A stretch of 64,000 nucleotides of DNA from a virus (taxonomy: Duplodnaviria > Caudoviricetes). The translations under genes were made by a program, and so were the position numbers. The first letter of the stretch is position 1. Each line of letters opens with the position of its first letter. Where the stretch lies: positions 18,451 through 82,450 of the IMG/VR virus record IMGVR_UViG_3300036805_000137; one strand, written 5' to 3'. A model generated the notes under the pieces. It was given only the letters and a program-made list of their open reading frames with translations, was not told the origin of the DNA and did no database searches. Below, one piece after another: positions 1-64,000 of this stretch.

Positions 1-147
1 GCCAGATACCTCCCCAACGGGTGCATTACGCTGCGCCTCTTACCTGCTACTAACCCTGCCGATACCGTCCGGGTGTGCCCGATCGTGCTGCAGCGCAAAA
101 CCCCCGGCGTCGCCGTAGCGGTACCGGTCCCCCGTGCGCATTGGTGA
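1..147 (+). CDS. 3' end of a truncated hypothetical protein
   Basis: Frame 1 is open from base 1 (ARYLPNGCITLRLLP...PRAHW) to TGA at 145-147. Confidence 0.4.
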   Translation, partial: ARYLPNGCITLRLLPATNPADTVRVCPIVLQRKTPGVAVAVPVPRAHW

Positions 148-161
148 TCACCTGGGCACTG

Positions 162-323
162 ATGTCTGATCCCGCGCTGCGCAGTGCAATGGAATTTGCG
201 GTTGCACGTGCAGACAGTGCGCGGCAGCGTTCCCGCCAAGGCCGGCGCCGGATGGCACTAGCCCTGAGCTGCCTGACCCTGGTAGCGGTATGCACCCGTG
301 CGGTGCTCTGGCTCGTGCTGTAA
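162..323 (+). CDS. Small membrane protein
   Basis: ATG162, MSDPALRSAMEFAV..., hydrophobic C-terminus; last rightward gene before the terminator. Confidence 0.5.
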   Translation: MSDPALRSAMEFAVARADSARQRSRQGRRRMALALSCLTLVAVCTRAVLWLVL

Positions 324-384
324 GCTCAACCCCGCCACGGTGAGGCACCGCGCAAGTTCTCACTCTGGTGGTTTCTCTCAATCC

Positions 385-435
385 AAAATGGCCCCCTATC
401 TCTCCTGTGTGCGGGAGTGGATAGGGGGCCATTTT
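385..435. terminator. Bidirectional intrinsic terminator between convergent arms
   Basis: Perfect inverted repeat AAAATGGCCCCCTATC...GATAGGGGGCCATTTT with A/T tails on both sides. Confidence 0.85.
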
Positions 436-448
436 GGCGTGCACGGAC

Positions 449-682
449 TCAGACGCGTGCGCCTCCAAACATGATCTCGGGCAGATCAGCGTAGGCAATC
501 GCGCTGGCCTCGATGCTTTCGGGAGCCAGTTCATCGGTTGCGGTCTGGTAGCGGTAGCGGCCTATGGAGATGGCTACCTCTGAACTCTCGGCATCGATGA
601 TCCACGCATGGGCCGGGTGGTCGGCATGGCTGCACACCACCAGAAAGGGCGAGGGCGTGGTCGAAGCGGTGGCGCTAGTCAT
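449..682 (-). CDS. Hypothetical protein
   Basis: 77-aa ORF with AAGGAG RBS. Confidence 0.7.
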   Translation of the reverse strand: MTSATASTTPSPFLVVCSHADHPAHAWIIDAESSEVAISIGRYRYQTATDELAPESIEASAIAYADLPEIMFGGARV

Positions 683-732
683 TGCTTTGTCTCCTTGACG
701 TGGCGAGTCGTGAGGGGGGTTTAGTAGTTAAA

Positions 733-936
733 CTACAGCGAAACGGGGTAGTAAACCGCGATTGTCTCTTTGACGCGTCGGACCTTGTGGCCGGTTTCGG
801 CTACGTGTGCCTTGCACTTCGCTACGGTGGTGTCTTTGCTGTAGTCCAGCTCCCATGAGCATCCCTCCTGCTGGCACTCGGCGTAGGGCTGCATAGTCAC
901 CTCAGTGTAGGACACTGTGTACTTGGTCGCTACCAT
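733..936 (-). CDS. Small putative zinc-binding protein
   Basis: MVATKY..., C-x4-C...H-x5-H, GAGAG RBS. Confidence 0.65.
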   Translation of the reverse strand: MVATKYTVSYTEVTMQPYAECQQEGCSWELDYSKDTTVAKCKAHVAETGHKVRRVKETIAVYYPVSL

Positions 937-940
937 TGTT

Positions 941-1252
941 CTACTCTCCTGTTCCGGGTAGGTAGATGTCAATGATGGATTGTAGCCATTCGGGCTTGGT
1001 GTCGGGCGGATACCAGCAATGACTGCCCCGGACGGCCGAAAGAACACCGCCGGTTTTTAGTTTAGGCCCGTACACCTCCACACGTACCAATTGCCAGGAT
1101 TGGTTGCTGGGCTTGCCGTAGAGCAGGATGATGCCCTCCGGCAGAAACCGACCAGATGCACCCTGCACTGGTAAAGTTTCCGCATCAACCAGAGTCATGG
1201 CGAGCCGGCGCTCATCGTAGATGGATATCGGATATGCAGTCACGGCGGTCAT
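941..1252 (-). CDS. Hypothetical protein, paralog of 1264-1599
   Basis: Shared motifs IY...SGxFxP...IIxYxKP...W...GxKLK...PxWL. Confidence 0.75.
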   Translation of the reverse strand: MTAVTAYPISIYDERRLAMTLVDAETLPVQGASGRFLPEGIILLYGKPSNQSWQLVRVEVYGPKLKTGGVLSAVRGSHCWYPPDTKPEWLQSIIDIYLPGTGE

Positions 1253-1263
1253 GCTGACTTCCC

Positions 1264-1599
1264 TTACTGGTAGAGCTCAGGTGCATAGTCTGGGTGGTAG
1301 TCATTGATCAGCGCATTTAGCCAATCAGGGTTGTCCCCTGCATAGGCATCACAGGTCCACCTAGCGCGATGAACGCCGGGTGTGCCATCTTTTTTCAATT
1401 TGTATCCCGCTACCTGAGCACTTCCGCAATGCCAGTGCTGCTTATCCGGCGGTTTCCGGTAGATGATAATGACGCGGTCTGGTTGAAACTCACCACTGAG
1501 GTATGGCACGGCCATTGGCGCTATGTCTGTGATGTTAATATGCACAACGTGTTCGCTGTAGATCTTGGCCTGACCAATGCAGGCGGTCTGCTCACTCAT
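1264..1599 (-). CDS. Hypothetical protein, paralog of 941-1252
   Basis: MSEQTAC... start with GAAAGTGAG RBS; aligns by eye with the downstream gene. Confidence 0.75.
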   Translation of the reverse strand: MSEQTACIGQAKIYSEHVVHINITDIAPMAVPYLSGEFQPDRVIIIYRKPPDKQHWHCGSAQVAGYKLKKDGTPGVHRARWTCDAYAGDNPDWLNALINDYHPDYAPELYQ

Positions 1600-1669
1600 A
1601 CTGCTCTCACTTTCTGGGTTGGGAGGGGATGCCCCGGTGAGATGGCGAGCTCTCACCGGGGCGGATCAA

Positions 1670-2350
1670 TCAGAGCTCAGGGACCATTTCAGTACCAGCA
1701 GGGCACCGCGGCGCACCTACAGCAATCCACTTGTGCGTGGTGCGCACCGTGTAACCGCAGCACGGGCACTCACACTTGACGTGACGGTTGCTCTGGCGCG
1801 GGGGGCCGGTGTGGACGCGCCCGCCACCTGTGTAGGCCGGATCTTTCGTGGTCACCCGGGCCGGGACATCCACCCGCAGCGCGCCGTGAGGGTACTCGCC
1901 CAGTGCGGCAGCCACGGTGATCAGGTCGGCTTGCAGCTCGATGCTGGCTGGCGTTTGGGTCATCGGTCCGTTAAAGCCCAGCCGGGTGGCGATCTCGGCA
2001 AAGCGCTTGGTGTGGCCGTCCATAATGCCCTCATCGGAATCTAGGGCACTGTGGATGAGCTCGTGGCCTAGCGTGCGTAGCACCTCCATGGTGTCGTCAA
2101 TTTCCGGGGAGATAAAGATGTGGTTGACACCATCGGCGCTCTGGATCCGTGACCAGCACTGGCCAAGTAATTTGGCATTCTCGCGCTTGGCGCCGTAGCC
2201 GAATCCCACGCTCACGTGGAAGCGGGCCGGGATGGGGAAACCGACCTGCTCGAACCGAGAGCGGAAGTAAGTCTCAATGGCCTGCTCTAGCCAGCGCTCG
2301 CGGGTGGGGCTGAGGTCCGTTTCGGTGTTGTTGTTGGCTGCGCTGGTCAT
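1670..2350 (-). CDS. SprT-like zinc metalloprotease with C-terminal zinc ribbon
   Basis: HELIH motif followed by GHTKRF; C-terminal CECPCCGY...RCP. Confidence 0.8.
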   Translation of the reverse strand: MTSAANNNTETDLSPTRERWLEQAIETYFRSRFEQVGFPIPARFHVSVGFGYGAKRENAKLLGQCWSRIQSADGVNHIFISPEIDDTMEVLRTLGHELIHSALDSDEGIMDGHTKRFAEIATRLGFNGPMTQTPASIELQADLITVAAALGEYPHGALRVDVPARVTTKDPAYTGGGRVHTGPPRQSNRHVKCECPCCGYTVRTTHKWIAVGAPRCPAGTEMVPEL

Positions 2351-2405
2351 CTGACTGACCTTTCTGGGCGGGCGTGCCTGGCGGTTTCTGCCAGGTTTTC
2401 TCTTG

Positions 2406-2457
2406 CCTGACAAACACCACGTTACTAGGTCCATGCGAGGTATGCAAGGGTGTACAC
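2406..2457 (-). promoter_or_regulatory. Leftward promoter for the sprT operon
   Basis: TTGCAT-17-TAACGT, then 6 nt and TGTCAGG; GTGTACAC palindrome just upstream of the -35. Confidence 0.6.
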
Positions 2458-2562
2458 GAGATCTCATCATGATTTTTTAGGGGAGCTCTGAGCAGGCACA
2501 ACCGCCTTGGCGTGACCTTGGCAGCGGATTGTTGCGCGGTTGCCGTAGGCTCTGGGCTCGTG

Positions 2563-2727
2563 ATGAGACGCCTGATTGGCCTGGCCGGCTGCATCGCTGC
2601 GGTGAGCGCGGCAGCTCTGATCGGCTACGCGATACCCACTACGGCACCGCAAGATCCCTGCACAGAATTCACGTGCGGTGGCCTGGCCCCGGTGCATACA
2701 CTGCCACTGCCCGACCGTGGCCTCTGA
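2563..2727 (+). CDS. Small membrane/secreted protein
   Basis: MRRLIGLAGCIAAVSAAALIGY..., signal-like N-terminus. Confidence 0.5.
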   Translation: MRRLIGLAGCIAAVSAAALIGYAIPTTAPQDPCTEFTCGGLAPVHTLPLPDRGL

Positions 2728-3164
2728 GCGGCAGCTGAGCTGTTGCATCGAGCGCCGGTACTGCAGGTGGTGTGAATACCGGCGCAGTAGCGCCTACGTG
2801 CTGCCCAGTGCTGATGTGCTGTGGTTCTGCCGATGCCCGGGTCACTCCTGGCGCTACACCCCGCCAGCAGGCCTGCAAGACGGCATCCTCACCGCAACCG
2901 AGAAAGCGCTAGTCATCCGAGCTCGCGCGGCTGTTCGAGGATGAGGAAAACGGAGCAACGCGTGTACACGAGCTCGATCTAAGATCCCGCTAAGCCAACG
3001 CTAAGATCATTATCAGACGGGTTGCCCGCACTCAGAGCAGGCCCGGTACACCCCGCCAGACAACAGCTTTTGCCGGTCAATGATGTTGGCCTGGCAACAC
3101 GGGCTGCCGGCCGTTTCCGGTGCTTGCCGGCCGGACACGCGTAGATGCGATGGTCGCCGCAAAC

Positions 3165-3422
3165 TCATGACGCAGACTCCTCAGTAGTAGCGGCCGGCAC
3201 GATAGCCGGTGAGGGCACGGTTCCCGGCCAGTTGGCCATGGCGCGCTGGTGCTCGGTTGCTGCCATCTCGGCAAGGTAGCGCCGGCCATCGAACTCAGGG
3301 CTCTCCCAGTCCGGGCAGTCATCGCAACGCACCGCGTGGAAATCGCCTGATGCGCTGGCGATGATGTACGTCTGGTGCACCGGCTCACGAACAGCCTTAG
3401 GCACTACAGTCGGCTCACTCAT
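3165..3422 (-). CDS. Hypothetical CxxC protein
   Basis: MSEPTVVP..., CDDC...EH, GAGGAG RBS. Confidence 0.6.
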   Translation of the reverse strand: MSEPTVVPKAVREPVHQTYIIASASGDFHAVRCDDCPDWESPEFDGRRYLAEMAATEHQRAMANWPGTVPSPAIVPAATTEESAS

Positions 3423-3539
3423 CGTTGCCCGGATCCTCCTCAAAATAGAAACACATGCAGTTCTCTACGGTGCATTCTCCATCGGCATCATGTTCGTCAA
3501 ACACATCACCGCACACGCATGTCGTATCCCCGGAAATGT

Positions 3540-3902
3540 TCACGCTGACTCCTCTTTGTGTGAGCGGCCGGCGCGCTTGCCGATGTGCTGCATGGTGGTG
3601 TACCGCCGCTCACCGGTCAGGCCCTTGCGCCAGTTGCGGCCGGGCAGGCTGGCCTTCCACTCTCGGATCTCGCGCTCACGGGAGGGCTCCCAGCCACGGA
3701 TCATCACGTCGCTGTTGGCAGTGGGGATCACTACGTCTGGTGCTGGGAATGTGGGCAGCTCACCGTGCTCCGCTCCCCAAATCCAGCGATTGACTGTCAC
3801 CGGACTGACGCCGAACAGACCAGCGATGTGCGCCACACCCATTAGCCGGCGGGTGCGGCTGGTGTGCTCGGTACCATTATCTATTGGTGCTGCGTCGGTC
3901 AC
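3540..3902 (-). CDS. Helix-turn-helix DNA-binding protein
   Basis: MGVAHIAGLFGVSPVTVNRW followed by FPAPD...RGW...W...PGR, typical of actinophage HTH regulators; GTG3902 with GGAGG RBS. Confidence 0.7.
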   Translation of the reverse strand: MTDAAPIDNGTEHTSRTRRLMGVAHIAGLFGVSPVTVNRWIWGAEHGELPTFPAPDVVIPTANSDVMIRGWEPSREREIREWKASLPGRNWRKGLTGERRYTTMQHIGKRAGRSHKEESA

Positions 3903-3999
3903 GCTACTACCTCCACTATTGCGATCGTATAAGTAACGTAGATGAGCAACAACACCAAACAGTACCGTGCGCAGTGCATCGCGCTGATCCGGCCTAGCA

Positions 4000-4293
4000 T
4001 CAGGTATCCCCCCGTTGGGCAAACCGCGCCACCCGCGGGCGCATGTGGTGGGATTCTAGCTGCCTGGCTAGAGCCTTGAGCCGGGCACGCTGGTTGCGCA
4101 CGTCCGCACGGTCAACTCGGCTCTCAAATTTGTAGAGGGCCTTGCCCAGCACGTTGTACGCAGCCATCACCGCGGCGTGTAGTTCCTCGCACAGCTCAAC
4201 TGGTGCCGGCTGAGCACCCAGCATCGCCCGCGTGGCTGCCGCAATGACCATGCGCGCCCGCGTCTCACTGTCCATGCTGTCGTCAGCCGCCAT
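4000..4293 (-). CDS. Hypothetical helical protein
   Basis: 97-aa ORF with GGAGAG RBS. Confidence 0.6.
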   Translation of the reverse strand: MAADDSMDSETRARMVIAAATRAMLGAQPAPVELCEELHAAVMAAYNVLGKALYKFESRVDRADVRNQRARLKALARQLESHHMRPRVARFAQRGDT

Positions 4294-4770
4294 TACTACT
4301 CTCCCGTCTTGCTCGTGTGCATGCGGATCACGTTAGTCACTCGCGGTTCCGCCAGCTGTGCAATTTCCAGTAATTCGGATAATGTCGCGTGATCCCGGAC
4401 AAACTCTACCAACAGATCACGCAATCCCTGAGTCTCACTGTCTAGCTCATCCACTCCTACTGCCCTCCCGTTTCGTCTTCACCGTCTTTGCCGTGGCCTG
4501 GGCAGCACGTGATGCACATTCGGCAGCGTGCACACCAACCAGCGATGCGATCTAAGCAAGTATCACACCGGGGGCAAGCGCCTGGGCAGCACGGGCCGGG
4601 ATGATGCCGTGCGGCTTGGATCAATGCCGGGTACGGGCCGGCGCGCAGACATCGGGGATTGTGGTGGATAGCTGCCGGCGGTACCCGGTGCCAGCAATCC
4701 TGAGCTCGGCACCGCGGCCACTCATTCGGCCGGCCGGACTTCCCCCCTTCCTTCCCCTGACGGTGCACCA

Positions 4771-5148
4771 TCACGGCACCCGGCGCAGATCTTTGGCATA
4801 CTCCCAACTGCGTAGCGAGCGCCACTGGACGAACACTTTAAGCCCTAGATGCGAGCCCGCTCCGTGGATATGTGCACCACGCTCTCTGTCTGCATCGGTC
4901 GGCTCGATCACCTGACCCGTATGCAGCGGACCCATCTGTCGAGCAACCAGCGTGCCGTAGGGGAAATCCTGAGACTGTTCGGCATCACTACACTCTGTTT
5001 CGTTGGGCTCATTAGCGCGCACCCAAGCGTGTACACGCTCAGCCTCTGCCCATACTTCCATGTAACGGGCACCCGGTGTTTCCTGCACGTACACCGCAAC
5101 AGCCTCAATGTCCCGCCAGGGGATCTCCGTTCGCTCTTGGTGACTCAT
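4771..5148 (-). CDS. Hypothetical protein
   Basis: MSHQERTEIPW..., in the leftward operon. Confidence 0.6.
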   Translation of the reverse strand: MSHQERTEIPWRDIEAVAVYVQETPGARYMEVWAEAERVHAWVRANEPNETECSDAEQSQDFPYGTLVARQMGPLHTGQVIEPTDADRERGAHIHGAGSHLGLKVFVQWRSLRSWEYAKDLRRVP

Positions 5149-5328
5149 CCTAAACATCCTCAGCATCTCTTGACCTAGACCAGTTGGTCTCAGCCGGCGG
5201 ATCATCAGTGCTGTTAGTTACTCCGTCACTAGCAATCCAGTCGGAAGCATCACGATTTAGTTCTCGACTTTCAGCCAATCGATCAAAGATTCTCATCCTC
5301 TACTCTCCAAACCTTTGTGCTGGGTGGT

Positions 5329-5370
5329 GACGCCCGGTGCGCTATTCTGTCAAATGACGCACCGGGCATC
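5329..5370. terminator. GC-rich hairpin, possible terminator or attenuator
   Basis: GACGCCCGGTGCG...CGCACCGGGCATC inverted repeat. Confidence 0.45.
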
Positions 5371-5587
5371 TGCCGGGCTTACTCCTGCAGCAACTGGTCA
5401 AGCTCGACACCGGCTGCCTGCTCAACTTCCTCTGTGGTTGCACCCGAATCTTTCAGCTCAACCAGCCGCTCATATGCTGCGGTCCACGTACCCCCATGTC
5501 TTCACCTCCCCTTACCACTCGATGAGTTCACCGTCATATCCATCATCTTTCTTATCAGGATCAACCACTGTGTTTCACCTCCCCTCG

Positions 5588-5833
5588 CTAGGCACTGTTG
5601 CGGTGCCCGGTACGGACATTATGGCGGCTGGGAGATCCGTCTGGGTGGCCTCCCCAAATCCCGGCATCCTGGCCGGACGTGAGAGCCCACTCCAGACATG
5701 CCTGGCGCACCGGGCACCGCCGGCACACTGTCTTAGCTTCAGCGATCTGAGCAAGTGCTGGGCCAGAGGTACCGGCCGGGAAAAACAGCTCAGGATCCTC
5801 TGTCCGGCATTCTGCCTTGTGGCGCCAATCCAT
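5588..5833 (-). CDS. whiB: WhiB-family Fe-S transcription factor (WhiB1/WblE-like)
   Basis: MDWRHKAEC...DPELFFP...C-x2-C-x5-C, GIWGG turn. Confidence 0.95.
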   Translation of the reverse strand: MDWRHKAECRTEDPELFFPAGTSGPALAQIAEAKTVCRRCPVRQACLEWALTSGQDAGIWGGHPDGSPSRHNVRTGHRNSA

Positions 5834-5881
5834 GATCAGTACCTCCTTCCCTTTCTGCTCAGCTGAGGGGTGTCTCTTTGG

Positions 5882-6523
5882 TCAGCTGTTGCGGTTTGTC
5901 CGTCGTACGCGGTGCTCATGCAGCCACCCGCGGAGCCGATACCAAACCTTGCGACTCAATGACATATGAGAGTAGTTGATCTCCCAGAGCGCAGTGCTTA
6001 CTTCCTCAACTGCGTCAACCAGCCGCTCCATCCGGTGATGAGTCTCAAAGGTCTGCTCAATGTCATGATCAGTTTTCAGGCTCATCACCTGGCGGATCCC
6101 GATAAGCTCGAAAATCAAAGCGTGGTCGGTGCACCGTAGGTTGCCGTCTGAACATTCGGTTATCCCGCGCTCATTACAGCCGTACTGAGTGGCGCTGTCG
6201 TCACTCCAGCCTTCCTGACAGCGATAGACACCGGCTGGCTGAGGCTGGCTCCAATCGATGGACTGAAACGATGCCAGCTCCGATACCAGCGGCTCCGACC
6301 AAACAGCACCACATTCCGGGCAGTCGTAATCCCGTCCGGGGGTAGCCTCTGTGCCTGCCATGAACTGCCGGTACTTGGCCTCACTGTCTACCATCGAATC
6401 AGCCATGCAGACCGGACACACCCGCGGGGTGCGCGTGGGTTCTGACAGCTGCGAGACGGCACTATTCCTGATCCGCTCTTGGATCCACTCGGGTAGCTCT
6501 GACCAAACATATTTTTCTGACAC
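5882..6523 (-). CDS. Zinc-ribbon-containing hypothetical protein
   Basis: CPVC...CPECG motifs; GTG6523 after CAGGAG. Confidence 0.65.
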   Translation of the reverse strand: MSEKYVWSELPEWIQERIRNSAVSQLSEPTRTPRVCPVCMADSMVDSEAKYRQFMAGTEATPGRDYDCPECGAVWSEPLVSELASFQSIDWSQPQPAGVYRCQEGWSDDSATQYGCNERGITECSDGNLRCTDHALIFELIGIRQVMSLKTDHDIEQTFETHHRMERLVDAVEEVSTALWEINYSHMSLSRKVWYRLRGWLHEHRVRRTNRNS

Positions 6524-6564
6524 AGTGATCTCCTGTAACTGAGGCGAGTCTGATGATCGGATGG

Positions 6565-6738
6565 TTAACCGGTGTGGACTGGGCGCACCCGGCCGCACAC
6601 GCGCTCTGGCATGTAATAGGGGTCGGTCTCCCACGTGACCAGCGCGATATCAAGCAACCGCTCAATGGCCTGCTCGTGCGTATGGCCGGTAGCCGCTTGA
6701 TACACCGCCACTCGGGCGGCCAGATCGTTACTGAGCAT
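6565..6738 (-). CDS. 57-aa protein, possibly ribbon-helix-helix-like
   Basis: Translated by hand: MLSNDLAARVAVYQAATGHTHEQAIERLLDIAL...; GGAGGG RBS. Confidence 0.45.
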   Translation of the reverse strand: MLSNDLAARVAVYQAATGHTHEQAIERLLDIALVTWETDPYYMPERVCGRVRPVHTG

Positions 6739-6759
6739 GGTGCCCTCCTGGCAGTTTGT

Positions 6760-6996
6760 CTAGCTGATGGGGGTATGCAGAGGTCGGTGTGAGTAGCGGG
6801 TCCATGCGCCATTGCCTACAGCCAGCGCCATGTGGTGAGTAACCAACCACTGCAGGATGATGCGAGCCTCGTTAGTGCTGATGTTGGCCTTGCGTGCCAG
6901 TGCTGATGGTGTCCAGCTTGTCTCAGGTGTGGTATCCAAGATATTGCCGATGACATCGGACAGCTCATACTGCGTGTCTGTCAGTTCCTCGCTCAT
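6760..6996 (-). CDS. Winged-helix DNA-binding protein
   Basis: WTPSALARKANISTNEARIILQWL...GNGAWTRY. Confidence 0.65.
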   Translation of the reverse strand: MSEELTDTQYELSDVIGNILDTTPETSWTPSALARKANISTNEARIILQWLVTHHMALAVGNGAWTRYSHRPLHTPIS

Positions 6997-7023
6997 CGGA
7001 TGCCTCCCGGCTGGAATCATTGC

Positions 7024-7068
7024 TTGCCTGACACTGCTTACGCTACCGGCCGGCTCATACCATGTCAA
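7024..7068 (-). promoter_or_regulatory. Early-type promoter (TTGACATGGT family)
   Basis: TTGACA-17-TAGCGT-6-TGTCAGGCAA. Confidence 0.75.
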
Positions 7069-7104
7069 GAGATTTTGTAGGGTATGAGCTGGCCGGCGAC
7101 CCTT

Positions 7105-7662
7105 TCAGCTGATGAGGTACTGGTCAGGGTTGATAACCTGCACCCGGTCAAGATCAATGTATCGGCGCTGGTTTTCTCCGGCTACCTCGACTACAGCGAC
7201 CTTGGCGCCGTGGCGGTATTTGCTGGCCTCGATGCTACGGATGATGCCCACTACGCCGGCATTCTTGCCGCGGGTGGTCAGCGAGCGGACCTCTTTACCG
7301 ATAGCGGGCTCGCTGGACTTGATGCGCGCGAGCTTTACATCGGCAGCTGCCCGTTGGCGCGCGAGGTATTCTTGAGCCTTGGCCATGGTGTCAGCATCCG
7401 CATCTACCTTAGCGCCATTGTGGTAAGTCCAACCGCGAGTACTGGCATACTCAATCTCGCGGACGCTCTGGCTCTGCTCATCCCAAACCAGCGCGTAAAA
7501 ATCTGAGTCATCGTGCCAGTTATGCTCACCTGTGTAGATGACGCATCCCGTCCAGCTCTCGATGAGGTTGGGGCAGGGCTGGTAACTGTTGGCGACCTCG
7601 CTGGTGCACAGTTTGTTGCCGCTGTAGGTGCCTCCGCAGATGTGGATAGCCACTGCGCTCAT
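7105..7662 (-). CDS. Conserved-looking phage hypothetical protein
   Basis: MSAVAIHICGG..., DDSDFYALVWD...EYASTRGW; CAGGAG RBS. Confidence 0.7.
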   Translation of the reverse strand: MSAVAIHICGGTYSGNKLCTSEVANSYQPCPNLIESWTGCVIYTGEHNWHDDSDFYALVWDEQSQSVREIEYASTRGWTYHNGAKVDADADTMAKAQEYLARQRAAADVKLARIKSSEPAIGKEVRSLTTRGKNAGVVGIIRSIEASKYRHGAKVAVVEVAGENQRRYIDLDRVQVINPDQYLIS

Positions 7663-7690
7663 CTCCTGCTGGTCTGGGTGGTGTTGTCGT

Positions 7691-7732
7691 CCTGACACCA
7701 CTGACATTACCGACCGGCTCATACCATGTCAA
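7691..7732 (-). promoter_or_regulatory. Early-type promoter (TTGACATGGT family)
   Basis: TTGACA-17-TAATGT-6-TGTCAGG; spacer nearly identical to the 7024-7068 promoter. Confidence 0.75.
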
Positions 7733-7753
7733 GGGTTTTTGCGTGGTGTGTTG

Positions 7754-8167
7754 CTATGCCCAGAGCACCGCGTAGTCCTGCTCAACACAGAACCGTGCCA
7801 GCGTCTCCAGCAGTTCGAGTTTTTCTTGCAGGTAACCCTCCCGGCGCGGGCCATGCCACACCGCGGCGCCACCACCACCAACCAGCATTGCCAGGGTCGG
7901 TGACAATTCCTCTGGTGTCATCTGGTAGGCAGGCATAGCCTCATCGCGGGGAGCTATTGCCAGCGCGAGCAAGACACACCCTAGAAAGTCGCCGGCAGGT
8001 GCATAGCCCACGCAGCCCTCCTCATCATCAAGAGGCAATCCCAGCACACCCAGCAGGCGAACTGCATTGGTGTTGGCAAGGTTGACCTCATGATGCCGGG
8101 CGTGGCCACCCAGACGGATCTCCCAGCCCTCAGCGGTGGCCTGGCCGGGGTAAAAGGTGACACACAT
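7754..8167 (-). CDS. Hypothetical protein
   Basis: MCVTFYPG... EVNLANTNAVRLLGVLGL; GGGAGG RBS. Confidence 0.65.
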   Translation of the reverse strand: MCVTFYPGQATAEGWEIRLGGHARHHEVNLANTNAVRLLGVLGLPLDDEEGCVGYAPAGDFLGCVLLALAIAPRDEAMPAYQMTPEELSPTLAMLVGGGGAAVWHGPRREGYLQEKLELLETLARFCVEQDYAVLWA

Positions 8168-8201
8168 TGCGGGGCCTCCCCTGGTTGGTGTGTTACGAGC
8201 T

Positions 8202-8230
8202 ACGCTACCGGCCAGCCCGTACCATGTCAA
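8202..8230 (-). promoter_or_regulatory. Early-type promoter (TTGACATGGT family)
   Basis: TTGACA-17-TAGCGT. Confidence 0.7.
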
Positions 8231-8318
8231 GACATCTTGTGAGGTGAGGGCAAAGAAAATCCGGCCCGGGCATCGAGCACCCTGCAGCCGGATCTTCCTG
8301 CCACCCACTTAGACCACG

Positions 8319-8834
8319 TCACACGCCTGCTGGCTCAGGAATGGTGGCCTTGGTAGAGGTGGCCTTAGGTGCGGTGGCCTGCCCGTTGGTATCGGGGGCC
8401 GGCGCCTCCTGCACCGGGGATGCTGTGAGCAGTGCCTGCAGTGCCTGTACTCCAGCGTCGCCGCCAAGGTTGTACGCATCGAGCACACCCAGAGGAATGC
8501 GTCCGCGGTCGCTCACAGGGTAGCCGTGGTTAGTGGCCCAAGCCCGGATTGCCGCATTCTGCTCACGGTCTGCCCGGGTAACCGCGCGGGCTGGCGCGGC
8601 GCCGCTGGCCGTCACCGTCCTGGGTCGCCCAACGCCACGAGCCGGGGCACTAGTGGCCTTGCGGGCAGCTTCCACATACGGCGCCAGCGCGGTGCTGAGG
8701 CCACCAAAGTTGGTGTCCGTCAGATCGATCTCATACGTGGTGCCGTCCAGCTCGATGCTGTGCGTGGTCACGGGCGCGGCATCAGAGTGCTCAGTCTGGT
8801 CGAGGTCATCAAACCGTACAGTCTTGGTACCCAT
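8319..8834 (-). CDS. lsr2: Lsr2 nucleoid-associated protein
   Basis: DDLD...LDGTTYEIDL dimerisation domain; AAIRAWA...VSDRGRIP AT-hook domain. Confidence 0.95.
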   Translation of the reverse strand: MGTKTVRFDDLDQTEHSDAAPVTTHSIELDGTTYEIDLTDTNFGGLSTALAPYVEAARKATSAPARGVGRPRTVTASGAAPARAVTRADREQNAAIRAWATNHGYPVSDRGRIPLGVLDAYNLGGDAGVQALQALLTASPVQEAPAPDTNGQATAPKATSTKATIPEPAGV

Positions 8835-9061
8835 AGATGGTTCCTCCTGCTATCGGATGGTCTGTTTTCACCGCGGGATGTTTGTGCGCGGCGCGCGCCC
8901 GCGACTATGGACCCGCTGATGGTTGTTTGTCAAATTGCTTGTGTACACGGTTGCGCTGGGCTGACTAGACTCAAGCGCGTCTGTCTGTGTGGATACGTTG
9001 CCTGACATCTCCGGTGTCCCTGGCAGACCGGCACGCGGTATTGGGTTGGTACCGTCTGCCC

Positions 9062-9104
9062 GGCAGGCCTCGCACTTCCCCCCACAGTGAGCGCGAGGCC
9101 TGCC
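9062..9104. terminator. Hairpin downstream of the 9109-9588 gene
   Basis: GGCAGGCCTCGC...GCGAGGCCTGCC inverted repeat. Confidence 0.5.
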
Positions 9105-9108
9105 CCTA

Positions 9109-9588
9109 TTACTGGCCCTCGCTGCCGATGGCACTGTAAGACTCCACTGCGTGCGCGTACTTGTGCACGGTGGCCTTGGGCTTGCGCAGCTGGTGGGCTA
9201 CCCACATCCACCGGTCAGACTCTGGTTGATCTCCCCGGTGCGCGTAATCATTGAACATCAAGTGCAAGATCAGCGACCGCCAGAGCGGAATGTTGGCCAG
9301 CCACTCATCAATAACCGCCATGGCTGCCTTGCAGTCGGTTTGGTGCACGCCGGTCACCCGGTCACCCAGCACGGTAGCCAGCGCGTCTGCCGCGGTGATG
9401 CCCTCTGCGTATATCTGGTCAGCCTCGATGGTGTTAGCCGGCAGTGTGTCGTCAGTGATCGATGCCGGCGATGCCGGCGCGGGCGGCTGGGCAGCCGGTG
9501 TGGCAGGTCGGTAGGGCACCGGGCTGGCCGGTCGCCGTGGCGTAGGAGGCATGTCGGTCTCCGCTCGTGATTTACAGTCTGGATTCAC
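9109..9588 (-). CDS. Putative regulator divergent from the FtsK/TraB gene
   Basis: Pro-rich N-terminus; C-terminal HTH-like WVAHQLRKPKATVHKYAH (start could be 9552). Confidence 0.5.
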   Translation of the reverse strand: MNPDCKSRAETDMPPTPRRPASPVPYRPATPAAQPPAPASPASITDDTLPANTIEADQIYAEGITAADALATVLGDRVTGVHQTDCKAAMAVIDEWLANIPLWRSLILHLMFNDYAHRGDQPESDRWMWVAHQLRKPKATVHKYAHAVESYSAIGSEGQ

Positions 9589-9648
9589 AGACGTGAATCA
9601 TGGCTATAGACTACCGAGACACGTGCCCCCGACCCAACCGGATATGCC

Positions 9649-11676
9649 ATGACGCTCCGCAATGATCACTCATCCGAGTCATCCCGTGAGCTCGTGCCGA
9701 TGCACGCGGCGCGGCAGTCGGGCGCAGCGGAGCCCTACATCCCTGGGTGGCTGCGCAAGGCTGAGGCACACACGTTGATCCTCGACAAGCACCGGCTCTG
9801 GGCAAGCATCCAATATGCAGTGGATCCCTGGTACAGGATCCCTAAGGCGATCATCTACTGGGCTGGCCGGGGGATTTTCGGTGCGCTGGGCGAGATCCGC
9901 TACGTGTGGTCCGGCGGGCTGCGGGTCATCGATGGGCTTTACGCGTGGTCGATTGCGATCAACCACGAAAGAGCCGCCGCGGTGGCCGTGGGGACGACGC
10001 ATGCCTACCGGGGTGCTGAACGTCACGTCAATGTGCGGTCCCGGCGTGGTGCGGTGCTCTGGGCAGCCCTGGGGGCGGTGTCCATTCTGGGCTTGTGGTT
10101 GGGGATCTACTACCCGTCCTACGGCGCGCTCGCCGGCATCGGGCTGGCCGCGCTGCTCGATGTGATCGGTCGCCAGGGGAAGCCCAAATCTGAGGCACCC
10201 CCGCACACCCCGGTACCGCTGAAAAATGGCATGCCCACCTCTGCTCTCAAGCGCGAGATAAAAATCTTCCTAGAGGAGGAAGGGCTAGACAATGCCATCA
10301 CCGTAGCCACGGTGCGGTTTGCTCCGCAGCGCCACGCCTACTACATCGATCTAGTCACCGCAATAGCGATCAAGCCTGAGCTGTTGCGCGCTCTCGAGAA
10401 ACGCATCTACGCGCCAGACCGCGCCATCAGGATAGTGATTGATCCCGAAAACGCAGCGCTGCAGACACTGGTGGTCTCTACAGGCAACCCGCTGGCGAAT
10501 GTGCCGGAAGCTCCGTGGATCCCGGCAGGCACGGTGTCTGGTTGGGATCCGCTTGATCTGGGGCTGTCTATCGATCCCAGCTGCCCCTATGAGCTCGTGC
10601 TGGTGATGCGCAATGTTCTGTTGGTCAGCCGTACTCGTGGCGGGAAGTCCGTAACTCTGTCTACTGTCATTGACAGATTGTCGGCTACCAGTGATGTGGT
10701 TACCTGCGCAGGGGCATTGATCAAATCTTCAATTTTTGATGCCTGGCGTTCGGTAATCTACAAAAAAGCCGAGAATGTGAACCAACTGACTGAGTTGCTG
10801 GAATGGTTGATCGGGCAGATTCAGCAGCGTGACCGGATGCTCAAAGATATCAACTCAGATGATGATCCCAGCAACGATGTTGACAAATGGAATCCCACAC
10901 TGGGGCCAGCCATCGTGTGCGTCCTCGATGAATTCCCGTGGATCGCGAAATATGATGGAACCAAAGTTCACCAAGACAGCAAGCCAAATCTGCTAGATAT
11001 GGTCGAGACCATTATGCGGACCGGATCCGGGTTGGGGGTGTCACTGGTATTGGCCTGCCAGGCATCCGGTAATGAGGATTGGGGATCATCGGTTATCTAC
11101 AAGCAAGCCAACGTCAAAATTATCGGTCCGTGCACAGAGCGGGATACCGTAGATCTGCTCGGTAAAGACAAACGTGATCAGGGTTATGCACCACACCTAC
11201 TGCAACCAGCGGATGAGCACAATATCAATGATGCCGGCATGGCGATTGTTGATGGCCCTGGTTTCGGTTCCGACTTTGTGCGCAGCTACTGGCCGTTCAA
11301 GGTTAAGGCGAGGGCGATCCGCCGGGAAGCTGAATGGGCACAGCAAGGTAACCGCCCAATGCTGCCGATTGAGTCTCATACTGCCCCGGTAGGTTACATA
11401 GATGCCGAGGAAGTGCCGCCGGCTCTTACCGCGGTGGAAATGGCATTACGCCATTATGGTGCCTCTATCCTATCCAGCGCGCTGGTTGTGAAGTACGCCA
11501 ATGAGCAAGGGGATAAGTGGACGCAGGTCTCGCTGGCAACAGCACTATCTAAAGAGTCTCCCACAGTGGTTGTGAAAGCTCACAGCGGTCGCTGCCAGGT
11601 CAATAAGAAACCGTTGCAGTGCTATCACCGGGAAGACGTTGCCGCGGCTATCAAAGCACTGGAGAGCTCGCCGTGA
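9649..11676 (+). CDS. FtsK/SpoIIIE-family DNA translocase, TraB-like (actinomycete plasmid/AICE type)
   Basis: N-terminal TM pair, Walker A SRTRGGKS, Walker B IVCVLDE, RTGSGLGVSLVLACQ motif, C-terminal wHTH-like domain. Confidence 0.85.
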   Translation: MTLRNDHSSESSRELVPMHAARQSGAAEPYIPGWLRKAEAHTLILDKHRLWASIQYAVDPWYRIPKAIIYWAGRGIFGALGEIRYVWSGGLRVIDGLYAWSIAINHERAAAVAVGTTHAYRGAERHVNVRSRRGAVLWAALGAVSILGLWLGIYYPSYGALAGIGLAALLDVIGRQGKPKSEAPPHTPVPLKNGMPTSALKREIKIFLEEEGLDNAITVATVRFAPQRHAYYIDLVTAIAIKPELLRALEKRIYAPDRAIRIVIDPENAALQTLVVSTGNPLANVPEAPWIPAGTVSGWDPLDLGLSIDPSCPYELVLVMRNVLLVSRTRGGKSVTLSTVIDRLSATSDVVTCAGALIKSSIFDAWRSVIYKKAENVNQLTELLEWLIGQIQQRDRMLKDINSDDDPSNDVDKWNPTLGPAIVCVLDEFPWIAKYDGTKVHQDSKPNLLDMVETIMRTGSGLGVSLVLACQASGNEDWGSSVIYKQANVKIIGPCTERDTVDLLGKDKRDQGYAPHLLQPADEHNINDAGMAIVDGPGFGSDFVRSYWPFKVKARAIRREAEWAQQGNRPMLPIESHTAPVGYIDAEEVPPALTAVEMALRHYGASILSSALVVKYANEQGDKWTQVSLATALSKESPTVVVKAHSGRCQVNKKPLQCYHREDVAAAIKALESSP

Positions 11677-12164
11677 GCCTGTTACTCACGGGTATCCGTG
11701 ACCAGCTGATATTAGACACACTTGACCCGTATTGGTTCTGGGATCGGGTAGATGTCAGATCACCTGATGAGTGCTGGCCTTGGCTCATGGGATGCAGTGG
11801 TGATGGCTACGGAACCTTTCGACTACCAAATATACACTGCATACTACGTGCGCACCGTGTGGCACTTTTGTTAAAAATACAGCATCCGCTTAACGAGCTG
11901 CATGCACTGCATCATTGTGATAATCCGCCATGTTGCAATCCTCTGTGTCTTTGGTCGGGTACGAATAAAGATAACGTAGAAGATTGTATCGCAAAAGGCC
12001 GGCAGGGCAATCATACTCTGCGATTCACTGGTGCCCAGCAGGCAGGCATCAGACGTAGTTATGCCTATGGCCTAATCAGTATGAGAGGATTAGCAAAACG
12101 CCATAAAGTAAGTACGAGAACCATTCAGGACATTATTCATAGGACGGGTGGCTATGCCGGTTAG
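11673..12164 (+). CDS. HNH homing endonuclease
   Basis: FWDRVD...ECWPW, AHRVA, HHCDNPPCCNP...GTNKDN; GTG overlaps the upstream stop. Confidence 0.9.
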   Translation: MSLLLTGIRDQLILDTLDPYWFWDRVDVRSPDECWPWLMGCSGDGYGTFRLPNIHCILRAHRVALLLKIQHPLNELHALHHCDNPPCCNPLCLWSGTNKDNVEDCIAKGRQGNHTLRFTGAQQAGIRRSYAYGLISMRGLAKRHKVSTRTIQDIIHRTGGYAG

Positions 12165-12179
12165 AGCACGCTACGTACC

Positions 12180-12301
12180 TGTAGTGCCTGTAGTGGCCTG
12201 TCCCGTTTTCGCAGGTCAGAGCTTGATCATGTGTAGTGCCTGCGTAGCATTTGATCATGATTGTAACGGGCAAGGGTCCTACACAGTTGATCTTTGTAGT
12301 G
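12180..12301. repeat. Cluster of TGTAGTG direct repeats (candidate clt-like site)
   Basis: TGTAGTG at 12180, 12189, 12232 and 12295. Confidence 0.7.
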
Positions 12302-12354
12302 GGGCACACTGGCCCTTGCACACTGCGGACCCGCAAGGGGTTGGGTGATCGAGG

Positions 12355-12702
12355 ATGACTATCTTGCTGATGTTCGTGCTGGTGATCATTGCGGCACTGT
12401 CGCTGACCTGGCACATGGCGTTCGTGGCACACGTCGTGCTGCTTGCGCCGGCCGCCGTAGTGGTGTGGTGGGTGGACGTGACCCGGCGCCCGATCGTGCC
12501 CTGTAAGCACTGCGACAAAGGCCGTAGCTGGGATGGGAGGGGCGAGCACTTCGGTGAGTTCTGCCCTGGCGCTCTGCTCGGCATCGGCAGTTGCGGAGGC
12601 ACGGGCAAGAAGATGCGTTGGGAGGCCCGGCTGATCTCGATCTTGGGTGGAGCTCGCGCGCTGCGCAACCTGCCTGAGAACATGCGAGGCGATGATGTCT
12701 GA
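12355..12702 (+). CDS. Membrane protein with DnaJ-like zinc finger
   Basis: Two TM segments, then PCKHCDKG...C...CGGTGKK. Confidence 0.75.
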   Translation: MTILLMFVLVIIAALSLTWHMAFVAHVVLLAPAAVVVWWVDVTRRPIVPCKHCDKGRSWDGRGEHFGEFCPGALLGIGSCGGTGKKMRWEARLISILGGARALRNLPENMRGDDV

Positions 12703-12721
12703 CATTACCTCATCATACCCC

Positions 12722-12751
12722 TTGACATGGTGTGGTTGGCAAGGGTACTGT
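12722..12751 (+). promoter_or_regulatory. Rightward promoter (TTGACATGGT family)
   Basis: TTGACA-18-TACTGT. Confidence 0.6.
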
Positions 12752-12854
12752 TTGAGGTGTTGGAAGGGTGTAGTGCCCCTGGCAGGTAAGGGGGGTCAGA
12801 TCACCGCCAACGCCTATGCGGTAGCCGCCAGCGGTTCGAGCGGGAGCGACAGTC

Positions 12855-13115
12855 ATGCACAAGATCATCAAAGCCGCCCACAAATCGATCACCACGCGGC
12901 GTGCGATGCCCCAAATGTGGTTCGAGGCCAACATGGTTGCCAACATCGCAGTCCCGTTTTCTGTGTGGACTCAGAATTGGTACATGACGTTGCTCGCGAT
13001 GATCCTGCAGCTGATCTGCGTCATGTGGTATCTGCTTGGTTACCGGCCAGTCCGCAAGCCAGCTCGCCGCACCGCAACCGCTGCCCCGCGAGCTCGCAAG
13101 ACCAAGACTACCTGA
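12855..13115 (+). CDS. Two-TM membrane protein
   Basis: Hydrophobic core, basic C-terminal tail. Confidence 0.7.
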   Translation: MHKIIKAAHKSITTRRAMPQMWFEANMVANIAVPFSVWTQNWYMTLLAMILQLICVMWYLLGYRPVRKPARRTATAAPRARKTKTT

Positions 13116-13139
13116 CCGATAATTACCTCGCAAGTAGTC

Positions 13140-13184
13140 TTGACGTGGTGTACACGAACCGCTATCGTCATTCATGTCAGGCAA
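13140..13184 (+). promoter_or_regulatory. Rightward promoter with GTGTACAC in the spacer
   Basis: TTGACG-17-TATCGT-6-TGTCAGGCAA. Confidence 0.7.
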
Positions 13185-13215
13185 TGAGCAGCCAGCTTGG
13201 GAAGGATCCGAGACA

Positions 13216-13410
13216 ATGACCGCCGCTGAGATGACCAAAAACATCGGCAAAATCGGAGCTGTGCTCTTTCGCGGTGAGTGCTCCGTGTTCATGCGGATCG
13301 TAGATGCCAAGGTCAGTTACGGCACTCTCCGCTACGAGATCGAGCCGATGGCGGGCACCGGCCGGGTATGGATCGATGCCACCTCCATTGCCATCGCGCA
13401 GGAGAACTGA
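13216..13410 (+). CDS. Small beta-rich (SH3-like) hypothetical protein
   Basis: MRIVDAKVSYGTLRYEIEPMAGTGRVWI. Confidence 0.65.
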   Translation: MTAAEMTKNIGKIGAVLFRGECSVFMRIVDAKVSYGTLRYEIEPMAGTGRVWIDATSIAIAQEN

Positions 13411-13416
13411 TCTGTC

Positions 13417-14607
13417 ATGGCCGCCAGCACTCGCCAGCTGCGATCATACCAACAGAATGCCATCACCCATATCCAAGCCGAGTGGGCCAGCGGGATTGTT
13501 CGGACCGCGATTGTTCATCCCACAGGTGCCGGTAAAAACGACACGACCGCCAAGCTCTGCGTGGATGAGGTAGACAGCGGTGGGCGCGTGCTGTTCCTCG
13601 CCCATCGGGTAGAACTGCTGGATCAGATCATCACGCGCATCAGCCACTACTCATCGCTGCCAGTTGGGCGGATTCAGGGAAACCGCAGCGATACCGACCA
13701 CTCAATCGTGGTGGCCTCCGTCCAGACTTTGTGCCGGCCGAAACGTCGAGCCGCGCTCAACTGGCAGCCCACGCTGGTCATCATTGATGAGTGCCAACAC
13801 AGCATGACTGACTCATACCTGGACATCGCGCAATGGGCTGGTTGTTTTGACGGCCGGCGCACCAGACTGCTTGGCGTCACCGCCACTCTCAGCCGCACTG
13901 ACGGACAATCTTTCGATGGTCTGTTCCAGTCGGTTGCTGATGTGATCTCCTATGACTGGGCATTCCGCCAGAAGTTGCTAGTGCAGCCCGTTGTCAGGCG
14001 CGTCACTCTCAACCGATTCTGGGATCGATTCAGCTTCCGCCGCATTTCCGCGGAGCAACTATTGCAGCGCAATGCTCAACGGGCCGCGGAAGGATGGGTG
14101 CGCAAGGCGCAGAATCGGATCACCATCGCCTACGCGCAGACTATTGCGGAGGCTCATCACCTCACCGCCGCATTTGAGAGCCTCCACGTTCCAGTTGCTT
14201 TGGTCATAGGGACGACACCATACGAGGACCGCAAACTCATCTACAAGCAGCTGGCCGCCGGCGAGATCAGAGTAATGGTCAACGTCAATGTGGCTACCGA
14301 GGGATTCGATTGCCCACAGGTGAGTTGCATTCTCCTGGCCCGCGCCACACAATCAGCGGGACTATTCACTCAAATGATTGGGAGGGGTTTACGACCTTGC
14401 ATTGATCCGGCAACACAGCAACCATGGACTGATCCCACTACCGGAAAGGCAAAAACCAATTGCCTCATACTCGATACGGTCGGCGCAACTTGGCAATTTG
14501 ACCTAGCAACTCTCATTGATATCAACCCGCGCAATGTGCGAAAGGAAAAACTCAGCATATTACAGAAAATCCAACCACGTAATCTGCTTTGGTTAGTAAA
14601 GTCATGA
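13417..14607 (+). CDS. Superfamily 2 DExH helicase, copy A
   Basis: LRSYQ, PTGAGKND, IIDECQH, TAT, VATEGFDCP, QMIGRGLR. Confidence 0.9.
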   Translation: MAASTRQLRSYQQNAITHIQAEWASGIVRTAIVHPTGAGKNDTTAKLCVDEVDSGGRVLFLAHRVELLDQIITRISHYSSLPVGRIQGNRSDTDHSIVVASVQTLCRPKRRAALNWQPTLVIIDECQHSMTDSYLDIAQWAGCFDGRRTRLLGVTATLSRTDGQSFDGLFQSVADVISYDWAFRQKLLVQPVVRRVTLNRFWDRFSFRRISAEQLLQRNAQRAAEGWVRKAQNRITIAYAQTIAEAHHLTAAFESLHVPVALVIGTTPYEDRKLIYKQLAAGEIRVMVNVNVATEGFDCPQVSCILLARATQSAGLFTQMIGRGLRPCIDPATQQPWTDPTTGKAKTNCLILDTVGATWQFDLATLIDINPRNVRKEKLSILQKIQPRNLLWLVKS

Positions 14608-14801
14608 AACGCGCAGTGTCCTACCTCATTGTTCTTATTCTACTTGCAATTTCATTGGTTCAGTGCGGCGCACAATACTACTGTTATCATGATCATCCTG
14701 TGATTGCCGCATTGGGTGGATGTTCCTCATCAGGATCAAGCTATAACTCATCTCACCGACACACCACGATACATCACACAAAGAGCTCTAGGAGCCGTTA
14801 A
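14604..14801 (+). CDS. Small membrane/secreted protein
   Basis: N-terminal hydrophobic helix; ATGA overlap with the helicase. Confidence 0.6.
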   Translation: MKRAVSYLIVLILLAISLVQCGAQYYCYHDHPVIAALGGCSSSGSSYNSSHRHTTIHHTKSSRSR

Positions 14802-14803
14802 TC

Positions 14804-15046
14804 ATGACTCGCATGCAGATCACTCACACACTCACATATGAGATCGAGGTAGAGGAGTACATCAAGGCCGCCATCAAAGAGGATGAACTAGCACCAGACG
14901 AAATCACATTGCCGGATGATTTGGATGTCATCGCCCATGATATCCCACTAACAGAGGAGGAAGCACTGATTAACCGTTGGGCTCGGCATTGCGTGAAGAT
15001 CACTGATGATGTCATTGTGTGGCACACAACCGAGGGAGAGAGCTGA
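14804..15046 (+). CDS. Acidic hypothetical protein
   Basis: 80-aa ORF, AGGAG RBS. Confidence 0.65.
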   Translation: MTRMQITHTLTYEIEVEEYIKAAIKEDELAPDEITLPDDLDVIAHDIPLTEEEALINRWARHCVKITDDVIVWHTTEGES

Positions 15047-15055
15047 CCGATATGT

Positions 15056-15418
15056 ATGACACAACTGCAGCCGGCTATGCGCGTCATCGCGCAAGGAAAG
15101 CAATGGCATACGGAGATACCACCCGAGTCAATGCCTGGCTCGCTGAGTCGTGGCGGTTATGGGATGGCCGATCAAATCTACGCGTTGATCCTACCGGTCT
15201 CACCTACTGCACAAATGAGTACCCACATCATCTGTCCTATCTCCGATCAATACTACTTCAATCAGGAAGCGGAGATAGATGCCCTCATAGCCAAAGCTGA
15301 GGCTCTGGTCGCAGAGTCAGATTACATATTCGGTTTAGAGCTGCGCTTAACTATGCGTGAGGCTTTAGAGCTGGCGCAGGCGCAAAACGTAGAGATATGT
15401 GAGGAGTCGCAGCGATGA
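15056..15418 (+). CDS. Hypothetical protein (start uncertain; overlapping alternative 15052-15300)
   Basis: ORF track; ATGA coupling to 15415. Confidence 0.4.
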   Translation: MTQLQPAMRVIAQGKQWHTEIPPESMPGSLSRGGYGMADQIYALILPVSPTAQMSTHIICPISDQYYFNQEAEIDALIAKAEALVAESDYIFGLELRLTMREALELAQAQNVEICEESQR

Positions 15419-15612
15419 ATACGCGCAAGGTCACTACACGGAGCGGGGCCAATCTCACTGCCGCATGGTGGGATGAGATCGAGGGTATGGATGCAGATGT
15501 GGATTTACGCAATGTGCGCGGCATGACTCGAACACTGCGCCGCGGTTTGGTCGCAGCCCGAGATGACATCCGTACATCACGAGGCAACAAAAGGTACACC
15601 CGCCATGGTTGA
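15415..15612 (+). CDS. Hypothetical protein
   Basis: GAGGAG RBS, coupled start. Confidence 0.6.
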   Translation: MNTRKVTTRSGANLTAAWWDEIEGMDADVDLRNVRGMTRTLRRGLVAARDDIRTSRGNKRYTRHG

Positions 15613-15719
15613 AACACTGATATGGGTTGCGGCCCTCTGCGGATTTGTAGTCGGGGCAGTGGTATCTGTCAGTATCTTGATGTTTGTTTACGGGCTCTAC
15701 TACCCGGGGAGGTCAGGAC

Positions 15720-15923
15720 GTGACAAAAATTAGCAATGGTGCTTTCTGGGTTACTACCATTAGCCTTGGCATCATTGTAGGTTGCGTGCAATGCATTACC
15801 CATAACCTGACACACCGGCCCATTGCAATGACGGCAGCCATGATTGCCAGCTGCATAGTTTTCATCATTGGCAATCTGTGGTTTCGGTACATCATGTTTG
15901 GCCCGAAAGAACGGAGGAAGTAA
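15720..15923 (+). CDS. Two-TM membrane protein
   Basis: GTG15720 after GGAGG; two hydrophobic helices. Confidence 0.6.
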   Translation: MTKISNGAFWVTTISLGIIVGCVQCITHNLTHRPIAMTAAMIASCIVFIIGNLWFRYIMFGPKERRK

Positions 15924-16387
15924 TGCCCGGGGGACCGCGATTCAGTGGACAACAACAATCATCGCATCCGATACGCAGTACCGTGTGGGGCATTCTCATC
16001 CTTTTAGCAATAATTCATTTCCTCCCCGATGGTGGCGCCGGATACCAATCAAACACGCACTCATTGGGTAGTACAATTCAGGAGGGAGACGCACAAGGGT
16101 CATTGCCACCTGAATTACGCAGCAATCCCGGTGAAGTAAAGACATGGACGGTGAAAGCCCACCGCGGATATAACCCATCATTCGGATGCTGGACGTTACA
16201 ACTCGATAGAATCACTGGCCCGCATGATGAAACCACCAGTGACTACTGCGCGAAAGACAAAGGTGATTACGACTCACATCCTGACGGCAGCCAATACGCA
16301 ACGAAAGGGAGCGGGCTCGACAATCTAACCGGCCCGCATGATGGCAATAGCACACCCGATGACAGCCCAGTCACAAACAACACGTAA
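15923..16387 (+). CDS. Membrane-anchored protein
   Basis: TAATG coupling; one TM helix, then a Cys-containing ectodomain. Confidence 0.7.
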   Translation: MPGGPRFSGQQQSSHPIRSTVWGILILLAIIHFLPDGGAGYQSNTHSLGSTIQEGDAQGSLPPELRSNPGEVKTWTVKAHRGYNPSFGCWTLQLDRITGPHDETTSDYCAKDKGDYDSHPDGSQYATKGSGLDNLTGPHDGNSTPDDSPVTNNT

Positions 16388-16400
16388 GGATTGATAGGCA

Positions 16401-16694
16401 ATGTTTGGTAAGAAAAACAGCGGCTGGGAGACTGAATTCGACCGACGTCTCGCTAATCCAAATGTCAAAAAGGACGTGATGAAAGGGGGATGGCGCGGGA
16501 GGGAAACCCGTGTAGAAGATGACAATGGTGTTATGCGCCGGCGCAATGGTGCCGTTTGCTGCGGTTGCGGACACGGCACTCACGACAACGCTAAAGACAC
16601 AAGCAGAGTTGATTTAGACCAACCAGACTACACACCATCACATCATGACACCCCTGATGACGATGGCCCAAAGATGTTTCTGGGTATCTTCTAA
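16401..16694 (+). CDS. Hypothetical protein
   Basis: 97-aa ORF in operon. Confidence 0.55.
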   Translation: MFGKKNSGWETEFDRRLANPNVKKDVMKGGWRGRETRVEDDNGVMRRRNGAVCCGCGHGTHDNAKDTSRVDLDQPDYTPSHHDTPDDDGPKMFLGIF

Positions 16695-16716
16695 TCGAGG
16701 AAGGATTGACAGAAAA

Positions 16717-17232
16717 ATGAGCGATCAGGATAAGCGCAGAGAGCGACCACCTACTACAGCTGATCCCATCATCATTGATACTGATGGCCATATTCTCGAT
16801 GCAGCAACACCATTGGCCCATCCGCCGGCTGTCATCAGCCAACCTACACAAGAAACCACTAGGGAGCTCGTACCACCCGCGCCCGAGTTGGAAATAGTCC
16901 ACACCACCTCGGTGCCGGCACGGATCAAAGATGCCGTTGTTGACGGCGAGGCGGTAATCATTATCGGTGCTGTGGTCGTGACAGGTGTAGGGATTGCAAC
17001 GCTCGTGACTTTCATTCAGTGGGTGCAGGGCGCGATACAGACACTTGTGAATGGGCTGCACTTTGTCGAGACTCATAGTGCAGTCATCATTGGTGACTGC
17101 GTATTAGCATTGCTGGCCGTGCTTGCGGTGCTTTACGTTCTGCAGGGTGGCGGTAAGGATGCCGGCACTGTTGTGGTGAAAGGATGTCCGCGAGGTCCAA
17201 CACCCGGGGCTATCAAGATCCGTAGGCGATGA
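16717..17232 (+). CDS. Two-TM membrane protein
   Basis: MSDQDKRR..., two long hydrophobic segments. Confidence 0.7.
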   Translation: MSDQDKRRERPPTTADPIIIDTDGHILDAATPLAHPPAVISQPTQETTRELVPPAPELEIVHTTSVPARIKDAVVDGEAVIIIGAVVVTGVGIATLVTFIQWVQGAIQTLVNGLHFVETHSAVIIGDCVLALLAVLAVLYVLQGGGKDAGTVVVKGCPRGPTPGAIKIRRR

Positions 17233-17906
17233 TTATGGAACGTATCCATGATACTCAAATTTTAGCCTATGTTGATCCTGATTGGTTTTGGTCACAAGTT
17301 AAACAAAATGCACCTCATGAATGTTGGCCTTGGCTAGGAAGTACTAATGAGCAAGGTTATGGACGCGTAGCAGTCGGCCAACAACAACGAGCCCGGGCTC
17401 ATCGAGTTGCATATCTGTTTGGTACTGGATTACTGCTCAATGAACTAAATGCATTACATACTTGCGATAATCCTCCTTGCTGCAACTACCAAACTCATTT
17501 ATTTCCAGGTACTCAATTGGATAACATAGCTGATATGGTAGCGAAAGGCAGAGAAGCTATCGGACCAACCAGACTTACAGCCAAAGAAGTGACTGAAATC
17601 AAACAACGATATGGTAATGGTGAGAGCGCTAGAATATTGGCTGAACTTTATAATGTGCGGCCGCAACAAATAAGAAGAATTGCAAATGGTACCAGACGAC
17701 GGCGGCATACAACACCCCTAATCACACCTGCATGGAAAACCCAAGGCTTTTACGGTCCACACACTAAAATCACACCTGCACAAGTAACCGAAATCATTAC
17801 TCGTTATCAGCAAGAAAACATCACACAAAGAGCATTGGCAACTGAATACGGTCTAGTGCAAAGCTACATTAGCCGTATTGTCACAAACAAAGCACGAGGT
17901 AACTAA
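17229..17906 (+). CDS. HNH homing endonuclease with C-terminal HTH repeats
   Basis: FWSQV...ECWPW, AHRVAY, HTCDNPPCCN...GTQLDN. Confidence 0.9.
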   Translation: MIMERIHDTQILAYVDPDWFWSQVKQNAPHECWPWLGSTNEQGYGRVAVGQQQRARAHRVAYLFGTGLLLNELNALHTCDNPPCCNYQTHLFPGTQLDNIADMVAKGREAIGPTRLTAKEVTEIKQRYGNGESARILAELYNVRPQQIRRIANGTRRRRHTTPLITPAWKTQGFYGPHTKITPAQVTEIITRYQQENITQRALATEYGLVQSYISRIVTNKARGN

Positions 17907-17908
17907 TC

Positions 17909-18919
17909 ATGATGATGGCAGCTGGTCACTCATTCAGTGGGTGGTGTGCTGGGCTGATGGTTATCAATGCACTGTCACTGTTTGCTGACCTTCCTGCACT
18001 CGCCACGCTACTGCTCACACTCGGCACCGCATTGGCGTGGGCCGGCGCGGCTATCATCGCTGATTGGGATCACCCTAACTCAACCATCACTACCGCATTC
18101 GGCCCGCTTAGCCATCTCGTGCATGAAGGTGTCATCGAGCTCCACTACACGGTAGCGGCTCTCACTGCAGACGGAGGTGACCGCAAGCCGCCAGGTCCGC
18201 ACCGCGGTATCACGCACTGGTGGCCGGCTCCGTTAGTCACTGGTGGGCTCGTGGCGTTCGGTTGTTATTGGAGCAAGTGGGTTATTTTCGGCGTTCTCCT
18301 AGTGCTTTACACGGGCGCCATCCGGGGCATCACCGTCCCGGACTATGTGGTGCAACAGAACCACACCGTCCGTCATCGTTGGACAATGAAAACCGCGCAC
18401 GGCATCATTGACCTGATTCCGTTTATGGCGGTGCTCAAGCGCGCCCGCAAGCATGTCATTCGCACTTACACAATTCATTTCACCTACTGGTGGAAAATAC
18501 ATATTCCGGTAGGCAAGATCGGCGTTATCGCGGTAGCCGCAGATTTCGCTCTCATTGCCATCCGTTATCCTTACGTTGTGGAGCACGGGCCTTGGGTCGG
18601 TGTCATTGTCTGCCTGGGGATGTATTTGCATATCCTAGGTGACGCACCAACAGAGATGGGTATCCCTGGCCGGAAGCTCAATCGATTCTGGCGGTTGCCC
18701 AAGTGGCTGGCATTCCGGGCCGGCGGTCCATTCGAGATCTTAGTATTGTGGGTGCCCATGGTGGCATTGGGTGTCTATCTCATTCCGGGTATCCGCCCGC
18801 ACGCTGAGGTGATGATGGTGCAGAGCTACATTGTGTGGGGATTGTGCATTCTCGCCGGGCTGGCTATTATTATCGAGATCGGCACCCGCTACGCGCGTAG
18901 AAAGGCTTGGATAGCGTGA
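17909..18919 (+). CDS. Membrane-bound metal-dependent hydrolase (YdjM-like)
   Basis: GHSFSG, ADWDHP, HRGITH, LHILGDAPT motifs with many TM helices. Confidence 0.85.
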   Translation: MMMAAGHSFSGWCAGLMVINALSLFADLPALATLLLTLGTALAWAGAAIIADWDHPNSTITTAFGPLSHLVHEGVIELHYTVAALTADGGDRKPPGPHRGITHWWPAPLVTGGLVAFGCYWSKWVIFGVLLVLYTGAIRGITVPDYVVQQNHTVRHRWTMKTAHGIIDLIPFMAVLKRARKHVIRTYTIHFTYWWKIHIPVGKIGVIAVAADFALIAIRYPYVVEHGPWVGVIVCLGMYLHILGDAPTEMGIPGRKLNRFWRLPKWLAFRAGGPFEILVLWVPMVALGVYLIPGIRPHAEVMMVQSYIVWGLCILAGLAIIIEIGTRYARRKAWIA

Positions 18920-19075
18920 AGCCACCCGATAGGCCAGTTAACGCAGTCACCTCTGTGATTATTCTATTCCTCCTGATGGTTGCTGCCAATATCACCGGCA
19001 TACTACTGCTCAAACTACTAGGCATCCTCTAAAGAAAGGCTCCCCATTATGTCATGCGCGGAAGATTGGAGCTCA

Positions 19076-19468
19076 ATGCCTAAAGTGCAGCTGCGCTCAT
19101 TCGGTTATCTGCATGGTGACCCGGCCATACCGGCACACATCACAATAGACACACGCAAGCTACTCTACGATCCACACACAGATGCCATGCTGCGTGAACT
19201 CACCGGTATGGATAAGATCATACGCGATAAAGTGATAGCATGCTCAGGCGCAGCCGGTCTCATCACCAACATGACCCGGCTGATACAGTCATTTGTACTG
19301 CAGCATGATGCACACGGTATTTTGGTACGCGTGGACATCGGTTGCAGCGGCGGCCGGCACCGTTCCGTTGTGCTGGTGCAAGAGATCGCAGAGCAATTGA
19401 TCGCAGCTGGTATCGATACTCAGATCATGCATCGTGATGTGCGCCGGCCAGTGGTGTATAGACAATGA
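19076..19468 (+). CDS. Stand-alone RapZ C-terminal-domain protein
   Basis: SFGYLHG...D.R..L.DP...L..LTGMD, IGCSGGRHRSV, HRD. Confidence 0.85.
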   Translation: MPKVQLRSFGYLHGDPAIPAHITIDTRKLLYDPHTDAMLRELTGMDKIIRDKVIACSGAAGLITNMTRLIQSFVLQHDAHGILVRVDIGCSGGRHRSVVLVQEIAEQLIAAGIDTQIMHRDVRRPVVYRQ

Positions 19469-19622
19469 CTCCCGAACAGTGGTGGAATGGCGCGCTGGAA
19501 GCAATCGCGCAGATTGCGGAAGCTGTGTTTGCGATGGGCTGGTGGGCTGTGGTGCTGAGCGCTATCATTGTCTCGGTTGGTTGGTCATTGACTTTTAACT
19601 ACGATCACTACAGGGACAGAAG

Positions 19623-19781
19623 ATGAATCATAATCTCACTATTTATGGACATGGTAACGGCACTGACCTCAGGGCAACCAAAGACCTACCCGTCATGTGC
19701 AACAAATGCTTTGCGTTGGTACCCATGGATTACGCAGCCAAGCATCTGCGTTGGCATATTGAGACAGAGGGCAGAAAATGA
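19623..19781 (+). CDS. 52-aa C2H2-type zinc-finger microprotein
   Basis: Translated by hand: CNKC-x11-HLRWH; ATGA coupling to 19778. Confidence 0.6.
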   Translation: MNHNLTIYGHGNGTDLRATKDLPVMCNKCFALVPMDYAAKHLRWHIETEGRK

Positions 19782-20350
19782 AATTACGACTCGCAACGAT
19801 TGTAGCGTGCGTTGCGCTGACCGCCGCGTGTACACCACATCCTGCATCTGGGCAGCTGCAGCAATCCATCATGTCCCCTGTAGCAATCCCGGCTGCAGCC
19901 ACCTGCCACGAGACAAACGGCAGAGCGGATGCCCACTGTTCGCCTGGGCTGTTCGCACATAGCCCTGAGGTGACCGCAGACGCGCCGCGATACAAGCACA
20001 CGCTCTGCCAGCCCAATGGAGTCAAACCGCGCTGGATAGCATCACGCCGGCCCCCTACGAGCGTCACAGACAAATGGAAGCGTGAGGTGATGGCGGCCTA
20101 CGGGATGAGTGGCCAGCCTCTGAGCTCTGTCGAGGGTGACCACATCGGCACACTGCAGCTCGATGGTGATCCCGGCTACACCCGAGGCCCGACCGGGCTG
20201 CCGATGAACTTCTACCCCGAATTGTGGGATGGCCCGGCCGGCGCACACGCCAAAGATCATGAGGAGGATTCGCTGCACAGTAAGGTATGCTCTGGTGCGC
20301 TCACGCTGGATCAGGCACAGCGCCAGCTCATCGCGGATTGGGTAAGGTGA
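19778..20350 (+). CDS. Lipoprotein with HNH-like nuclease domain
   Basis: Signal peptide and lipobox LTAAC; EGDHIGTLQLDG...N..PE...KD..E..LH..VC. Confidence 0.65.
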   Translation: MKLRLATIVACVALTAACTPHPASGQLQQSIMSPVAIPAAATCHETNGRADAHCSPGLFAHSPEVTADAPRYKHTLCQPNGVKPRWIASRRPPTSVTDKWKREVMAAYGMSGQPLSSVEGDHIGTLQLDGDPGYTRGPTGLPMNFYPELWDGPAGAHAKDHEEDSLHSKVCSGALTLDQAQRQLIADWVR

Positions 20351-20460
20351 TGATGTTTATTCCCTTGGCTGATCTATGCTGGTCAATTGATCGTAGCAAC
20401 TTTTGTGGGTATCATTCACTCACGACTACCGCACTGCAGTACTCACAATCGAGGTCAACA

Positions 20461-20751
20461 ATGGCGACAACTGATAAGACACCAACCATTCGTGAAAACC
20501 GGCGAGAATACCGGATAGCTCGCCAGATAGAAGCTGCAGAGAGACTGAAGATACTAGCTGATCTCGTATACAGCACCGATGGACGCGGGCAGCCGCTGCG
20601 CAGAGTGGTTGCACTGCTAGACGGCACGGATAACAGCCCCTTGCCTGATGAGACAGCATTCGCGCTCAATCTCGTGGTGGACCTGATCCTCAATGACCAA
20701 CCAAACCAGCGCTCTACTCCTACACCACCTGCAGACGGGACACCGGAATGA
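20461..20751 (+). CDS. Hypothetical protein
   Basis: ATG20461 after GAGG. Confidence 0.55.
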   Translation: MATTDKTPTIRENRREYRIARQIEAAERLKILADLVYSTDGRGQPLRRVVALLDGTDNSPLPDETAFALNLVVDLILNDQPNQRSTPTPPADGTPE

Positions 20752-21077
20752 CCAGCAATTCCACTGATGACATCAGCGATGGCTATCACACATTCGGTGA
20801 GCTCTACGAACACCGCACCGCGCTACTGGCCGCTCTGATGCACTGCGCACCCGAACGTGCGTGGATGTCCCGGCTGCATCATGACGGTACAGCTTACGAG
20901 GGGTTCTTTATCGCGGGGATGGAGCTGCCGGCAGGCCAGATCACCTATCACGTGCGCGATGTGTGGTGGGCTGCCTACCAACTCACCGGGGCTAACGTCT
21001 GCGACCGTGCGCCTATCTGGGATGAGCATGACCCCGCACACGTTATTGCGAGGTTGCGCTTGTGGGCGATCAGCTAA
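20748..21077 (+). CDS. Phage WDGH-type domain protein
   Basis: SDGYHTFGELYEHR...HHDG...QITYH...APIWDEH. Confidence 0.75.
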   Translation: MTSNSTDDISDGYHTFGELYEHRTALLAALMHCAPERAWMSRLHHDGTAYEGFFIAGMELPAGQITYHVRDVWWAAYQLTGANVCDRAPIWDEHDPAHVIARLRLWAIS

Positions 21078-21140
21078 AGAATTCAGCCATCACAGTCCAG
21101 CTATCAAGTATGCGTTGCCGCCAGCTGCGCCGGGCGACCG

Positions 21141-21851
21141 GTGCGCGGCGGGTACGGCGTTGGCTGGGTGGTTTGGCTCTCGTACGAGCTCGTGTGGCGG
21201 TCACGCGGGGGATCTCCTAGCCGTTGCCTGGCATGCGGTGCTGGTAGTCTAACTGTTGTGCTGGCAAACCTCACACCAACGCAGCTAGCGGTACTAAACC
21301 TCTACCGAAGCAACCAAAGCGCTAAACAAATTGGCACTGCGCTGGGTTTCAGTCGCCAGCGCGCGGATGAGATTATCGAGGCACTGCGCCGCAAAGTGCT
21401 GACTACCGACCCGTCTGAGTGGGCCACCACACGTGAGCTGCATCCGCCAGAGTCCCGGGCACAGCCGTGGCCACCGCCGGCTAGGCGAGCTCGCCAGGGT
21501 GAGTTTGTGATGCGCGCGGTGGTCCTGCCGCGCGAGGACGGGACGGATCTGCCCTACGTCCCTGACGAGTGCTCGATCACGTGGACATGGTACGGCGTGG
21601 CATCACGCCGGCTGGGTTGGTCCTGGGCAGCGTCGCGCAGCCGTCCATGGTCGATAGAGGACACCCTGACCACTTACGCGGACTGGCACACGTGGATGGA
21701 CGCAGCGCAGCGGGCGCCCTACATCATGCCCCCTGAACGCATCGTATTGCCTGAGCTGGGTACGGAAGCTTGCTATGACCCGGGCGAGCTCACCCGCACA
21801 CTAGCCTGGGTGATCGGTGTTGAGGGCCTGATCTATCCTTCCGGGGGTTAA
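21141..21851 (+). CDS. LuxR-like HTH DNA-binding protein (start probably later)
   Basis: LTPTQLAVLNL...SAKQIGTALGFSRQRADEII. Confidence 0.6.
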   Translation: MRGGYGVGWVVWLSYELVWRSRGGSPSRCLACGAGSLTVVLANLTPTQLAVLNLYRSNQSAKQIGTALGFSRQRADEIIEALRRKVLTTDPSEWATTRELHPPESRAQPWPPPARRARQGEFVMRAVVLPREDGTDLPYVPDECSITWTWYGVASRRLGWSWAASRSRPWSIEDTLTTYADWHTWMDAAQRAPYIMPPERIVLPELGTEACYDPGELTRTLAWVIGVEGLIYPSGG

Positions 21852-21855
21852 TTGA

Positions 21856-22452
21856 GTGTCCCGCACTATCCGCTACCGGGTACAAGAGGATGACCTTGCA
21901 TCAAACATCTACCGGTGCCTGGGGAAATCCAAACAAAAACCGCGGGTGCTCGCCAGTGCGCGCTTGCTGTGGTTATGCGAATTAGCGGTGATGCCCGCGC
22001 TGCCAGGAGTGTCTTTAGGCGTCAAATTCGACATGGAGCATGACGCGCCAGCGGTGCGGGGATCCTGGGTGACCGCGAGCGCAAAATGCACTATACAAAA
22101 AGGACGCTACTGGGAATGGGATGTGATTGTTTGCGATGCTTACGGGAAAATCGCAAAGTGCACGCTGGGATTTATCGCTGATGTTGATACTGAGGACTAC
22201 ACCGCACGCCGGGTCACTCCTAAACTTGCTGCCCGCAGTAGCCGGGCCTCCTGCTGGCTGTGCGCGCTTAATGCGCTCTCCCTGGTTTCATTCCTGGCTA
22301 TTCCTCTGCAGGTAGCCTACCTATGGCATGGCCGGGCTGCGATGCTGGCCACGGAGATAGCTTTCGCAGTGGGATGGCTCATTTGGCGCAAGGGTCTGCT
22401 GGCAGCGATTTGTGATCGAGTCACAATCCGGCGGAGTGGTAAAAAGCACTGA
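21856..22452 (+). CDS. Hotdog-fold thioesterase (FlK-like) fused to two C-terminal TM helices
   Basis: VLASARLLWLCE...SLGV...EHDAPA..G..V resembles fluoroacetyl-CoA thioesterase FlK. Confidence 0.6.
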   Translation: MSRTIRYRVQEDDLASNIYRCLGKSKQKPRVLASARLLWLCELAVMPALPGVSLGVKFDMEHDAPAVRGSWVTASAKCTIQKGRYWEWDVIVCDAYGKIAKCTLGFIADVDTEDYTARRVTPKLAARSSRASCWLCALNALSLVSFLAIPLQVAYLWHGRAAMLATEIAFAVGWLIWRKGLLAAICDRVTIRRSGKKH

Positions 22453-22466
22453 CTGAGGTGAGGCGA

Positions 22467-22523
22467 TCCCCCTGCCACGCGCTGGCTAGTCCTGGGCTCC
22501 AGCCGCGCCGGGTGGCAGGGGGA
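22467..22523 (+). terminator. Intrinsic terminator
   Basis: TCCCCCTGCCAC...GTGGCAGGGGGA with a T-run at 22530-22534. Confidence 0.7.
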
Positions 22524-22747
22524 CCACCATTTTTGTCAGACTCGCCACGAGGATCTGACAGCTACACAAGCGGCCACCCGCATGCCAGCACGCACAGCTT
22601 ACCTCTACTGGCCAGTAGCGCGTCAACGGCATGCTGAGCAAGGGCGTGTACACCTACTCATGTGGATCAACTTACTGACCGCTAACCTATGGCTTACCTG
22701 CGAAGACTTGACACGTCGCCCGTTCGTGCGGTACATAACGTGGTCTC

Positions 22748-22777
22748 TTGCCCGGGACAGCTCGCAAGGGGTACGCT
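22748..22777 (+). promoter_or_regulatory. Promoter for the recombination/replication operon
   Basis: TTGCCC-18-TACGCT upstream of the AGGAG RBS. Confidence 0.45.
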
Positions 22778-22844
22778 AAGGCCTCTGTGCGCCACGCACA
22801 CCCGCGGACTCGCCACCGCTGACAGACCTACAGGAGAGTGGTAT

Positions 22845-23351
22845 ATGGCCACGCCCGGATCCAGCATGCCCAACCAAGCCGAGGTCGATCAAATTCTGCG
22901 TGAGCTCGGTGTTCCGATACTTTCCCGGCCACCGGCTCTACCGCCCGATGCCAGCCCGGAAGATCCTGCCGTCATCGCATCAGCATCCCAGTTGCGCAAG
23001 GCTGAAAAAGACGGCAAGCCAGTCACCCAGTTCATCGCTACCCCCGGCGACCGGCTAGAGCAGTTGTATGATGAGTATGCGCAGCTCAAGCCGCAACTCG
23101 ATGCGCTGCAGGCTCGTGTGGAGGAATTGAAAGATTCTGTTAAGGCCACCCTGCATCACCTCGATCCCAGAGCAACAAAAGTGCAACTATTCCGGCTAGG
23201 CCGGTCCGATGGCCTCACGCTCGCAGCTGAGGAAAAAACCTATGTCAACAGCGATGTGCTCAAAGCACAGTTCCCCGCGGCTTACGCGGCTGCCGTGTAT
23301 AAGAAACCGCAGTGGGGATTGCGCTGGGTCGGCTCTAGGTCTAGAGGGTAG
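22845..23351 (+). CDS. Coiled-coil protein resembling the C-terminal region of YqaJ-type recombinases
   Basis: LYDEYAQLK...EELKDSVK...DVLKAQFPAAY. Confidence 0.6.
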   Translation: MATPGSSMPNQAEVDQILRELGVPILSRPPALPPDASPEDPAVIASASQLRKAEKDGKPVTQFIATPGDRLEQLYDEYAQLKPQLDALQARVEELKDSVKATLHHLDPRATKVQLFRLGRSDGLTLAAEEKTYVNSDVLKAQFPAAYAAAVYKKPQWGLRWVGSRSRG

Positions 23352-23353
23352 GG

Positions 23354-23593
23354 ATGATGAAACGTGCAGCAATCGGCACAGCTGTGTGTGTCGGTGTCAT
23401 CTTCCTATCATTAGTGACCGGAATCATCCGGGTAGGTATGTGGACTGGTCCGGGGGGGTTCACAGACGGCAAAGATCATCAAGTTGTTGAGATCACCATG
23501 CTCAATGAGATTGGTTATTCATTCGGTAATCCGCATACCGGCTGGTTTCGTCCTATGCAGTCAAATCTTGAACTAGGGGGGAGAGGGTTTTGA
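23354..23593 (+). CDS. Membrane-anchored hypothetical protein
   Basis: N-terminal TM helix. Confidence 0.6.
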   Translation: MMKRAAIGTAVCVGVIFLSLVTGIIRVGMWTGPGGFTDGKDHQVVEITMLNEIGYSFGNPHTGWFRPMQSNLELGGRGF

Positions 23594-23811
23594 CCGTCCA
23601 CGAACTGATACAGCTTCTAGACAGGATGCCACAAGAGATCGAAGTTTATTTCATGGACAGTGACCGCGACTGGGTACCTCTGCGGGATAGCGATATTCGC
23701 AAAGGGTTCTTTGCCAAGGTGGGTACGGATTCAGCCCGCGGGTGCAGCTTCTTTGTGGTTGATGAAGATGACGATAAAGATCCGCCCAATGGAATCAGCA
23801 TCGGTACGTAA
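23590..23811 (+). CDS. Hypothetical protein
   Basis: MTVHELIQLLDRMPQEIEV, a common phage small-protein start. Confidence 0.65.
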   Translation: MTVHELIQLLDRMPQEIEVYFMDSDRDWVPLRDSDIRKGFFAKVGTDSARGCSFFVVDEDDDKDPPNGISIGT

Positions 23812-23837
23812 ATGGCATACGATCGGGGATAGGAATT

Positions 23838-24524
23838 ATGGCAAAACGGGGTAGATGGCCAATGCTCATCATTGAGCACTACAATGGTGAGATAACTGAG
23901 ATCAGTGTGCAACACGGCTGGGAGCGCAACAGCTGGGAATTGATTGTCAATGCCGATGACGACTCTAGCCGTACTGTGTTCCCGATTGCAGGGAACGTCA
24001 AGAGCTACACCGTTGTCAAGCGCAGCCGCCAAGCAATCCTAGACGAACGTGTCCGCGACCTCGCACATGATGTGCGCAACCGGACCTGCAAACACGGCAG
24101 CAAGCTGTCAGCGTGTGCAACCTGCGTGCTCGATGATAAAGACTTTCGAGACTACAGCCAAAGCTGCAAGCACGGTGCACCCCTGCTGAGTGAATGGTGT
24201 AGCGCTTGCGCTTATGAGCTGCGTAAAGCAGATGCCCAAAGCCGATTCAGACCAACCATACTCACTGAACTACGCAACATCATGCACAGTGGCACTATCA
24301 CTGGTCACGGCGGTTTGTCGGATCCACCACCCGACCCCGTATGTCCACACGTGCCTCCTGGTTATCCAGCATGCAGACACTGCACCCCCAAATTTGATTG
24401 CATTCATGGCAGCCCACCATGCGCGAGTTGCGAGGACATGACGTGTACCCATGGCGGCCACCCGGCTACCTGCGTGTTCTGTGCAGAATCCGCGAAAAAT
24501 CCGACTGTCAGACCCCCGCGGTAG
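23838..24524 (+). CDS. Cys/His-rich protein with repeated CxHG...CxxC units
   Basis: CKHG..C..C, CKHG...C..C, CPH...C..C, CIHG..C..C, CTHG...C..C. Confidence 0.65.
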   Translation: MAKRGRWPMLIIEHYNGEITEISVQHGWERNSWELIVNADDDSSRTVFPIAGNVKSYTVVKRSRQAILDERVRDLAHDVRNRTCKHGSKLSACATCVLDDKDFRDYSQSCKHGAPLLSEWCSACAYELRKADAQSRFRPTILTELRNIMHSGTITGHGGLSDPPPDPVCPHVPPGYPACRHCTPKFDCIHGSPPCASCEDMTCTHGGHPATCVFCAESAKNPTVRPPR

Positions 24525-24533
24525 CGTGCTGGC

Positions 24534-25370
24534 ATGGCCACACTCAAGCCTCCTGCACCCGCAGACTTCATGGCGCGGGCGCCTAAGCCGTTCAGCGGCA
24601 ACACTGCCTGGGCCGAGAGCTACGCACTGGCGCTACGCCGGGTGGTAGTCGATTACGCCAACCACTCGCCACGGACCTTGCAGAAAGAACTTGGACCTAG
24701 CGAGATCGGTACCCCGTGTGACCGGCAGGTGGTGGGCAAGCTAGCCGACATCGAGCGGACCAACCACATCGTTGACCCGTGGGCCAGCATCGTGGGCACC
24801 GCGCTGCATGCCTGGTTTGCCCAAGCATTCGACTGGGATAACCGCTATCACAACTATGTGCGCTGGCTTACGGAATTCCGCGTGCATCCACACCCTGACC
24901 ACCCGGGTACCGGCGATTTGTACGACTTCACAGAGGAGGCAGTAGTAGACCACAAAAACTTGGGTGAAACCCCGATGAAACACTTGCGCAACCATGGGCC
25001 GGTGCGGCGATATTTCGTACAGAAACTGGCCTACGCGCGGGGTTTCCGGCTGATGGGCCTGCCAGTCCGGCGCACTGTACTCGTGGCATGGCCTCGCACC
25101 AAATCAAGCCTCGCTACCACCTATGTCTATGAGCACACCCTCACGCCTGCAGATGATGTGTTGCTCGATGATGTATTCACATGGATGCAGGTGCGCAAAG
25201 CACTGGCTACCGCGGTGCGCGATGGTGTGCTCTCACTCAATGACATCACGCCTACCCCTTCGGATGAGGAGTGTTATTTTTGCCCATTCTATCGCGCTGA
25301 TGTACTGACCGATCCCAATGCCACCGGATGTGCTGGGCATCATCTCATCGCCGGCCGGATGAAAAAATGA
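24534..25370 (+). CDS. Cas4/RecB-like PD-(D/E)XK exonuclease
   Basis: GPSEIGTPC, GTALH, GTGDLYD...VVDHK, Q..AY, CYFCPF Fe-S motif. Confidence 0.85.
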   Translation: MATLKPPAPADFMARAPKPFSGNTAWAESYALALRRVVVDYANHSPRTLQKELGPSEIGTPCDRQVVGKLADIERTNHIVDPWASIVGTALHAWFAQAFDWDNRYHNYVRWLTEFRVHPHPDHPGTGDLYDFTEEAVVDHKNLGETPMKHLRNHGPVRRYFVQKLAYARGFRLMGLPVRRTVLVAWPRTKSSLATTYVYEHTLTPADDVLLDDVFTWMQVRKALATAVRDGVLSLNDITPTPSDEECYFCPFYRADVLTDPNATGCAGHHLIAGRMKK

Positions 25371-25597
25371 GAGCCAGAATCATGCCAGAATTTAACTATG
25401 GATCTGCTTATGAGCAACTTGTCCAGCATGCACTAGACAATCCCATGCCTGATGATTTACACAAGCATCTGGGAGATTTGTTGGAAGCTGTGACTATGAA
25501 TCGCGGATTAGACCACGGTGAGGCAATGAGCGTAATCGAAATTGCCTATCCCTTGATACGTGACTACTTGGCTTCTGTTGCAGATGAAGGGAGGTGA
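25367..25597 (+). CDS. Hypothetical protein
   Basis: ATGA-coupled ORF. Confidence 0.6.
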   Translation: MRARIMPEFNYGSAYEQLVQHALDNPMPDDLHKHLGDLLEAVTMNRGLDHGEAMSVIEIAYPLIRDYLASVADEGR

Positions 25598-25677
25598 ACA
25601 AATAAAACACTGAATACACTAGCATAATACCCCCATACTAACCCAGACTCGCACACACAGATGGAAAGGCATAACAC

Positions 25678-26910
25678 ATGACTACTTCTACCGTTGCCCC
25701 TCCCGGCCCCCCGCCGGTTGAGGGAGCGCAGTGGAATGGTGAGCGGTGGTTTACCTACAATGCAGCTACCAACGCCTGGGATGTGGTACCCGAGGCACCG
25801 ACCACTCCACCGTTACCGGCCGCTGCCAGCAATGGGGACGGGACAGACAAGCCCAAGCCGCAAATGGTGATGGGCACACTCACCGACTATTTCGACCAGC
25901 AAGCCGCACAAGGCGGTTCCGGTAAGACATGGAAATTCCACCAGAAACCGGTAGGAACTTCCTACCGCGGGATTGTCGCCACTGACATTGACGTCCGGGT
26001 GGTCGCTCAGACTGACAGTGAGGGCAAAGTCATTGAGCAGAACGGGCAGAAAAAATACCAACTGCTCGTGCCCATGTTGGTGATGCCTGAGGGTGAATAC
26101 ACCGATGGGCATGCTACCGCAGTGTTTAAGGCCGGTGATGGCCGTGACAAGCTCAATGCGGCTATGGCCGCGGTAGGTGCTCCGTTGACCACTGATGAGG
26201 CCTCTGGCCGCGCTGGATATGTTCCGCAGCCCGGTGCATTTATCCAAATGACCAAGGTGGCAGAACAGCAAGGCAAAACTGCAAAAGGTGAGGGTTTCAC
26301 CAAGTACATCTATGAGGTGCACTACCGCAACCCGGATGATCCGAACATCGCGGCGATCCGGGCTGAGATCGAGGGCGCGGTTGCCGCTGTCGAGGATGCC
26401 CCACCACCGCCCGAGATGAGATATGACCCAACTACCCGTCAGTGGGTGATGGTGGCGCCCGCAGCGGCCGGGCCAGCCACACCAGCGGTCACGGCACCCC
26501 CGGTGCCCGCAGCGACCAACTCAGCACCAGCCACACCGGCTCCGCCAGCTACCGCGCCAGCACCTGCATCAGTACCTCCAGCAACCACACCACTGCCACC
26601 GCCGGCAGCGACACCACCCGCAGTGCCACCTACAGCGCCAGCAAGCCCGGTAGTGCCGCCACCTAGTGCACCACCGGCCGCGCAGTCGGCAGCGGCTGTC
26701 CAGGCGGCTGCAGCTCACGTAGCTACGGCAGACGGCTCGCCAGCGGCTGTCAATGGAGCTGTTCCGGCCGCGGCACCGCCGGCTCCGCAGATCACCCGTG
26801 AGCAGTGGGCGCAGATGCAGCCCGCCGTGCGCGCGGTGGTGGCTGAGAAAACCGGGGTAGCCATCCCCGATGATCTCAACCCGGCTCACGCATCGTTTGC
26901 CGGCAACTAG
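25678..26910 (+). CDS. Probable ssDNA-binding protein with a long Pro/Ala tail
   Basis: Beta-rich core (WKF...G.V...QTD...QLLV) next to the exonuclease; low-complexity C-terminus. Confidence 0.6.
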   Translation: MTTSTVAPPGPPPVEGAQWNGERWFTYNAATNAWDVVPEAPTTPPLPAAASNGDGTDKPKPQMVMGTLTDYFDQQAAQGGSGKTWKFHQKPVGTSYRGIVATDIDVRVVAQTDSEGKVIEQNGQKKYQLLVPMLVMPEGEYTDGHATAVFKAGDGRDKLNAAMAAVGAPLTTDEASGRAGYVPQPGAFIQMTKVAEQQGKTAKGEGFTKYIYEVHYRNPDDPNIAAIRAEIEGAVAAVEDAPPPPEMRYDPTTRQWVMVAPAAAGPATPAVTAPPVPAATNSAPATPAPPATAPAPASVPPATTPLPPPAATPPAVPPTAPASPVVPPPSAPPAAQSAAAVQAAAAHVATADGSPAAVNGAVPAAAPPAPQITREQWAQMQPAVRAVVAEKTGVAIPDDLNPAHASFAGN

Positions 26911-26934
26911 GCAACTAGCCGAGACATCCACTTG

Positions 26935-26980
26935 CCGGGGGGTCAGCGTGTACACGTCCTGGTGTCAGTTGACCCCCCGG
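26935..26980. terminator. Hairpin with GTGTACAC in the loop
   Basis: CCGGGGGGTCA...TGACCCCCCGG. Confidence 0.5.
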
Positions 26981-27166
26981 CCCCTACCCAAACCACAAAC
27001 AAAGGACAATGACATGCCGAAAAAGCCCACCAAAGTAGAGCGAGTAAAACGAGCTGCGGATAAGGTAGATCGCAGTGTAGACAAGGTACTCAAAGTTACT
27101 GATTGGTTTGGCAGAAAATAGAATATCAGCAGATCAACATCACTTCACCTAAAGGACTCGCCACCC

Positions 27167-27496
27167 ATGCCCGAAAACACCGATGAGACCACACTCTTTG
27201 TGCCTATGCGCCGGTACTTCCGTCCGAACGGTCACAGCGAGATGGGTCACCTCATAATCCCAGACGCGCGGACCCCTGATCGATTGTCACGTCTGGAGTG
27301 GATCTCACACGAAAAAATCGAATTCACTATGGAAGCATTCCCTAACATGGTCAACATCTGTATGGATGACGGCTCATTCGATTACAAATACGAGGTTGTG
27401 CCGCATCCTGATGTCAACACCAAGGTATTGGAGCTGATCGACAACTTCAATTTACAGGACTACCGCAACACTGCCACCCTGCAGGCCAGCGACTAG
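27167..27496 (+). CDS. Hypothetical protein
   Basis: AAAGGA RBS, 109 aa. Confidence 0.7.
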   Translation: MPENTDETTLFVPMRRYFRPNGHSEMGHLIIPDARTPDRLSRLEWISHEKIEFTMEAFPNMVNICMDDGSFDYKYEVVPHPDVNTKVLELIDNFNLQDYRNTATLQASD

Positions 27497-27506
27497 GCCC
27501 GCACGA

Positions 27507-29399
27507 ATGCCACTCGACTGGGTACCCGCGGATGCACCACCACTGCCACCCGCGCTGCCCCGGCCATCTTTCAACCGGGCTGGATTTCGACCAGCACCGC
27601 TGCCCGGTATCAGTTTCGGACTGGCAAGCCGTAATCCGCGAGTGCAGCCGGCCACTGTGTTTGGTGAGCTCACGGCGGATGGTCGCAGCATCGTGCTGGT
27701 AGTCAGTGGTGATCCGTGGTCGTGTGAGAAAGCATTTGATGAGCTGGCCGAGTTCACCGCTAAGATCAAGCCGGCAGAAGATGGCCTGACTCTGACCACG
27801 CCACTGACTTGGCCGACCATCATTCAGCTGTCGTGTGCGTTCGGCTCGAACTGGTCGGCAGGCAACCGGCTGCAGACGTGGTTTTTCGGGGAGCTCGCGC
27901 GGCGCACCCAGTGGATTGACAAGCCGCTGCGCTACCAACTGCCGGCGGGCCTAGAGCTGCGTCCGTGGCAGCCGCTGGCGGTGCGCCAGGTGGCTCATAT
28001 GGGCTGCCTGCTGGAAGATGCCCCGCGGCTGGGCAAAACCATCAGCGCGATTGTGGGCCTCGCTGAGCGGGCCTGCTGGCCGGTCTATGGGGACGTCACG
28101 CCGTGCGTGGTGGTGTGCCCGGCATCCGTGGTCACCGCGTGGGTGCGAGCTTTCGAGCTCTGGGCTCCGCACTGGCGCGTCATTGCCTGGCGCGGCGGCA
28201 ACAAAGATCAGCGCCGCGAGTGGGTCGGTGCCTATGACGTCTATGTGGCCAGCTATGCCGTTGCGCGTCGCGATGCCAAGGCCGGGGCCAACCTGGGTGA
28301 CTCGCCGCTGGCCCGGATCAAAGCACCTACAGTGATCGCGGATGAGTATCACTGGCTAGGCAATCCTGATGCTCAGCAAACCCGGGCAACGCAGCGGCTG
28401 GCCCGCCAGGCCCGCATCTTTATCCCACTGTCGGGCACGCCTTTCAATCACAACATTTCCAATATGCAGCCCACTTTGGAGGTGTTCGAGCCGCCGGCAT
28501 TCCCGGCCAGAGAGCGCATTGTCACACGGTGGTGCACGCAAAAGTCACTGGATTACGGCACCAAAATCACTGGTATCAACCCGCTGCGTGAGGCTGAGAT
28601 GCGCACGTGTTTTCTGGGCCGGCAGTTGCGGCGGGCTCGCGAGGACGTGGCGGAATGGCTGAGCAGTAAAACCTACAGCACGCGCATGGTACCAATCCCG
28701 CAGCCATATCTCAAGATGTACAGGGATATGGAAAACCGGATGATCGCAGAGTTGGATAACGGTGATGAGGTCACCGTGATGTCCACTATCACCAAAATCC
28801 AGCGGCTGCAACAGTTATCCGCATCGGCTTGTGATCTGTCGGTTACCTACACACAGGATGAGGAGACCGGTGATGACATCGAGCACCAGCACCTGACACC
28901 TCGGCTGCCCAGCTGGAAAGTAGACGCCATGATCGATGTGCTGGCTGAGCTGGAATGGCCGGCTATCGCCTTCGGCATCTCCAAGCCGCTGATGCTCATC
29001 GCGGGGCAGGAGGCAACGCGCCAAGGCGCCCGCGTGGGCTATGTGGTGGGCGGCCAGACCACCCGGATCCGTGATGCCGATGTGGACGCGTTCCAAGCCG
29101 GCAAACTCGATCTGCTCTGCGTAGTCGTGCAGGCAGGCGGTACGGGCCTCACCCTCAATGCGGCCGGCACAGAGATCTTCTTACAGCGCCCGTACTCGTT
29201 TGTGGATTCCACTCAGGCAGAGGATCGAGGCGTGGGTGAGCGGTATCCCACGCTCGACATTGTTGATCTCGTGGCGGAAAACAGTGTCGATAACCGCATC
29301 CGCGAAATACTCCATGGAAAGGCCGCACAGCTGTCACAGTACCTAGCAGATCCTCGCATTGTCCGTGAGTTGTTTGGGGGAAAGGTGAAAGCAGCATGA
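27507..29399 (+). CDS. SNF2-like helicase/ATPase
   Basis: LRPWQ, DAPRLGKT, VVVCPASV, IADEYH, LSGTP, AGGTGLTL, QAEDR. Confidence 0.85.
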   Translation: MPLDWVPADAPPLPPALPRPSFNRAGFRPAPLPGISFGLASRNPRVQPATVFGELTADGRSIVLVVSGDPWSCEKAFDELAEFTAKIKPAEDGLTLTTPLTWPTIIQLSCAFGSNWSAGNRLQTWFFGELARRTQWIDKPLRYQLPAGLELRPWQPLAVRQVAHMGCLLEDAPRLGKTISAIVGLAERACWPVYGDVTPCVVVCPASVVTAWVRAFELWAPHWRVIAWRGGNKDQRREWVGAYDVYVASYAVARRDAKAGANLGDSPLARIKAPTVIADEYHWLGNPDAQQTRATQRLARQARIFIPLSGTPFNHNISNMQPTLEVFEPPAFPARERIVTRWCTQKSLDYGTKITGINPLREAEMRTCFLGRQLRRAREDVAEWLSSKTYSTRMVPIPQPYLKMYRDMENRMIAELDNGDEVTVMSTITKIQRLQQLSASACDLSVTYTQDEETGDDIEHQHLTPRLPSWKVDAMIDVLAELEWPAIAFGISKPLMLIAGQEATRQGARVGYVVGGQTTRIRDADVDAFQAGKLDLLCVVVQAGGTGLTLNAAGTEIFLQRPYSFVDSTQAEDRGVGERYPTLDIVDLVAENSVDNRIREILHGKAAQLSQYLADPRIVRELFGGKVKAA

Positions 29400-29917
29400 G
29401 AACTATTCTCCTAACGGACTCTGACGTAATTCTACTTGATGACTCTGACTATAATCTAGCAAAGAGATACAATTGGTGGGCTTTGCGCACTACAAATGGA
29501 AAGAAAATAAAATATGCTGCATCCGATGTATTCACACGAGGTGAGCGCTGCACATTATTGCTACATCGAGTATTATTGCAACCGCGAGCAGATCAATACA
29601 TAGATCACATAAACCACAATGGTTTAGATGATCAAAGACACAATCTCCGTGTTTGCACAATGTCTCAAAATCAAGGTAACCGAAGGAAGCAATCCAACAA
29701 CACATCCGGTTATAAAGGTGTGCACTGGCATACCCAAAGACAAAAATGGTGCGCAAGCATCAAAATTAATTACCGATCACACTCACTGGGATTATGGTCT
29801 GACCCTTGGAGAGCTGCCCAAGCATATAACAGAGCAGCCTTGGAAGCATGGGGCGAATTCGCATTGATCAACGTGGAACTAGCGGAGGAAAGGTCAAAGC
29901 AGCATGAGGCTATTTAA
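29396..29917 (+). CDS. HNH-AP2 homing endonuclease
   Basis: LHRVLL...IDHINHNGLDD...NLR, NNTSGYKGV...W.ASI...AAQAYN..A...GEFA. Confidence 0.9.
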   Translation: MRTILLTDSDVILLDDSDYNLAKRYNWWALRTTNGKKIKYAASDVFTRGERCTLLLHRVLLQPRADQYIDHINHNGLDDQRHNLRVCTMSQNQGNRRKQSNNTSGYKGVHWHTQRQKWCASIKINYRSHSLGLWSDPWRAAQAYNRAALEAWGEFALINVELAEERSKQHEAI

Positions 29918-30236
29918 CAAATTCCTGGTAAGACGCCGGGACGGATCCGTACCGAGCTGGCCATGGTTCGTGATCGGTGCGGCCGACCCCGCGGCGCCAC
30001 ATGCATTACGCGCCTACGCAGAAGCTGCCCAGTATCAGTACGGGATGGATCCAGAGTACTGCGGGCAAATCCGCAAACTTGCGGAGCGTTTCGAGGAATG
30101 GCAAGCGGAGAACTTCACAGGAGATCCTGATGCCGGGCCTCACCGGAAAGACAATGACAGTATCTGTGCGATGATTCCCGAGTATGCGACCGAACTACCG
30201 CCCGAGTACAACCGGAGACAGACACAGAACACGTAG
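29904..30236 (+). CDS. Hypothetical protein
   Basis: KFLVRRRDG...FV..AADPAAP.AL.AYA, a common phage family pattern. Confidence 0.7.
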   Translation: MRLFNKFLVRRRDGSVPSWPWFVIGAADPAAPHALRAYAEAAQYQYGMDPEYCGQIRKLAERFEEWQAENFTGDPDAGPHRKDNDSICAMIPEYATELPPEYNRRQTQNT

Positions 30237-30424
30237 GAATCAACTACAGCACCGATCGGGGTAGGGAATCATGACCGCTGCAGCCGCACCAATCAGCACC
30301 GTTGTTGGTGACACCGCACAATCCACCATGGAGGTACAGGCTGTCATTCTCCATTTAGCTCACCGGCCCCTGAACTGCCGGTGCTCCGTCTGCCAGATGT
30401 TCCTAGACCAAAGGACTCGCCACT

Positions 30425-31129
30425 GTGACCACCTCATCTGATGCCCATTTCCGCTGGGAACCATACCCGGAACCGCCACCGCTGCCACTGCCGCAATCCG
30501 CTCTGAGGCCCCCGACCAGAGCATGGGAATACAACCCATTCCTGCCACTTATCCACGTGCCCAGTGACACCAATAACCTGCCTGCAATACCGGAACCCCC
30601 GTTGCCGCCACCGCCGTTGTACACCCTTCACATTCCCTATCCCGAACCACCTGCATACACGTGGGATTCAGAAAAAATGCAGTGGGTGGCAACTCATCCC
30701 CTGCCACTACCTGAGCTCACGCCACGAAAGGCAGCGGTGCTCAATCGGCCTGGCCGGGCGCCGTACAGTCTCCATGATGCTGATCCCATATGGGATGCGA
30801 CTGTCAATGATGCGGAAGTGTGCCCCGTGGATGAGGCTAACATCCTCACCTCTGAGGTGGCGGGTAAGCCGGGCATGCACAAGGTGGCGCTTGATATCGA
30901 TTTGCCGGCCAAGTTGTTGCCGTCCAGCACTCCCGGCCATTGGCATCTCTACATTGACTGTGATGTGCCCTGGGAGGTCTACACCAAGCTCTTGGACACG
31001 CTGGTCGAGGCCGGGGTTATCGAAGTGGGTTACGCCAGGGCTAGCAAGCTCCGTGGCTATACCTCTGTGCGCCCTCCGTGGATGCCCAAGACTGAGGACG
31101 AACGGGCTAACGGAGGTATCAGCAGGTGA
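30425..31129 (+). CDS. Pro-rich protein with an AEP-like DxD / STPGHWHLY core
   Basis: VALDID...SSTPGHWHLYID. Confidence 0.55.
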   Translation: MTTSSDAHFRWEPYPEPPPLPLPQSALRPPTRAWEYNPFLPLIHVPSDTNNLPAIPEPPLPPPPLYTLHIPYPEPPAYTWDSEKMQWVATHPLPLPELTPRKAAVLNRPGRAPYSLHDADPIWDATVNDAEVCPVDEANILTSEVAGKPGMHKVALDIDLPAKLLPSSTPGHWHLYIDCDVPWEVYTKLLDTLVEAGVIEVGYARASKLRGYTSVRPPWMPKTEDERANGGISR

Positions 31130-31320
31130 TGACCACTGCCACTGAAAAAAGCGGATGGAGCTGGCCGCTGACCGCGCGCAAGGCACATTACTTCACCGCG
31201 GGACAATCATTGTGCGGCGGCTGGACACCGACCGGCACAATCAGCAAAGAGCGCGTTGCTGGGCCTACCTGCTGTTCAGTTTGCGAGCAACAATTACGCG
31301 AGTTGGGAGGCATCAAGTGA
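31126..31320 (+). CDS. Small zinc-binding protein
   Basis: KAHYF...SLCG...CSVC. Confidence 0.65.
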   Translation: MMTTATEKSGWSWPLTARKAHYFTAGQSLCGGWTPTGTISKERVAGPTCCSVCEQQLRELGGIK

Positions 31321-31826
31321 CCATCTCGGTTGAGGATATCGTAGTGATAGGAGTCGACCCTGGCCCGCGCCCTGGCATTGTCGGTTTGCGCTACTCACCG
31401 CAACGGGTGCGGACCGCGGCGCCGGCCATTATTCAGTGCACACTCAACGTCGCGCTAGCATGTATCCAGGCCATTATCCCGGCAGATGTCAAGCGCATCT
31501 ATTTGTCCTATGAGCCTTTCGTGATAGGTGCACGATCGGCCAAGGTGAGCACGCCGGCTGCCAGCGCTGCTACCGCGCGGTTCTGTGGAGCTCTGCAGAC
31601 GCTGGCCTACAGCGACAACCGCATCGTGCTGCGCCACCACCAAGCGTCCGCGGTCAAGCCCTGGGGCATGGAGGAACGCCTAGAGCGCGCCGGGCTGCAC
31701 ATGCTGGTCAAGGGCATGACTCACGCCCGTGACGGGGCCAAGCAGGCGCTGTACTGCGCCACCCACGATGCCGGCGTGCCTGATCCATTGAGCAAGCGGC
31801 ACAAGCTAGCGGAGGTGGCCCCGTGA
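31317..31826 (+). CDS. RuvC-like Holliday junction resolvase
   Basis: VIGVDPGP, YEPF, HARDGAKQAL. Confidence 0.75.
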   Translation: MTISVEDIVVIGVDPGPRPGIVGLRYSPQRVRTAAPAIIQCTLNVALACIQAIIPADVKRIYLSYEPFVIGARSAKVSTPAASAATARFCGALQTLAYSDNRIVLRHHQASAVKPWGMEERLERAGLHMLVKGMTHARDGAKQALYCATHDAGVPDPLSKRHKLAEVAP

Positions 31827-32293
31827 TGCCGCTGTGCGGGGGTATGGGTGCTGAGCATCCCCGACCAGCCAGCCCGCAGCGAGCGATGAGCCCGGCACAT
31901 CTCGTGGCGTATTTCCACCAGTGGGCCTATGACGAACATTTCGGGGAAGGCACCGGGGATTGCAGTCTGCGCATCAATTTGCACAACAGCGAGCATGCCG
32001 AGCTCATCGAGGCACTAGAGTCTGATGCCCCGGGAGGTACCGGTGTGGTCGATTGGTTGACCGCAGTAGCGCACGAGCTGGCCGATGTGGTGTGGGTGGC
32101 CTATGGCACGGCGCACAGTCTAGGTATCCCGCTGGATCAGGTGCTACGGGCATTGTACCGATCACTGCTCACGCGCACCAATGCTGATGGCAGTCCCGCG
32201 CTGCGTGAGGACAACAAAGTCACCAAGGGTGTCAACTACCGTCCACCCACAGAAGATATCCGAGCAATCATAGAAAGGGCCACACAATCATGA
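31823..32293 (+). CDS. MazG/PRA-PH-like nucleotide pyrophosphohydrolase
   Basis: SEHAELIEAL...AHELADVVWV.YG...REDNKV.KG.NYRPP. Confidence 0.8.
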   Translation: MMPLCGGMGAEHPRPASPQRAMSPAHLVAYFHQWAYDEHFGEGTGDCSLRINLHNSEHAELIEALESDAPGGTGVVDWLTAVAHELADVVWVAYGTAHSLGIPLDQVLRALYRSLLTRTNADGSPALREDNKVTKGVNYRPPTEDIRAIIERATQS

Positions 32294-32691
32294 GCTATTT
32301 CACCGCCACCCAGCAAGACATCTCAGAGGCTGTCAAAAAAGCCATTGAGAGCACGCGAGGTCACTACCTGGCTGATCTGACTATAGAAGCGTATGAGGTG
32401 GCCGTCTCGAAAGGATGGGAGGAAGACGCACACACCCGCACCTTTGGTGATGAGGTTGCGCTGATTCACACAGAGGCCAGCGAGGCATTCGAGGCATACC
32501 GCAAACGAGGATTCGAGGCATGGGAAGGGAAAGACGGCAAGCCTGAGGGTGTCGGGTCAGAATTCGCGGACGTGTTTATCCGACTCCTGCACTACTGCTA
32601 CGTGCACGGCATCGATCTGCAAGCCGAATACGACCGAAAGACAGCGTACAACCGCACCCGTGAGTACCGGCATGGGGGCAAAAGACTATGA
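32290..32691 (+). CDS. MazG-like nucleotide pyrophosphohydrolase
   Basis: LIHTEASEAFEAYR...GSEFADVFIR...K..YN.TR.YRHGGK. Confidence 0.85.
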   Translation: MSYFTATQQDISEAVKKAIESTRGHYLADLTIEAYEVAVSKGWEEDAHTRTFGDEVALIHTEASEAFEAYRKRGFEAWEGKDGKPEGVGSEFADVFIRLLHYCYVHGIDLQAEYDRKTAYNRTREYRHGGKRL

Positions 32692-33335
32692 CGTGCATCA
32701 GCTCTTGGGAAGCATTCCCTGATCGGGATCAACTACCGGACTATCCATTGACAGAAGACGAACGCGTAGCCCTATCCAATCAAACCCAAGACGCAACCAA
32801 TGCGGAGCACAGTATGACTCCCGAAACCACTAACCCAAACGCCATCTACTACCTCGCTGGCCCGATGGCGGGATACCCTGATCACAATCACCCGGCATTC
32901 CATAAGGCTGCCGCTACGTTGCGGGCATGCGGTCACGTTGTGGTCAATCCAGCTGAGTACGGCAATCTCATCATGCTGGGTTGGCAAGGCGCGATGAAAC
33001 GTGACCTGCACGCAATGTTGTGGTGTGACGCGCTGGTGATGCTGCCAGGCTGGGAAAAATCCAGAGGTGCCCGGCTGGAAACCCGTACAGCCTGGGATCT
33101 CGAAATGCCCATCTACTCACTCGATGTCATGCTCTGCGACTGCATCCGGCCGCATGTGGGCGCGATGGTGTGGCACACCGAATCCTGCCTGGCGCGGCGC
33201 GTACCGATCAGCACCATTCCCGCTGATGACCTGACCACCGTGGCGATGTACGCGCGGACCTATGCCGATGGCGAGCCGCACGCTGCCGCCGGCCGGGTGC
33301 TGCAGGGTCTGGGCAAATTGGTGTCACCGCTATGA
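32688..33335 (+). CDS. DUF4406 / nucleoside 2-deoxyribosyltransferase-like protein
   Basis: YLAGPMAG...NPAE...CDALVMLPGWEKSRGARLE. Confidence 0.85.
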   Translation: MTCISSWEAFPDRDQLPDYPLTEDERVALSNQTQDATNAEHSMTPETTNPNAIYYLAGPMAGYPDHNHPAFHKAAATLRACGHVVVNPAEYGNLIMLGWQGAMKRDLHAMLWCDALVMLPGWEKSRGARLETRTAWDLEMPIYSLDVMLCDCIRPHVGAMVWHTESCLARRVPISTIPADDLTTVAMYARTYADGEPHAAAGRVLQGLGKLVSPL

Positions 33336-33628
33336 GGGCGCGGCTAAGAGCATTCCTTATGTACGTCGTGTACACGGTGGCCGCGGTGTACTCGTGGGTA
33401 GCCGGCCCGGTCAACATCCTATACACCAAGATACGCAAGAGGTGATGAAGTGGCCATAACAGCATGGATTATGTTAGGGCTACTACTCGGATACCTCTGG
33501 GCAGGTATCTAGGAGGTGATGAAGATGGACACGCCTGATGGTTACACAGAGGGGGAAGCAATCGAATCTGTCGAGCTCGACTGGAATACGATATGTGACG
33601 CGAACAAATAACGGTAGGAGGTGACGAA

Positions 33629-33844
33629 ATGGCCTGCATCTTTTTGACCGATGACGAAAGCGTTTATGTAGCCGAATGGACCGGATCCTCACAATACAAA
33701 TTGGTTGTCAATGGCAGTACATGCGGTCTGTTTCGCACCGTGGAAGATGCTAAGAGCGCATGGCGGGGGTTGCAGTTGACACCACGGCACACCTGGGAAA
33801 ACGGCGGCCCGGCACAATCGGAATCATGTAGGACCATAATCTAA
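33629..33844 (+). CDS. Hypothetical protein
   Basis: AGGAGG RBS. Confidence 0.6.
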   Translation: MACIFLTDDESVYVAEWTGSSQYKLVVNGSTCGLFRTVEDAKSAWRGLQLTPRHTWENGGPAQSESCRTII

Positions 33845-33881
33845 AGAACTGGCACGATTCGGCATACACATAACGGGGTAG

Positions 33882-34259
33882 GTGGTTAGAATGCAGTCAC
33901 ACGTGCCAGGACAGGTATACCTTTTGCATTTCACGGTTCCCTACGTGGCAATCCAGCATCCAGGCAAAAAATACCAGTGTGCAAAGCATTACCTGGGCTG
34001 GTCGAAAGATCTCATCGCCCGGCTGGCTGCGCACAAGAATGGCAATGGCTCGCGATTGGTGCAGGTAATCAACGATGCTGGTATCGAATGGGAGCTGGCC
34101 CGGGTGTGGAATGGTGACCGTTTCCTCGAGAGACAATTAAAGAAACGTGGTGGACGTAGCCGGATCTGTCCTATCTGCCAGGGCACCGGAATAGCCCTGC
34201 AGTGGGAGACATATAACACAACCGCAGCATTACTAACCGGGATAAGTGTGGGTGCATAA
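33882..34259 (+). CDS. GIY-YIG-like endonuclease
   Basis: VYLLHF...HYLGWS..L..RLAAH..G.G...ER.LK. Confidence 0.8.
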   Translation: MVRMQSHVPGQVYLLHFTVPYVAIQHPGKKYQCAKHYLGWSKDLIARLAAHKNGNGSRLVQVINDAGIEWELARVWNGDRFLERQLKKRGGRSRICPICQGTGIALQWETYNTTAALLTGISVGA

Positions 34260-37200
34260 TGGCTTACGGTGGATATGCATCATTCTATGTGATAGCTGGC
34301 TGGCGGTGTGTACTGCCGGTGCCGGTCCGGTCGAAGACACCGCCACCTACCGGCTACACGGGTGATCACGGTACCGATGTGGTAGCGCCTGAGGTGTTGG
34401 CGAAATGGGAGCGAGCTCACGCGGATGACTCGATCGCATTGCGGCTGCCGGCCGGCGTGATCTGTATCGATATTGATCATTACGATAAGCCCAAGGTGTT
34501 GCCCGATGGCACGGTCACCGTAGTGGCCAAGCGGGGCAATGACACCATTGCCGAATATGAGGCCAAGTGGGGACCGCTGCCGCCCACCTGGGCGAGCACC
34601 GCGCGGGGGGATCCCAACACGGGCGCCGGCCCTTCCCGAACGTTGTTTTACCGGGTGCCGCCCGGGCGTTATGCCACCACCCTGGGCGACCCGCGCAACG
34701 GCGCGGTGGAAATCCTGCAGCGCCACCACCGCTACTGCGTGGTGTGGCCTTCGATCAACCCGGACGCCAACAATGCGCAGTACTACTGGTACGGGCCTGG
34801 GGATCTGGGCGAGCAACGGCCACCGTGGATCGATGAGCTGACGCTACTGCCCAACGCCTGGGTGATCGGGCTCGCAGAAGGCGCCAGCGCGGCCAGCGCG
34901 CCCGCGGCACCCATGGCCGAGGGCGCGGCGCTGCTCGCGGCTCTGCTCGATGATGACCGGCCGCCGTGCGCGGACATCACCAACATTGCCCTGACCGCGG
35001 CTGATGAGCTTGACCACGCGGCGGCGGGCAGCCGTCATGACATCGCCACCGGTCGGATCTTCCAGCTGATCCGAGCGGCTGCGTTCGGCCACCCGGGCGC
35101 GGGCGAGGTGCTGGCCGACCTGCGCACCCGCTGGGATGCCCTGACCGCGGGCGAGCACCGGGCCGATGAATTCGAGCGGATGGCCAGCTCCGCGGCGTGC
35201 AAGGCAGTAACCGAGGTCAGCGCCACCGGCTGCCCGGTGCCCGTGGCCTATGACCCGTGCCTCATGGGTACCGTCGTTGCGCCACCGGTCCCGGGCCGAC
35301 CTAGCCACACCACCGGCCCCGATGGTGAGCTCGATGACGCCAGTGATGCCGATGTGCTCGATATCCCCGCGCCGGCACCGCCCATCATCTGGTCTAGGCG
35401 AGCGCTGATCGGCACTGGTGCCTTCGACCCCCGCGGGCATCTTGATCAGGTGCTCGCTGCCCAAGCACTAGAGCGGATCCAACCGGTGCTGCGGTTCGCC
35501 ACCGATGTGGGCGCGTGGGCGGTCCGTGGCCCGTACTCCTGGGATATGGCGCCCGGCGATATGGCCGACTGGGCACTGACGGAACTGTTCGACCTGATGC
35601 CCCACGGCGACCCGGACTCAGAATCCACTGAGGCACAGGACCGCGCGGCGCGGCGCAAACGGTTTGGGCAAAACAGCGGGTCAGCGGGGATAGCGAGCAA
35701 ACTGCGGGCACTGGTGCGGGCCTCTGGCGCATCGAGCACGGTCCGGCTGTCCGACCTCGATGCCGATCCCGAGATTATGTGGGCCGGGCGGCTGCCGTGG
35801 GCGCTGCGCAGCTGCATCGAGCGTCCCGCGCTAGCCAACCTGCCTGCTGACACCCCGCACCTGCACTCAGCCGGCGTGGCGCCCTCTGGGCTGGGTATCG
35901 AGCACCCTACACCGGCCTGGGATGCGTTCTTGGCCGCGGTGTGGCCGGATCCGGCTATCCGACAGTGGGCGCTGCACGTGGTCTCTGTAGCCCTGACCGG
36001 CTACTCAGACGCAGTGATGCCCCTGCTCTGGGGGGAGACCGGCCGCGGGAAGACAGCGTTTACCGCGCTGGTGATGTCCGTGCTGGGCAGCTATGCCATC
36101 GCGGCTGATCCCCGGCTGTTGACCAGCGCGGCCGACAACGCGCATGCCTCGATCATCTACGCGCTGCGGGGGGTCCGGCTGGCCTTCATCGATGAGGGGC
36201 CACGGGATGCCAAGTGGGCGGTGTCCAAGCTCAAGCAGCTCACCGGGGGAGCTCGCCTGACCGGCAACCCGATGCGCGGCAACCCGGTGAACTTCGACCC
36301 CTCGCACACCCTGATGCTGACCTGCAACCCTGAGGAGACACCGGGTTTTCAAGACAAGGCGTTGCGGCGCCGGCTGCGGTTGATCCCGTGCGAGGGCGAG
36401 CCTGACGCGGTCGGCCGGGCGCGGGCTGCGATCACCCCGGCGATCTGGCGGGCAGAGGCACCGGGCGTGCTGGCCAAGCTGATGCACGCCACTGCTCGAT
36501 GGCTCGATGACCCGGGTGTGGCTGCGCAGTGGAGTGCACCTGAGGCGATCCGGTTTCGCGCGGAAGACATCGCCAATGAGGAAGATCAGATCAGGCAGTG
36601 GATCGATGCCGAGATGGAGCCATGCGATCACGGCACCCGGGTCAGCGACCTGCTCATCTGGTTTATCGACTGGCTGCGCAAGGTCGCACCCCGGGCCAAC
36701 CCTCCCAGCGCTACGCTGTTCGGCCGCAAACTGACTGAGCTGGGCTACCTGGCACTGCACCAGCGGGACGGCAAACACCGCCCATTGCGGCGCCGGCAGA
36801 CCAACTACGGGCCTGACGTGCCCCCACCAAGCGCGCCTGGGCCGGGCCAACCGATCCATGCACCACTGCCACCCATGCCCCCGCTCACAGTGATCCAGTA
36901 CGACCAGCGCAACGCCGCACCCAGATCAACAGGCCCCTCCGCAGATGCGGCACCGACTACGGCGCCTGACGGGGGTAGCGCGCGCAGCTCTGACAACCCC
37001 GGCGACCTGCCCACACCCCCGACTGAAACGATCATGAGTAGCGGGGCGGTAGTTCCGCGCGAGCCTACCCCCGTTGCTGAAACGGAGCCGCAAACACGGA
37101 ATTGTGCACAAGCAAACGAAACCGCATCTGCTGACCCCCGTTCCCCTGGTAGTGACCGCATCTGCGAAAAATTAGGCCAAACGGATGGTGATGGTGACCT

Positions 37201-39778
37201 CGCTGCGAGCGCTGAGCTTGATCGCAGACACGAACAGAGCAGCAAACGATCTTCACAAGATCAAACGAGTGAAATGTCCGATTCACCTACTCCGTGTACT
37301 AAGCAATCAACTTCACCCGCCGTTCACCCTCCTGTGACCGAAACGAGACCTGATCTTGTGACGGGTTCAAACCCGTCACACAACCCGTCACAAACCCGTC
37401 ACAAGATCAACATTCCTCCTACCAGTAGTAATACTCTTATTTTTGATCTATGTGACGGGTTGACGGGTTTTTCTAGCTATGGAGCTGTCATAAAAAATGA
37501 AGATCAATCTTCCTTAATGATCTCTGGGCAAATATATGGGGATATACCCGAGGTAACCCGTCACCCGTCACAGTCGATCATTTCAGAGGGGGTGACCTCG
37601 CGAAACGACTGTGACGGGTCATTTTCCCAACCAGTCACAGAGCCCGCGGCCAGCCCGGCGCCGGTCGTGACCTGCGAGCCGCTAGCCCAAATGGATGAGG
37701 CCAGCGCTACGGCGCGGCTAGTCGAGCTGCGAGCCCAGCGCACCCAGCTCAATAGGTTGATCAAGAAAACTAACGGGGCAGATCCCCTGCACGGCGTGTA
37801 CACGTACACGGTGGGCCAGCTGGCCGGCGAGATCAAGCAAGTCGAGGTGATGATCCGAGGCCACCGCGCGGCGACCAAGCGAGCGGCAGCGGTAGCGGAA
37901 GCCGGCGGTGATCTCCTAGAGCTCCCAGCGATCAAACTGCGGGGCCAGCCGGCCCGCTCGTGCTCCGTGGATGAGGCTGCCGCTGCGGTGCGAGCCACCA
38001 TGGCAGCCCGGGCTGGCCGCGTGACGGCCGATATCGAATCCAACGCCTACCCGATCGGGCACCCGGACTACGGCGTGCGCACGCTGCAGCTGGGCGATGC
38101 GCTCACCGGCACGGACTGGGATGTCACTGACCCGGTGCAGTTCGCCGTGTGCACCTTGCTCCTGAGCGAGGCAACCGAGATCGAGGCCTACTCCGCATCA
38201 GTCGAGATATCCAACCTGGCCTACATCGGCATGATCGATTACCGCAGCGGCTGGGCGCGAGCTCGCGATGTAGTGATCCAAGCCCAGTTGAACAACCCAG
38301 TGGGCACGCTGAGCTCGGACAGCGGCCTAAAACCGCAAGCGGAGCTGCACCTGCCGGATCCGGCCAGCCCGGCAGCCGATGCGCGCCGCGCCGCGCTGTT
38401 CAAAGCGGGCGGCTGGATCACTGACACCAAGATCAAAAACGCCGGCGGTAGTGAGGGTGGCGGCTGGGTAGCCCGCGAGCGCTCTGGTTGGGCCAACGCC
38501 GACCCCCGGTACCGCACCAGCATTGACTATGCCGTCTCTGACATCCATGACACAGCTGCGCTGGGTGAGGCCCTACCGATGCCGGCGCCAGGCGTCTACG
38601 CGCGGGAGGTGGCCGTACAGGCGGCTGTAGGGGCAGTTTCCTACGTGGGCATCGCGCTCGATCGCAGCCATATCGAGGCCAAGATCGCAGAGCACTCGCC
38701 AATGCGCCGCGCCGCTGCGGAGGAACTGGCCGCGATGGGCATCACCAACCCGGGCAGCAACGATCAGATAGCCGCGGTGTTGATGGCTCACGGCGCCCGG
38801 CTGCCCCGGGGGGAAAAATCAGGCAAGCCCGGCGTAGCAGCGGGTGTGCTGGAAAAACTACCGCGCAATCAGGGTGAGCAATTTACACCCATTGTGGAAG
38901 CGATACTACGATTTCGGCATCATCAGCGGATCCTGTCCACCTACCTGCGACCCTATTACCTGCTGTGCACCCATGGGGATGGACGGATGCGCAGCACCGT
39001 GTACACGCTGCAGGCTGATACCGGCCGCATGTCCTGTGTCCACGAGAATCTGACCAACATCCCGCGCATCGGCGGAATTCGAGAATCTTATGTCACTGAC
39101 CCGGGGGATCTGTTCGTAGATGCTGACCTTTCCGGGGTAGAGGTGGCCGTACTCGCCGCGCTATCACAGGATCCGGTATTGCTTGAGCTGGTTGCCTCTG
39201 GTCGGAAACTGCACAAAATCATTGCTGAAATGGTCTACGGAGCTGGTTACTCAGGCGAGGAATACACCTACGTCAAAAATGGTGTGTTCGCCAAACTCTA
39301 CGGCGCGGGCATCGCGCGCATTGCCGATACGGTCGGTTGCACTGAGCGGGAAGCTCAGATGATGGTGGATGCGCTCGATGAGCTAGCCCCGCACACCAAG
39401 CGATGGGGTTATGATCTGCGCAATAAGGCCAAGGCAGGCATGCAGCGGGTGCAATTGTATTCCGGCCGGGTGCTGCACCTGCCGTCCGCGACTCCGCACA
39501 AGATAGTGAATTACTATGTCCAAGGTACCGCGCGTGAGCTCTTGGTTGACGGGTTGCTGAGATGGCGCCAGACAAAGTGGGGCGACTACGGCATCATTGT
39601 GCCCGTGCATGATGAGATCCTGGCCACCGTGCCCGCGGTAGAGGCTGACGAGGCCATGGCTGCGTTGGGCCAGTGCATGGCCTCAGAGCTCTACGGCGTG
39701 CGCATCGGCGCCGAACCCAAGTGGATCAATCCCTCTGACCGCTGGCTGTCCAATGACCACCCACTAGCGAAAGGCTAA
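34259..39778 (+). CDS. Fused replicase: bifunctional primase-polymerase + D5/SF3 helicase + family A DNA polymerase
   Basis: N-terminal IDID...EILQRHHRYCVVWPS prim-pol; Walker A GETGRGKT (36032) and FIDE...LKQLTGG; exo DIESN; PolA motifs TGRMS, DADLSGVE, KNGVFAKLYGAG, VQGTA, VHDE. Confidence 0.9.
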   Translation: MAYGGYASFYVIAGWRCVLPVPVRSKTPPPTGYTGDHGTDVVAPEVLAKWERAHADDSIALRLPAGVICIDIDHYDKPKVLPDGTVTVVAKRGNDTIAEYEAKWGPLPPTWASTARGDPNTGAGPSRTLFYRVPPGRYATTLGDPRNGAVEILQRHHRYCVVWPSINPDANNAQYYWYGPGDLGEQRPPWIDELTLLPNAWVIGLAEGASAASAPAAPMAEGAALLAALLDDDRPPCADITNIALTAADELDHAAAGSRHDIATGRIFQLIRAAAFGHPGAGEVLADLRTRWDALTAGEHRADEFERMASSAACKAVTEVSATGCPVPVAYDPCLMGTVVAPPVPGRPSHTTGPDGELDDASDADVLDIPAPAPPIIWSRRALIGTGAFDPRGHLDQVLAAQALERIQPVLRFATDVGAWAVRGPYSWDMAPGDMADWALTELFDLMPHGDPDSESTEAQDRAARRKRFGQNSGSAGIASKLRALVRASGASSTVRLSDLDADPEIMWAGRLPWALRSCIERPALANLPADTPHLHSAGVAPSGLGIEHPTPAWDAFLAAVWPDPAIRQWALHVVSVALTGYSDAVMPLLWGETGRGKTAFTALVMSVLGSYAIAADPRLLTSAADNAHASIIYALRGVRLAFIDEGPRDAKWAVSKLKQLTGGARLTGNPMRGNPVNFDPSHTLMLTCNPEETPGFQDKALRRRLRLIPCEGEPDAVGRARAAITPAIWRAEAPGVLAKLMHATARWLDDPGVAAQWSAPEAIRFRAEDIANEEDQIRQWIDAEMEPCDHGTRVSDLLIWFIDWLRKVAPRANPPSATLFGRKLTELGYLALHQRDGKHRPLRRRQTNYGPDVPPPSAPGPGQPIHAPLPPMPPLTVIQYDQRNAAPRSTGPSADAAPTTAPDGGSARSSDNPGDLPTPPTETIMSSGAVVPREPTPVAETEPQTRNCAQANETASADPRSPGSDRICEKLGQTDGDGDLAASAELDRRHEQSSKRSSQDQTSEMSDSPTPCTKQSTSPAVHPPVTETRPDLVTGSNPSHNPSQTRHKINIPPTSSNTLIFDLCDGLTGFSSYGAVIKNEDQSSLMISGQIYGDIPEVTRHPSQSIISEGVTSRNDCDGSFSQPVTEPAASPAPVVTCEPLAQMDEASATARLVELRAQRTQLNRLIKKTNGADPLHGVYTYTVGQLAGEIKQVEVMIRGHRAATKRAAAVAEAGGDLLELPAIKLRGQPARSCSVDEAAAAVRATMAARAGRVTADIESNAYPIGHPDYGVRTLQLGDALTGTDWDVTDPVQFAVCTLLLSEATEIEAYSASVEISNLAYIGMIDYRSGWARARDVVIQAQLNNPVGTLSSDSGLKPQAELHLPDPASPAADARRAALFKAGGWITDTKIKNAGGSEGGGWVARERSGWANADPRYRTSIDYAVSDIHDTAALGEALPMPAPGVYAREVAVQAAVGAVSYVGIALDRSHIEAKIAEHSPMRRAAAEELAAMGITNPGSNDQIAAVLMAHGARLPRGEKSGKPGVAAGVLEKLPRNQGEQFTPIVEAILRFRHHQRILSTYLRPYYLLCTHGDGRMRSTVYTLQADTGRMSCVHENLTNIPRIGGIRESYVTDPGDLFVDADLSGVEVAVLAALSQDPVLLELVASGRKLHKIIAEMVYGAGYSGEEYTYVKNGVFAKLYGAGIARIADTVGCTEREAQMMVDALDELAPHTKRWGYDLRNKAKAGMQRVQLYSGRVLHLPSATPHKIVNYYVQGTARELLVDGLLRWRQTKWGDYGIIVPVHDEILATVPAVEADEAMAALGQCMASELYGVRIGAEPKWINPSDRWLSNDHPLAKG
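37357..37639. repeat. Iteron-like AACCCGTCACA repeats in both orientations around an AT-rich core (candidate origin)
   Basis: TGTGACGGGTT at 37357 and 37451; AACCCGTCACA at 37370, 37382, 37393; variants at 37461, 37555, 37565, 37610, 37629. Confidence 0.75.
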
Positions 39779-39782
39779 AGTA

Positions 39783-39881
39783 ATGGGCAGACGGCGTGCA
39801 TGGTATTGTGTTATCTGCGGTAAGAGCTGTACTACTCCCGCTAAACTAGAAGCGCATTACCGAAAAAAGCACGGGTGTTGA
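39783..39881 (+). CDS. 32-aa classical C2H2 zinc-finger microprotein
   Basis: MGRRRAWYCVICGKSCTTPAKLEAHYRKKHGC fills the gap between the replicase stop and ATG39883. Confidence 0.7.
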   Translation: MGRRRAWYCVICGKSCTTPAKLEAHYRKKHGC

Positions 39882-39882
39882 T

Positions 39883-40350
39883 ATGACTGTTACTATCCAG
39901 CTGTGTGGTGGCCCGGCAGAGGGTTTTACAGTTGAGCTGCGCGAGCGGCCGATCCAATGGCGGGTACCTGTAGCGCGCCCTTACCCGCGTTTCTGGGAGC
40001 TAGACAATGATCCATCCAGACTACTAGAGCCTTTTGATGTGGTTTTGTACTTGGATACTAACATACGCACTCAGGAAGGATACATCTTGTATGCCACGGC
40101 CGGGTTATTCGAGCAATTGCGTATGGCAGTACGACATCAGGCACGATTCTTGGCAGATTTAGTCCGTAGTCCTCCTAATCTAGAACCGGGATTGGAGCCG
40201 ATCACTGCCGAAGCAGCGCCGTTGCGACCGGGATGGTTAGCTAAGGCAGAGATGTCCGGCAAGTCGGAATACCCGTTTGATGCGATTAAGCGTGAGGACA
40301 CTGAGCGGCTGATAGCGCAAATTGATGAGGTGACCGATGCTGGCGCTTAA
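39883..40350 (+). CDS. Hypothetical protein
   Basis: LCGGPAEG start, common in phage proteins. Confidence 0.65.
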   Translation: MTVTIQLCGGPAEGFTVELRERPIQWRVPVARPYPRFWELDNDPSRLLEPFDVVLYLDTNIRTQEGYILYATAGLFEQLRMAVRHQARFLADLVRSPPNLEPGLEPITAEAAPLRPGWLAKAEMSGKSEYPFDAIKREDTERLIAQIDEVTDAGA

Positions 40351-40714
40351 CCAGCTGCAGATACTACTGCTCACAGCATCCAACCAGCTCAAAGAGATCA
40401 GGCAATCTGCCGGGCTGTCCGCTACGGCTACGCATGGGGAAGTGCTAGAATTGATGCGGCTGTTCCGGGATATGCCCCGCGGCGAGTTAGGAGACAAATC
40501 AGTAATGGAACCCACTGCATTGCAATTTGTGTTGGTAGAGCATTTGGCTAATTCGGCTATGGGTCAGCTCAATGAGATCCGGCAGGTACTGGGTTTACCA
40601 ACAGATACCTCGCATGCAGCATTGATGAATACGTTACGTGACATGCTACGCGGTGAGCAGACCGATGCAGCGGAGACGGTACAGCGCCCGGGAAAGGGTG
40701 ATCCCCGCCACTGA
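40337..40714 (+). CDS. Hypothetical protein with an internal repeat
   Basis: Two copies of NQLxEIRQxxGL...TH..L. Confidence 0.65.
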   Translation: MLALNQLQILLLTASNQLKEIRQSAGLSATATHGEVLELMRLFRDMPRGELGDKSVMEPTALQFVLVEHLANSAMGQLNEIRQVLGLPTDTSHAALMNTLRDMLRGEQTDAAETVQRPGKGDPRH

Positions 40715-40860
40715 GGGGGGTTTCAATGGCGGGGACCGTTGCGGGGTCTAAGTCGTGCACCGATCGGGGTAGGTGGTCAACCAGAGCTCGCAACACCGAT
40801 TGTATCCCAGCTTACCGAGAGCTAACCAGTGCGGGCTAGAACTTTACCGTCTGTTGTGGG

Positions 40861-41586
40861 TTGATTGGCTACGTGCCTGCTCGATGCTGCATCGCATGTA
40901 CGCGTCCAGCTGGTGACGGCATGACGTTGTGCCAGTTCTGCGGGGATCGGCTCGCTGACCACCTGATTGCAGTGCCTGATCTGCATCATGAGCTCGCGCT
41001 GACCCATGCCCGCTGGGATGTCCTGAGCGTGTCTGCCGGCCGCGGCGGTGAGCAGGGCCTGCCGTTCGCGAGCGGAGCGACGGAGGCCAGCACGGAGATG
41101 GTGGCTGCGGTGGTGCACTGGGCGCAGCAAGTGGCCCGTGCTAGGGCGAGTATCTGGGAGATCCCCAACACACTGGTTGAGGTGGCGGGCTGGCTGGCCA
41201 ATCGGCTGGACTGGTTGCGCGCGCTGGTATCCGCGGGGGATGCCTACAGCCAAATTGACCGGGCAGTGTGTCGAGCTCGCAGTGTGATAGATCTGCCCCC
41301 GCACCGCACCCGTTTTCCGGTAGGTCCGTGCCCGGAAATCATCGAGGCCCGCTACTGCGCTTTTCAGGTAGTGGCCTACGTCCCGGTACGGGTCGGCATT
41401 GAGCCGGCGGTGATGCGCTGCCGCAACCCAGACTGCCGCCGGCACCACGAGCCGTGGCCTACCGAATCCTGGCGCAGCGCGGGCGAGCGGATCAACCGGC
41501 TACGGGAACACCTCAAACGCCGGGCGCTCGTTACCCGCACCAGTGGAGACTACAAAGGACGCGGCGCGGCTGTCTGGAGTACCTGA
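40861..41586 (+). CDS. Zinc-finger protein typical of actinophage late-gene neighbourhoods
   Basis: CxxC...LCQFC.DRL...L..VPDL; C-terminal GPCP...C...C...C. Confidence 0.7.
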   Translation: MIGYVPARCCIACTRPAGDGMTLCQFCGDRLADHLIAVPDLHHELALTHARWDVLSVSAGRGGEQGLPFASGATEASTEMVAAVVHWAQQVARARASIWEIPNTLVEVAGWLANRLDWLRALVSAGDAYSQIDRAVCRARSVIDLPPHRTRFPVGPCPEIIEARYCAFQVVAYVPVRVGIEPAVMRCRNPDCRRHHEPWPTESWRSAGERINRLREHLKRRALVTRTSGDYKGRGAAVWST

Positions 41587-41734
41587 GCGCACCATCCGAT
41601 CATGGATAGCTGCCGGCCGGCTCACCGCTGCGCAACGCGGCCGGGCCTGGCTGGTCGATCCCCTAGAAGTCTCTGAGCTCGCCAGCTTGCGTGGCCCGGA
41701 TGGTCGGCTGCCGCGCACACGCAGGCGGTGCTGA
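41543..41734 (+). CDS. Excisionase-like HTH DNA-binding domain
   Basis: TKDAARLSGVPERTIRSWIAAGRL. Confidence 0.7.
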   Translation: METTKDAARLSGVPERTIRSWIAAGRLTAAQRGRAWLVDPLEVSELASLRGPDGRLPRTRRRC

Positions 41735-41866
41735 CCCCTTGCTACCGGCGGGTTACTTGCCGCACTATGGCTTTATCGTGCCAGTGTTGTCCCTGGCGCC
41801 ATCCCAGATGATCACGTAGTGGGCTGTAGTGCCCCTCTGACCTGCGATGTAACGGGGTGTAGCACG

Positions 41867-42022
41867 ATGGACCCCCGGCTGATACTGCGTACCCAGACAT
41901 CGCTGGCCCGCGGGACAACCCAGATGATGATCTTAACTGCGCTGTTGGCGACTGCCGCGGTGCTCTTGGTAATGATGCTGGTAGGTGCTCTCTACGTACT
42001 CTCGATCTTGATTTCGGGCTGA
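41867..42022 (+). CDS. Small membrane protein
   Basis: Long hydrophobic C-terminal half. Confidence 0.5.
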   Translation: MDPRLILRTQTSLARGTTQMMILTALLATAAVLLVMMLVGALYVLSILISG

Positions 42023-42424
42023 GATTCACTCGAAAGAGTCAAGGGGTGAGTGGCCACCTGGCCACATATAAGGCGGATGCGCCACGCCGCTAACCAACGG
42101 CTCGCGTCTGGCGATACAACCGGCGACCACCCAAAGATCTAGCGAGGGAGTCGCTATGCAGGTTTCCGAGATTTTCAGCTCAGGCACCCGGGTCACTGGC
42201 CGGGGTGACCACGGTGATCATGACCGTGACCAGCACGGGTACGAGCACCGCCGGCACCGCGGGCACTGGGAGCGCCAGTGGTGTGGCCCGCGCTACGGCT
42301 GGCAGTCGCGGTGGTGCGATGACGACTGACCCTCACGCACGGTAGGTGACCAGAGCGTAACCCGCTGCCAAGTTGGATCGTTGACAGCGGGTTACTGCCA
42401 CCTACCGAGGGGAGCATCGATCTC

Positions 42425-43435
42425 GTGCGCCGCGCATGGCTGGCCGGCTCGCTGCCGGGTACAACTGCAGAGGAATCAATCGATCTGGCCCTTTCCACTC
42501 TGGGGCCTTATCTTTTGTTCCTCCCCTGCCCATTTACCGGGAGACCGAACTGGGCGGCTAGTGTTACTGAGGAACTGGCGAAACAAACCGATCTGTTCTC
42601 GATTGTACGCCAGGGCACAAACACGGATTACAATGACCTGACCGTGCTCGCACCTAGAGGCGATTTGAGTAATCTCGATCTAGGTTACTATGATATCTAC
42701 CGCGCCGAAAGCGAGATAGCACAGCGGTTGATCAAATCCTATGGTGTGGCGCTGACAACTCAGGTAGGTATTGCCAGTCCGTTTGACCAATCCATGATTA
42801 CCGTGGGTCCGGGCCGGCATCTGCGACATTACAAATCATTTATTAGAGCCACCGTGCGTGACGTCATGAAGATCTATACGCATGATGAAAGCGTGGTGTT
42901 CTCGATCGAGGCACCCTACGAGCTCATCGGTGCACTGAAATCCCCTGGCATGGCACGCTCACTGGTCATCCGCAAAATGGTTGCCCACGTGGTTGATTTC
43001 GTCAAACAGTGCCCGCAAGGTATGCGCATCGGTATTCACCCGTGCTTGGGCGATCTCAACCACAAGTCCAAGGCGAATCTGTCGCAACTGGCGCCGTTGG
43101 TGGATTGGGTCAATGAGCTCTGTGACACCTGGCCGCGGGGGTATACCCTGGCCTACGTGCATTTGCCGCTGTGTGAGGGCGCCCGGCCGCCAGTTGTTGA
43201 CCCGGGCTGGTACACCGATCTGAAACGGCTACGCGTGCCAGCGGGTGTGCGGGTGGTGCTGGGATGCTGCCACGAGCACGTCACTACCAATCAGTTGCGG
43301 CCGATTGTAGGGCTAGCTGACAGCCTCCTGGCCCGCACGGTGGACGTGGGGGCATCATGCGGCCTGGCCCGCGGGCGCTCCATGGATGACGTGTACACGG
43401 TGCTGCACCAGCAAGCGGAGCTGTGCCATGGCTGA
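42425..43435 (+). CDS. Cobalamin-independent methionine synthase (MetE/UROD)-like protein
   Basis: LAGSLPG start, HPCLGD (HxC), YVHLPL, VLGCCHE, ASCGLARG. Confidence 0.65.
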   Translation: MRRAWLAGSLPGTTAEESIDLALSTLGPYLLFLPCPFTGRPNWAASVTEELAKQTDLFSIVRQGTNTDYNDLTVLAPRGDLSNLDLGYYDIYRAESEIAQRLIKSYGVALTTQVGIASPFDQSMITVGPGRHLRHYKSFIRATVRDVMKIYTHDESVVFSIEAPYELIGALKSPGMARSLVIRKMVAHVVDFVKQCPQGMRIGIHPCLGDLNHKSKANLSQLAPLVDWVNELCDTWPRGYTLAYVHLPLCEGARPPVVDPGWYTDLKRLRVPAGVRVVLGCCHEHVTTNQLRPIVGLADSLLARTVDVGASCGLARGRSMDDVYTVLHQQAELCHG

Positions 43436-43640
43436 TCATCCTGTAGGAAAAACAACGCGCCAGGCGCGAATGAGCCCTGATGGTTTCGTGGCCCAACACT
43501 TCCCCGAATGCAATTTCAACGATCAGGGCCACTGGATACTCACGTACTGGACAGCTGACAGCGGATTGACGGTGCAAGTATTTTCGGACGAACAGGTAGC
43601 CGACTGGTTGCCATTATCACTGACGGCAAGGGAAGAGTAA
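43428..43640 (+). CDS. Hypothetical protein
   Basis: Overlapping start, in operon. Confidence 0.55.
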   Translation: MADHPVGKTTRQARMSPDGFVAQHFPECNFNDQGHWILTYWTADSGLTVQVFSDEQVADWLPLSLTAREE

Positions 43641-43966
43641 TGGCTATGCGTGTATCGATTGATGGCAGCTTTAACGGCCAGCACACGTTAGCGGACCTCT
43701 ATGACTTCTTAGCCACCTGTGAGCGCGTGGGAATGCCCCGTGATGCCAAGCTGTCTGCCAAGACAAAAATTCTTGGTACCGGCCCGCTGAAAACGGTCAC
43801 CGCGGTTTGGGATACCAGCGCACCCAGCGCAGCGCTGCCGGTACAACCGCAGTCCAGTGCCAGCGATAAGCCCTACATCCCGGGCCTGGCTGAGGACACG
43901 CACCCGACCACACCCATGGTTGCTGTGCCCCCGCCAGTGGGGCCGCCAGACACCACCACGGCCTAG
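43640..43966 (+). CDS. Hypothetical protein
   Basis: TAATG coupling. Confidence 0.6.
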   Translation: MAMRVSIDGSFNGQHTLADLYDFLATCERVGMPRDAKLSAKTKILGTGPLKTVTAVWDTSAPSAALPVQPQSSASDKPYIPGLAEDTHPTTPMVAVPPPVGPPDTTTA

Positions 43967-44253
43967 CTGGGGATCCAACGGACCACGAGCTCAGTACCGT
44001 TGGCGGTCGCCCAGCTCTCCGCTGCACCCTGACGAACGTAGGTGCGCTTAGCGTCTGTCACGGGGTAGCGGCCGGTACCCGTCCACGTGAACACGCCCCA
44101 CAGACCGTGGTCTGTGTAGACCTTGCCTCCGCAGTGGCGGCATTTGCCTGTTGCTGGGCCTTTGCCATCACCCTTGGTGCACCGTGGCGAGATATCCAGT
44201 GAGCAAAAGTGCCGGGTGGCGGTGCGGGTGGCGGCTTGCGCGGCTGCGGTCAT
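43963..44253 (-). CDS. Small zinc-binding protein, probably leaderless
   Basis: CRHCGG; ATG lies 6 nt after the -10 box. Confidence 0.65.
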   Translation of the reverse strand: MTAAAQAATRTATRHFCSLDISPRCTKGDGKGPATGKCRHCGGKVYTDHGLWGVFTWTGTGRYPVTDAKRTYVRQGAAESWATANGTELVVRWIPS

Positions 44254-44259
44254 GATCTA

Positions 44260-44288
44260 AGGATATGCCCGCACGCGTACCATGTCAA
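44260..44288 (-). promoter_or_regulatory. Promoter (TTGACATGGT family)
   Basis: TTGACA-17-TATCCT. Confidence 0.7.
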
Positions 44289-44701
44289 GGCTTTATGTCA
44301 GGTATGAGGGGGTGATCTGGGTGCTCGCTATCGGGCGCGTGTTCAGCCCTACCGCCGGCCACAAGGGATCCGCTTACCGGCGGGCGCGCGCTGCTTGCCT
44401 GGCTGCCGGTGAGGCCGGCGGTACACCCTGCTACGGCTGCCGCCAACCGATCAACTACGCGTTGGGCAGGATCGCGCCGCGGCACCGGATGGCCCCGACC
44501 GCGCACCACATCACAGAGCTGTGGATGGGCGGTCACCCGCTCGATCCGGCCAACCTCGCGCCGTGCCACTACGGCTGCAACGCCCGGCTGTCCAATCAGC
44601 TGCGCCGCGCCGTGCGCCGCGGTGTCCGGCAGAACACTGCAACTGGCCTAACGGGCATTGCCGCTGCACTATCGGACCCGATCACCTCGCGGCAGTGGTG
44701 A
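44282..44701 (+). CDS. HNH endonuclease of the packaging-associated type (true start probably near 44330)
   Basis: YRRARA...CYGC..PI...TAHHI...GG...DPANLAPCHYGCN. Confidence 0.85.
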   Translation: MSRLYVRYEGVIWVLAIGRVFSPTAGHKGSAYRRARAACLAAGEAGGTPCYGCRQPINYALGRIAPRHRMAPTAHHITELWMGGHPLDPANLAPCHYGCNARLSNQLRRAVRRGVRQNTATGLTGIAAALSDPITSRQW

Positions 44702-44724
44702 TCACTCTAAAAAGGCGGTGAGCT

Positions 44725-45030
44725 ATGCCGTACTCGATCAGCCAAGGTGGCGGCACGTGCGGGGATAGTCAGTGGGCTGTCCTCGCGGAAGGTGGCGCCA
44801 CGATGGGCTGTCACGCCACCAAGAGTGAGGCTCAACAGCAACTGGCAGCCCTCTACGCCAATGACGCGGATGAGGCCAGCGGGCAGACCACCGCGGCCGA
44901 TGAGACCCCGCACGCGCCGCGTGGGCGCATGATGGGCTTGCGCCATGTCGCTGCAGAGCACACTGACCCGCACATCGCGGTTGCTCCACCGCCGGCCACC
45001 CGCGACCACCGCAGCCCGTACCACGGATAG
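44725..45030 (+). CDS. Protein with an MPYxI...WAV...GCH...A..Q.AALYA domain
   Basis: Pattern often seen at the N-terminus of actinophage head-assembly proteins. Confidence 0.6.
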   Translation: MPYSISQGGGTCGDSQWAVLAEGGATMGCHATKSEAQQQLAALYANDADEASGQTTAADETPHAPRGRMMGLRHVAAEHTDPHIAVAPPPATRDHRSPYHG

Positions 45031-45041
45031 GATCTAAGGCC

Positions 45042-45269
45042 ATGGCATTGGACATCACCGGACGGCACCCAGCCACCCAGGCAGCATTGCGGAGGCTAGA
45101 GCCTAACCCGAAGTTATCGGCTATCCCCCGTGATGTTGCCGATAAATACTACACGCTGGGCCTCTGGCTGGTAGAGGTATTGCCTGATGATCCTGACCTC
45201 GCGGACGGTTTACGCAAATTGTGGGAATCCAAGAATTGCGCAGTTTATTTGTCAGTTCGGGGCAGCTGA
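45042..45269 (+). CDS. Small helical-hairpin protein
   Basis: RHPAT...LPDDP..ADGLRKLWESKNCAV. Confidence 0.7.
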   Translation: MALDITGRHPATQAALRRLEPNPKLSAIPRDVADKYYTLGLWLVEVLPDDPDLADGLRKLWESKNCAVYLSVRGS

Positions 45270-45655
45270 TGGACGACTCATTGCGTCAATGGCAGGTTCT
45301 GTACGGTACGGGTGATGGCGGTTTGTGGTATGTGCTGCGCGGGCTCTACGGGCGCTTGCCGCCAGAGACATTAGAGGGTGCACCGCTGTTGGGTGATATT
45401 GCTGATGTCATGCGCAAAGTGCTGGATTTCCGCATGCGTGCTGTTGGTGTTCGGCGCAGTACGACACCTACCACCACAGCGAATGCTCTTGAGATTGCAG
45501 AGCGTGTACACGCTACGATGGCTGATGAGCTCGGTATCACCCCGGACTACTTGATTGGCTGCATCAATTTCACTGAGGTACCAGAGCTCACCTGCACCGG
45601 GTGGAGCCGGCTGGCCAAAGCCGCGCATTTCATCACCGCACCTACTATAGGCTAA
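45269..45655 (+). CDS. Hypothetical protein
   Basis: TGATG coupling. Confidence 0.6.
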   Translation: MDDSLRQWQVLYGTGDGGLWYVLRGLYGRLPPETLEGAPLLGDIADVMRKVLDFRMRAVGVRRSTTPTTTANALEIAERVHATMADELGITPDYLIGCINFTEVPELTCTGWSRLAKAAHFITAPTIG

Positions 45656-45659
45656 AGGA

Positions 45660-45881
45660 TTAGGGCAGCGCCTCAATAGATGTGCTGTTATGCACGTCTA
45701 AGCGTAAACCTTTTGACATCTTAAATATGATTAGTAGTTCGATGATGTCGCGTGTTGATCCTTCACGTTCTCGTGCAAATTCTGTTAGCTCATTGGTGAT
45801 GCGCGTGTTTGGTAGACACTCCCATCCGTAATCGAGGCGAAATGCTTGGATGAAACGATCGATTGTTAGTGGTTTAGCCAT
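45660..45881 (-). CDS. Hypothetical protein
   Basis: AGGAG RBS. Confidence 0.6.
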   Translation of the reverse strand: MAKPLTIDRFIQAFRLDYGWECLPNTRITNELTEFAREREGSTRDIIELLIIFKMSKGLRLDVHNSTSIEALP

Positions 45882-45913
45882 GTCTTTGTTCTCCTGATCT
45901 TGTGGTAGTTCGT

Positions 45914-46171
45914 TCAGCTGAGCAGTGTGTGTAACCCCTCGATGTCAGCCACCCGGTAGGCGTGGCGAGGCGAACCCCCCGTCTCTGATGGACGCATACC
46001 CAGATCGGTCAGGTAGCCGTGATCAGCCAGTCTGCTCAGAATCCCGTAGACCACGCTGGTATTGAGGTCTAGTGCAGTCTTGAGCTCACCGCCGTAGTGT
46101 TCGGTATCAGGTGACTTGAGCAGTTCAGCCACAACCGCCCGGACGTGTGTAGTGCGGAACATGGGTGTCAT
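45914..46171 (-). CDS. PadR-like winged-helix regulator
   Basis: HYGGEL...VVYGILSRL...GYL...PRHAYRV; ATGA overlap with the helicase. Confidence 0.75.
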   Translation of the reverse strand: MTPMFRTTHVRAVVAELLKSPDTEHYGGELKTALDLNTSVVYGILSRLADHGYLTDLGMRPSETGGSPRHAYRVADIEGLHTLLS

Positions 46172-47400
46172 CTCCCACGGATGAAATCGAGGACGCGGCG
46201 GCCGAAGCTGGGGGTAGGCAGGAGGCCTACGTCTGCGTAGTTCGTGCGCTGCCACCAGTGACGCTTGGCTGGCTGGCCACTGTTGCGGGGAGTCTGGGGC
46301 ATGCTGCGGTAGCGCGCGTTGCGGATATCAATCAGGGTCATCAGCTCGAACTTGCGAGTCACGCCGACCACATCGAGCACCAGACAGTCTGTCTTGCCAT
46401 CAGCCAGACGCAGCCCGCGGCCTACCATCTGCTCATAGAGGCCCGCTGATTGAGTCATCCTGGCGATGAGCACGCAGGACACCGCGGGGCAATCCCAAGC
46501 CTCAGTGGCCACACCTACGTTGACCATCACGCGTGTCTCACCGGCCGCCAGACGCTTGTAGATGGCGCTGCGGTCCTCGTGCGGGGTTGATCCGATCACG
46601 AGCTCAGTAGCCACTCCAGCGGTCAGGAAAGCATCTACCAGCACGTTGGCACTCTCGATGGTGGGTGCGAAGGCGACCGTGATGCGGTTGTCAGCCTCGC
46701 GTAGCCATCCCTTGACGATGCGCCGTGCGTCTTGCTCGATGACGCTGCCCACGCCGCTGGCGGAAAGATCCCCGGCCACGGTGCGGATGTGATCGAGCGA
46801 CTGGCGCAGCTTGATGACCCGGCCGTGTGGTTCGACCAACCAACCGTGATCGATGGCCCAATCAATGCCCTTGACATCTGCAACGCTGGAGAACAGTGGG
46901 TCGAATGCCTGGCCGTCCGCGCGGTACAGGGTGGCGGTGAAACCAACGGTGCGGGTGCCGTGGCCCTCGAAACAACCAGCCCATGTCATGATATCCCAGT
47001 AGGAATCAGCCATTGCATGGTGGCACTCATCGATGATGAGCATGGTGGGTTTCGGGCAGCTGGCCATCCGCTTGGGCCGGCACAACGTCTGCACCGATGC
47101 GGCGAGGATACGGCAGTGAGTCTCATTGAGGCCAGCCTGGATGCGGCCTACCGGGATGGCTGCGTACTGCGCTACCCGGGCCACGAACTGATCCAGCGGC
47201 TCTGAGCGGTGCGCTATGACCATGGGCCGGCCGCCGGCTAGCGCCTCATCGGTGCACAGTTTCGCGATGATGTCAGTCTTGCCCAGTCCTGTGGCGTGTA
47301 CTACTACGGTACGGTTGATGCCTTGAGCCCACTCGGCTAACACGGCATCGTAACCCTCTTGCTGGTATTCTCTCAGCTGGCGGGTTGTTGTTGTGGTCAT
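46168..47400 (-). CDS. Superfamily 2 DExH helicase, copy B
   Basis: LREYQ, ATGLGKT, IIDECHH, TAT, QMVGRGLR. Confidence 0.9.
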   Translation of the reverse strand: MTTTTTRQLREYQQEGYDAVLAEWAQGINRTVVVHATGLGKTDIIAKLCTDEALAGGRPMVIAHRSEPLDQFVARVAQYAAIPVGRIQAGLNETHCRILAASVQTLCRPKRMASCPKPTMLIIDECHHAMADSYWDIMTWAGCFEGHGTRTVGFTATLYRADGQAFDPLFSSVADVKGIDWAIDHGWLVEPHGRVIKLRQSLDHIRTVAGDLSASGVGSVIEQDARRIVKGWLREADNRITVAFAPTIESANVLVDAFLTAGVATELVIGSTPHEDRSAIYKRLAAGETRVMVNVGVATEAWDCPAVSCVLIARMTQSAGLYEQMVGRGLRLADGKTDCLVLDVVGVTRKFELMTLIDIRNARYRSMPQTPRNSGQPAKRHWWQRTNYADVGLLPTPSFGRRVLDFIRGR

Positions 47401-47407
47401 AGCTCCT

Positions 47408-47436
47408 ACTATGTCAGATCTGACTTAGTCTGTCAA
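47408..47436 (-). promoter_or_regulatory. Promoter with GTCAGATCTGAC operator (copy 1)
   Basis: TTGACA-17-CATAGT; palindrome at 47413-47424. Confidence 0.75.
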
Positions 47437-47485
47437 GTAGCAAAAAATGACCCCGCTGGAACGAAGCCATTTTGTTTGGATTTGG

Positions 47486-47635
47486 TTAGTCTTCGTCTTC
47501 GGCTGGTCTACCGTTTCTGATCCAGGCGATGGTCTGGGCAGCTTCTGTGTCTGTGAATTCGCCTTTTTGAGCAAGAGATCGTAGGCCACGGACAGTCCCT
47601 TGATCCCAGTCGCTCAGCTCGCTGATTTCTTTCAT
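47486..47635 (-). CDS. 49-aa protein
   Basis: Translated by hand: MKEISELSDWDQGTVRGL...; GAAAGGA RBS. Confidence 0.6.
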   Translation of the reverse strand: MKEISELSDWDQGTVRGLRSLAQKGEFTDTEAAQTIAWIRNGRPAEDED

Positions 47636-47668
47636 CAGATATTCCTTTCGTTTTCCGTTGTTGATACT

Positions 47669-47697
47669 AGTATGTCAGATCTGACTTAGTTTGTCAA
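47669..47697 (-). promoter_or_regulatory. Promoter with GTCAGATCTGAC operator (copy 2)
   Basis: TTGACA-17-CATACT; palindrome at 47674-47685. Confidence 0.75.
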
Positions 47698-47722
47698 CCC
47701 CTTGACTCACGGAGGTAGTGGC

Positions 47723-48256
47723 GTGCCTAGTCCAGCACAATTGTCTGACCTGGCGCCGTATACCTCACATGATGGCGAGGTGGTCACAGCTGGGTGTTTC
47801 GGGGTATCACACGGAGCTGGTATGACGGGTGCGTTGGTTCGCCACGCTACAAACTCATGGGCTGGCCACGCGTTTGTGTATATCGGTAACGGGCAGATGG
47901 TTCAGGGTGTGCCGCCAGTCGCGGATATTGTACCGGCTTATGTTTATCCAGAGTCGGTGTGGAACAGCCGTGAGGTAATCAGCGAGAATGCTCGAATGGC
48001 TATTGTAGCCCGGGCTTACGCGCTGGTCGGCACTCCCTATGACTGGCCGGCATATGTGGGTTTCGGTTTGGAGCTGTTGCATCTGCGTTCTGGTACTCAG
48101 TTGGATAGTGTGTTTCGTCAGGATCAATGGCGGGTGTGTTCGGCACTAGTCGCGGATTGCTATGCACGTGCGGGTATTCTGCTAGAGGTTAACGGGCAGG
48201 ATCCCAATCTGGTATCACCAGCGGATTTATACAGGCGCATACAGTCGCAGAGTTGA
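47723..48256 (+). CDS. Permuted papain-like NlpC/P60 (YiiX/YebB-like) amidase
   Basis: GHAFVY precedes GTPYD...VCSALVADCY...SPADL (His before Cys). Confidence 0.85.
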   Translation: MPSPAQLSDLAPYTSHDGEVVTAGCFGVSHGAGMTGALVRHATNSWAGHAFVYIGNGQMVQGVPPVADIVPAYVYPESVWNSREVISENARMAIVARAYALVGTPYDWPAYVGFGLELLHLRSGTQLDSVFRQDQWRVCSALVADCYARAGILLEVNGQDPNLVSPADLYRRIQSQS

Positions 48257-48278
48257 TTAACCTTGTGTGGGGGTTGTG

Positions 48279-48761
48279 ATGGCAACGCGGCGAGGCCGGG
48301 GGCTCTACATCCAGATAGGTGAGGTGATTCACCACGTGATGCAGTATAGCTGGCTATCCCGCATGTTCCGCCGTATCCAATTGTCGCAGACGCCGATTGT
48401 ACTACCCGAGACAATGGTAGCGTTGGGGTTTATCGCTACCATATTCGGTCATCGTTCCGCGGCGGCGTTTGCTGATCTCACCGCTGACTGGGGAGTCCGC
48501 GCGATGGGTGCTGTTCTTATTCTAGGTGGTGGTTTGATCACGTGGAGCTACATCAGATATGATGCATTTAAGGAAACAATCGGTTTGGTGTTCTGTGCGT
48601 TAGGCACAGCGATCTACAGCTTTAGTGTGCTGTGGTCATTAGGTATTCAGGGTCTGTTCACGGGTGTGGGTTTCGCAGGTATGGCCATGGTGTTTATTTC
48701 CCGGGTATATTTCATTATTCTTGCGCAACGCTCGCGCCGGCAGATTCGGGAGGCTGGATGA
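48279..48761 (+). CDS. Four-TM membrane protein
   Basis: Four hydrophobic segments. Confidence 0.7.
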   Translation: MATRRGRGLYIQIGEVIHHVMQYSWLSRMFRRIQLSQTPIVLPETMVALGFIATIFGHRSAAAFADLTADWGVRAMGAVLILGGGLITWSYIRYDAFKETIGLVFCALGTAIYSFSVLWSLGIQGLFTGVGFAGMAMVFISRVYFIILAQRSRRQIREAG

Positions 48762-49180
48762 ATACGGAGGTAATAGCTGCACTCAGTGCTGCCGCTGCAT
48801 CATTGATTGTATTCCTATTTACCCGGCGAGCTCAACTACGTGGATTGAACACCACCTCAGATGCAACTATTGTCAACTCAGCGGCAACGTTGGTCACCTC
48901 GCTCGAAACGCAGGTCAATAACCTCACCACGCGCTTGGCAAACAATGAGGCTGCCCGCACCGCTGATCAACTGGACAACATCACCAAACTGAACATTGCC
49001 CATGGTGAGAATACCCGGATAGCCCAGATCGTAGCCGGATTGCAAACCGATTTGGACATTGCCAAGCGGCAGTCCGCGGCAGTAGCCGGTTTGCAGATTG
49101 ATTTGGCTGAGGCCAAGCGGCAGCTTGTGGAGCTCCGTGAGCGTGTGGTCAACGGTAACAGCGGATCTACTCGCAGTTAG
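48758..49180 (+). CDS. TM-anchored coiled-coil protein
   Basis: N-terminal TM, RRAQLR, heptad repeats. Confidence 0.7.
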   Translation: MNTEVIAALSAAAASLIVFLFTRRAQLRGLNTTSDATIVNSAATLVTSLETQVNNLTTRLANNEAARTADQLDNITKLNIAHGENTRIAQIVAGLQTDLDIAKRQSAAVAGLQIDLAEAKRQLVELRERVVNGNSGSTRS

Positions 49181-49651
49181 AGCTACTGACCCCGCTGGCC
49201 CCGGGTGGTGGTGTAGTCGGCTCGCTGGGCGGTTGGTCTACCGGGATGATCCAGTCCCCCGGATGCGGTCTCTCGCGTGGCCATGGCCAGTACCGGCGAT
49301 ACCAACGCAGCTGCCCGATGCCATCACTGCTTGCCGACCAACGGCGCCGGCACTCGATGCACTGCACCACAGCGCCAGGATCAGCCTGGGTGGGTAGGTC
49401 GCAGTAGTGTGGTGCTGTTCCCTGCCGTAGCCACCTGACATCCATGCAGGCCATCCTATATGGGCCACACGTAGCACCACGTGTAGGTGTTCCCGTACCA
49501 GTGATGGCCACAGGTAGGGCAGTAACTAATGCCCTTGTAGTAGTTGTTTCCATGGGCCAAGGCTGATAGCAGCATCTGTGCCGGTGCTCGTGTGCGTAGG
49601 TAGCAGGTAGGGCAGGGTGTGGTAGGTGGTGCAGGCTGCATGCAGGTCAGC

Positions 49652-49873
49652 CTAGAGCAGGTATGCGGTGATGATGTGGAGCACACCATGCCAGGCTGAA
49701 TCATCAGGGACTAGTAGCACTGCGATGCTGAGCACACGGTGGGTGAGTAGGCCAATGAGGAAGATGATACCTAGTAGCCTGAGTAGGGATACCTTGTGAC
49801 CTAGTACCTTGATGTTCCTACTACTCTGCCTGCTACGGGTGGTGGGTCTGAGTGATGTTGTCCTCGATGCCAT
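49652..49873 (-). CDS. Small membrane protein, probably leaderless
   Basis: ATG49873 lies 6 nt after the -10 box; two hydrophobic stretches. Confidence 0.55.
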   Translation of the reverse strand: MASRTTSLRPTTRSRQSSRNIKVLGHKVSLLRLLGIIFLIGLLTHRVLSIAVLLVPDDSAWHGVLHIITAYLL

Positions 49874-49879
49874 ACACAT

Positions 49880-49908
49880 AGTATGTCAGATCTGACTTAG
49901 TTAGTCAA
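49880..49908 (-). promoter_or_regulatory. Promoter with GTCAGATCTGAC operator (copy 3)
   Basis: TTGACT-17-CATACT; palindrome at 49885-49896. Confidence 0.75.
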
Positions 49909-49909
49909 G

Positions 49910-50210
49910 GTTGTACGTGTGATTGTTCTATTCATGTGTGTGATTGGTTATTCATTCATGCATGCACTACTAATGCATGATGTGTGTACACACAATCATC
50001 ACGAGCTCGTGTACACAATTGGTTGCAATCGCAAATAGCATCATCAAATGAATAAATAATAATTGCACGTGCAAATCATGTGGTCATATTGTATATGTAC
50101 ATGATCATATGAATAATAAGTAATTGCACATGCAAAGTTGATCATTGGCATTCTTTTTTAGGGATTAAAGATTGGAGACCGGCCTGTCTCCGGCATTTCT
50201 CTCTCCAGCG
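49910..50210. other. AT-rich non-coding region with nested repeats; candidate genome-end/packaging (cos) region
   Basis: Direct and inverted ATGAATA arms, TTGCAC(G/A)TGCAA twice, GTGTACAC twice, TTTTTTAGG...TTTCTCTCTCC. Confidence 0.5.
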
Positions 50211-50400
50211 GTTTATGCGAATAGTGGATCACACTTTATGCAGCCGGTATGCAGCCCGGGTGAATAGCGCGGAATGGTAAAGAATGGAGAAAGGGAATGG
50301 TCAAGTGGATTGCAATAGCCGCCATTGTATTGGTAGGCGGAACAATCGTCGTGCGTAAAGTCATGCTAAAGTCTATCAATTCCATGGTAAAGGAATAGGG

Positions 50401-50826
50401 ATGCACCAACGCAATTACTATGAGGTTTTTCTGCTATTGCTCACTATGGCTTTCGCTGTCCAGTTCGGATTGACCAATGAGGGTGTGGTCACCGCCACGT
50501 TCCCATTCTGGGCGCGATTGATCTGGTACGTCGGGCTCCTACTCAGCGCCATTGTTGCCGCCATCGGGGAAATGGTGTTCACCAATCTAGCTCTCGTGGT
50601 CGAGCGCGCGGCGCTGCTATTCATGACTGGACTCGTCATGGCGTACGCGCTGGCATTCATCATTGCCGGCATTCGCACCAGCACGTTTGGTCATGTCACT
50701 TACGTGGCACTAGCGCTGATCCTGTTTGCAGTCGTGAATTACGAGCGCGCTAGGCAGATCAGACATTATATACGGGGCCTGACTAAAGTCTACGCAACGC
50801 TACCCACTGCAGGAGGCACCCGTTGA
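50401..50826 (+). CDS. Four-TM membrane protein
   Basis: Four hydrophobic segments; same layout as 48279-48761. Confidence 0.75.
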   Translation: MHQRNYYEVFLLLLTMAFAVQFGLTNEGVVTATFPFWARLIWYVGLLLSAIVAAIGEMVFTNLALVVERAALLFMTGLVMAYALAFIIAGIRTSTFGHVTYVALALILFAVVNYERARQIRHYIRGLTKVYATLPTAGGTR

Positions 50827-51038
50827 GCGTAGGAGACGTAGCCGCTGCGGTGATCCCCTCGCTGTCCGCGTTGACTGGTCTCATCACGGCGCTGGCGACC
50901 CTCACGAGCTCGCGGGCGCAGCTGCGCAAGCTGACCGATGAGGCTGACCGCACGGGCGTTCCCGCGGTGCCAGGGGCAGTCACAAGCGCACTGGTGGGAG
51001 AGCTGGGCCGGGCGCGGGCAAAGCTGGGCAAGAGATGA
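50823..51038 (+). CDS. Small TM protein
   Basis: N-terminal TM, SRAQLR. Confidence 0.6.
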   Translation: MSVGDVAAAVIPSLSALTGLITALATLTSSRAQLRKLTDEADRTGVPAVPGAVTSALVGELGRARAKLGKR

Positions 51039-51093
51039 CTGTGCGGTACCCTCGCGGTTGCTCGCTGGCGCCGGCAGGACTGGAGATCTTCAC

Positions 51094-51444
51094 ATGGCAG
51101 TGACTGAGCTCATCGCATCCATTCGGCCCGTGTTTGCAGAAGCAATTGAGAAAGCATCCTGGGGCGAGGATCTGGTATGGGATATCAATTGGGCAATAGT
51201 CCCTACACCCAACGGACCGATCACGTCTTATGTCTGTTACGTCCACTGCGCCGCGCTGCACATGCTAGGCGCCTATCTGCAGCGGACGTTTATTGTCCCG
51301 ATTGGTGCGCCGGAATCTGCTATTGAGAACGTTGTAAATGAGCAGATCAAGGGCCTGATGGCTGAGCGCACTCGGCTACTCACCACAGCTAACAATGGCG
51401 GCAACAGCGAGCCACAAGCGCCACCCGGTATCATCATGCCGTGA
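51094..51444 (+). CDS. Hypothetical protein
   Basis: GGAG RBS. Confidence 0.65.
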   Translation: MAVTELIASIRPVFAEAIEKASWGEDLVWDINWAIVPTPNGPITSYVCYVHCAALHMLGAYLQRTFIVPIGAPESAIENVVNEQIKGLMAERTRLLTTANNGGNSEPQAPPGIIMP

Positions 51445-51613
51445 TGAATCCGATAAACCACAGGATGAATCCGACTAGCATCAGTACCCCGCCAACAAAG
51501 CTGGCGATGCTGCCCGGCCACCAGAAAGTAAGGGTCAGCCCGGTGAGGATGGACCCGATGACACCGAGGAACCGGCGGGCATACCGCGGGCCATTAGCGT
51601 AGCGGTTGGTCAT
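51434..51613 (-). CDS. Two-TM membrane protein
   Basis: MTNRYANG..., two helices. Confidence 0.55.
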   Translation of the reverse strand: MTNRYANGPRYARRFLGVIGSILTGLTLTFWWPGSIASFVGGVLMLVGFILWFIGFITA

Positions 51614-51803
51614 CGAGGATTTCCCACGCCGGGTAGTGCACGACACGTCTAGCCAGCCTGCGATGAGGCGCGATGGTGGCGAACAGATAGGCCTCATGCT
51701 CATTATCAAAGTAGGTAACCTCACCGTCTTGCGGGTGCGGGCCGGTAAATGAGCACCACTCGGTTTTGTCATATGGTTCATTGGTGATAGGTTCGTTAGT
51801 CAT
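51594..51803 (-). CDS. Hypothetical protein
   Basis: GAAAGTGAG RBS. Confidence 0.6.
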   Translation of the reverse strand: MTNEPITNEPYDKTEWCSFTGPHPQDGEVTYFDNEHEAYLFATIAPHRRLARRVVHYPAWEILDDQPLR

Positions 51804-52208
51804 TGTGTTCTCACTTTCGGGTGATAATGACGTGGGCGCCCTGATCCGGCTGGCCCGGCGTCCCCTTTGACAACGTAGTAGCCCAGCTGAGCATATTCGT
51901 CAAGCGTCACACCGACCCGTAAATGACCGCTCGTTCATTTGTTTCTCACTTTCATCCATTGGCGGGCACAAACTGTAAGCCACAAAAGACAGCACAATAC
52001 AATTATTATCTGAATGGCTGACACGGGTTACTCCTCATGGTAGATGCCGATACCCAACAATGCGGTATTCGGTCGTTTGCCGTTCGGTACGCCGCCGCGC
52101 CGCCCGTGGAGTACACCTAATGTTAGCGTCAGTGCGTATGGCGATAGTAGCAAGAGAATAAAAAGTATCCAGCCCCACCACGGCAGAATCATGTGAGGGA
52201 GTATAGCA

Positions 52209-52625
52209 ATGCCTGATCCTCGAAACAGTGCACCACGCACCCGCCAGGTGCAACGCCACACCACCGCTACCACGGTGCCTGCCCCGGCCGCGGGCGCGGT
52301 AGCCCGCTCTACAGCTGCCCAGCTGCGCCGTGAGTCGCTACACCGCATCCCTGAGTTGCCGGTTGATGAGGGCAACGCTCATCCGCCGATGCCGGATCCA
52401 CCCACGGGTGATCACGGGATTGTGGAGCTCGCCGCGGATGACGCCTCGCCGGCATCGGGCACCGGTCAGCCTGATGAGGATGACGACAAAGACAAAGATG
52501 AGCGCAGTAGGCGGCTACGGCGTGAGGAAGACAGCGATGATCAGGACGCGGGCGCCAAAGCTGATGATGGCGGGGCGGCCAAAGATCCTGATCCCGATGA
52601 TGAGAAACCCGCACCCAAATCCTGA
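52209..52625 (+). CDS. Acidic, disordered protein upstream of terminase
   Basis: GAGGGAG RBS; Asp-rich. Confidence 0.6.
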   Translation: MPDPRNSAPRTRQVQRHTTATTVPAPAAGAVARSTAAQLRRESLHRIPELPVDEGNAHPPMPDPPTGDHGIVELAADDASPASGTGQPDEDDDKDKDERSRRLRREEDSDDQDAGAKADDGGAAKDPDPDDEKPAPKS

Positions 52626-52631
52626 TCACTG

Positions 52632-52961
52632 ATGGCCGATGCGCGTGCATACATCACTGTCCTAGAGGCATATGAGGATCAGGTCCGGCAATTATCTGCT
52701 GAGTTGCAGTTAGCGGAATGCGGACTGATCGAGATCGGCCGGCGGCACGCGCAGGACTTCGACAAAGGACACGAACCATCGGGCGGTGGTGTTCAGCGGG
52801 TATTGACTGAGCTCCGCAAATTACATCGTGAGTGGAGTAGTCTACTGCCCGCTGACCAGCCGCGAAGTGAGCTAGATGCTGTCAGAGCTAAGCGAAATCA
52901 AAGGTTGTCAGACTCCCCGGATCTGCAGCGTCCCCCCGTGGGTGACGACAGCGGGGCCTGA
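52632..52961 (+). CDS. Terminase small subunit (probable)
   Basis: Helical; C-terminal SELDAVRAKR overlapping terL. Confidence 0.6.
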   Translation: MADARAYITVLEAYEDQVRQLSAELQLAECGLIEIGRRHAQDFDKGHEPSGGGVQRVLTELRKLHREWSSLLPADQPRSELDAVRAKRNQRLSDSPDLQRPPVGDDSGA

Positions 52962-54411
52962 TGCGGTTGAGCTCGGTCGGTTAGCCGGCCTGCCGCTCGA
53001 TGAGTGGCAATGCGATGTGCTGGACGGTGCGCTAGGGCTGAGTGAGAATCGCACCTGGGCGGCACCAGAGATCGGCCTTGTGGTGGGCCGGCAGAACGGA
53101 AAGAGCACCATCGCGGAAGTAGCCAGCCTAGAGGGATTGTACCTGCGCAAGGCCAAGCTCGTGTACACGGCGCACCTGATGGCCACGAGCAGAAAAATGC
53201 GCGAGCGGATACAGTTACTCATCGAATCCTACCCGGATTTCGACAAAGAGGTAAAGCAGATACGTACGGCCAATGAGGAACAATCCATAGTACTGAAACC
53301 GCCCAAGGCACCATTGCTTATCACCTCAACATCCCGCGGGACGAAAGGCCGTGCGGTAGAGGGTGCCCGTATTGATTTCGTAGCACGGACCGGCAGCGCA
53401 GCCCGGGGTTGGGCCGGCTATGATGTCATTTTCTTTGATGAGGCATTTGCCCTGACCGCTGAAATGGTCGGTGCACTCATGCCCATTATGTTTGCTAAAG
53501 CACACTGGCAGATCTGGTATCTGTCCATGGGCGGCAAACTGGAATCCAGCGCGCTGCGGTCGGTGCGTGAGCGCGGCATCGCTGGTGATCCAGAAGTGGC
53601 CTACTACGAGTGGTCGGTAGATGAGATCGAGTACGGAGCCAATCCACGTGCGGTGGCTGCCGACCCGCGGCAATGGGCCAGAGCCAACCCTGCGCTCAAC
53701 TATGAGGTGCCCGGCCGCTACCTCACCCTCGCTACGCTCTCCCGGGCGCAACGCTCGATGGACCCGCTCATCTTTGCTCGTGAGGTGCTGTGCATCTTCG
53801 AGGATCCCCGCGGCGCACCGCTGATCAACCTCATTGCCTGGGCGCGCAACGCCGACCTCGCCAGCCAGATCAGCTCAGGCACCGTGTTTGCCTTCGACTG
53901 CACACCGGGCCTGACACACGGCTGCATCGGTGTGGCCGGCTTTCGGACCGATGGCATCCCGCACGCGGAGATCACGGGCGCAGACGGCGTGCTAGACCAC
54001 CGTGAGGGCACTGAGTGGATGGTTGACCGCATCGTAGAGCTCAACGACACCTGGCAGCCCGTGGCCTGGGTGTGCGATGCCACCGGGCCGGGCCGGGCTC
54101 TGCTCATCGAGCTGCAGAAGCGCGGCATCGAGCCCTATGAGGTCACCGCTACCGAGCTAGGCCAAGCGTGCGGCGAATTCCTCAACGCAGCTCACCACCC
54201 GGACGCCGACAAAATCCGCCACCTCAACCAAGTGGTGGTCATCGAGGCAATCAAGTCGCTGCAGAAACGAGACATCGGTGATGGTGCCTGGGCCTGGGGA
54301 CGCAAGGCGAGCGAATATAACATTTCATCTGTAATGGTGCTCACGCTCGCGCTGCACGGTCTGGCAGTGTTTGGCATTAATATGTATGACCTCATGCAGT
54401 CAGTGCACTGA
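52876..54411 (+). CDS. terL: Terminase large subunit
   Basis: LDEWQ, VGRQNGKS, YTAH, RG...IFFDEA, ANPAL, nuclease AFD. Confidence 0.95.
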   Translation: MLSELSEIKGCQTPRICSVPPWVTTAGPDAVELGRLAGLPLDEWQCDVLDGALGLSENRTWAAPEIGLVVGRQNGKSTIAEVASLEGLYLRKAKLVYTAHLMATSRKMRERIQLLIESYPDFDKEVKQIRTANEEQSIVLKPPKAPLLITSTSRGTKGRAVEGARIDFVARTGSAARGWAGYDVIFFDEAFALTAEMVGALMPIMFAKAHWQIWYLSMGGKLESSALRSVRERGIAGDPEVAYYEWSVDEIEYGANPRAVAADPRQWARANPALNYEVPGRYLTLATLSRAQRSMDPLIFAREVLCIFEDPRGAPLINLIAWARNADLASQISSGTVFAFDCTPGLTHGCIGVAGFRTDGIPHAEITGADGVLDHREGTEWMVDRIVELNDTWQPVAWVCDATGPGRALLIELQKRGIEPYEVTATELGQACGEFLNAAHHPDADKIRHLNQVVVIEAIKSLQKRDIGDGAWAWGRKASEYNISSVMVLTLALHGLAVFGINMYDLMQSVH

Positions 54412-54418
54412 TGTTAGG

Positions 54419-54473
54419 TGGAATGCAGCGGAACGGAATCGAACCGTCAAGCCTGGCACTCTCGCTGCATCCC
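54419..54473 (-). ncRNA. tRNA top-half (acceptor + T-arm) mimic lacking D and anticodon arms
   Basis: GGGAUGCAGCG...GACGG-UUCGAUU-CCGUU-C-CGCUGCAU-U-CCA. Confidence 0.35.
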
Positions 54474-54507
54474 TGGGCGCCCGTGCCAACGTAAGGCAGT
54501 GTATCAG

Positions 54508-54681
54508 ATGGATGGTTTCGTAGAGTCATATGCCGACCCGCGCATCATCAGCTGCCCATGCCGGCAATGCAGCAAAGGGTTGCGGTGTAAGTACATGGCT
54601 GAGCGGATAGAAGCATACGAGCTCAGGCAAGCATTGACGGAAGATGACAAACAATGGTTACGGTTGCACGGGTGGAGCTAG
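54508..54681 (+). CDS. Small Cys-rich protein
   Basis: CPCRQC...C. Confidence 0.45.
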   Translation: MDGFVESYADPRIISCPCRQCSKGLRCKYMAERIEAYELRQALTEDDKQWLRLHGWS

Positions 54682-54870
54682 CGGGGTTGCAATTCTCGGG
54701 TGCAGTTCATAGGTTTGATTGTTTTTATCGAATGCACCCAGCTGGTATGCGTCACCGTCAATTTCAACCCACGCGGGGATCCAATCGGTACCCGTATCAA
54801 TGCCGTGCACCTGTATCCCCACAGGCGGGCAGCACACCATTTCATTAGTAATGCGTTCCCAGACAGTCAT
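54658..54870 (-). CDS. Small antisense-oriented protein
   Basis: ATGA coupling with the upstream reverse gene. Confidence 0.55.
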   Translation of the reverse strand: MTVWERITNEMVCCPPVGIQVHGIDTGTDWIPAWVEIDGDAYQLGAFDKNNQTYELHPRIATPLAPPVQP

Positions 54871-55046
54871 GAGCGCACCCTAGCACAATGCGTTTTGACG
54901 TCTCGGTCAGCACGCCATGGTCGGTCAAACCATGGCTGGCCCCGCCACCGGCAGTCCCGGCAGCTGCCGTAGTAGCTCACACAGCCGTAGGCATCCTCCC
55001 GGCCGCGGGTTTCAGCTCGATGACCCCGGCGTCTCCTGCGCGTCAT
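54867..55046 (-). CDS. Small antisense-oriented zinc-binding protein
   Basis: CRDC...HC. Confidence 0.45.
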   Translation of the reverse strand: MTRRRRRGHRAETRGREDAYGCVSYYGSCRDCRWRGQPWFDRPWRADRDVKTHCARVRS

Positions 55047-55074
55047 AGGCGCACCGTACCAGAGGTGGTGAACA

Positions 55075-55425
55075 GTGCCGCGGTTGCTCGTGATCAATGA
55101 GATTGTCATCACTGCTCTGGAAACAATAGGCATGATCCTCGCTGCATTCGGATTGGGGGTGTTCGCTGCATGGGTTACTGGTGCCGCGGGATTCCTCTTG
55201 GTGTCTGGTGCCGGACTGATTGGTGCCGCTTACATTGCGGCCCGCGCCCAGCGCGAACAGATCGAGCGAGCCACGGAGAAACAACCACCACCAGAACCGC
55301 CGGCAGGACTGGTCAACACAGCCAAGACGGTGCAGCGCTACATGGCTGAGCGCCAGGCGGCCAGTGTGCAGCAAGCGAGTGTGCAATCGGTGCAGGTGCA
55401 GGACGGGATACCACTGTCGTCATGA
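55075..55425 (+). CDS. Pre-portal membrane protein
   Basis: Two TM helices; position before the portal. Confidence 0.7.
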   Translation: MPRLLVINEIVITALETIGMILAAFGLGVFAAWVTGAAGFLLVSGAGLIGAAYIAARAQREQIERATEKQPPPEPPAGLVNTAKTVQRYMAERQAASVQQASVQSVQVQDGIPLSS

Positions 55426-55664
55426 TGAGTAGCGAATTCTCTAAGGCACCGAAACGTCAAGGCCGACCCGTGCGGTTACGTGAAGACGGATTGTTATGGT
55501 TTATCAATCGATGCGTATTCCACCCGCGGGGTTACGCGTTGGCAGTGGATACAGATACTAATGCTTGGTATCTGTTAGGCGATGGTGTTGAGCCTTGGGT
55601 GTTTGGCGGGGATGGTTCTGATGAGACTGATTTGTTGCGGCAGATTAAGGAATTGATGCCGTGA
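55422..55664 (+). CDS. Hypothetical protein
   Basis: REDGLLWFINR..FHPRG.AL. Confidence 0.65.
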   Translation: MMSSEFSKAPKRQGRPVRLREDGLLWFINRCVFHPRGYALAVDTDTNAWYLLGDGVEPWVFGGDGSDETDLLRQIKELMP

Positions 55665-56899
55665 GTCTGTTATTCCGCACCGCCAACATACAGGGGCCTT
55701 ACGCAGGCTACTGGGGCGAGTTTGTGGGCGCCACCGCGGCTGATCTCGTGCCCTACCGCATGCCCATGCAACAGGTCCTACCCGGCCACATGGTCAATGA
55801 CCAGTCAGCAATGCGGCACTCAGCTGTCTGGGGATGCTTGCGACTGCGCGCCAACCTCATCAGCACCTTTCCGTTGGAGACGTTCCGTCAGGGCGAGGGC
55901 GATTTACCCGCGCTCAAAGTTCCCTCGCCACCCTCAATTCTACGGCCGGGCGGCTCGCAAGCCGATTATGTCGAGTGGATGTACTCAACACAATTTGACC
56001 TAGACCGCGCGGGCAACTCAGTAGGTATTATCCGCTCTATCAACGGCTACGGGCTGCCTGCAGAAGTTGAGTTGATCCCATTATCCTGGGTATCAGTGCG
56101 CACTATCGACAATCGCATCACGCATTGGTACATCCGCGGTCAGGAGTATCCACCAGAGCTCATTTGGCATGAAAAACAATACACGGTGGCCGGTTTTCCT
56201 CTGGGATTGTCCCCCGTAATGTACGCGGCATGGTCGATTAGTGAGGGACTGAGCATTCAGGACTTTGCGATTTCGTGGTTTACCATGGGAGGAATACCGC
56301 GCGGGCACTTAAAAAACAACACTCAGCCCACTGTCACGGATAGCCAAGCCGCTGGCATCAAGGCCAAGCTCAAAGAATCGGTGCAGTCAGGTGACGCGCT
56401 GGTCACGGGTAAGGACTGGGATTATGCCCTCATCAGCCCAGAGCAGACTGGTATGGAATGGATCGAGGCCCGCCGGCTCACACCCATTGAGGTGGCCCGA
56501 TTCTTTGACGTCCCGGCAGATCTCATTGATGCTGCGATATCCGGGGAGTCGGTAACTTACGCTAATGTGACGCAGCGAAATCTGCAGTTCTTATCGATGA
56601 GCCTCGGGCCAGCCATCATTCGGCGTGAAAACAACCTCAACAAAATGCTGCCAAACAAGCAATTTGTGAAGATGAACATCGATGCACTTCTGCGAAGTGA
56701 CCCGAAAACTCTCACAGAGATGCTGAACCTGCAAGTAGCCGGCCGGTTGCTCACACCAAATGAGGCGCGCTTTATGTTAGACCGCCAGCCATTGACAGAG
56801 GCGGATTGCGCAGAGTTTGACCGCTTCTGGCCCCCACGTCCAGCACCGGGTGCGACCAATCCGACCACACCGCCCAATGCACCGCAGCCGCCGCTCTAG
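55661..56899 (+). CDS. HK97-family portal protein
   Basis: AMRHSAVWGC, GLSP, IARFF-like VARFFDVP, YAN, LLTPNEAR. Confidence 0.95.
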   Translation: MSLLFRTANIQGPYAGYWGEFVGATAADLVPYRMPMQQVLPGHMVNDQSAMRHSAVWGCLRLRANLISTFPLETFRQGEGDLPALKVPSPPSILRPGGSQADYVEWMYSTQFDLDRAGNSVGIIRSINGYGLPAEVELIPLSWVSVRTIDNRITHWYIRGQEYPPELIWHEKQYTVAGFPLGLSPVMYAAWSISEGLSIQDFAISWFTMGGIPRGHLKNNTQPTVTDSQAAGIKAKLKESVQSGDALVTGKDWDYALISPEQTGMEWIEARRLTPIEVARFFDVPADLIDAAISGESVTYANVTQRNLQFLSMSLGPAIIRRENNLNKMLPNKQFVKMNIDALLRSDPKTLTEMLNLQVAGRLLTPNEARFMLDRQPLTEADCAEFDRFWPPRPAPGATNPTTPPNAPQPPL

Positions 56900-57087
56900 T
56901 CATGTAAGTAAGGCTCAACATCAATTATGTAGGGAATTGCGGTGTACTCATCCATGAGTGTTTCTTTCAGGACGTGTTCCTCCGTGTAATGCCTATTCGC
57001 CAGAAACCATGCACGTCCGTTATCCGGGGTACCGAGAGAGCTTACATATCCGCATGTGCACTTAGGCCGGTACAGGACTACTGCCAT
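56896..57087 (-). CDS. Small antisense zinc-binding protein between portal and protease
   Basis: CTCG...HYTEEH. Confidence 0.5.
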   Translation of the reverse strand: MAVVLYRPKCTCGYVSSLGTPDNGRAWFLANRHYTEEHVLKETLMDEYTAIPYIIDVEPYLHD

Positions 57088-57113
57088 GCCGTGCAGCCTA
57101 GCAGGAGAGGGTA

Positions 57114-58049
57114 ATGCCCAAGACATCGAGTAACACCATCACCCGTGAGACGGCAGCGGCAGAGCGCAAGGCAGCGTTGCTACGGGGCAAGTCAGAGGAC
57201 CGCCACGGCCTGCACCTGGCCCGCGGGACGGCACCCATCGAGGTGGACACACGCCGGGTGCTCACGTTCCCCCTGCATCTGCAGCCGGTCACCCGGGATG
57301 ACCAGCCGCCGCGCGAGATCATCCCGTTTCCGGGCACCGCGGCGATCCGCTCCGCGCCGGCCAAGACTACTCGCGCGATGGAGTGCGAGTGCGCAGACGG
57401 TGAATGCACATGCACCGATCCCGACAATGAGGGTGATGGCGAATCGTTTTGGTGTCATTTATCGGGGGTTGCTTCTGTAGTCGAGACTCCCTATTCGATG
57501 TGGGACATTTTCGGGCCTTATGAGGAAAAAGTCAGCTCTCGTGCATTCGATGCGTCATTGTCCCGCGGGCCTGATGTGGCATTCCTGGTCAACCACGGCG
57601 GGCTGACCATGGCTCGTACCCGCGCCGGCACATTGATGTTGTCAGCTATGCCACAAGGGCTGGCTATCGAGACGTGGGCGAATCGTCAACGCAATGACGT
57701 GCACGACCTGGCCATCGCCATTGCTGAGGGCAGTATCGATCAGATGTCATTCGCAGCATTCCTAGAGGAAGGAGAATGGAACGACGATTTTACCCAGTTC
57801 ACCATCCTGCGTCTCGATCTTGACTGCGGGGATGTCTCCGCGGTGAATTTCGGCGCCAACCCCAATACGTCTATTGCCCATCGTGCCCATCAATTCCTAG
57901 AGCAGATTGACCATCTCCCAGAGCGTGCAGCCCGGGAGGCACTACGGATATTGGAGGCACGTTATGGGTCTGTGGAAAACAACGAAACAAAGCAAGCCGC
58001 TGGCCGCTCGCTCGCTTTGGTCCGTAGCGCGTTACTTGCTGGCGAATAA
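57114..58049 (+). CDS. HK97-type prohead protease
   Basis: Y.E.V...AF, FLVNH, ARTRAGTL, DQMSFA, DVSAVNFGANP. Confidence 0.9.
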   Translation: MPKTSSNTITRETAAAERKAALLRGKSEDRHGLHLARGTAPIEVDTRRVLTFPLHLQPVTRDDQPPREIIPFPGTAAIRSAPAKTTRAMECECADGECTCTDPDNEGDGESFWCHLSGVASVVETPYSMWDIFGPYEEKVSSRAFDASLSRGPDVAFLVNHGGLTMARTRAGTLMLSAMPQGLAIETWANRQRNDVHDLAIAIAEGSIDQMSFAAFLEEGEWNDDFTQFTILRLDLDCGDVSAVNFGANPNTSIAHRAHQFLEQIDHLPERAAREALRILEARYGSVENNETKQAAGRSLALVRSALLAGE

Positions 58050-58167
58050 AGCCCATAGGCGCGTGCTCATTCGATTTGTCGCAGTGCAGCTCATCACACG
58101 GCCACGCGCCGTGTACACGGCATATCGAGCCATTGCCAGGCTCACAAGATAGCGAGGGAGCACAACA

Positions 58168-59610
58168 GTGACTACCACTGTTCAGGAATTGATAGCCGGC
58201 ATTGAGGTGGAACAAGAGGCGGCCCAGAAGCGTTATGATAAGGCCACCATCGAGGTTCGCTCCATTCTGGCACTAGCCAGCCAAGAGGGTCGCCCGTCCC
58301 TGACTGTTGATGAGGACAAGCGGGTAGCTGAACTATTCCAGATGCGTGACGGGGCCAAGGCCGATCAGGAATCTATCGCCACCAAGCTGGCTAACGCGCG
58401 CAAGATTGAGCTGGATGACAAACGCGACCGCGCGCAGCTCGATAATATACAGCCCTCTGGTGCACCAGAACTGCGCAGTGGCGACAAGCCGGCCTATGAT
58501 CAGGTGGGCCGGGTCACCCGGGGAGAGCGCACCTATCACAAGGGAAATGACCGCCGCGGTGCTATGTTCGTCAAAGATGTGGTGCGCCAGCATATGTTTA
58601 AGGATGTCGAAGCGGGCACCCGGCTGGCAATGCACATGGCAGAGGAGAGAGTCGAGCGCGCCAGCACCGGATATTTAGAGCGCGCAGTCGGCACTGGTGC
58701 ATTTACGGGATTAGTCGTGCCGCAGTATTTAACGGATATGTACGCACCCGCAGTGGCCGCTATGCGACCATTCGCGGACGTTTGTAACCATCACGACTTG
58801 CCCGCGTACGGGATGACTGTAAACATTTCCCGGATTACTACGGCATCGTCTGTGGCATTGCAGGCCACAGAAAACACATCGGTGAGCGCGACTGATATGG
58901 ATGACACGTTGCTCACCGAGGTCATCCAAACCGCGGCCGGACAGCAAACCATTTCCCGGCAGGCTGCAGAGCGTGGTGTAGGGATTGAGGAAGTAGTGGT
59001 TGATGACCTTTTCAGGCGCTATGCGACTGCCTTGGACGCCACCCTCATCAACCAGACCACTACCGGGTTGTCCGCGGTAGCGTCCAGTATCACCTACGAT
59101 GACGCCAGCCCTAGCGGTGTCGAGGCCTGGCCCAAGATCCTGGCCGGCGCGGCATTGTCTGAGGCGTCTCTACTCGGTTTCGCACAGCCCGATGTGGTTC
59201 TCATGCACTCGCGGCGCTGGTACTGGCTGCAGAGCCAACTAACCAACCAGTTCCCATTGTTCGGGCAACCCGGAATCGTGGACACCCACGCCGGCATCAA
59301 CTACGCGGAAAAATACGGCCGGGGAGCTCGCGGCATTATGCCTAACGGCATGATCGCGGTGGTGGACAATAACATCGCCACCAACTTGGGCACCGGAACT
59401 AACCAAGATGAAATGTACATCATCGCGTCCGATGAATGCCATTTATGGGAAGATCCCGCAGCGCCCGTATTCATGCGGGCAGAACAGCCGGCGGCCGCAC
59501 AGCTAGGCATTCTGCTGGTCTTGTATGGGTATTTCGCCTATTCATTCCGCCGGTATTCAGCGGCCAACGCCAAGATTGCTGGGACGGGTTTCGTTTCACC
59601 GACATTCTAA
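58168..59610 (+). CDS. HK97-fold major capsid protein with N-terminal delta/scaffold domain
   Basis: Coiled-coil N-terminus, GLVVPQYL, LMHSRRW; position after the protease. Confidence 0.9.
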   Translation: MTTTVQELIAGIEVEQEAAQKRYDKATIEVRSILALASQEGRPSLTVDEDKRVAELFQMRDGAKADQESIATKLANARKIELDDKRDRAQLDNIQPSGAPELRSGDKPAYDQVGRVTRGERTYHKGNDRRGAMFVKDVVRQHMFKDVEAGTRLAMHMAEERVERASTGYLERAVGTGAFTGLVVPQYLTDMYAPAVAAMRPFADVCNHHDLPAYGMTVNISRITTASSVALQATENTSVSATDMDDTLLTEVIQTAAGQQTISRQAAERGVGIEEVVVDDLFRRYATALDATLINQTTTGLSAVASSITYDDASPSGVEAWPKILAGAALSEASLLGFAQPDVVLMHSRRWYWLQSQLTNQFPLFGQPGIVDTHAGINYAEKYGRGARGIMPNGMIAVVDNNIATNLGTGTNQDEMYIIASDECHLWEDPAAPVFMRAEQPAAAQLGILLVLYGYFAYSFRRYSAANAKIAGTGFVSPTF

Positions 59611-59662
59611 CTCTCCATAGTTGGACTGTTACTCTATTGTTTTGCTGAACGGAGGGTTAGGC

Positions 59663-60016
59663 ATGACACTGCACACACCATTATCTGATTTTGCATTTCC
59701 TTCGCAAACTCAGGCAGCCGGTACATTTTCTAGTGGTCCGCTCGATGTGGCTGGCGGGGCAAATTTCGTGGCAGCTTTCGTCAATGTGGCTGCAGCCGCC
59801 GGCACCACACACACGCTCGATGTCAAGCTGCAGAGCTCCAATGATGCAGCCACGTGGGCAGACCTGCCGGGCGGTGCTATCACACAAATCACCGGCACGT
59901 CTAACTCGGCCATTGCATCCGCACTGGTCAACGATGACTACGTACAGGCGGTAGCCACTGTAGGCGGTACCGGCTCGCCTACGGTCACGTTTGCGGTAGG
60001 AGTGTTGATCATCTGA
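59663..60016 (+). CDS. Putative capsid decoration / structural protein
   Basis: Small beta-rich protein after the capsid gene. Confidence 0.55.
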   Translation: MTLHTPLSDFAFPSQTQAAGTFSSGPLDVAGGANFVAAFVNVAAAAGTTHTLDVKLQSSNDAATWADLPGGAITQITGTSNSAIASALVNDDYVQAVATVGGTGSPTVTFAVGVLII

Positions 60017-60663
60017 TGACCAGCTCAAACAAACCAGCGGACACCACCGCGCCGGCACAGACCACCACGGGCAGCGCTACCCCTACGGAGGTCAGTTCGC
60101 CCACCCAGACCGCGGCAGCACGCACCGCGGCGCAGGGGGGTGACACCGGGATAATTGGCCCGACTGATGCGGCTTTTACGGCTGATGACCTCGCAGAGAT
60201 CGAGCAAGCCGATTCTCCCTACTACCAGCTGTCCTCACGCATCACCCAGCTGTTGGGCGAGCGCGAGATTGTGGACGCGCTGGGCAACACGGAGCGTGTC
60301 TACGCGGTTGATAAGGAGCTGGGCGAGATGCGGCGCGTCTGGGATGATCGCGACACCACCACGGAGGCTCGTGACACCCCGCCGGAAGGGCGCCAGACGC
60401 TGCGAGAGCGCCAGATCAGGACCGGTAGCGGGCCGGTGGCATCCACACCGCCACCGCAGCGGCCGGCACCGGCTACGGCCACTACAGCGGCCGGCACGAC
60501 CGCATCAGGCGAGGACACCGCAACCACGCCGACCACGTCGACAACTAGTGGCGCTGCAGGGGGTAAATCGACCCCGGCCAATACTCCTACCAGCGGTTCT
60601 ACCACCTCGACTGGCGGGGCAAGCACGCCGACTACAACCGGCGGGAGTGAGGCCAAGCCGTGA
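60016..60663 (+). CDS. Thr/Ala/Gly-rich head-region protein
   Basis: Low-complexity termini, short helical core. Confidence 0.55.
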   Translation: MTSSNKPADTTAPAQTTTGSATPTEVSSPTQTAAARTAAQGGDTGIIGPTDAAFTADDLAEIEQADSPYYQLSSRITQLLGEREIVDALGNTERVYAVDKELGEMRRVWDDRDTTTEARDTPPEGRQTLRERQIRTGSGPVASTPPPQRPAPATATTAAGTTASGEDTATTPTTSTTSGAAGGKSTPANTPTSGSTTSTGGASTPTTTGGSEAKP

Positions 60664-61013
60664 CCGCGCCCGTGCCATCACCGCCAGGGACGTGGCTGAC
60701 CGTGGATGAGCTGAAAAATGATCAGTCGCTCGATGGTGTGCCGCTGAGCACTCGCGATGATCAGGCGCTGCAACGCAGCCTCTACGCAGCGATGTCCTGG
60801 GTGATGGACCGGCGCAAAGACATCGATTACCACGGCAACTGGACAGTGCCGTGGGAGGTCAGGCTAGGCACGCTGCGTCTGGCCGCGAGATGGTTTATCC
60901 GGCGCAACAGCCCTACCGGGCTTGTGCAGATGGGCGAGCTTGGCGCCGGGCAGATCCCCGCGGTGGACAATGACATCTACCTACAGCTGGGCATCCTGGG
61001 TGGTCTGGCATGA
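60660..61013 (+). CDS. Head-tail adaptor (gp6-like)
   Basis: TVDELK...AA...V..GTLRLAAR.F.RRNSP.G. Confidence 0.8.
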   Translation: MTAPVPSPPGTWLTVDELKNDQSLDGVPLSTRDDQALQRSLYAAMSWVMDRRKDIDYHGNWTVPWEVRLGTLRLAARWFIRRNSPTGLVQMGELGAGQIPAVDNDIYLQLGILGGLA

Positions 61014-61405
61014 GTGCGCCCGGCGATATCAGCGGCACCCCGGGCGTTGAGCGGGTGGTATCCGGCATCGAATTCGCGCTGGCCTCAGTGCCGGATTTCC
61101 GCGTCATCAACTCGGTAGCGTTGCCCGTGGTACCGCCGGCATTGGTAATCGGCCCGCCACGGCTGTCTATTCGGGGTTACTCGTTTGCTGGTACGGGACT
61201 GACTACGGCGCAGTTTAACATTTACATTGTCGTGGTCATGAATCAGTACGCGATAGATATTTTGCGATCAATCATAGCATCGGTGATGTATGCGCTTGAG
61301 CGGTTCACCCCGGGAATTGTGCTGAGCTCTGTGCCCGGGGTTTATCCCAGTCCGGGCGGTTCATTGCCAGCGTATATTGTGACCTTTCAGCAAGAGCTGA
61401 GATAG
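61010..61405 (+). CDS. Tail terminator / head-tail completion protein
   Basis: Size and position; PPALVIGPP. Confidence 0.65.
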   Translation: MSAPGDISGTPGVERVVSGIEFALASVPDFRVINSVALPVVPPALVIGPPRLSIRGYSFAGTGLTTAQFNIYIVVVMNQYAIDILRSIIASVMYALERFTPGIVLSSVPGVYPSPGGSLPAYIVTFQQELR

Positions 61406-61419
61406 TAGGAGCTGCGCTA

Positions 61420-61857
61420 ATGACGATACCGCTTATCACTCCCATGGTGCATCAGCAACGGCTCAAAGTGGTCACGTTTACGCTGGCCACCACGGACTTT
61501 ACCACACAAATGTCCAGCTGGACGATGCAGAATAACACCGCACTGGGCACCAAGACATTTACTTACGCGGGGAACATCTCGGAATTCAGAACGGACACCG
61601 ATAACGACTATGCCCTCGCTCTCAGGTTCTTTTCGGATTGGCGGTCTGGCGGTATATCTGATTTTCTCGTTATCAATAACCGTGCGTACGCTGCATTTGT
61701 CCTTGACCATCACCCCGACATCGTAGGCGAACACGTACGGTGGACGGGAACGTGTCAGATCTGGGCACCCAGTGTTGGTGGCGATGCGCGCATCACTGAG
61801 GAAACAACTGTCACGCTGCCCGTACTCGGGTTACCACCCTATGCCCGGATTGGATGA
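61420..61857 (+). CDS. Major tail (tube) protein
   Basis: Beta-rich, WTG.C.I..PSVGG...T.TLPVLG. Confidence 0.7.
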   Translation: MTIPLITPMVHQQRLKVVTFTLATTDFTTQMSSWTMQNNTALGTKTFTYAGNISEFRTDTDNDYALALRFFSDWRSGGISDFLVINNRAYAAFVLDHHPDIVGEHVRWTGTCQIWAPSVGGDARITEETTVTLPVLGLPPYARIG

Positions 61858-61863
61858 TCTGCC

Positions 61864-62373
61864 ATGACATTGCAATCCACCATCCAGTTCTCATTGGCCG
61901 CTGCTATTGTGGGAACACCCGCGGTGGGTGCCACACAAGCCGCGCTCAATCTGCCGCTAGGGTGGAATCTTGTTAACGGTACCGGCGCGGGTCAGGCTGA
62001 TACGGCATGGTGGGTGCAGAGCACCTTAGCGGCGAGTACGTCAGAGACCTGGGATTTCGCCGGCACCCTGCACGACCTGCTCAATAATCTGATCACCCTG
62101 GCGCGCATCAAGGCGCTGGTGGTCACCGCTGCCGCGGGCAACACAAACAATGTGGTAATCGGGGGCGGTGCAACCACACTGGCTACTTTGTTTGGGGCCA
62201 CCACGCATACTACGCCAGTGCGGCCGGGCGGCACAGTGGCATGGTTTGTGGGTGCTAATGACGCGGTGGGTTATACCGTCACATCCGGCACCGGGGATTT
62301 ACTGCAGGTCGGCAACTCGGGTGCAGGGTCATCGGTCACGTACACAATCGCGGTGATAGGAGCCAGCGCATGA
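61864..62373 (+). CDS. Additional tail/structural protein
   Basis: Beta-rich Gly/Ala/Thr protein between tail tube and chaperones. Confidence 0.6.
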   Translation: MTLQSTIQFSLAAAIVGTPAVGATQAALNLPLGWNLVNGTGAGQADTAWWVQSTLAASTSETWDFAGTLHDLLNNLITLARIKALVVTAAAGNTNNVVIGGGATTLATLFGATTHTTPVRPGGTVAWFVGANDAVGYTVTSGTGDLLQVGNSGAGSSVTYTIAVIGASA

Positions 62374-62771
62374 TTACATTTATTATCAAACCGGATGATG
62401 GCGAACCGTTCCGGGTCAAGGCTGACAGCCGTGACGTCCGGCTCTGGGAGCGCATCAACCCGCGTAACACACTGCGCCGCATCGCGGAACAGCCCAACGT
62501 GGATGACTATTACTCATTGTCGCACCTGGCAATCAAACGCCAGCGGCTGCGCGAGATAGCGCCATTTGACGATTATGTGGAGACACATGCGGTAGAGGCC
62601 CTGATGGACACTTCTGAGGTACTGGACTATGACGAATTACTCGCGGTGATTGATAAATCCATGGCTGAACCGGATGCCAATTCGGTACGAGTGGCAAATG
62701 CTGTTGTCGAATTACTCGACAGTTTACGGTTGAGGTCGTTAGAGCCGGTCCCTACACTGCCGGGTCGTTGA
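62370..62771 (+). CDS. Tail assembly chaperone
   Basis: Position; V.ADSRD...WE. Confidence 0.65.
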   Translation: MITFIIKPDDGEPFRVKADSRDVRLWERINPRNTLRRIAEQPNVDDYYSLSHLAIKRQRLREIAPFDDYVETHAVEALMDTSEVLDYDELLAVIDKSMAEPDANSVRVANAVVELLDSLRLRSLEPVPTLPGR

Positions 62772-62959
62772 GCCGCACTATTATCGCGCTGGCGCTGGCC
62801 AGCGGCATTGACCCGGAAGTATGGTGGAATCAGGATCTGCGCAGTATTGCTACTGCGATGGAATTACTAGAACAGCGCAACAAACGTGATGAGCAGATGT
62901 CACGTGATCCCCGCAGTGGTGCAACTTTCGATGAGCAAGGCCGGCAGATGTCAGGCTAG
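62768..62959 (+). CDS. Second tail assembly chaperone segment
   Basis: IALALASGIDPEVW...IATA.ELL; lies in the -1 frame. Confidence 0.6.
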   Translation: MSRTIIALALASGIDPEVWWNQDLRSIATAMELLEQRNKRDEQMSRDPRSGATFDEQGRQMSG

Positions 62960-62970
62960 GTGGTGTACAC

Positions 62971-64000
62971 GTGTCCAATCCGATGAACTTTACCGAGGCT
63001 GACCGGACCGGCGACGCGTGGGAGGGTGACGCCGGCCTGACCGGGCAGGCCTCCGAGAATTTCAATGCCCCCGCCAGCCTGCCCGGATTTGGTGTGGATG
63101 CGGGTGTACCCGGCGCAGTAGTGCGGCCCGGCGAGGAACCGGTACCCGGGGCGATGCTCAATGATGCCGCGGTCATGGCCCCCACAGATAGTGACGCAAT
63201 TACCGCTGATATGCCGATGACGCAGGTTAGCCAGTTCCAACAGTCAGCTGACCAGATGGCCAGCAACATGCAAAGCTCTCTCGAGAATTTGTCAGGTCTG
63301 ACAGCCAATCCGGGGGCTAGCGCACCGGGACTGCCCAATGGCTTACCCGACCGCACGGCGGCGCCTAACCCACTGAGCTACAGCCCTGGTGCAGCGCTGG
63401 GCGATCCTGCTGGTGCTGGCGGGCAACTGCCCGGTGCCGGGCCGATGGCATCCCCTGATGCGGCTGGTGGACCGGACGGGGGTGTTCCTGGGGGAGGTCC
63501 GGGCGGTGGTGGCGACGGTAGCGGCAGTGCTGGCGGTGCTGGTGGCAGCGGTGGCGGTGGTGCTGCTGCTGGTTACCTAAGCGCCAATGTCTCCAACGCC
63601 ACGGACAGCCTCACCAGCGCCGTGGCTGCAGCTGCATCGAGCTCAGGCCCGCACGCCGCTCTCGTGGCTGGCACCGCGGTGCTCAGCGGCATTGCTATCA
63701 TGGTGGGCGGCATGTCCTCAGTCGGGCACAAAGGCGCGCCGGCATCAATCATGGCGTTTGGATCCGAGGGGGGCAGCGCTCCGCAGTTCGCCAGCGACAC
63801 CCACGGGTGGTTCACCTCCGCAGTGGCAGCGTGGGCGGCAGCCAATCCCCCGGCACCGGCTGCACCCCCGGCTGCCGGTCCACCTGCTACCGGCGCGGGG
63901 GATAGTTCGGCAGCACCACCACCCACATCCGGCGCGCCGATGCCCGCACCCGGGATGACGCCGGCAGACATGATCCCCGGCAGTGGCGGTGGGGCCAACA
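62971..64000 (+). CDS. 5' part of a long Gly/Pro/Ala-rich protein at the tape-measure position (runs off the window)
   Basis: Frame open from GTG62971 to the window end (MSNPMNFTEADRTGDAW...); absent from the ORF track because it has no stop. Confidence 0.6.
   Translation, partial: MSNPMNFTEADRTGDAWEGDAGLTGQASENFNAPASLPGFGVDAGVPGAVVRPGEEPVPGAMLNDAAVMAPTDSDAITADMPMTQVSQFQQSADQMASNMQSSLENLSGLTANPGASAPGLPNGLPDRTAAPNPLSYSPGAALGDPAGAGGQLPGAGPMASPDAAGGPDGGVPGGGPGGGGDGSGSAGGAGGSGGGGAAAGYLSANVSNATDSLTSAVAAAASSSGPHAALVAGTAVLSGIAIMVGGMSSVGHKGAPASIMAFGSEGGSAPQFASDTHGWFTSAVAAWAAANPPAPAAPPAAGPPATGAGDSSAAPPPTSGAPMPAPGMTPADMIPGSGGGAN

Follow-up and report, generated by a model that had tools for sequence, protein, structure and literature searches.

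The locus and its phage genome

The locus lies in a complete tailed-phage genome of 82,450 bp with 127-bp terminal repeats, most of which is covered by the window, the 64,000-nucleotide stretch of DNA that we analyzed. In agreement with the initial annotation, which described a DNA-transfer module inside a virion-encoding phage, the genome encodes a terminase, a portal and a capsid protein. WhiB and Lsr2, two regulators of host type, are encoded as well, and their presence points to a probable actinobacterial host. We looked for a tyrosine integrase, a serine recombinase and ParB in the phage genome and found none. All the elements that the initial annotation had listed were present in place, and they are collected in Table 1 with those added here; the predicted translocase is called the pump below.

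Table 1 Features of the locus, with positions in the window
Feature	Position	Strand	Basis
Divergent gene, 147 aa, candidate regulator	9109..9552	-	Alignment; listed ORF reaches 9588
Promoter-like site of the pump gene	9582..9612	+	Consensus scan
Predicted TraB/FtsK-family dsDNA translocase (pump) gene, 675 aa	9649..11676	+	Fold, motifs, profile comparison, trees
Membrane hairpin	aa 135-174, nt 10051-10170	+	Hydropathy
Walker A K333	10645-10647	+	Alignment
Walker B D427-E428	10927-10932	+	Alignment
Putative winged helix	aa 591-673, nt 11419-11667	+	Domain model
HNH homing-type endonuclease gene	11673..12164	+	PHROG 1872 (E 6e-17); four other HNH PHROGs also matched
clt-like repeat array	12165..12354, 190 bp intergenic	+	Motif counts, relatives
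TGTAGTG copies	12180, 12189, 12232, 12295; outlier 12769	+	Motif scan
115-aa membrane protein, four-Cys	12355..12702	+	Hydropathy, homologues
86-aa membrane protein	12855..13115	+	Hydropathy

An alignment with nine homologues set the true start of the divergent gene at Met13. Its product has a conserved C-terminal segment (ILHLMFNDY...WVWVA.Q..P.ATV.KYAH) that looks helix-turn-helix-like by eye, and a 49% identical copy occupies the same position in a relative, G001. The helix-turn-helix-like gene of the initial annotation is present and conserved, but it has no family match in Pfam, PHROG, NCBIfam or PDB profiles, an Atlas match to 'LmbU family regulator' clusters (0.92) being the sole lead. 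Its proposed role as a divergent Kor/TraR repressor was not borne out, as no GntR domain was found in the phage genome.

Upstream of the pump gene, the consensus scan found TTCACA (9584-9589) and TAGACT (9607-9612) separated by a 17-nt spacer, and a palindrome, GATTCAC-N4-GTGAATC at 9582-9599, overlaps this site. G001 keeps both hexamers with the 17-nt spacing (L003 6934-6965), and there another palindrome, CCGGAT-N12-ATCCGG, overlaps the first hexamer. We infer that the site may be the promoter of the pump gene.

The pump protein and its nearest kin

The pump ORF is intact, and the structure model of its product contains a single ATPase domain. Hydropathy resolved the hairpin into two hydrophobic segments (aa 135-153 and 156-174), which are helical in the model. 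In Foldseek searches, the model matched the FtsK motor (E 1.9e-11), the conjugative coupling protein TcpA (1.2e-9) and also EssC, and K333, D427 and E428 are invariant across 15 or more homologues with identities as low as 35%. The C-terminal domain was modeled as helix-strand-helix-helix-strand-strand-helix (pLDDT 82), and its best VIA-align matches were mostly winged helices, with modest Z scores of 5.0-5.8. Because Foldseek on its own found no match below E 0.07 for this domain, we regard the support for a winged helix as moderate. Taken together, the hairpin, the Walker residues and the winged-helix model agree with the membrane-anchored FtsK-type ATPase with a winged helix-turn-helix (wHTH)-like domain at its C-terminal end described at first.

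At E<=1e-3, the pump matched just 153 among 1.84 billion representatives, and it passed none of the curated models, including NCBIfam plasmid_TraB (NF041214, cut-off 800 bits), to which it had no match. The NF041214 model is narrow: pFP1 Tra scored 28.7 bits, and pIJ101 Tra had no match at E<=0.001. Two relatives of the pump did match it (P0014, 1.7e-9; P0015, 1e-5), and among 71 sampled homologues plasmid_TraB was matched by 36, at best with 4e-42, and FtsK by just 4. In hhalign comparisons, the alignment of the phage family with the pFP1-type plasmid Tra spanned residues 159-673 and took in the C-terminal domain (probability 100, E 8e-47), whereas its match to FtsK, represented by a profile of two sequences, was limited to residues 319-472, the Walker A-B core (6e-10).

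Consistent with the profile comparison, the phage family and the Tra proteins of Streptomyces theta- and linear plasmids formed one clade (SH-aLRT 99), with pIJ101 Tra and FtsK outside, in an IQ-TREE phylogeny whose rows were picked by similarity to the query, EccC being left out. A tblastn search of 72,556 plasmids with the pump matched only 24 Streptomyces plasmids and one Amycolatopsis plasmid; one of these 25 matches is the pFP1 locus, in which GntR and DUF2637 genes flank tra. Judged from these comparisons, the pump is a very divergent member of the Tra/TraB translocase radiation of Streptomyces plasmids, in line with the TraB-like ATPase that had been proposed.

A repeat array follows the pump gene

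The direct-repeat cluster reported downstream of the ATPase gene was found again as four copies of TGTAGTG in the intergenic array, which also holds TTGATCATG twice. The word TGTAGTGSC was counted 7 times in the window, where 1.08 occurrences would be expected; a count of 7 was reached in 0 of 100 shuffles.

The initial annotation had overlooked the HNH gene, which separates the pump gene from the repeats. The GTG with which it starts overlaps the TGA that ends the pump gene. About 500 bp with this gene are missing in two genomes, L007 and L008, that are elsewhere 93% identical, and in them the TGTAGTG array begins approximately 5 bp past the pump stop. The HNH gene is an insertion between the pump stop codon and the array. 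In L007, the array consists of one inverted copy, three tandem copies and two further copies; single copies turn over between the 93%-identical genomes, while the array as such persists.

At the same place in G001, whose pump is 54% identical, CGGAGTGCC occurs four times in direct and once in inverted orientation, together with copies of CACTCCG. Five of the seven genome-wide copies of GGAGTGCC fall within the equivalent 202 bp, and this array is the top-ranked 200-bp stretch for repeats among the 4,394 overlapping windows of its 88-kb genome. A 35% relative, L010, has four copies of CCGGCAC beginning 7 bp past its pump homologue. In plasmid tra loci, used as a positive control, 7-mer arrays start within about 50 bp of the stop (six copies in BB1-1-1, three to four in S. 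olivoreticuli, four in pFP1 and three in NBC_00536). No obvious adjoining array was found for the pump homologues of G002, an unrelated siphophage, and of the cultured phage Coruscant. In the diverged relative, the location of the array is conserved while its sequence differs. Four 7-bp repeats adjoin traA in pWTY27, and TraB reads 8-bp repeats via its wHTH (PMC3583192, PMC4447253). The phage array matches these published loci and occupies the position of clt in Streptomyces plasmids.

Downstream membrane proteins and inheritance of the module

The 115-aa protein has one clear N-terminal membrane helix (aa 1-19), a second hydrophobic stretch seen by eye, and four cysteines (CxxC...C...CGGTG). 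It had been described as a DnaJ-zinc-finger membrane protein; the helix and the cysteines stand, but as there is no DnaJ-type Pfam match, we call the motif only zinc-ribbon-like. Searches of Pfam, PHROG, NCBIfam, PADLOC, plasmids and phages gave no match. The protein is 50% identical in G001, and G002, which carries a 37% identical pump homologue, encodes a homologue with all four cysteines kept, 1.7 kb downstream of the pump gene. The further membrane gene that had been noted was recovered by hydropathy; its 86-aa product is 52% identical at the same place in G001 and gave only sub-threshold Pfam matches. Spd-type helpers were not supported, as both proteins lack detectable kin among plasmids or cultured phages, and no DUF2637/SpdB2-type protein was found in the phage genome.

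The synteny that the initial annotation suggested looking for exists: four genes and the array are kept in G001 at 49-54% identity. The pump is 54% identical to its G001 counterpart, in step with values of 57% for TerL, 62.5% for the helicase and 69% for the capsid protein, and this suggests long vertical inheritance of the pump gene.

Comparison with known systems

The closest known system is that of the Streptomyces plasmid Tra/TraB/TraA proteins (pSVH1 TraB, pWTY27 TraA, pFP1 Tra and pIJ101 Tra/KilA). There, too, a single protein of about 650-870 aa has a membrane anchor in its N-terminal part, a motor of the FtsK type and a wHTH at the C-terminus (pWTY27 TraA measures 688 aa and has two membrane helices). 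Repeats of 7-8 bp are clustered straight after the gene, a small divergent gene lies upstream, and the profile homology to the pFP1 type is full-length. The phage locus differs in that its upstream gene is not GntR, it has no SpdB2/DUF2637 or other recognizable Spd protein, and the identity of the pump to plasmid Tra, approximately 22-28%, is below all curated thresholds. Moreover, the locus is carried by a phage that encodes virions and a replication machinery of its own and has neither plasmid nor integrative functions.

The FtsK-like genes of actinophages and the plasmid-phage pZL12 are precedents. The putative 'FtsK-like DNA translocase' of cultured Streptomyces phages (among them Coruscant, Mandalore and BE-cluster phages; PHROG 12531 and 1358) is likewise a phage-borne single FtsK-type ATPase, and that of Coruscant falls in the same 99%-supported clade, beside pFP1 Tra, and matches NF041214 at 4e-8. 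However, it is 25% identical to the pump, in the motor only, and no repeat array was found after its gene. The genomes of these phages are tRNA-rich and measure 120-134 kb, and their capsid genes gave no tblastn match to the capsid protein of the present phage.

The initial annotation knew of no demonstrated phage conjugation, which misses the Streptomyces plasmid-phage pZL12/phiZL12, whose transfer requires a tra gene (Zhong et al. 2010, J Bacteriol 192:3747, as cited in PMC4487206 and PMC3583192). As far as these citing papers describe it, pZL12 resembles the present phage as a single replicon with virion genes and a Tra-type transfer function but has ParA and ParB and is maintained stably as a plasmid. 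We rejected a plasmid-phage of this type for the present genome, which has virion and tra-like genes, but in which ParB, tyrosine integrase and serine recombinase were not found. pZL12 was not among the 25 plasmids matched by the pump.

Chromosomal FtsK/SpoIIIE shares the motor fold, the Walker motifs and a winged helix reading short DNA words. It has four N-terminal membrane helices (4TM domain) where the pump has a two-helix hairpin, and its profile match to the phage family covers the Walker A-B core only. We rejected this identity, as the match to Pfam FtsK_SpoIIIE PF01580 was below threshold (E 0.19, 11.6 bits; cut-off 24), Pfam gave no FtsK_gamma match in the pump, and the motif is clustered at one site instead of dispersed. 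A type VII EccC/EssC identity was also rejected: those proteins have two or three tandem ATPase domains against one in the pump, and the EccCa/EssC models gave E 0.12-0.15.

Proposed role and alternatives

In Streptomyces plasmids and AICEs, Tra/TraB translocates dsDNA as a single protein anchored in the membrane. We give roughly even chances to the reading that the pump is a divergent translocase of this family, that the array is its cognate clt-analogue loading site read by the winged helix, and that the two serve virion-independent spread. The pump gene would head a long rightward gene block after the divergent promoter region, behind the conserved promoter-like site. The protein would enter the membrane via its helical hairpin, form a ring by analogy with TraB, bind the TGTAGTG repeats of phage DNA through the winged helix and drive the double-stranded phage genome through a septum or into a neighboring hypha or cell. 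Replicating phage DNA would thus spread without virions during infection, as in the intramycelial spreading driven by TraB. Given that no integrase, recombinase or partition gene was found, such spread is likelier than plasmid-like conjugation from a healthy donor; with integrase and ParB not found, a stably kept donor is doubtful and conjugation of the classical kind from it unlikely, and spread across septa or between hyphae during infection would fit better.

A more specific version is offered tentatively, as it is probably too strong: a virulent tailed phage, equipped with a TraB-type pump of its own and a clt-like site private to it, would drive its genomes, as they replicate, across the cross-walls of hyphae or into cells that touch, the winged helix and the repeat word (TGTAGTG here, CGGAGTG in the 54% relative) co-evolving in the phage lineage. 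If this is true, a single adsorption could infect many compartments without free virions.

The pump may instead handle phage DNA within one cell. Like FtsK/SpoIIIE/SffA, it would clear or segregate replicating phage DNA where septa close or into spores, or it would help to resolve concatemers, and the repeats would signal direction or loading. A motor of the FtsK fold whose winged helix reads sequence would suit this role, and the pump gene lies among replication genes, including a helicase at 13417-14607. We nevertheless consider it unlikely: the nearest kin are plasmid transfer proteins and not septal FtsK, the gamma domain was not matched, and FtsK-type guidance uses dispersed oriented motifs, whereas the motif here is clustered at a single site.

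Another possibility concerns the array, which may be an operator or promoter element for the membrane-protein genes that follow it or an origin of replication, its adjacency to the pump being incidental. Since it lies in a gene-free gap immediately before the next gene, it may act as an operator or in some other way in cis; the outlying TGTAGTG falls in the following gap, and iterons are typical for origins. This is made quite improbable by the finding of no sigma-70-like promoter or terminator within 12165-12354, by the absence of TGTAGTG from the promoter region of the pump gene, and by the same array-right-after-tra layout in four Streptomyces plasmids and L010. Furthermore, a better origin candidate lies at 37368-37571 in the primase-polymerase gene, the top-ranked repeat window of the genome, which holds CAAACCCGTCA in 3.3 copies and inverted copies.

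We give little credence to a pump aimed at competitors or the host, whether in superinfection exclusion by expelling incoming DNA or as an FtsK mimic disturbing septation or sporulation. PHROG does place phage FtsK-like proteins in 'moron, auxiliary metabolic gene and host takeover', and WhiB and Lsr2 are also carried, but PADLOC gave no match, such roles would not require a seemingly cognate site in the DNA of the phage itself, and the pump was inherited in step with core genes. That the module is decaying plasmid or AICE cargo without function in the phage, as the inserted HNH gene and the absent Kor and Spd partners might suggest, is hardly credible against the intact ORF, the catalytic residues invariant in the homologues, the synteny kept in G001, and a GC content that resembles that of the remainder of the genome.

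A divergent phage translocase related to Streptomyces plasmid Tra proteins

The initial annotation described a membrane-anchored FtsK-like ATPase ending in a winged helix-turn-helix-like domain, and the features of the 675-aa protein, here called the pump, agree with this description. The pump carries a hydrophobic hairpin at aa 135 to 174, and its AlphaFold model was confident for aa 190 to 280, 320 to 510, and 590 to 675. Foldseek matched the core to FtsK motor domains (E 1.9e-11), to TcpA, a coupling protein of clostridial conjugation (1.2e-9), and to EssC/EccC, and the Walker A K333 and Walker B D427-E428 residues were invariant in 15 homologues. An EccC-type identity was rejected because the pump has a single ATPase domain only. 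When modeled separately from 32 sequences, the 101 C-terminal residues gave a pLDDT of 82 and a helix-strand-helix-helix-strand-strand topology. Foldseek found nothing below E 0.07 for this domain, and the winged helix was visible only by VIA-align, whose best matches were mostly winged-helix proteins (Cdt1, histone H1/H5, MarR, PadR, the Cdc6 winged helix, and Fur) at modest Z scores of 5.0 to 5.8.

The pump meets no curated model's threshold: Pfam gave nothing at E ≤ 0.01 (FtsK_SpoIIIE, E 0.19), NCBIfam NF041214 (plasmid_TraB) matched neither the pump nor anything in the whole genome, and the PHROG FtsK-like families gave 1.7e-6 and 3.2e-6. In calibration, NF041214 proved narrow, with a cut-off of 800 bits, a score of 28.7 bits for pFP1 Tra, and no match to pIJ101 Tra. 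When 1.84 billion representatives were searched exhaustively with phmmer, only 153 homologues appeared at E ≤ 1e-3; among 71 sampled, 36 matched NF041214 (best 4e-42), 17 Pfam FtsK_SpoIIIE, and 4 the FtsK model. By tblastn against 72,556 plasmids, the only matches were in 24 plasmids of Streptomyces and a single one of Amycolatopsis, including the pFP1 locus, which has a GntR regulator on one side and a DUF2637 (SpdB2-type) gene on the other; pIJ101 Tra, by contrast, also matches true FtsK genes from many phyla. A defense system reading was rejected, as PADLOC gave no hit for six module proteins.

In profile-profile comparisons, for which the profiles differed in depth, the phage family matched the pFP1-type plasmid Tra clade with a probability of 100 (E 8e-47) over query positions 159 to 673, including the C-terminal domain. 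The matches to the Coruscant FtsK-like protein (E 8e-16, 312 to 567), two FtsK motors (E 6e-10, 319 to 472 only), and pIJ101-type Tra (E 1.7e-7, 208 to 652) covered less of the query. FtsK-rooted motor trees (FastTree, 151 rows; IQ-TREE, 63 rows; rows picked by similarity to the query) placed the phage family, the Tra proteins of Streptomyces theta and linear plasmids, and the Coruscant protein in one clade (SH-aLRT 99), outside which lay pIJ101 Tra and the Tra protein of an RCR plasmid. The proposed grouping with plasmid Tra rather than chromosomal FtsK held, in trees that left out EccC. The "FtsK-like DNA translocase" of Coruscant, a cultured lytic Streptomyces phage (L012, 3119 to 4963), adjoins pFP1 Tra inside the Streptomyces plasmid Tra clade and has a plasmid_TraB match of 4e-8.

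Comparison with G001, a complete 88-kb phage relative, gave identities of 57% for TerL, 69% for the capsid protein, and 54% for the pump. The pump is very divergent and, judged from these identities, inherited in step with core genes. Recent cargo was rejected on the ground of this conservation.

Organization of the module

Gene direction switches at the module, running leftward to the left of 9588 and in a long rightward block from 9649.

Features of the module and of the surrounding phage genome
Feature	Position (strand)	Details
WhiB gene	5645-5827 (-)	
Lsr2 gene	8319-8834 (-)	
Divergent gene	9109-9588 (-)	start most likely Met13 (9552), giving 147 aa
Promoter-like element		TTCACA-17-TAGACT, in 60-bp gap between divergent gene and pump gene
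ATPase (pump) gene	9649-11676 (+)	675 aa; follows the 60-bp gap and precedes the HNH gene
HNH endonuclease gene	11673-12164	PHROG 1872, E 6e-17
Gene-free gap with repeats	12165-12354	190 bp, after HNH gene
TGTAGTG copies	12180, 12189, 12232, 12295	plus outlier at 12769
115-aa membrane protein gene		four cysteines; after repeat gap
86-aa membrane protein gene		after 115-aa protein gene
Large terminase gene	52876-54411	
Portal gene	55661-56899	
Head protease gene	57114-58049	
Major head protein gene	58168-59610	

The genes and repeats listed in the initial annotation were all found, but the list had omitted the HNH endonuclease gene. This gene sits exactly between the pump gene and the array, its start overlapping the pump's stop codon as GTGA, and is absent from two metagenomic contigs of 93% identical DNA (L007 and L008), which have 24 bp in place of about 500 bp. 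It appears to be a recent insertion of homing type. The window reads GCACGCTAC where L007 has the inverted repeat copy GGCACTAC.

The hexamers and spacing of the promoter-like element are kept in G001, and in both phages the first hexamer is overlapped by a palindrome, which differs between them. The 147-aa divergent protein is rich in proline at its N-terminus and contains a conserved C-terminal segment resembling a helix-turn-helix, for which profile libraries gave no backing and a PDB profile search with the protein family returned noise only; the Atlas pointed, weakly, to regulators of the "LmbU family". No GntR domain was found anywhere in the genome, which leaves the Kor/TraR-type repressor that had been proposed unsupported. 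The suggested Spd proteins fared no better: no DUF2637 domain was found in the genome, and searches of plasmids, cultured phages, Pfam, NCBIfam, and PADLOC matched neither small membrane protein. Both are kept beside the pump in G001 (50% and 52% identity). In G002, an unrelated 69-kb siphophage contig whose pump is 37% identical and whose terminase and capsid differ from those of this phage, a homologue of the Cys-rich one, with 4/4 cysteines retained, lies 1.7 kb downstream of the pump gene. Because of this conservation and recurrence, a functional link between the small membrane proteins and the pump is plausible.

A lineage-specific repeat array follows the pump gene

The repeat cluster noted downstream of the ATPase gene proved to be an array of TGTAGTG with equivalents in L007, L008, G001, and the 35% relative L010. 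The window has 7 copies of the extended word TGTAGTGSC versus 1.08 expected, a count reached in 0 of 100 shuffles. In L007 and L008, the array begins about 5 bp past the pump stop and comprises a single inverted copy, three CTGTAGTGG units in tandem, and another two copies; among these near-identical genomes, single copies vary but the array persists. The equivalent 202-bp gap of G001 holds four direct and one inverted copy of CCGGAGTGCC (array word CGGAGTGCC) plus CACTCCG copies, and 5 of the 7 GGAGTGCC copies of that genome fall within it. When windows were ranked without bias by their most repeated 7-mer, this gap was the top-ranked 200-bp stretch among 4,394 overlapping windows of G001, and the array gap of the present phage was among the 22 of 4,113 with at least 4 copies. 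L010 has CCGGCAC four times, the first copy 7 bp past the gene end. The pump homologues of Coruscant and G002 are followed by no obvious array. The repeat word appears private and changes with lineage.

In four Streptomyces plasmids used as a positive control, the same scan picked up arrays that start within about 50 bp of the tra stop (BB1-1-1, six copies; S. olivoreticuli, three to four; pFP1, four; NBC_00536, three). In pWTY27, four 7-bp repeats in 175 bp at and after the traA end are bound by TraA (PMC3583192), and pSVH1 TraB reads 8-bp repeats via helix 3 of its winged helix (PMC4447253). The layout of the phage array agrees with these published clt loci, and the phage pump may bind its own repeats. 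With high confidence, we regard the pump as a TraB-like translocase and the array as looking like its cognate site.

Proposed role and alternatives

Using its winged helix, the pump would load onto the neighboring array and drive phage DNA, in double-stranded form, across a membrane or septum, so that during infection replicating phage DNA could spread from one compartment to another or between hyphae in contact. We favor such spread over classical conjugation because there was no sign of a stable plasmid or prophage state; TraB-dependent intramycelial spreading (PMC4447253) would be its plasmid counterpart. We infer all of these functional steps, and our confidence in DNA spread as the biological role is moderate to low. 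The overall reading, a Tra/TraB-type pump and adjacent array moving phage double-stranded DNA, stands at about even.

An intracellular FtsK-like role of the pump, in segregation or replication, is a lesser, unlikely possibility. That the array is an operator or origin unconnected with the pump is quite improbable, given the arrays after tra in the control plasmids and a better origin candidate at 37368 to 37571. This stretch, inside a 1,839-aa primase-polymerase open reading frame (ORF), has the highest repeat density of any 200 bp in the genome (3.3 tandem copies of CAAACCCGTCA, two of TGACGGGT, and two of ACCCGTC) and is a candidate origin within a gene. A host-takeover or exclusion role is less probable again, and decaying cargo very improbable.

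FtsK-like genes are routinely recorded in Streptomyces phages without a tested function (10.1101/2024.02.16.580700, PMC11536984, PMC13587820), and the combination of virions with Tra-dependent transfer already has a precedent in the plasmid-phage pZL12. What is distinctive here is the combination of a virulent-looking lineage, a very divergent pump tracking core genes, a private repeat word that differs with lineage, and an HNH gene inserted precisely at the junction of gene and site. If the pump does move phage DNA between compartments or cells, phages of filamentous actinomycetes would have a second route of spread, unaffected by receptor loss, DNase-resistant capsid barriers, and adsorption-based defenses; the border between lytic phages and conjugative elements would be blurred, and actinophage "FtsK-like" genes would gain a concrete, testable function. 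The pump and array pair is small enough to fit on a plasmid for testing, and the differing repeat word of the relative provides a natural specificity swap.

Phage genome and host

The virus record is complete, with 82,450 bp and 127-bp direct terminal repeats, and the window covers its positions 18451 to 82450. Searches across the whole genome gave no hit for a tyrosine integrase, serine recombinase, or ParB domain. The phage accordingly looks virulent, with the caveat that a failure to match does not prove absence. The Lsr2 and WhiB genes point to an actinobacterial host; the capsid proteins of Mycobacterium phages are only 26 to 30% identical to the one here. Megablast found no DNA-level match to the 9109 to 13115 region among 50,697 phages, and two scans of 185,579 species genomes found no relatives; scans for relatives yielded four loci in metagenomes and two distinct contigs from viral sequences.

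The genome also codes for several helicases and the primase-polymerase, a single fused ORF (34259 to 39778) whose N-terminal part is primase/helicase-like (PHROG 1156, E 6e-88) and whose C-terminal part is a DNA polymerase (PHROG 17, E 4e-74). Two paralogous helicase genes, at 13417 to 14607 and 46168 to 47400, lie on opposite strands, both matching phrog_16 (E 4e-72 and 4e-79). Just upstream of the large terminase gene, at about 52491 to 52730, four copies of CCTGATC lie within some 200 bp, possibly as a packaging or terminase-binding site.

What the first reader, a model, noticed from the sequence alone, without database searches (positions are those of the whole stretch)
34259..39778. Single-chain replisome: prim-pol + SF3 helicase + PolA in one 1839-aa ORF
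All three catalytic modules have recognisable motifs in one uninterrupted frame, joined by a disordered linker of about 300 aa. Prim-pol/helicase fusions are common, and the apicoplast Prex is a known primase-helicase-PolA fusion built from different primase and helicase families (TOPRIM/DnaB). An AEP+SF3+PolA chain carrying two polymerase-capable active sites is, to my knowledge, poorly characterised.
Basis: partly seen in the sequence, partly recalled or inferred. Interest (0 to 1): 0.75.

Follow-up and report, generated by a model that had tools for sequence, protein, structure and literature searches.

The report
Phage replicase gene containing its own origin
A soil phage encodes primase, helicase, proofreading exonuclease and DNA polymerase in one 1839-residue protein, and the "linker" between the two halves looks like the phage's replication origin translated in frame, a layout shared by a large undescribed family of actinobacterial phages.

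Summary
Window 34259-39778 (+) is one uninterrupted 1839-aa ORF with AEP Prim-Pol, a D5-like SF3 helicase plus a winged-helix-like domain, a long low-confidence linker, a helical hairpin, a probable DEDDy exonuclease and PolA.

The fusion is not an assembly artefact. At least 120 protein clusters share the architecture. All 15 close relatives found in actinobacterial genomes match across both halves (one, L018, shows a frame break). An independent contig reproduces the linker exactly.

The linker is more than a spacer. Its core (37351-37639) carries nine or ten copies of the 11-mer AACCCGTCACA in both orientations, around a 150-bp stretch of 38% GC in a 64% GC gene. Only one further copy occurs in the 82-kb genome.

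All 18 other fused relatives and the 3 split forms examined have an equivalent array at the same place. The layout is conserved but the repeat sequence differs between lineages.

In that segment dN/dS is about 1 and synonymous change is depressed. The frame carries no stop in 18 loci, against 56-130 in each other frame.

Best reading: an iteron plus AT-rich replication origin translated as the inter-domain linker, as with lambda ori inside gene O. Origin function is inferred, not shown.

An unchecked first-reader note (e1-5870901) flagged the same repeats on this genome.

The parts
34259..39778 (+). Whole ORF of 1839 aa (P0001): fused primase-helicase-exonuclease-polymerase.
   Evidence: There is no in-frame stop. 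Relatives at 72-94% identity have 1817-1901 aa.
34283..34801 (+). AEP Prim-Pol domain (aa 9-181). D71/D73 (DxD) and H156/H157 are invariant in the family.
   Evidence: PF09250 at E 7e-16. Invariant columns come from the 16-sequence alignment A2.
35933..36385 (+). D5-like SF3 helicase core (aa 559-709). It has Walker A GETGRGKT (G592, G597, K598), Walker B D645/E646 and motif C N690.
   Evidence: PF19263. phmmer matches ASFV C962R at E 6e-4 and poxvirus D5/E5.
36593..36805 (+). Winged-helix-like domain (aa about 779-849), the candidate iteron-binding domain.
   Evidence: The AF2 model has pLDDT 85-87 here with beta-alpha-alpha-beta-beta topology. Foldseek gives only weak matches to the RFX winged-helix DNA-binding domain (prob 0.97, TM 0.60-0.64, E 0.5-0.7). 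The binding role is inferred by analogy with the P4 alpha / D5 family (PMC4889955).
36827..37678 (+). Linker predicted to be disordered (aa 857-1140); Pro/Ser/Thr-rich in its 5' part.
   Evidence: pLDDT about 30 with no secondary structure. dN/dS is 0.28-0.55 in aa 851-1025. In-frame length variation occurs among relatives, including an Endonuclease VII insert in P0004.
37351..37639 (.). Iteron array. The 11-mer AACCCGTCACA occurs at 37357(-), 37370(+), 37382(+), 37393(+), 37451(-), 37459(-, 2 mismatches), 37555(+), 37562(+), 37610(-) and 37629(+). The array includes a 17-bp perfect inverted repeat, 37351-37367 / 37393-37409.
   Evidence: Nine matches with at most 1 mismatch lie here and 1 elsewhere in 64 kb, against 0.92 expected; the same holds for the whole 82-kb genome. 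dN/dS is 0.66-1.05 with depressed dS.
37404..37554 (.). AT-rich core between the iteron clusters (GC 0.38 against 0.64 for the gene), the candidate DNA-unwinding element.
37697..37900 (+). Helical hairpin (aa 1147-1214) preceding the exonuclease.
   Evidence: AF2 pLDDT 88-93 with two long helices. dN/dS is 0.17-0.52.
38006..38578 (+). Probable DEDDy 3'-5' exonuclease (aa about 1250-1440). Motif residues are D1258, E1260, E1316 (D in most relatives), Y1424 and D1428.
   Evidence: PF01612 hits relatives P0020 and P0074 above its cutoff but not this protein. The motif residues are invariant in alignments A2 and A5. The profile search against PDB gave only a weak NrnC hit.
38615..39751 (+). Family A DNA polymerase (aa 1453-1831). 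Motif A is D1623, motif B is K1673/F1677/Y1681/G1682 and motif C is H1784/D1785/E1786.
   Evidence: PF00476 at E 9e-41. Taq/Klenow match at E 2e-24.

Best explanation
This is the replicase of a complete uncultivated soil phage of about 82 kb, probably infecting Actinomycetota. One polypeptide carries an AEP primase-polymerase, a D5-type SF3 helicase with a C-terminal winged-helix-like domain, a probable proofreading exonuclease and a family A polymerase. The DNA between the helicase/winged-helix half and the exonuclease/polymerase half is the element's origin of replication. It consists of about ten 11-bp iterons in both orientations flanking a 150-bp AT-rich unwinding region. The origin is translated in frame, so its peptide forms part of a disordered tether of about 290 aa.

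Proposed mechanism: the winged-helix domain recognises the iterons, the SF3 helicase assembles and melts the AT-rich core, the AEP domain primes, and the tethered PolA extends the primer.

Shown here: the ORF, its domains and motif residues; the iteron and AT-rich element and its conservation across the family; DNA-level rather than protein-level constraint on that segment; and selection that keeps the frame open.

Inferred: that the element fires as an origin, that the winged-helix domain is its binder, and that the full-length chain is the active species.
For: (1) ORF and domains. Catalytic residues of all modules are invariant in 16 sequences at 43-75% identity.

(2) The fusion is conserved. 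204 hits fall in the 1011-3219 aa range, and the best 120 listed carry PolA plus Prim-Pol and/or DUF5906, apart from one intein-bearing hit without a PolA domain. A genome scan seeded only on Prim-Pol and helicase motifs returned 15 close relatives in Micromonospora, Kribbella, Nocardioides, Labedaea, Actinophytocola, Jatrophihabitans and Mycobacterium genomes, and all match across both halves (one, L018, shows a frame break).

(3) In the window, nine AACCCGTCACA matches lie within 283 bp, against 0.92 expected per 64 kb and 1 elsewhere. The same holds over the whole genome. GC falls to 0.38-0.40 there.

(4) The other 18 fused loci examined (19 counting the window) have a GC minimum and 7-11 repeat copies at the homologous spot. 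The layout is conserved: three repeats in one orientation and one in the other (in the window the order is inverted); about 50 nt later, two overlapping; about 85 nt later, one or two inverted. The repeat sequence is lineage-specific...CCCGTCAC......CCCGGCAC......CCCGGCGC..., TGTGACCAGT, GTGCAGGGGG, GTGGAGGGTT. All copies within a locus have changed together, as expected for sites that co-evolve with one binder.

(5) Codon analysis in the close clade gives dN/dS of 0.07-0.17 in the enzymatic halves and 0.66-1.05 in aa 1026-1135. In that segment change is equal at codon positions 1, 2 and 3, and dS is 0.19-0.43 against about 0.8-1.3 in the flanks for the more divergent pairs. The conserved peptide islands NPSHNPSQTRHK and CDGLTG are simply translated iterons.

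(6) The frame is kept open. There are 0 stops in 480 nt around the GC minimum in 18 loci, against 102, 130, 86, 56 and 105 in the other five frames. Strain variants differ by in-frame changes, for example 186 nt replaced by 519 nt, a difference of 333.

(7) The rare split forms keep the array at the junction of the two genes. The DNA element is therefore the constant feature.

(8) Precedent: ori-lambda lies in the middle of gene O, with four iterons bound by O (PMC3985674). D5/P4-alpha type SF3 helicases bind origins through a C-terminal winged helix (PMC4889955).
Against: No experiment or marker-frequency data show initiation at this site. Cumulative GC skew is ambiguous: a sustained rise begins at the element, but the global minimum lies about 29 kb upstream.

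The winged-helix assignment rests on a mid-confidence model and Foldseek E-values of 0.5-0.7.

In the most GC-rich relatives, repeat counts of 8-9 are no higher than the best chance 10-mer in control windows, which reach 7-8 and once 12. The case there rests on homologous position, related motif and layout.

The Pfam exonuclease model does not hit this protein itself.

Split forms, with L047 a genuine stop, show that translation through the element is not indispensable.
Confidence: 0.75

Rival explanations
1. The repeat array is a binding platform for something other than replication initiation, embedded in the gene. Candidates are an autoregulatory operator set, a partition (centromere-like) site or a packaging signal.
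For: Arrays of short repeats in both orientations also occur at operators and parS-like sites. No direct replication data exist. GC skew is not decisive.
Against: The array sits inside the replicase gene, directly after a winged-helix-like domain of an SF3 primase-helicase, and brackets the sharpest AT-rich dip of the gene. That combination is the classic iteron plus unwinding-element origin. No promoter-like site lies in the region. The record's ends are far away, and the 127-nt terminal repeat looks like an assembly overlap. This speaks against a pac/cos site at this position. An attP site is excluded because the gene is intact inside chromosomal contigs of 0.69-1.4 Mb.
Confidence: 0.12
2. 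The full-length chain is not the working enzyme. The gene yields two products, primase-helicase and exonuclease-polymerase, by proteolysis of the long disordered linker, internal initiation or frameshifting. The open frame through the origin then only avoids polarity or uncoupled translation.
For: Split relatives exist at 46-51% identity. L047 has a real stop inside the array and a separate PolA gene, while L045 and L046 have two overlapping frames. Cultured actinophages keep the two genes separate. A disordered segment of about 290 aa would be protease-sensitive.
Against: More than 100 fused clusters stand against about 9 split ones. There are no stops in 18 loci through AT-rich DNA, where 3-7 would be expected per locus. 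Indels preserve the frame. The Met near the end of the linker is not conserved. Two of the three split loci could be single-base assembly errors.
Confidence: 0.2
3. The repeats are protein-level repeats of a low-complexity linker (tandem peptide motifs) with no role as DNA.
For: The repeats are translated, and some peptide islands are conserved in the close clade.
Against: Copies lie in both orientations, so they give unrelated peptides. dN/dS is about 1, change is equal at all three codon positions and dS is depressed. The array persists, partly untranslated, in the split form L047. In different lineages the DNA motif changes in all copies together.
Confidence: 0.02

Closest known systems
Phage lambda ori inside gene O
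   Same: An iteron array plus an AT-rich region lies within the coding sequence of the element's own replication protein and is translated between two protein parts. [quoted passage not shown]
   Different: Lambda O is only an initiator that recruits host DnaB, primase and polymerase. Here the same chain carries primase, helicase, exonuclease and polymerase. The iterons are 11 bp in about 10 copies in both orientations. The proteins are unrelated.
D5 / P4-alpha / ASFV C962R primase-helicases (primase + SF3 helicase + C-terminal winged helix)
   Same: The N-terminal half (aa 1-850) has this organisation: PHROG 1156 over aa 3-832, sequence matches to C962R and D5, and a winged-helix-like C-terminal domain. 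Origin binding by that domain is the known rule in this group (PMC4889955).
   Different: None of these carries a polymerase. As far as I recall, their origins are not reported inside a linker of the same gene (my knowledge, not tested here).
Actinoplanes phage phiAsp2 Pas55 (primase + SF3 helicase + PolA fusion; PMC4889955)
   Same: It is a single-chain primase-helicase-PolA replicase in a phage of Micromonosporaceae.
   Different: Its primase is of the Toprim/DUF3854 type, not AEP. Only the PolA palm and fingers align, at 29% over 258 aa. It has no GC dip or iteron cluster inside the gene. It is an independent fusion.
Lactococcus phage 1706 gp55 and Rhodococcus phage homologues (AEP + SF3 + PolB; PMC4889955)
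   Same: AEP primase, SF3 helicase and a replicative polymerase in one chain.
   Different: The polymerase is family B. These proteins were not examined here.
Apicoplast Prex and AEP-PolA fusions of the 'Hot Spring 1' PolA cluster (PMC10201439)
   Same: Primase (and helicase) fused N-terminally to an exonuclease-proficient PolA. The PolA part of Prex matches at E 1e-13.
   Different: Prex uses a TOPRIM primase and a DnaB-type helicase. The Hot Spring AEP-PolA fusions are reported in Verrucomicrobia, Planctomycetota and Nitrospirae and belong to another PolA subfamily. That survey lists D29-like actinophage PolAs as having no known partners.
Unfused replication modules of cultured actinophages (Streptomyces TG1 gp30/gp31, phiBT1 gp9a/gp11, Microbacterium phiMiGM15, Arthrobacter Iter)
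   Same: The gene order is the same, primase/helicase followed by PolA. Identity is 26-31% in both halves.
   Different: They have two genes, often with small or HNH genes between them. No iteron cluster occurs in or between them.

Membership tests
AEP primase-polymerase (Pfam PF09250 Prim-Pol) | Profile match above the curated cutoff | tested here: met
   59.4 bits against a cutoff of 22.8, aa 9-181.
AEP primase-polymerase (Pfam PF09250 Prim-Pol) | Catalytic motif I (DxD) and motif II histidine are conserved | tested here: met
   D71, D73, H156 and H157 are invariant in 16 sequences. The motif III assignment (D261) is by inference only.
D5-like SF3 helicase | Walker A, Walker B and motif C, plus similarity to solved D5-type helicases | tested here: met
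   G592/G597/K598, D645/E646 and N690 are invariant. PF19263 scores 28.0 against 27.6. ASFV C962R matches at E 6e-4 and D5/E5 at E 0.03.
D5-like SF3 helicase | C-terminal winged-helix origin-binding domain | tested here: inconclusive
   The local model has pLDDT 85-87 with winged-helix topology. Foldseek matches to the RFX DNA-binding domain have E 0.5-0.7, and there is no Pfam hit.
Family A DNA polymerase | Profile match and motifs A, B and C | tested here: met
   PF00476 at 140 bits. Taq matches at E 2e-24. D1623, K1673/F1677/Y1681/G1682 and H1784/D1785/E1786 are invariant.
DEDDy 3'-5' exonuclease (PF01612) | Profile match in this protein | tested here: not met
   There is no PF01612 hit for P0001, even for the excised region at E <= 10. 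The family profile against PDB gives only NrnC at E 0.94.
DEDDy 3'-5' exonuclease (PF01612) | Exo I (DxE), Exo II (D) and Exo III (Yx3D) residues; profile match in aligned relatives | tested here: met
   D1258, E1260, Y1424 and D1428 are invariant. Position 1316 is E here and D in most relatives. PF01612 scores 27.5-31.2 bits, above its cutoff, in P0020 and P0074.
Iteron-type replication origin | Clustered repeats of one short motif, far above chance | tested here: met
   Nine matches in 283 bp against 0.92 expected per 64 kb. The best count is 10 against at most 4 in control windows of this genome.
Iteron-type replication origin | Adjacent AT-rich unwinding region | tested here: met
   GC is 0.38 over 37404-37554, against 0.64 for the gene.
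Iteron-type replication origin | Linked to its initiator gene and conserved with it; repeat sequence co-varies with the protein | tested here: met
   The other 18 fused loci and all 3 split loci examined carry the array at the homologous place, with lineage-specific motifs.
Iteron-type replication origin | Initiator binds the repeats; replication starts there | not testable with these tools
   This needs EMSA or footprinting, a plasmid replication assay or marker-frequency mapping. Only contigs, not raw reads, were available.
Prex / Twinkle / T7 gp4-type primase-helicase(-PolA) | TOPRIM primase and DnaB-type (SF4) helicase | tested here: not met
   The N-terminal half is AEP plus SF3. Only the PolA part resembles Prex.

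The most novel reading that the evidence does not exclude
Reading through the origin is itself functional. The replicase is made in cis on the very DNA it must fire: with coupled transcription and translation, the winged-helix domain emerges just as the polymerase transcribes the iterons. The tether keeps PolA at the primase-helicase. Together this gives a self-contained 'one protein plus about 300 bp' replicon. Iteron specificity diversifies lineage by lineage, which would work like incompatibility groups among actinobacterial phages and prophages. If true, purified protein and an ori plasmid would form a minimal, orthogonal DNA replication system.
Probability: 0.25. Interest if true: 0.8.

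Novelty: new variant of a known kind. Interest (0 to 1): 0.62.

Why it matters
This work defines a large family of single-chain primase-helicase-exonuclease-PolA replicases in phages and prophages of Actinomycetota. I found no paper describing it, and databases label its members only 'DNA polymerase' or 'P4 family primase'.

It also gives a precise, testable prediction of their replication origins. Origins are poorly mapped in actinobacteriophages (my knowledge, not tested here).

The in-frame origin is a clear natural example of DNA under two constraints at once: sequence-specific protein binding plus 'no stop codons'. It explains why a seemingly junk linker has conserved peptide islands.

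If origin and protein suffice for replication, the pair would be a compact module for plasmid vectors in Micromonospora, Nocardioides and related genera, and for minimal in vitro replication. The lineage-specific iterons offer ready-made orthogonal variants.

Tried and rejected
- **Viral contig scan:** The search for related loci with the single protein in viral contigs found no relatives. Relatives came from protein look-ups and the genome scan instead.
- **Cultured records:** megablast against cultured phages found nothing. No cultured phage or PLSDB plasmid holds the fused gene.
- **Unfused actinophages:** I looked for iterons between the separate primase and PolA genes of TG1, phiMiGM15 and Iter and found none above background. 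The first version of that script timed out.
- **phiAsp2 Pas55:** it has no embedded array.
- **GATC clustering:** 8-9 sites fall in 360 nt at the element, but GATC is frequent throughout this genome, many windows have 6 or more, and relatives show little enrichment. I did not use it as evidence.
- **GC skew:** ambiguous.
- **RNA and signals:** the Rfam scan of the linker gave only a chance miRNA hit far below threshold. No promoter- or terminator-like sites were found.
- **Fold and profile searches:** Foldseek on the helicase/winged-helix model gave no match at E <= 0.001. Pfam on the excised exonuclease and winged-helix regions gave no hits. The exonuclease profile against PDB gave only E 0.94.
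- **Sequencing runs:** no RNA holder is listed, so nothing can be said about expression. Parts of the stretch are uncovered in runs X2, X3 and X6, which carries no weight.
- **attP reading:** rejected because the gene is intact in chromosomal contigs.
- **Peptide-repeat reading:** rejected.


Full report
**1. The observation**

Window 34259-39778 (+) is a single ATG-initiated ORF of 1839 codons. The window is part of a complete 82,450-bp virus record from a soil metagenome. The record's 127-nt terminal repeat looks like an assembler overlap of a circular or permuted genome.

Domain searches give these hits:
- Pfam: Prim-Pol at aa 9-181, the SF3-type DUF5906 at aa 590-704 and DNA_pol_A at aa 1486-1810.
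- PHROGs: the primase family over aa 3-832 and the DNA polymerase family over aa 1242-1821.
- Solved structures: the polymerase part matches Taq/Klenow at E 2e-24. The helicase part matches ASFV C962R and poxvirus D5/E5.

In a 16-sequence family alignment at 43-75% identity, the catalytic residues of every module are invariant:
- AEP: D71/D73 and H156/H157.
- SF3 helicase: Walker A G592/G597/K598, Walker B D645/E646 and motif C N690.
- Exonuclease: Exo I D1258/E1260 and Exo III Y1424/D1428.
- PolA: motif A D1623, motif B K1673/F1677/Y1681/G1682 and motif C H1784/D1785/E1786.

The exonuclease is the least secure module. PF01612 hits relatives above its cutoff but not this protein. A family profile finds only a weak DEDDy match in the PDB.

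The neighbouring genes form a phage DNA-metabolism module: an SNF2 helicase, an HNH endonuclease, two MazG-like pyrophosphatases and DUF4406.

**2. Is the fusion real?**

A search restricted to 1011-3219 aa returned 204 hits. The best 120 carry PolA together with Prim-Pol and/or DUF5906, apart from one intein-bearing hit (P0088) without a PolA domain. They fall into three groups:
- A close clade of 1817-1901 aa at 72-94% identity, on phage-sized contigs of 81-83 kb.
- Intermediate forms at 49-59% identity.
- A large set of about 1550-1600 aa from Micromonospora, Prauserella, Kribbella, Nocardioides and Jatrophihabitans.

That search is biased towards long proteins, so I also scanned one genome per species. 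The patterns used lie only in the Prim-Pol and helicase domains. All 15 close matches (44-50% identity) match across both halves, although one of them, L018, shows a frame break.

The reverse search for shorter proteins found about nine split clusters at 46-51% identity. So the fusion is usual but not universal.

A Logan contig at depth 12.9 reproduces 36500-38300 exactly, though it is probably from the source sample. Related strains differ by substitutions or by in-frame changes: 186 nt replaced by 519 nt, a difference of 333, and a compensated +1/-1 pair.

No cultured phage (INPHARED) or plasmid (PLSDB) record has the fused gene. Cultured actinophages have adjacent separate primase/helicase and PolA genes at 26-31% identity.

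**3. What the linker is**

AlphaFold2 gives aa 857-1140 a pLDDT of about 30 with no secondary structure. A confident helical hairpin follows at aa 1147-1214 (the alignment had only 6 sequences).

The alignment of the close clade showed odd conserved peptide islands inside this otherwise variable stretch. At the DNA level these features appear:
- GC falls from about 0.68 to 0.40 at 37375-37524.
- The 11-mer AACCCGTCACA occurs nine times (at most 1 mismatch, both orientations) between 37357 and 37639.
- It occurs once elsewhere in 64 kb, where 0.92 matches are expected by chance.
- The whole 82-kb genome adds no further copy.

The peptide islands are these repeats translated: NPSHNPSQTRHK is three tandem iterons, and CDGLTG is two overlapping inverted ones.

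**4. The element is a family trait**

The other 18 fused loci examined (19 counting the window) have a GC minimum and 7-11 copies of a 10-11-mer at the homologous position. Few or none occur in the flanking 9-17 kb.

The layout recurs across loci:
- Three repeats in one orientation, 10-21 and 11 nt apart, and one in the other orientation. In the window the order is inverted, with the single copy first.
- About 50 nt later, two overlapping copies.
- About 85 nt later, one or two inverted copies.

The motif itself differs between lineages:
- AACCCGTCACA in the window, L003, L006 and L017.
- AACCCGGCACA in L004.
- AACCCGGCGCAA in L005.
- TGTGACCAGT in L009.
- GTGCAGGGGG in L011.
- GTGGAGGGTT in L019.

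All copies within a locus have changed together, as expected for sites that co-evolve with one binding protein.

As a control, I applied the same 'best 10-mer' procedure to 252 random 700-nt windows. The mean was 4.4. In this genome the control maximum was 4 against an observed 10. In the most GC-rich genomes chance values reach 7-8, and once 12, so there the argument rests on position, motif relatedness and layout.

Three unfused cultured actinophages and the independent phiAsp2 fusion show no such array.

**5. Constraint analysis**

Codon-aligned comparisons within the close clade gave the following:

| Region | dN/dS |
|---|---|
| Two enzymatic halves | 0.07-0.17 |
| 5' linker | 0.28-0.55 |
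| Helical hairpin | 0.17-0.52 |
| aa 1026-1135 (the array) | 0.66-1.05 |

In the array segment, change is equal at the three codon positions. dS is depressed to 0.19-0.43, against about 0.8-1.3 in the flanks at the same divergence.

The segment is therefore conserved as DNA and is essentially unconstrained as protein, with one exception: it never acquires a stop. In 480 nt around the GC minimum of 18 loci, the reading frame has 0 stops. The other five frames have 102, 130, 86, 56 and 105.

**6. Split forms**

Three split relatives all keep the array at the junction.
- In L045 and L046 the two genes are overlapping open frames separated by one frameshift. These may be assembly errors.
- In L047 a genuine stop lies inside the array, and PolA restarts 443 nt later.

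The DNA element is the constant feature, and translation through it is the common state.

**7. Interpretation**

An iteron array bracketing an AT-rich core is the standard anatomy of an iteron-type origin. This one lies inside the replicase gene, immediately downstream of a winged-helix-like domain. That domain has pLDDT 85-87, beta-alpha-alpha-beta-beta topology and only weak Foldseek matches to the RFX DNA-binding domain.

[quoted passage not shown] In the D5/P4-alpha group the C-terminal winged helix is the origin binder (PMC4889955).

I therefore read the locus as a self-contained replicon: origin recognition, melting, priming and elongation on one chain, with the cognate origin translated as part of the tether.

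Four alternatives were weighed.
- **Operator, partition or packaging site:** less likely, because of the AT-rich core, the lack of promoter-like sites and the distance from the genome ends.
- **attP:** excluded, because the gene is intact in chromosomal contigs of 0.69-1.4 Mb.
- **Peptide repeats:** excluded and by the two orientations.
- **Processing into two proteins:** remains open.

GC skew is not decisive. No RNA family matches the region.

**8. Relation to what is known**

Single-chain helicase-primase-polymerase fusions were noted in 2016 for Lactococcus phage 1706 gp55 (AEP + SF3 + PolB) and Actinoplanes phage phiAsp2 Pas55 (DnaG-type + SF3 + PolA) (PMC4889955).

I examined Pas55. Its primase is DUF3854/Toprim-like, only the PolA core aligns (29% over 258 aa), and it has no embedded array.

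The 2023 PolA reclassification reports AEP-PolA fusions only in the 'Hot Spring 1' cluster, in non-actinobacterial phyla. It lists D29-like actinophage PolAs as having no known partners (PMC10201439).

Four full-text searches found no description of this AEP + SF3 + exonuclease + PolA family or of its in-frame origin. The architecture is thus a new variant of a known kind. The translated origin is a new instance of the lambda-O principle in an unrelated and much more complete replicase.

An unchecked first-reader note on the same genome (e1-5870901) flagged the same repeats. I found them independently before reading that note, and then tested the idea across the family.

**9. Verdict**

- Confidence is about 0.9 that the gene is a genuine, conserved four-activity fusion.
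- Confidence is about 0.8 that the linker core is a functional DNA element.
- Confidence is about 0.75 for the combined statement that it is the origin served by this protein.
- Interest is 0.62.

Noticed in passing
L002:4700-4900 (P0004 aa 907-956); also window 36969-37156 in run X6: The 79%-identical relative P0004 carries an Endonuclease VII (His-Me finger) domain inserted in frame in the 5' linker (PF02945, E 4e-9). A related strain in run X6 replaces 186 nt at the same place with 519 nt, also in frame. The linker seems to be a landing pad for homing-endonuclease-like inserts that are read through.
   Followed up: partly
P0074 (aa 1334-1575) and P0088 (aa 785-865): Other family members carry probable inteins. 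P0074 has Hint plus HNH_3 plus an intein splicing domain inside its PolA. P0088 has LAGLIDADG/Hom_end inside its SF3 helicase.
   Followed up: no
window 33882-34259 (+): A 125-aa ORF has a stop that overlaps the replicase start (ATGA). A gene of 111-123 aa sits in the same place in relatives L002, L003, L005, L039, L040 and L041. It has no Pfam or PHROG family, only faint zinc-ribbon hints at E about 0.04. It could be an accessory replication or DNA-binding protein.
   Followed up: partly
window 37240-37600: This is the highest GATC density in the window, 8-9 per 360 nt, mostly as AGATCA/TGATCT and partly fused to iterons (TCACAAGATCA occurs three times). GATC is common genome-wide and the enrichment is weak in distant relatives. 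The 94% relative (L039) has an N6/N4 methyltransferase gene two genes upstream of the replicase.
   Followed up: partly
L012 and L014 (contig CAZDAO010000001.1, 62097-78920 and 15149-31972): The same fused gene occurs twice, 46,948 nt apart, on one 101,680-nt contig of a Nocardioides MAG, with identical iteron maps. This looks like a phage or plasmid genome of about 47 kb assembled as a concatemer.
   Followed up: no
L018 (Actinophytocola sp. NPDC049390), locus about 9312: The open frame of this relative ends after about 1300 codons, although tblastn matches continue to residue 1819. This may be a frameshift, a pseudogene or an insertion in the polymerase half.
   Followed up: no
window 27507-29917: An SNF2-family helicase (630 aa) is followed by an HNH/AP2 endonuclease, upstream of the replicase. 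The SNF2 gene recurs upstream of the replicase in split relatives L045 and L046.
   Followed up: no
G000 ends (record 1-127 and 82324-82450): The 'direct terminal repeat' of the record is exactly 127 nt. That length is typical of an assembler k-mer overlap, so the physical ends of the phage genome are unknown.
   Followed up: partly
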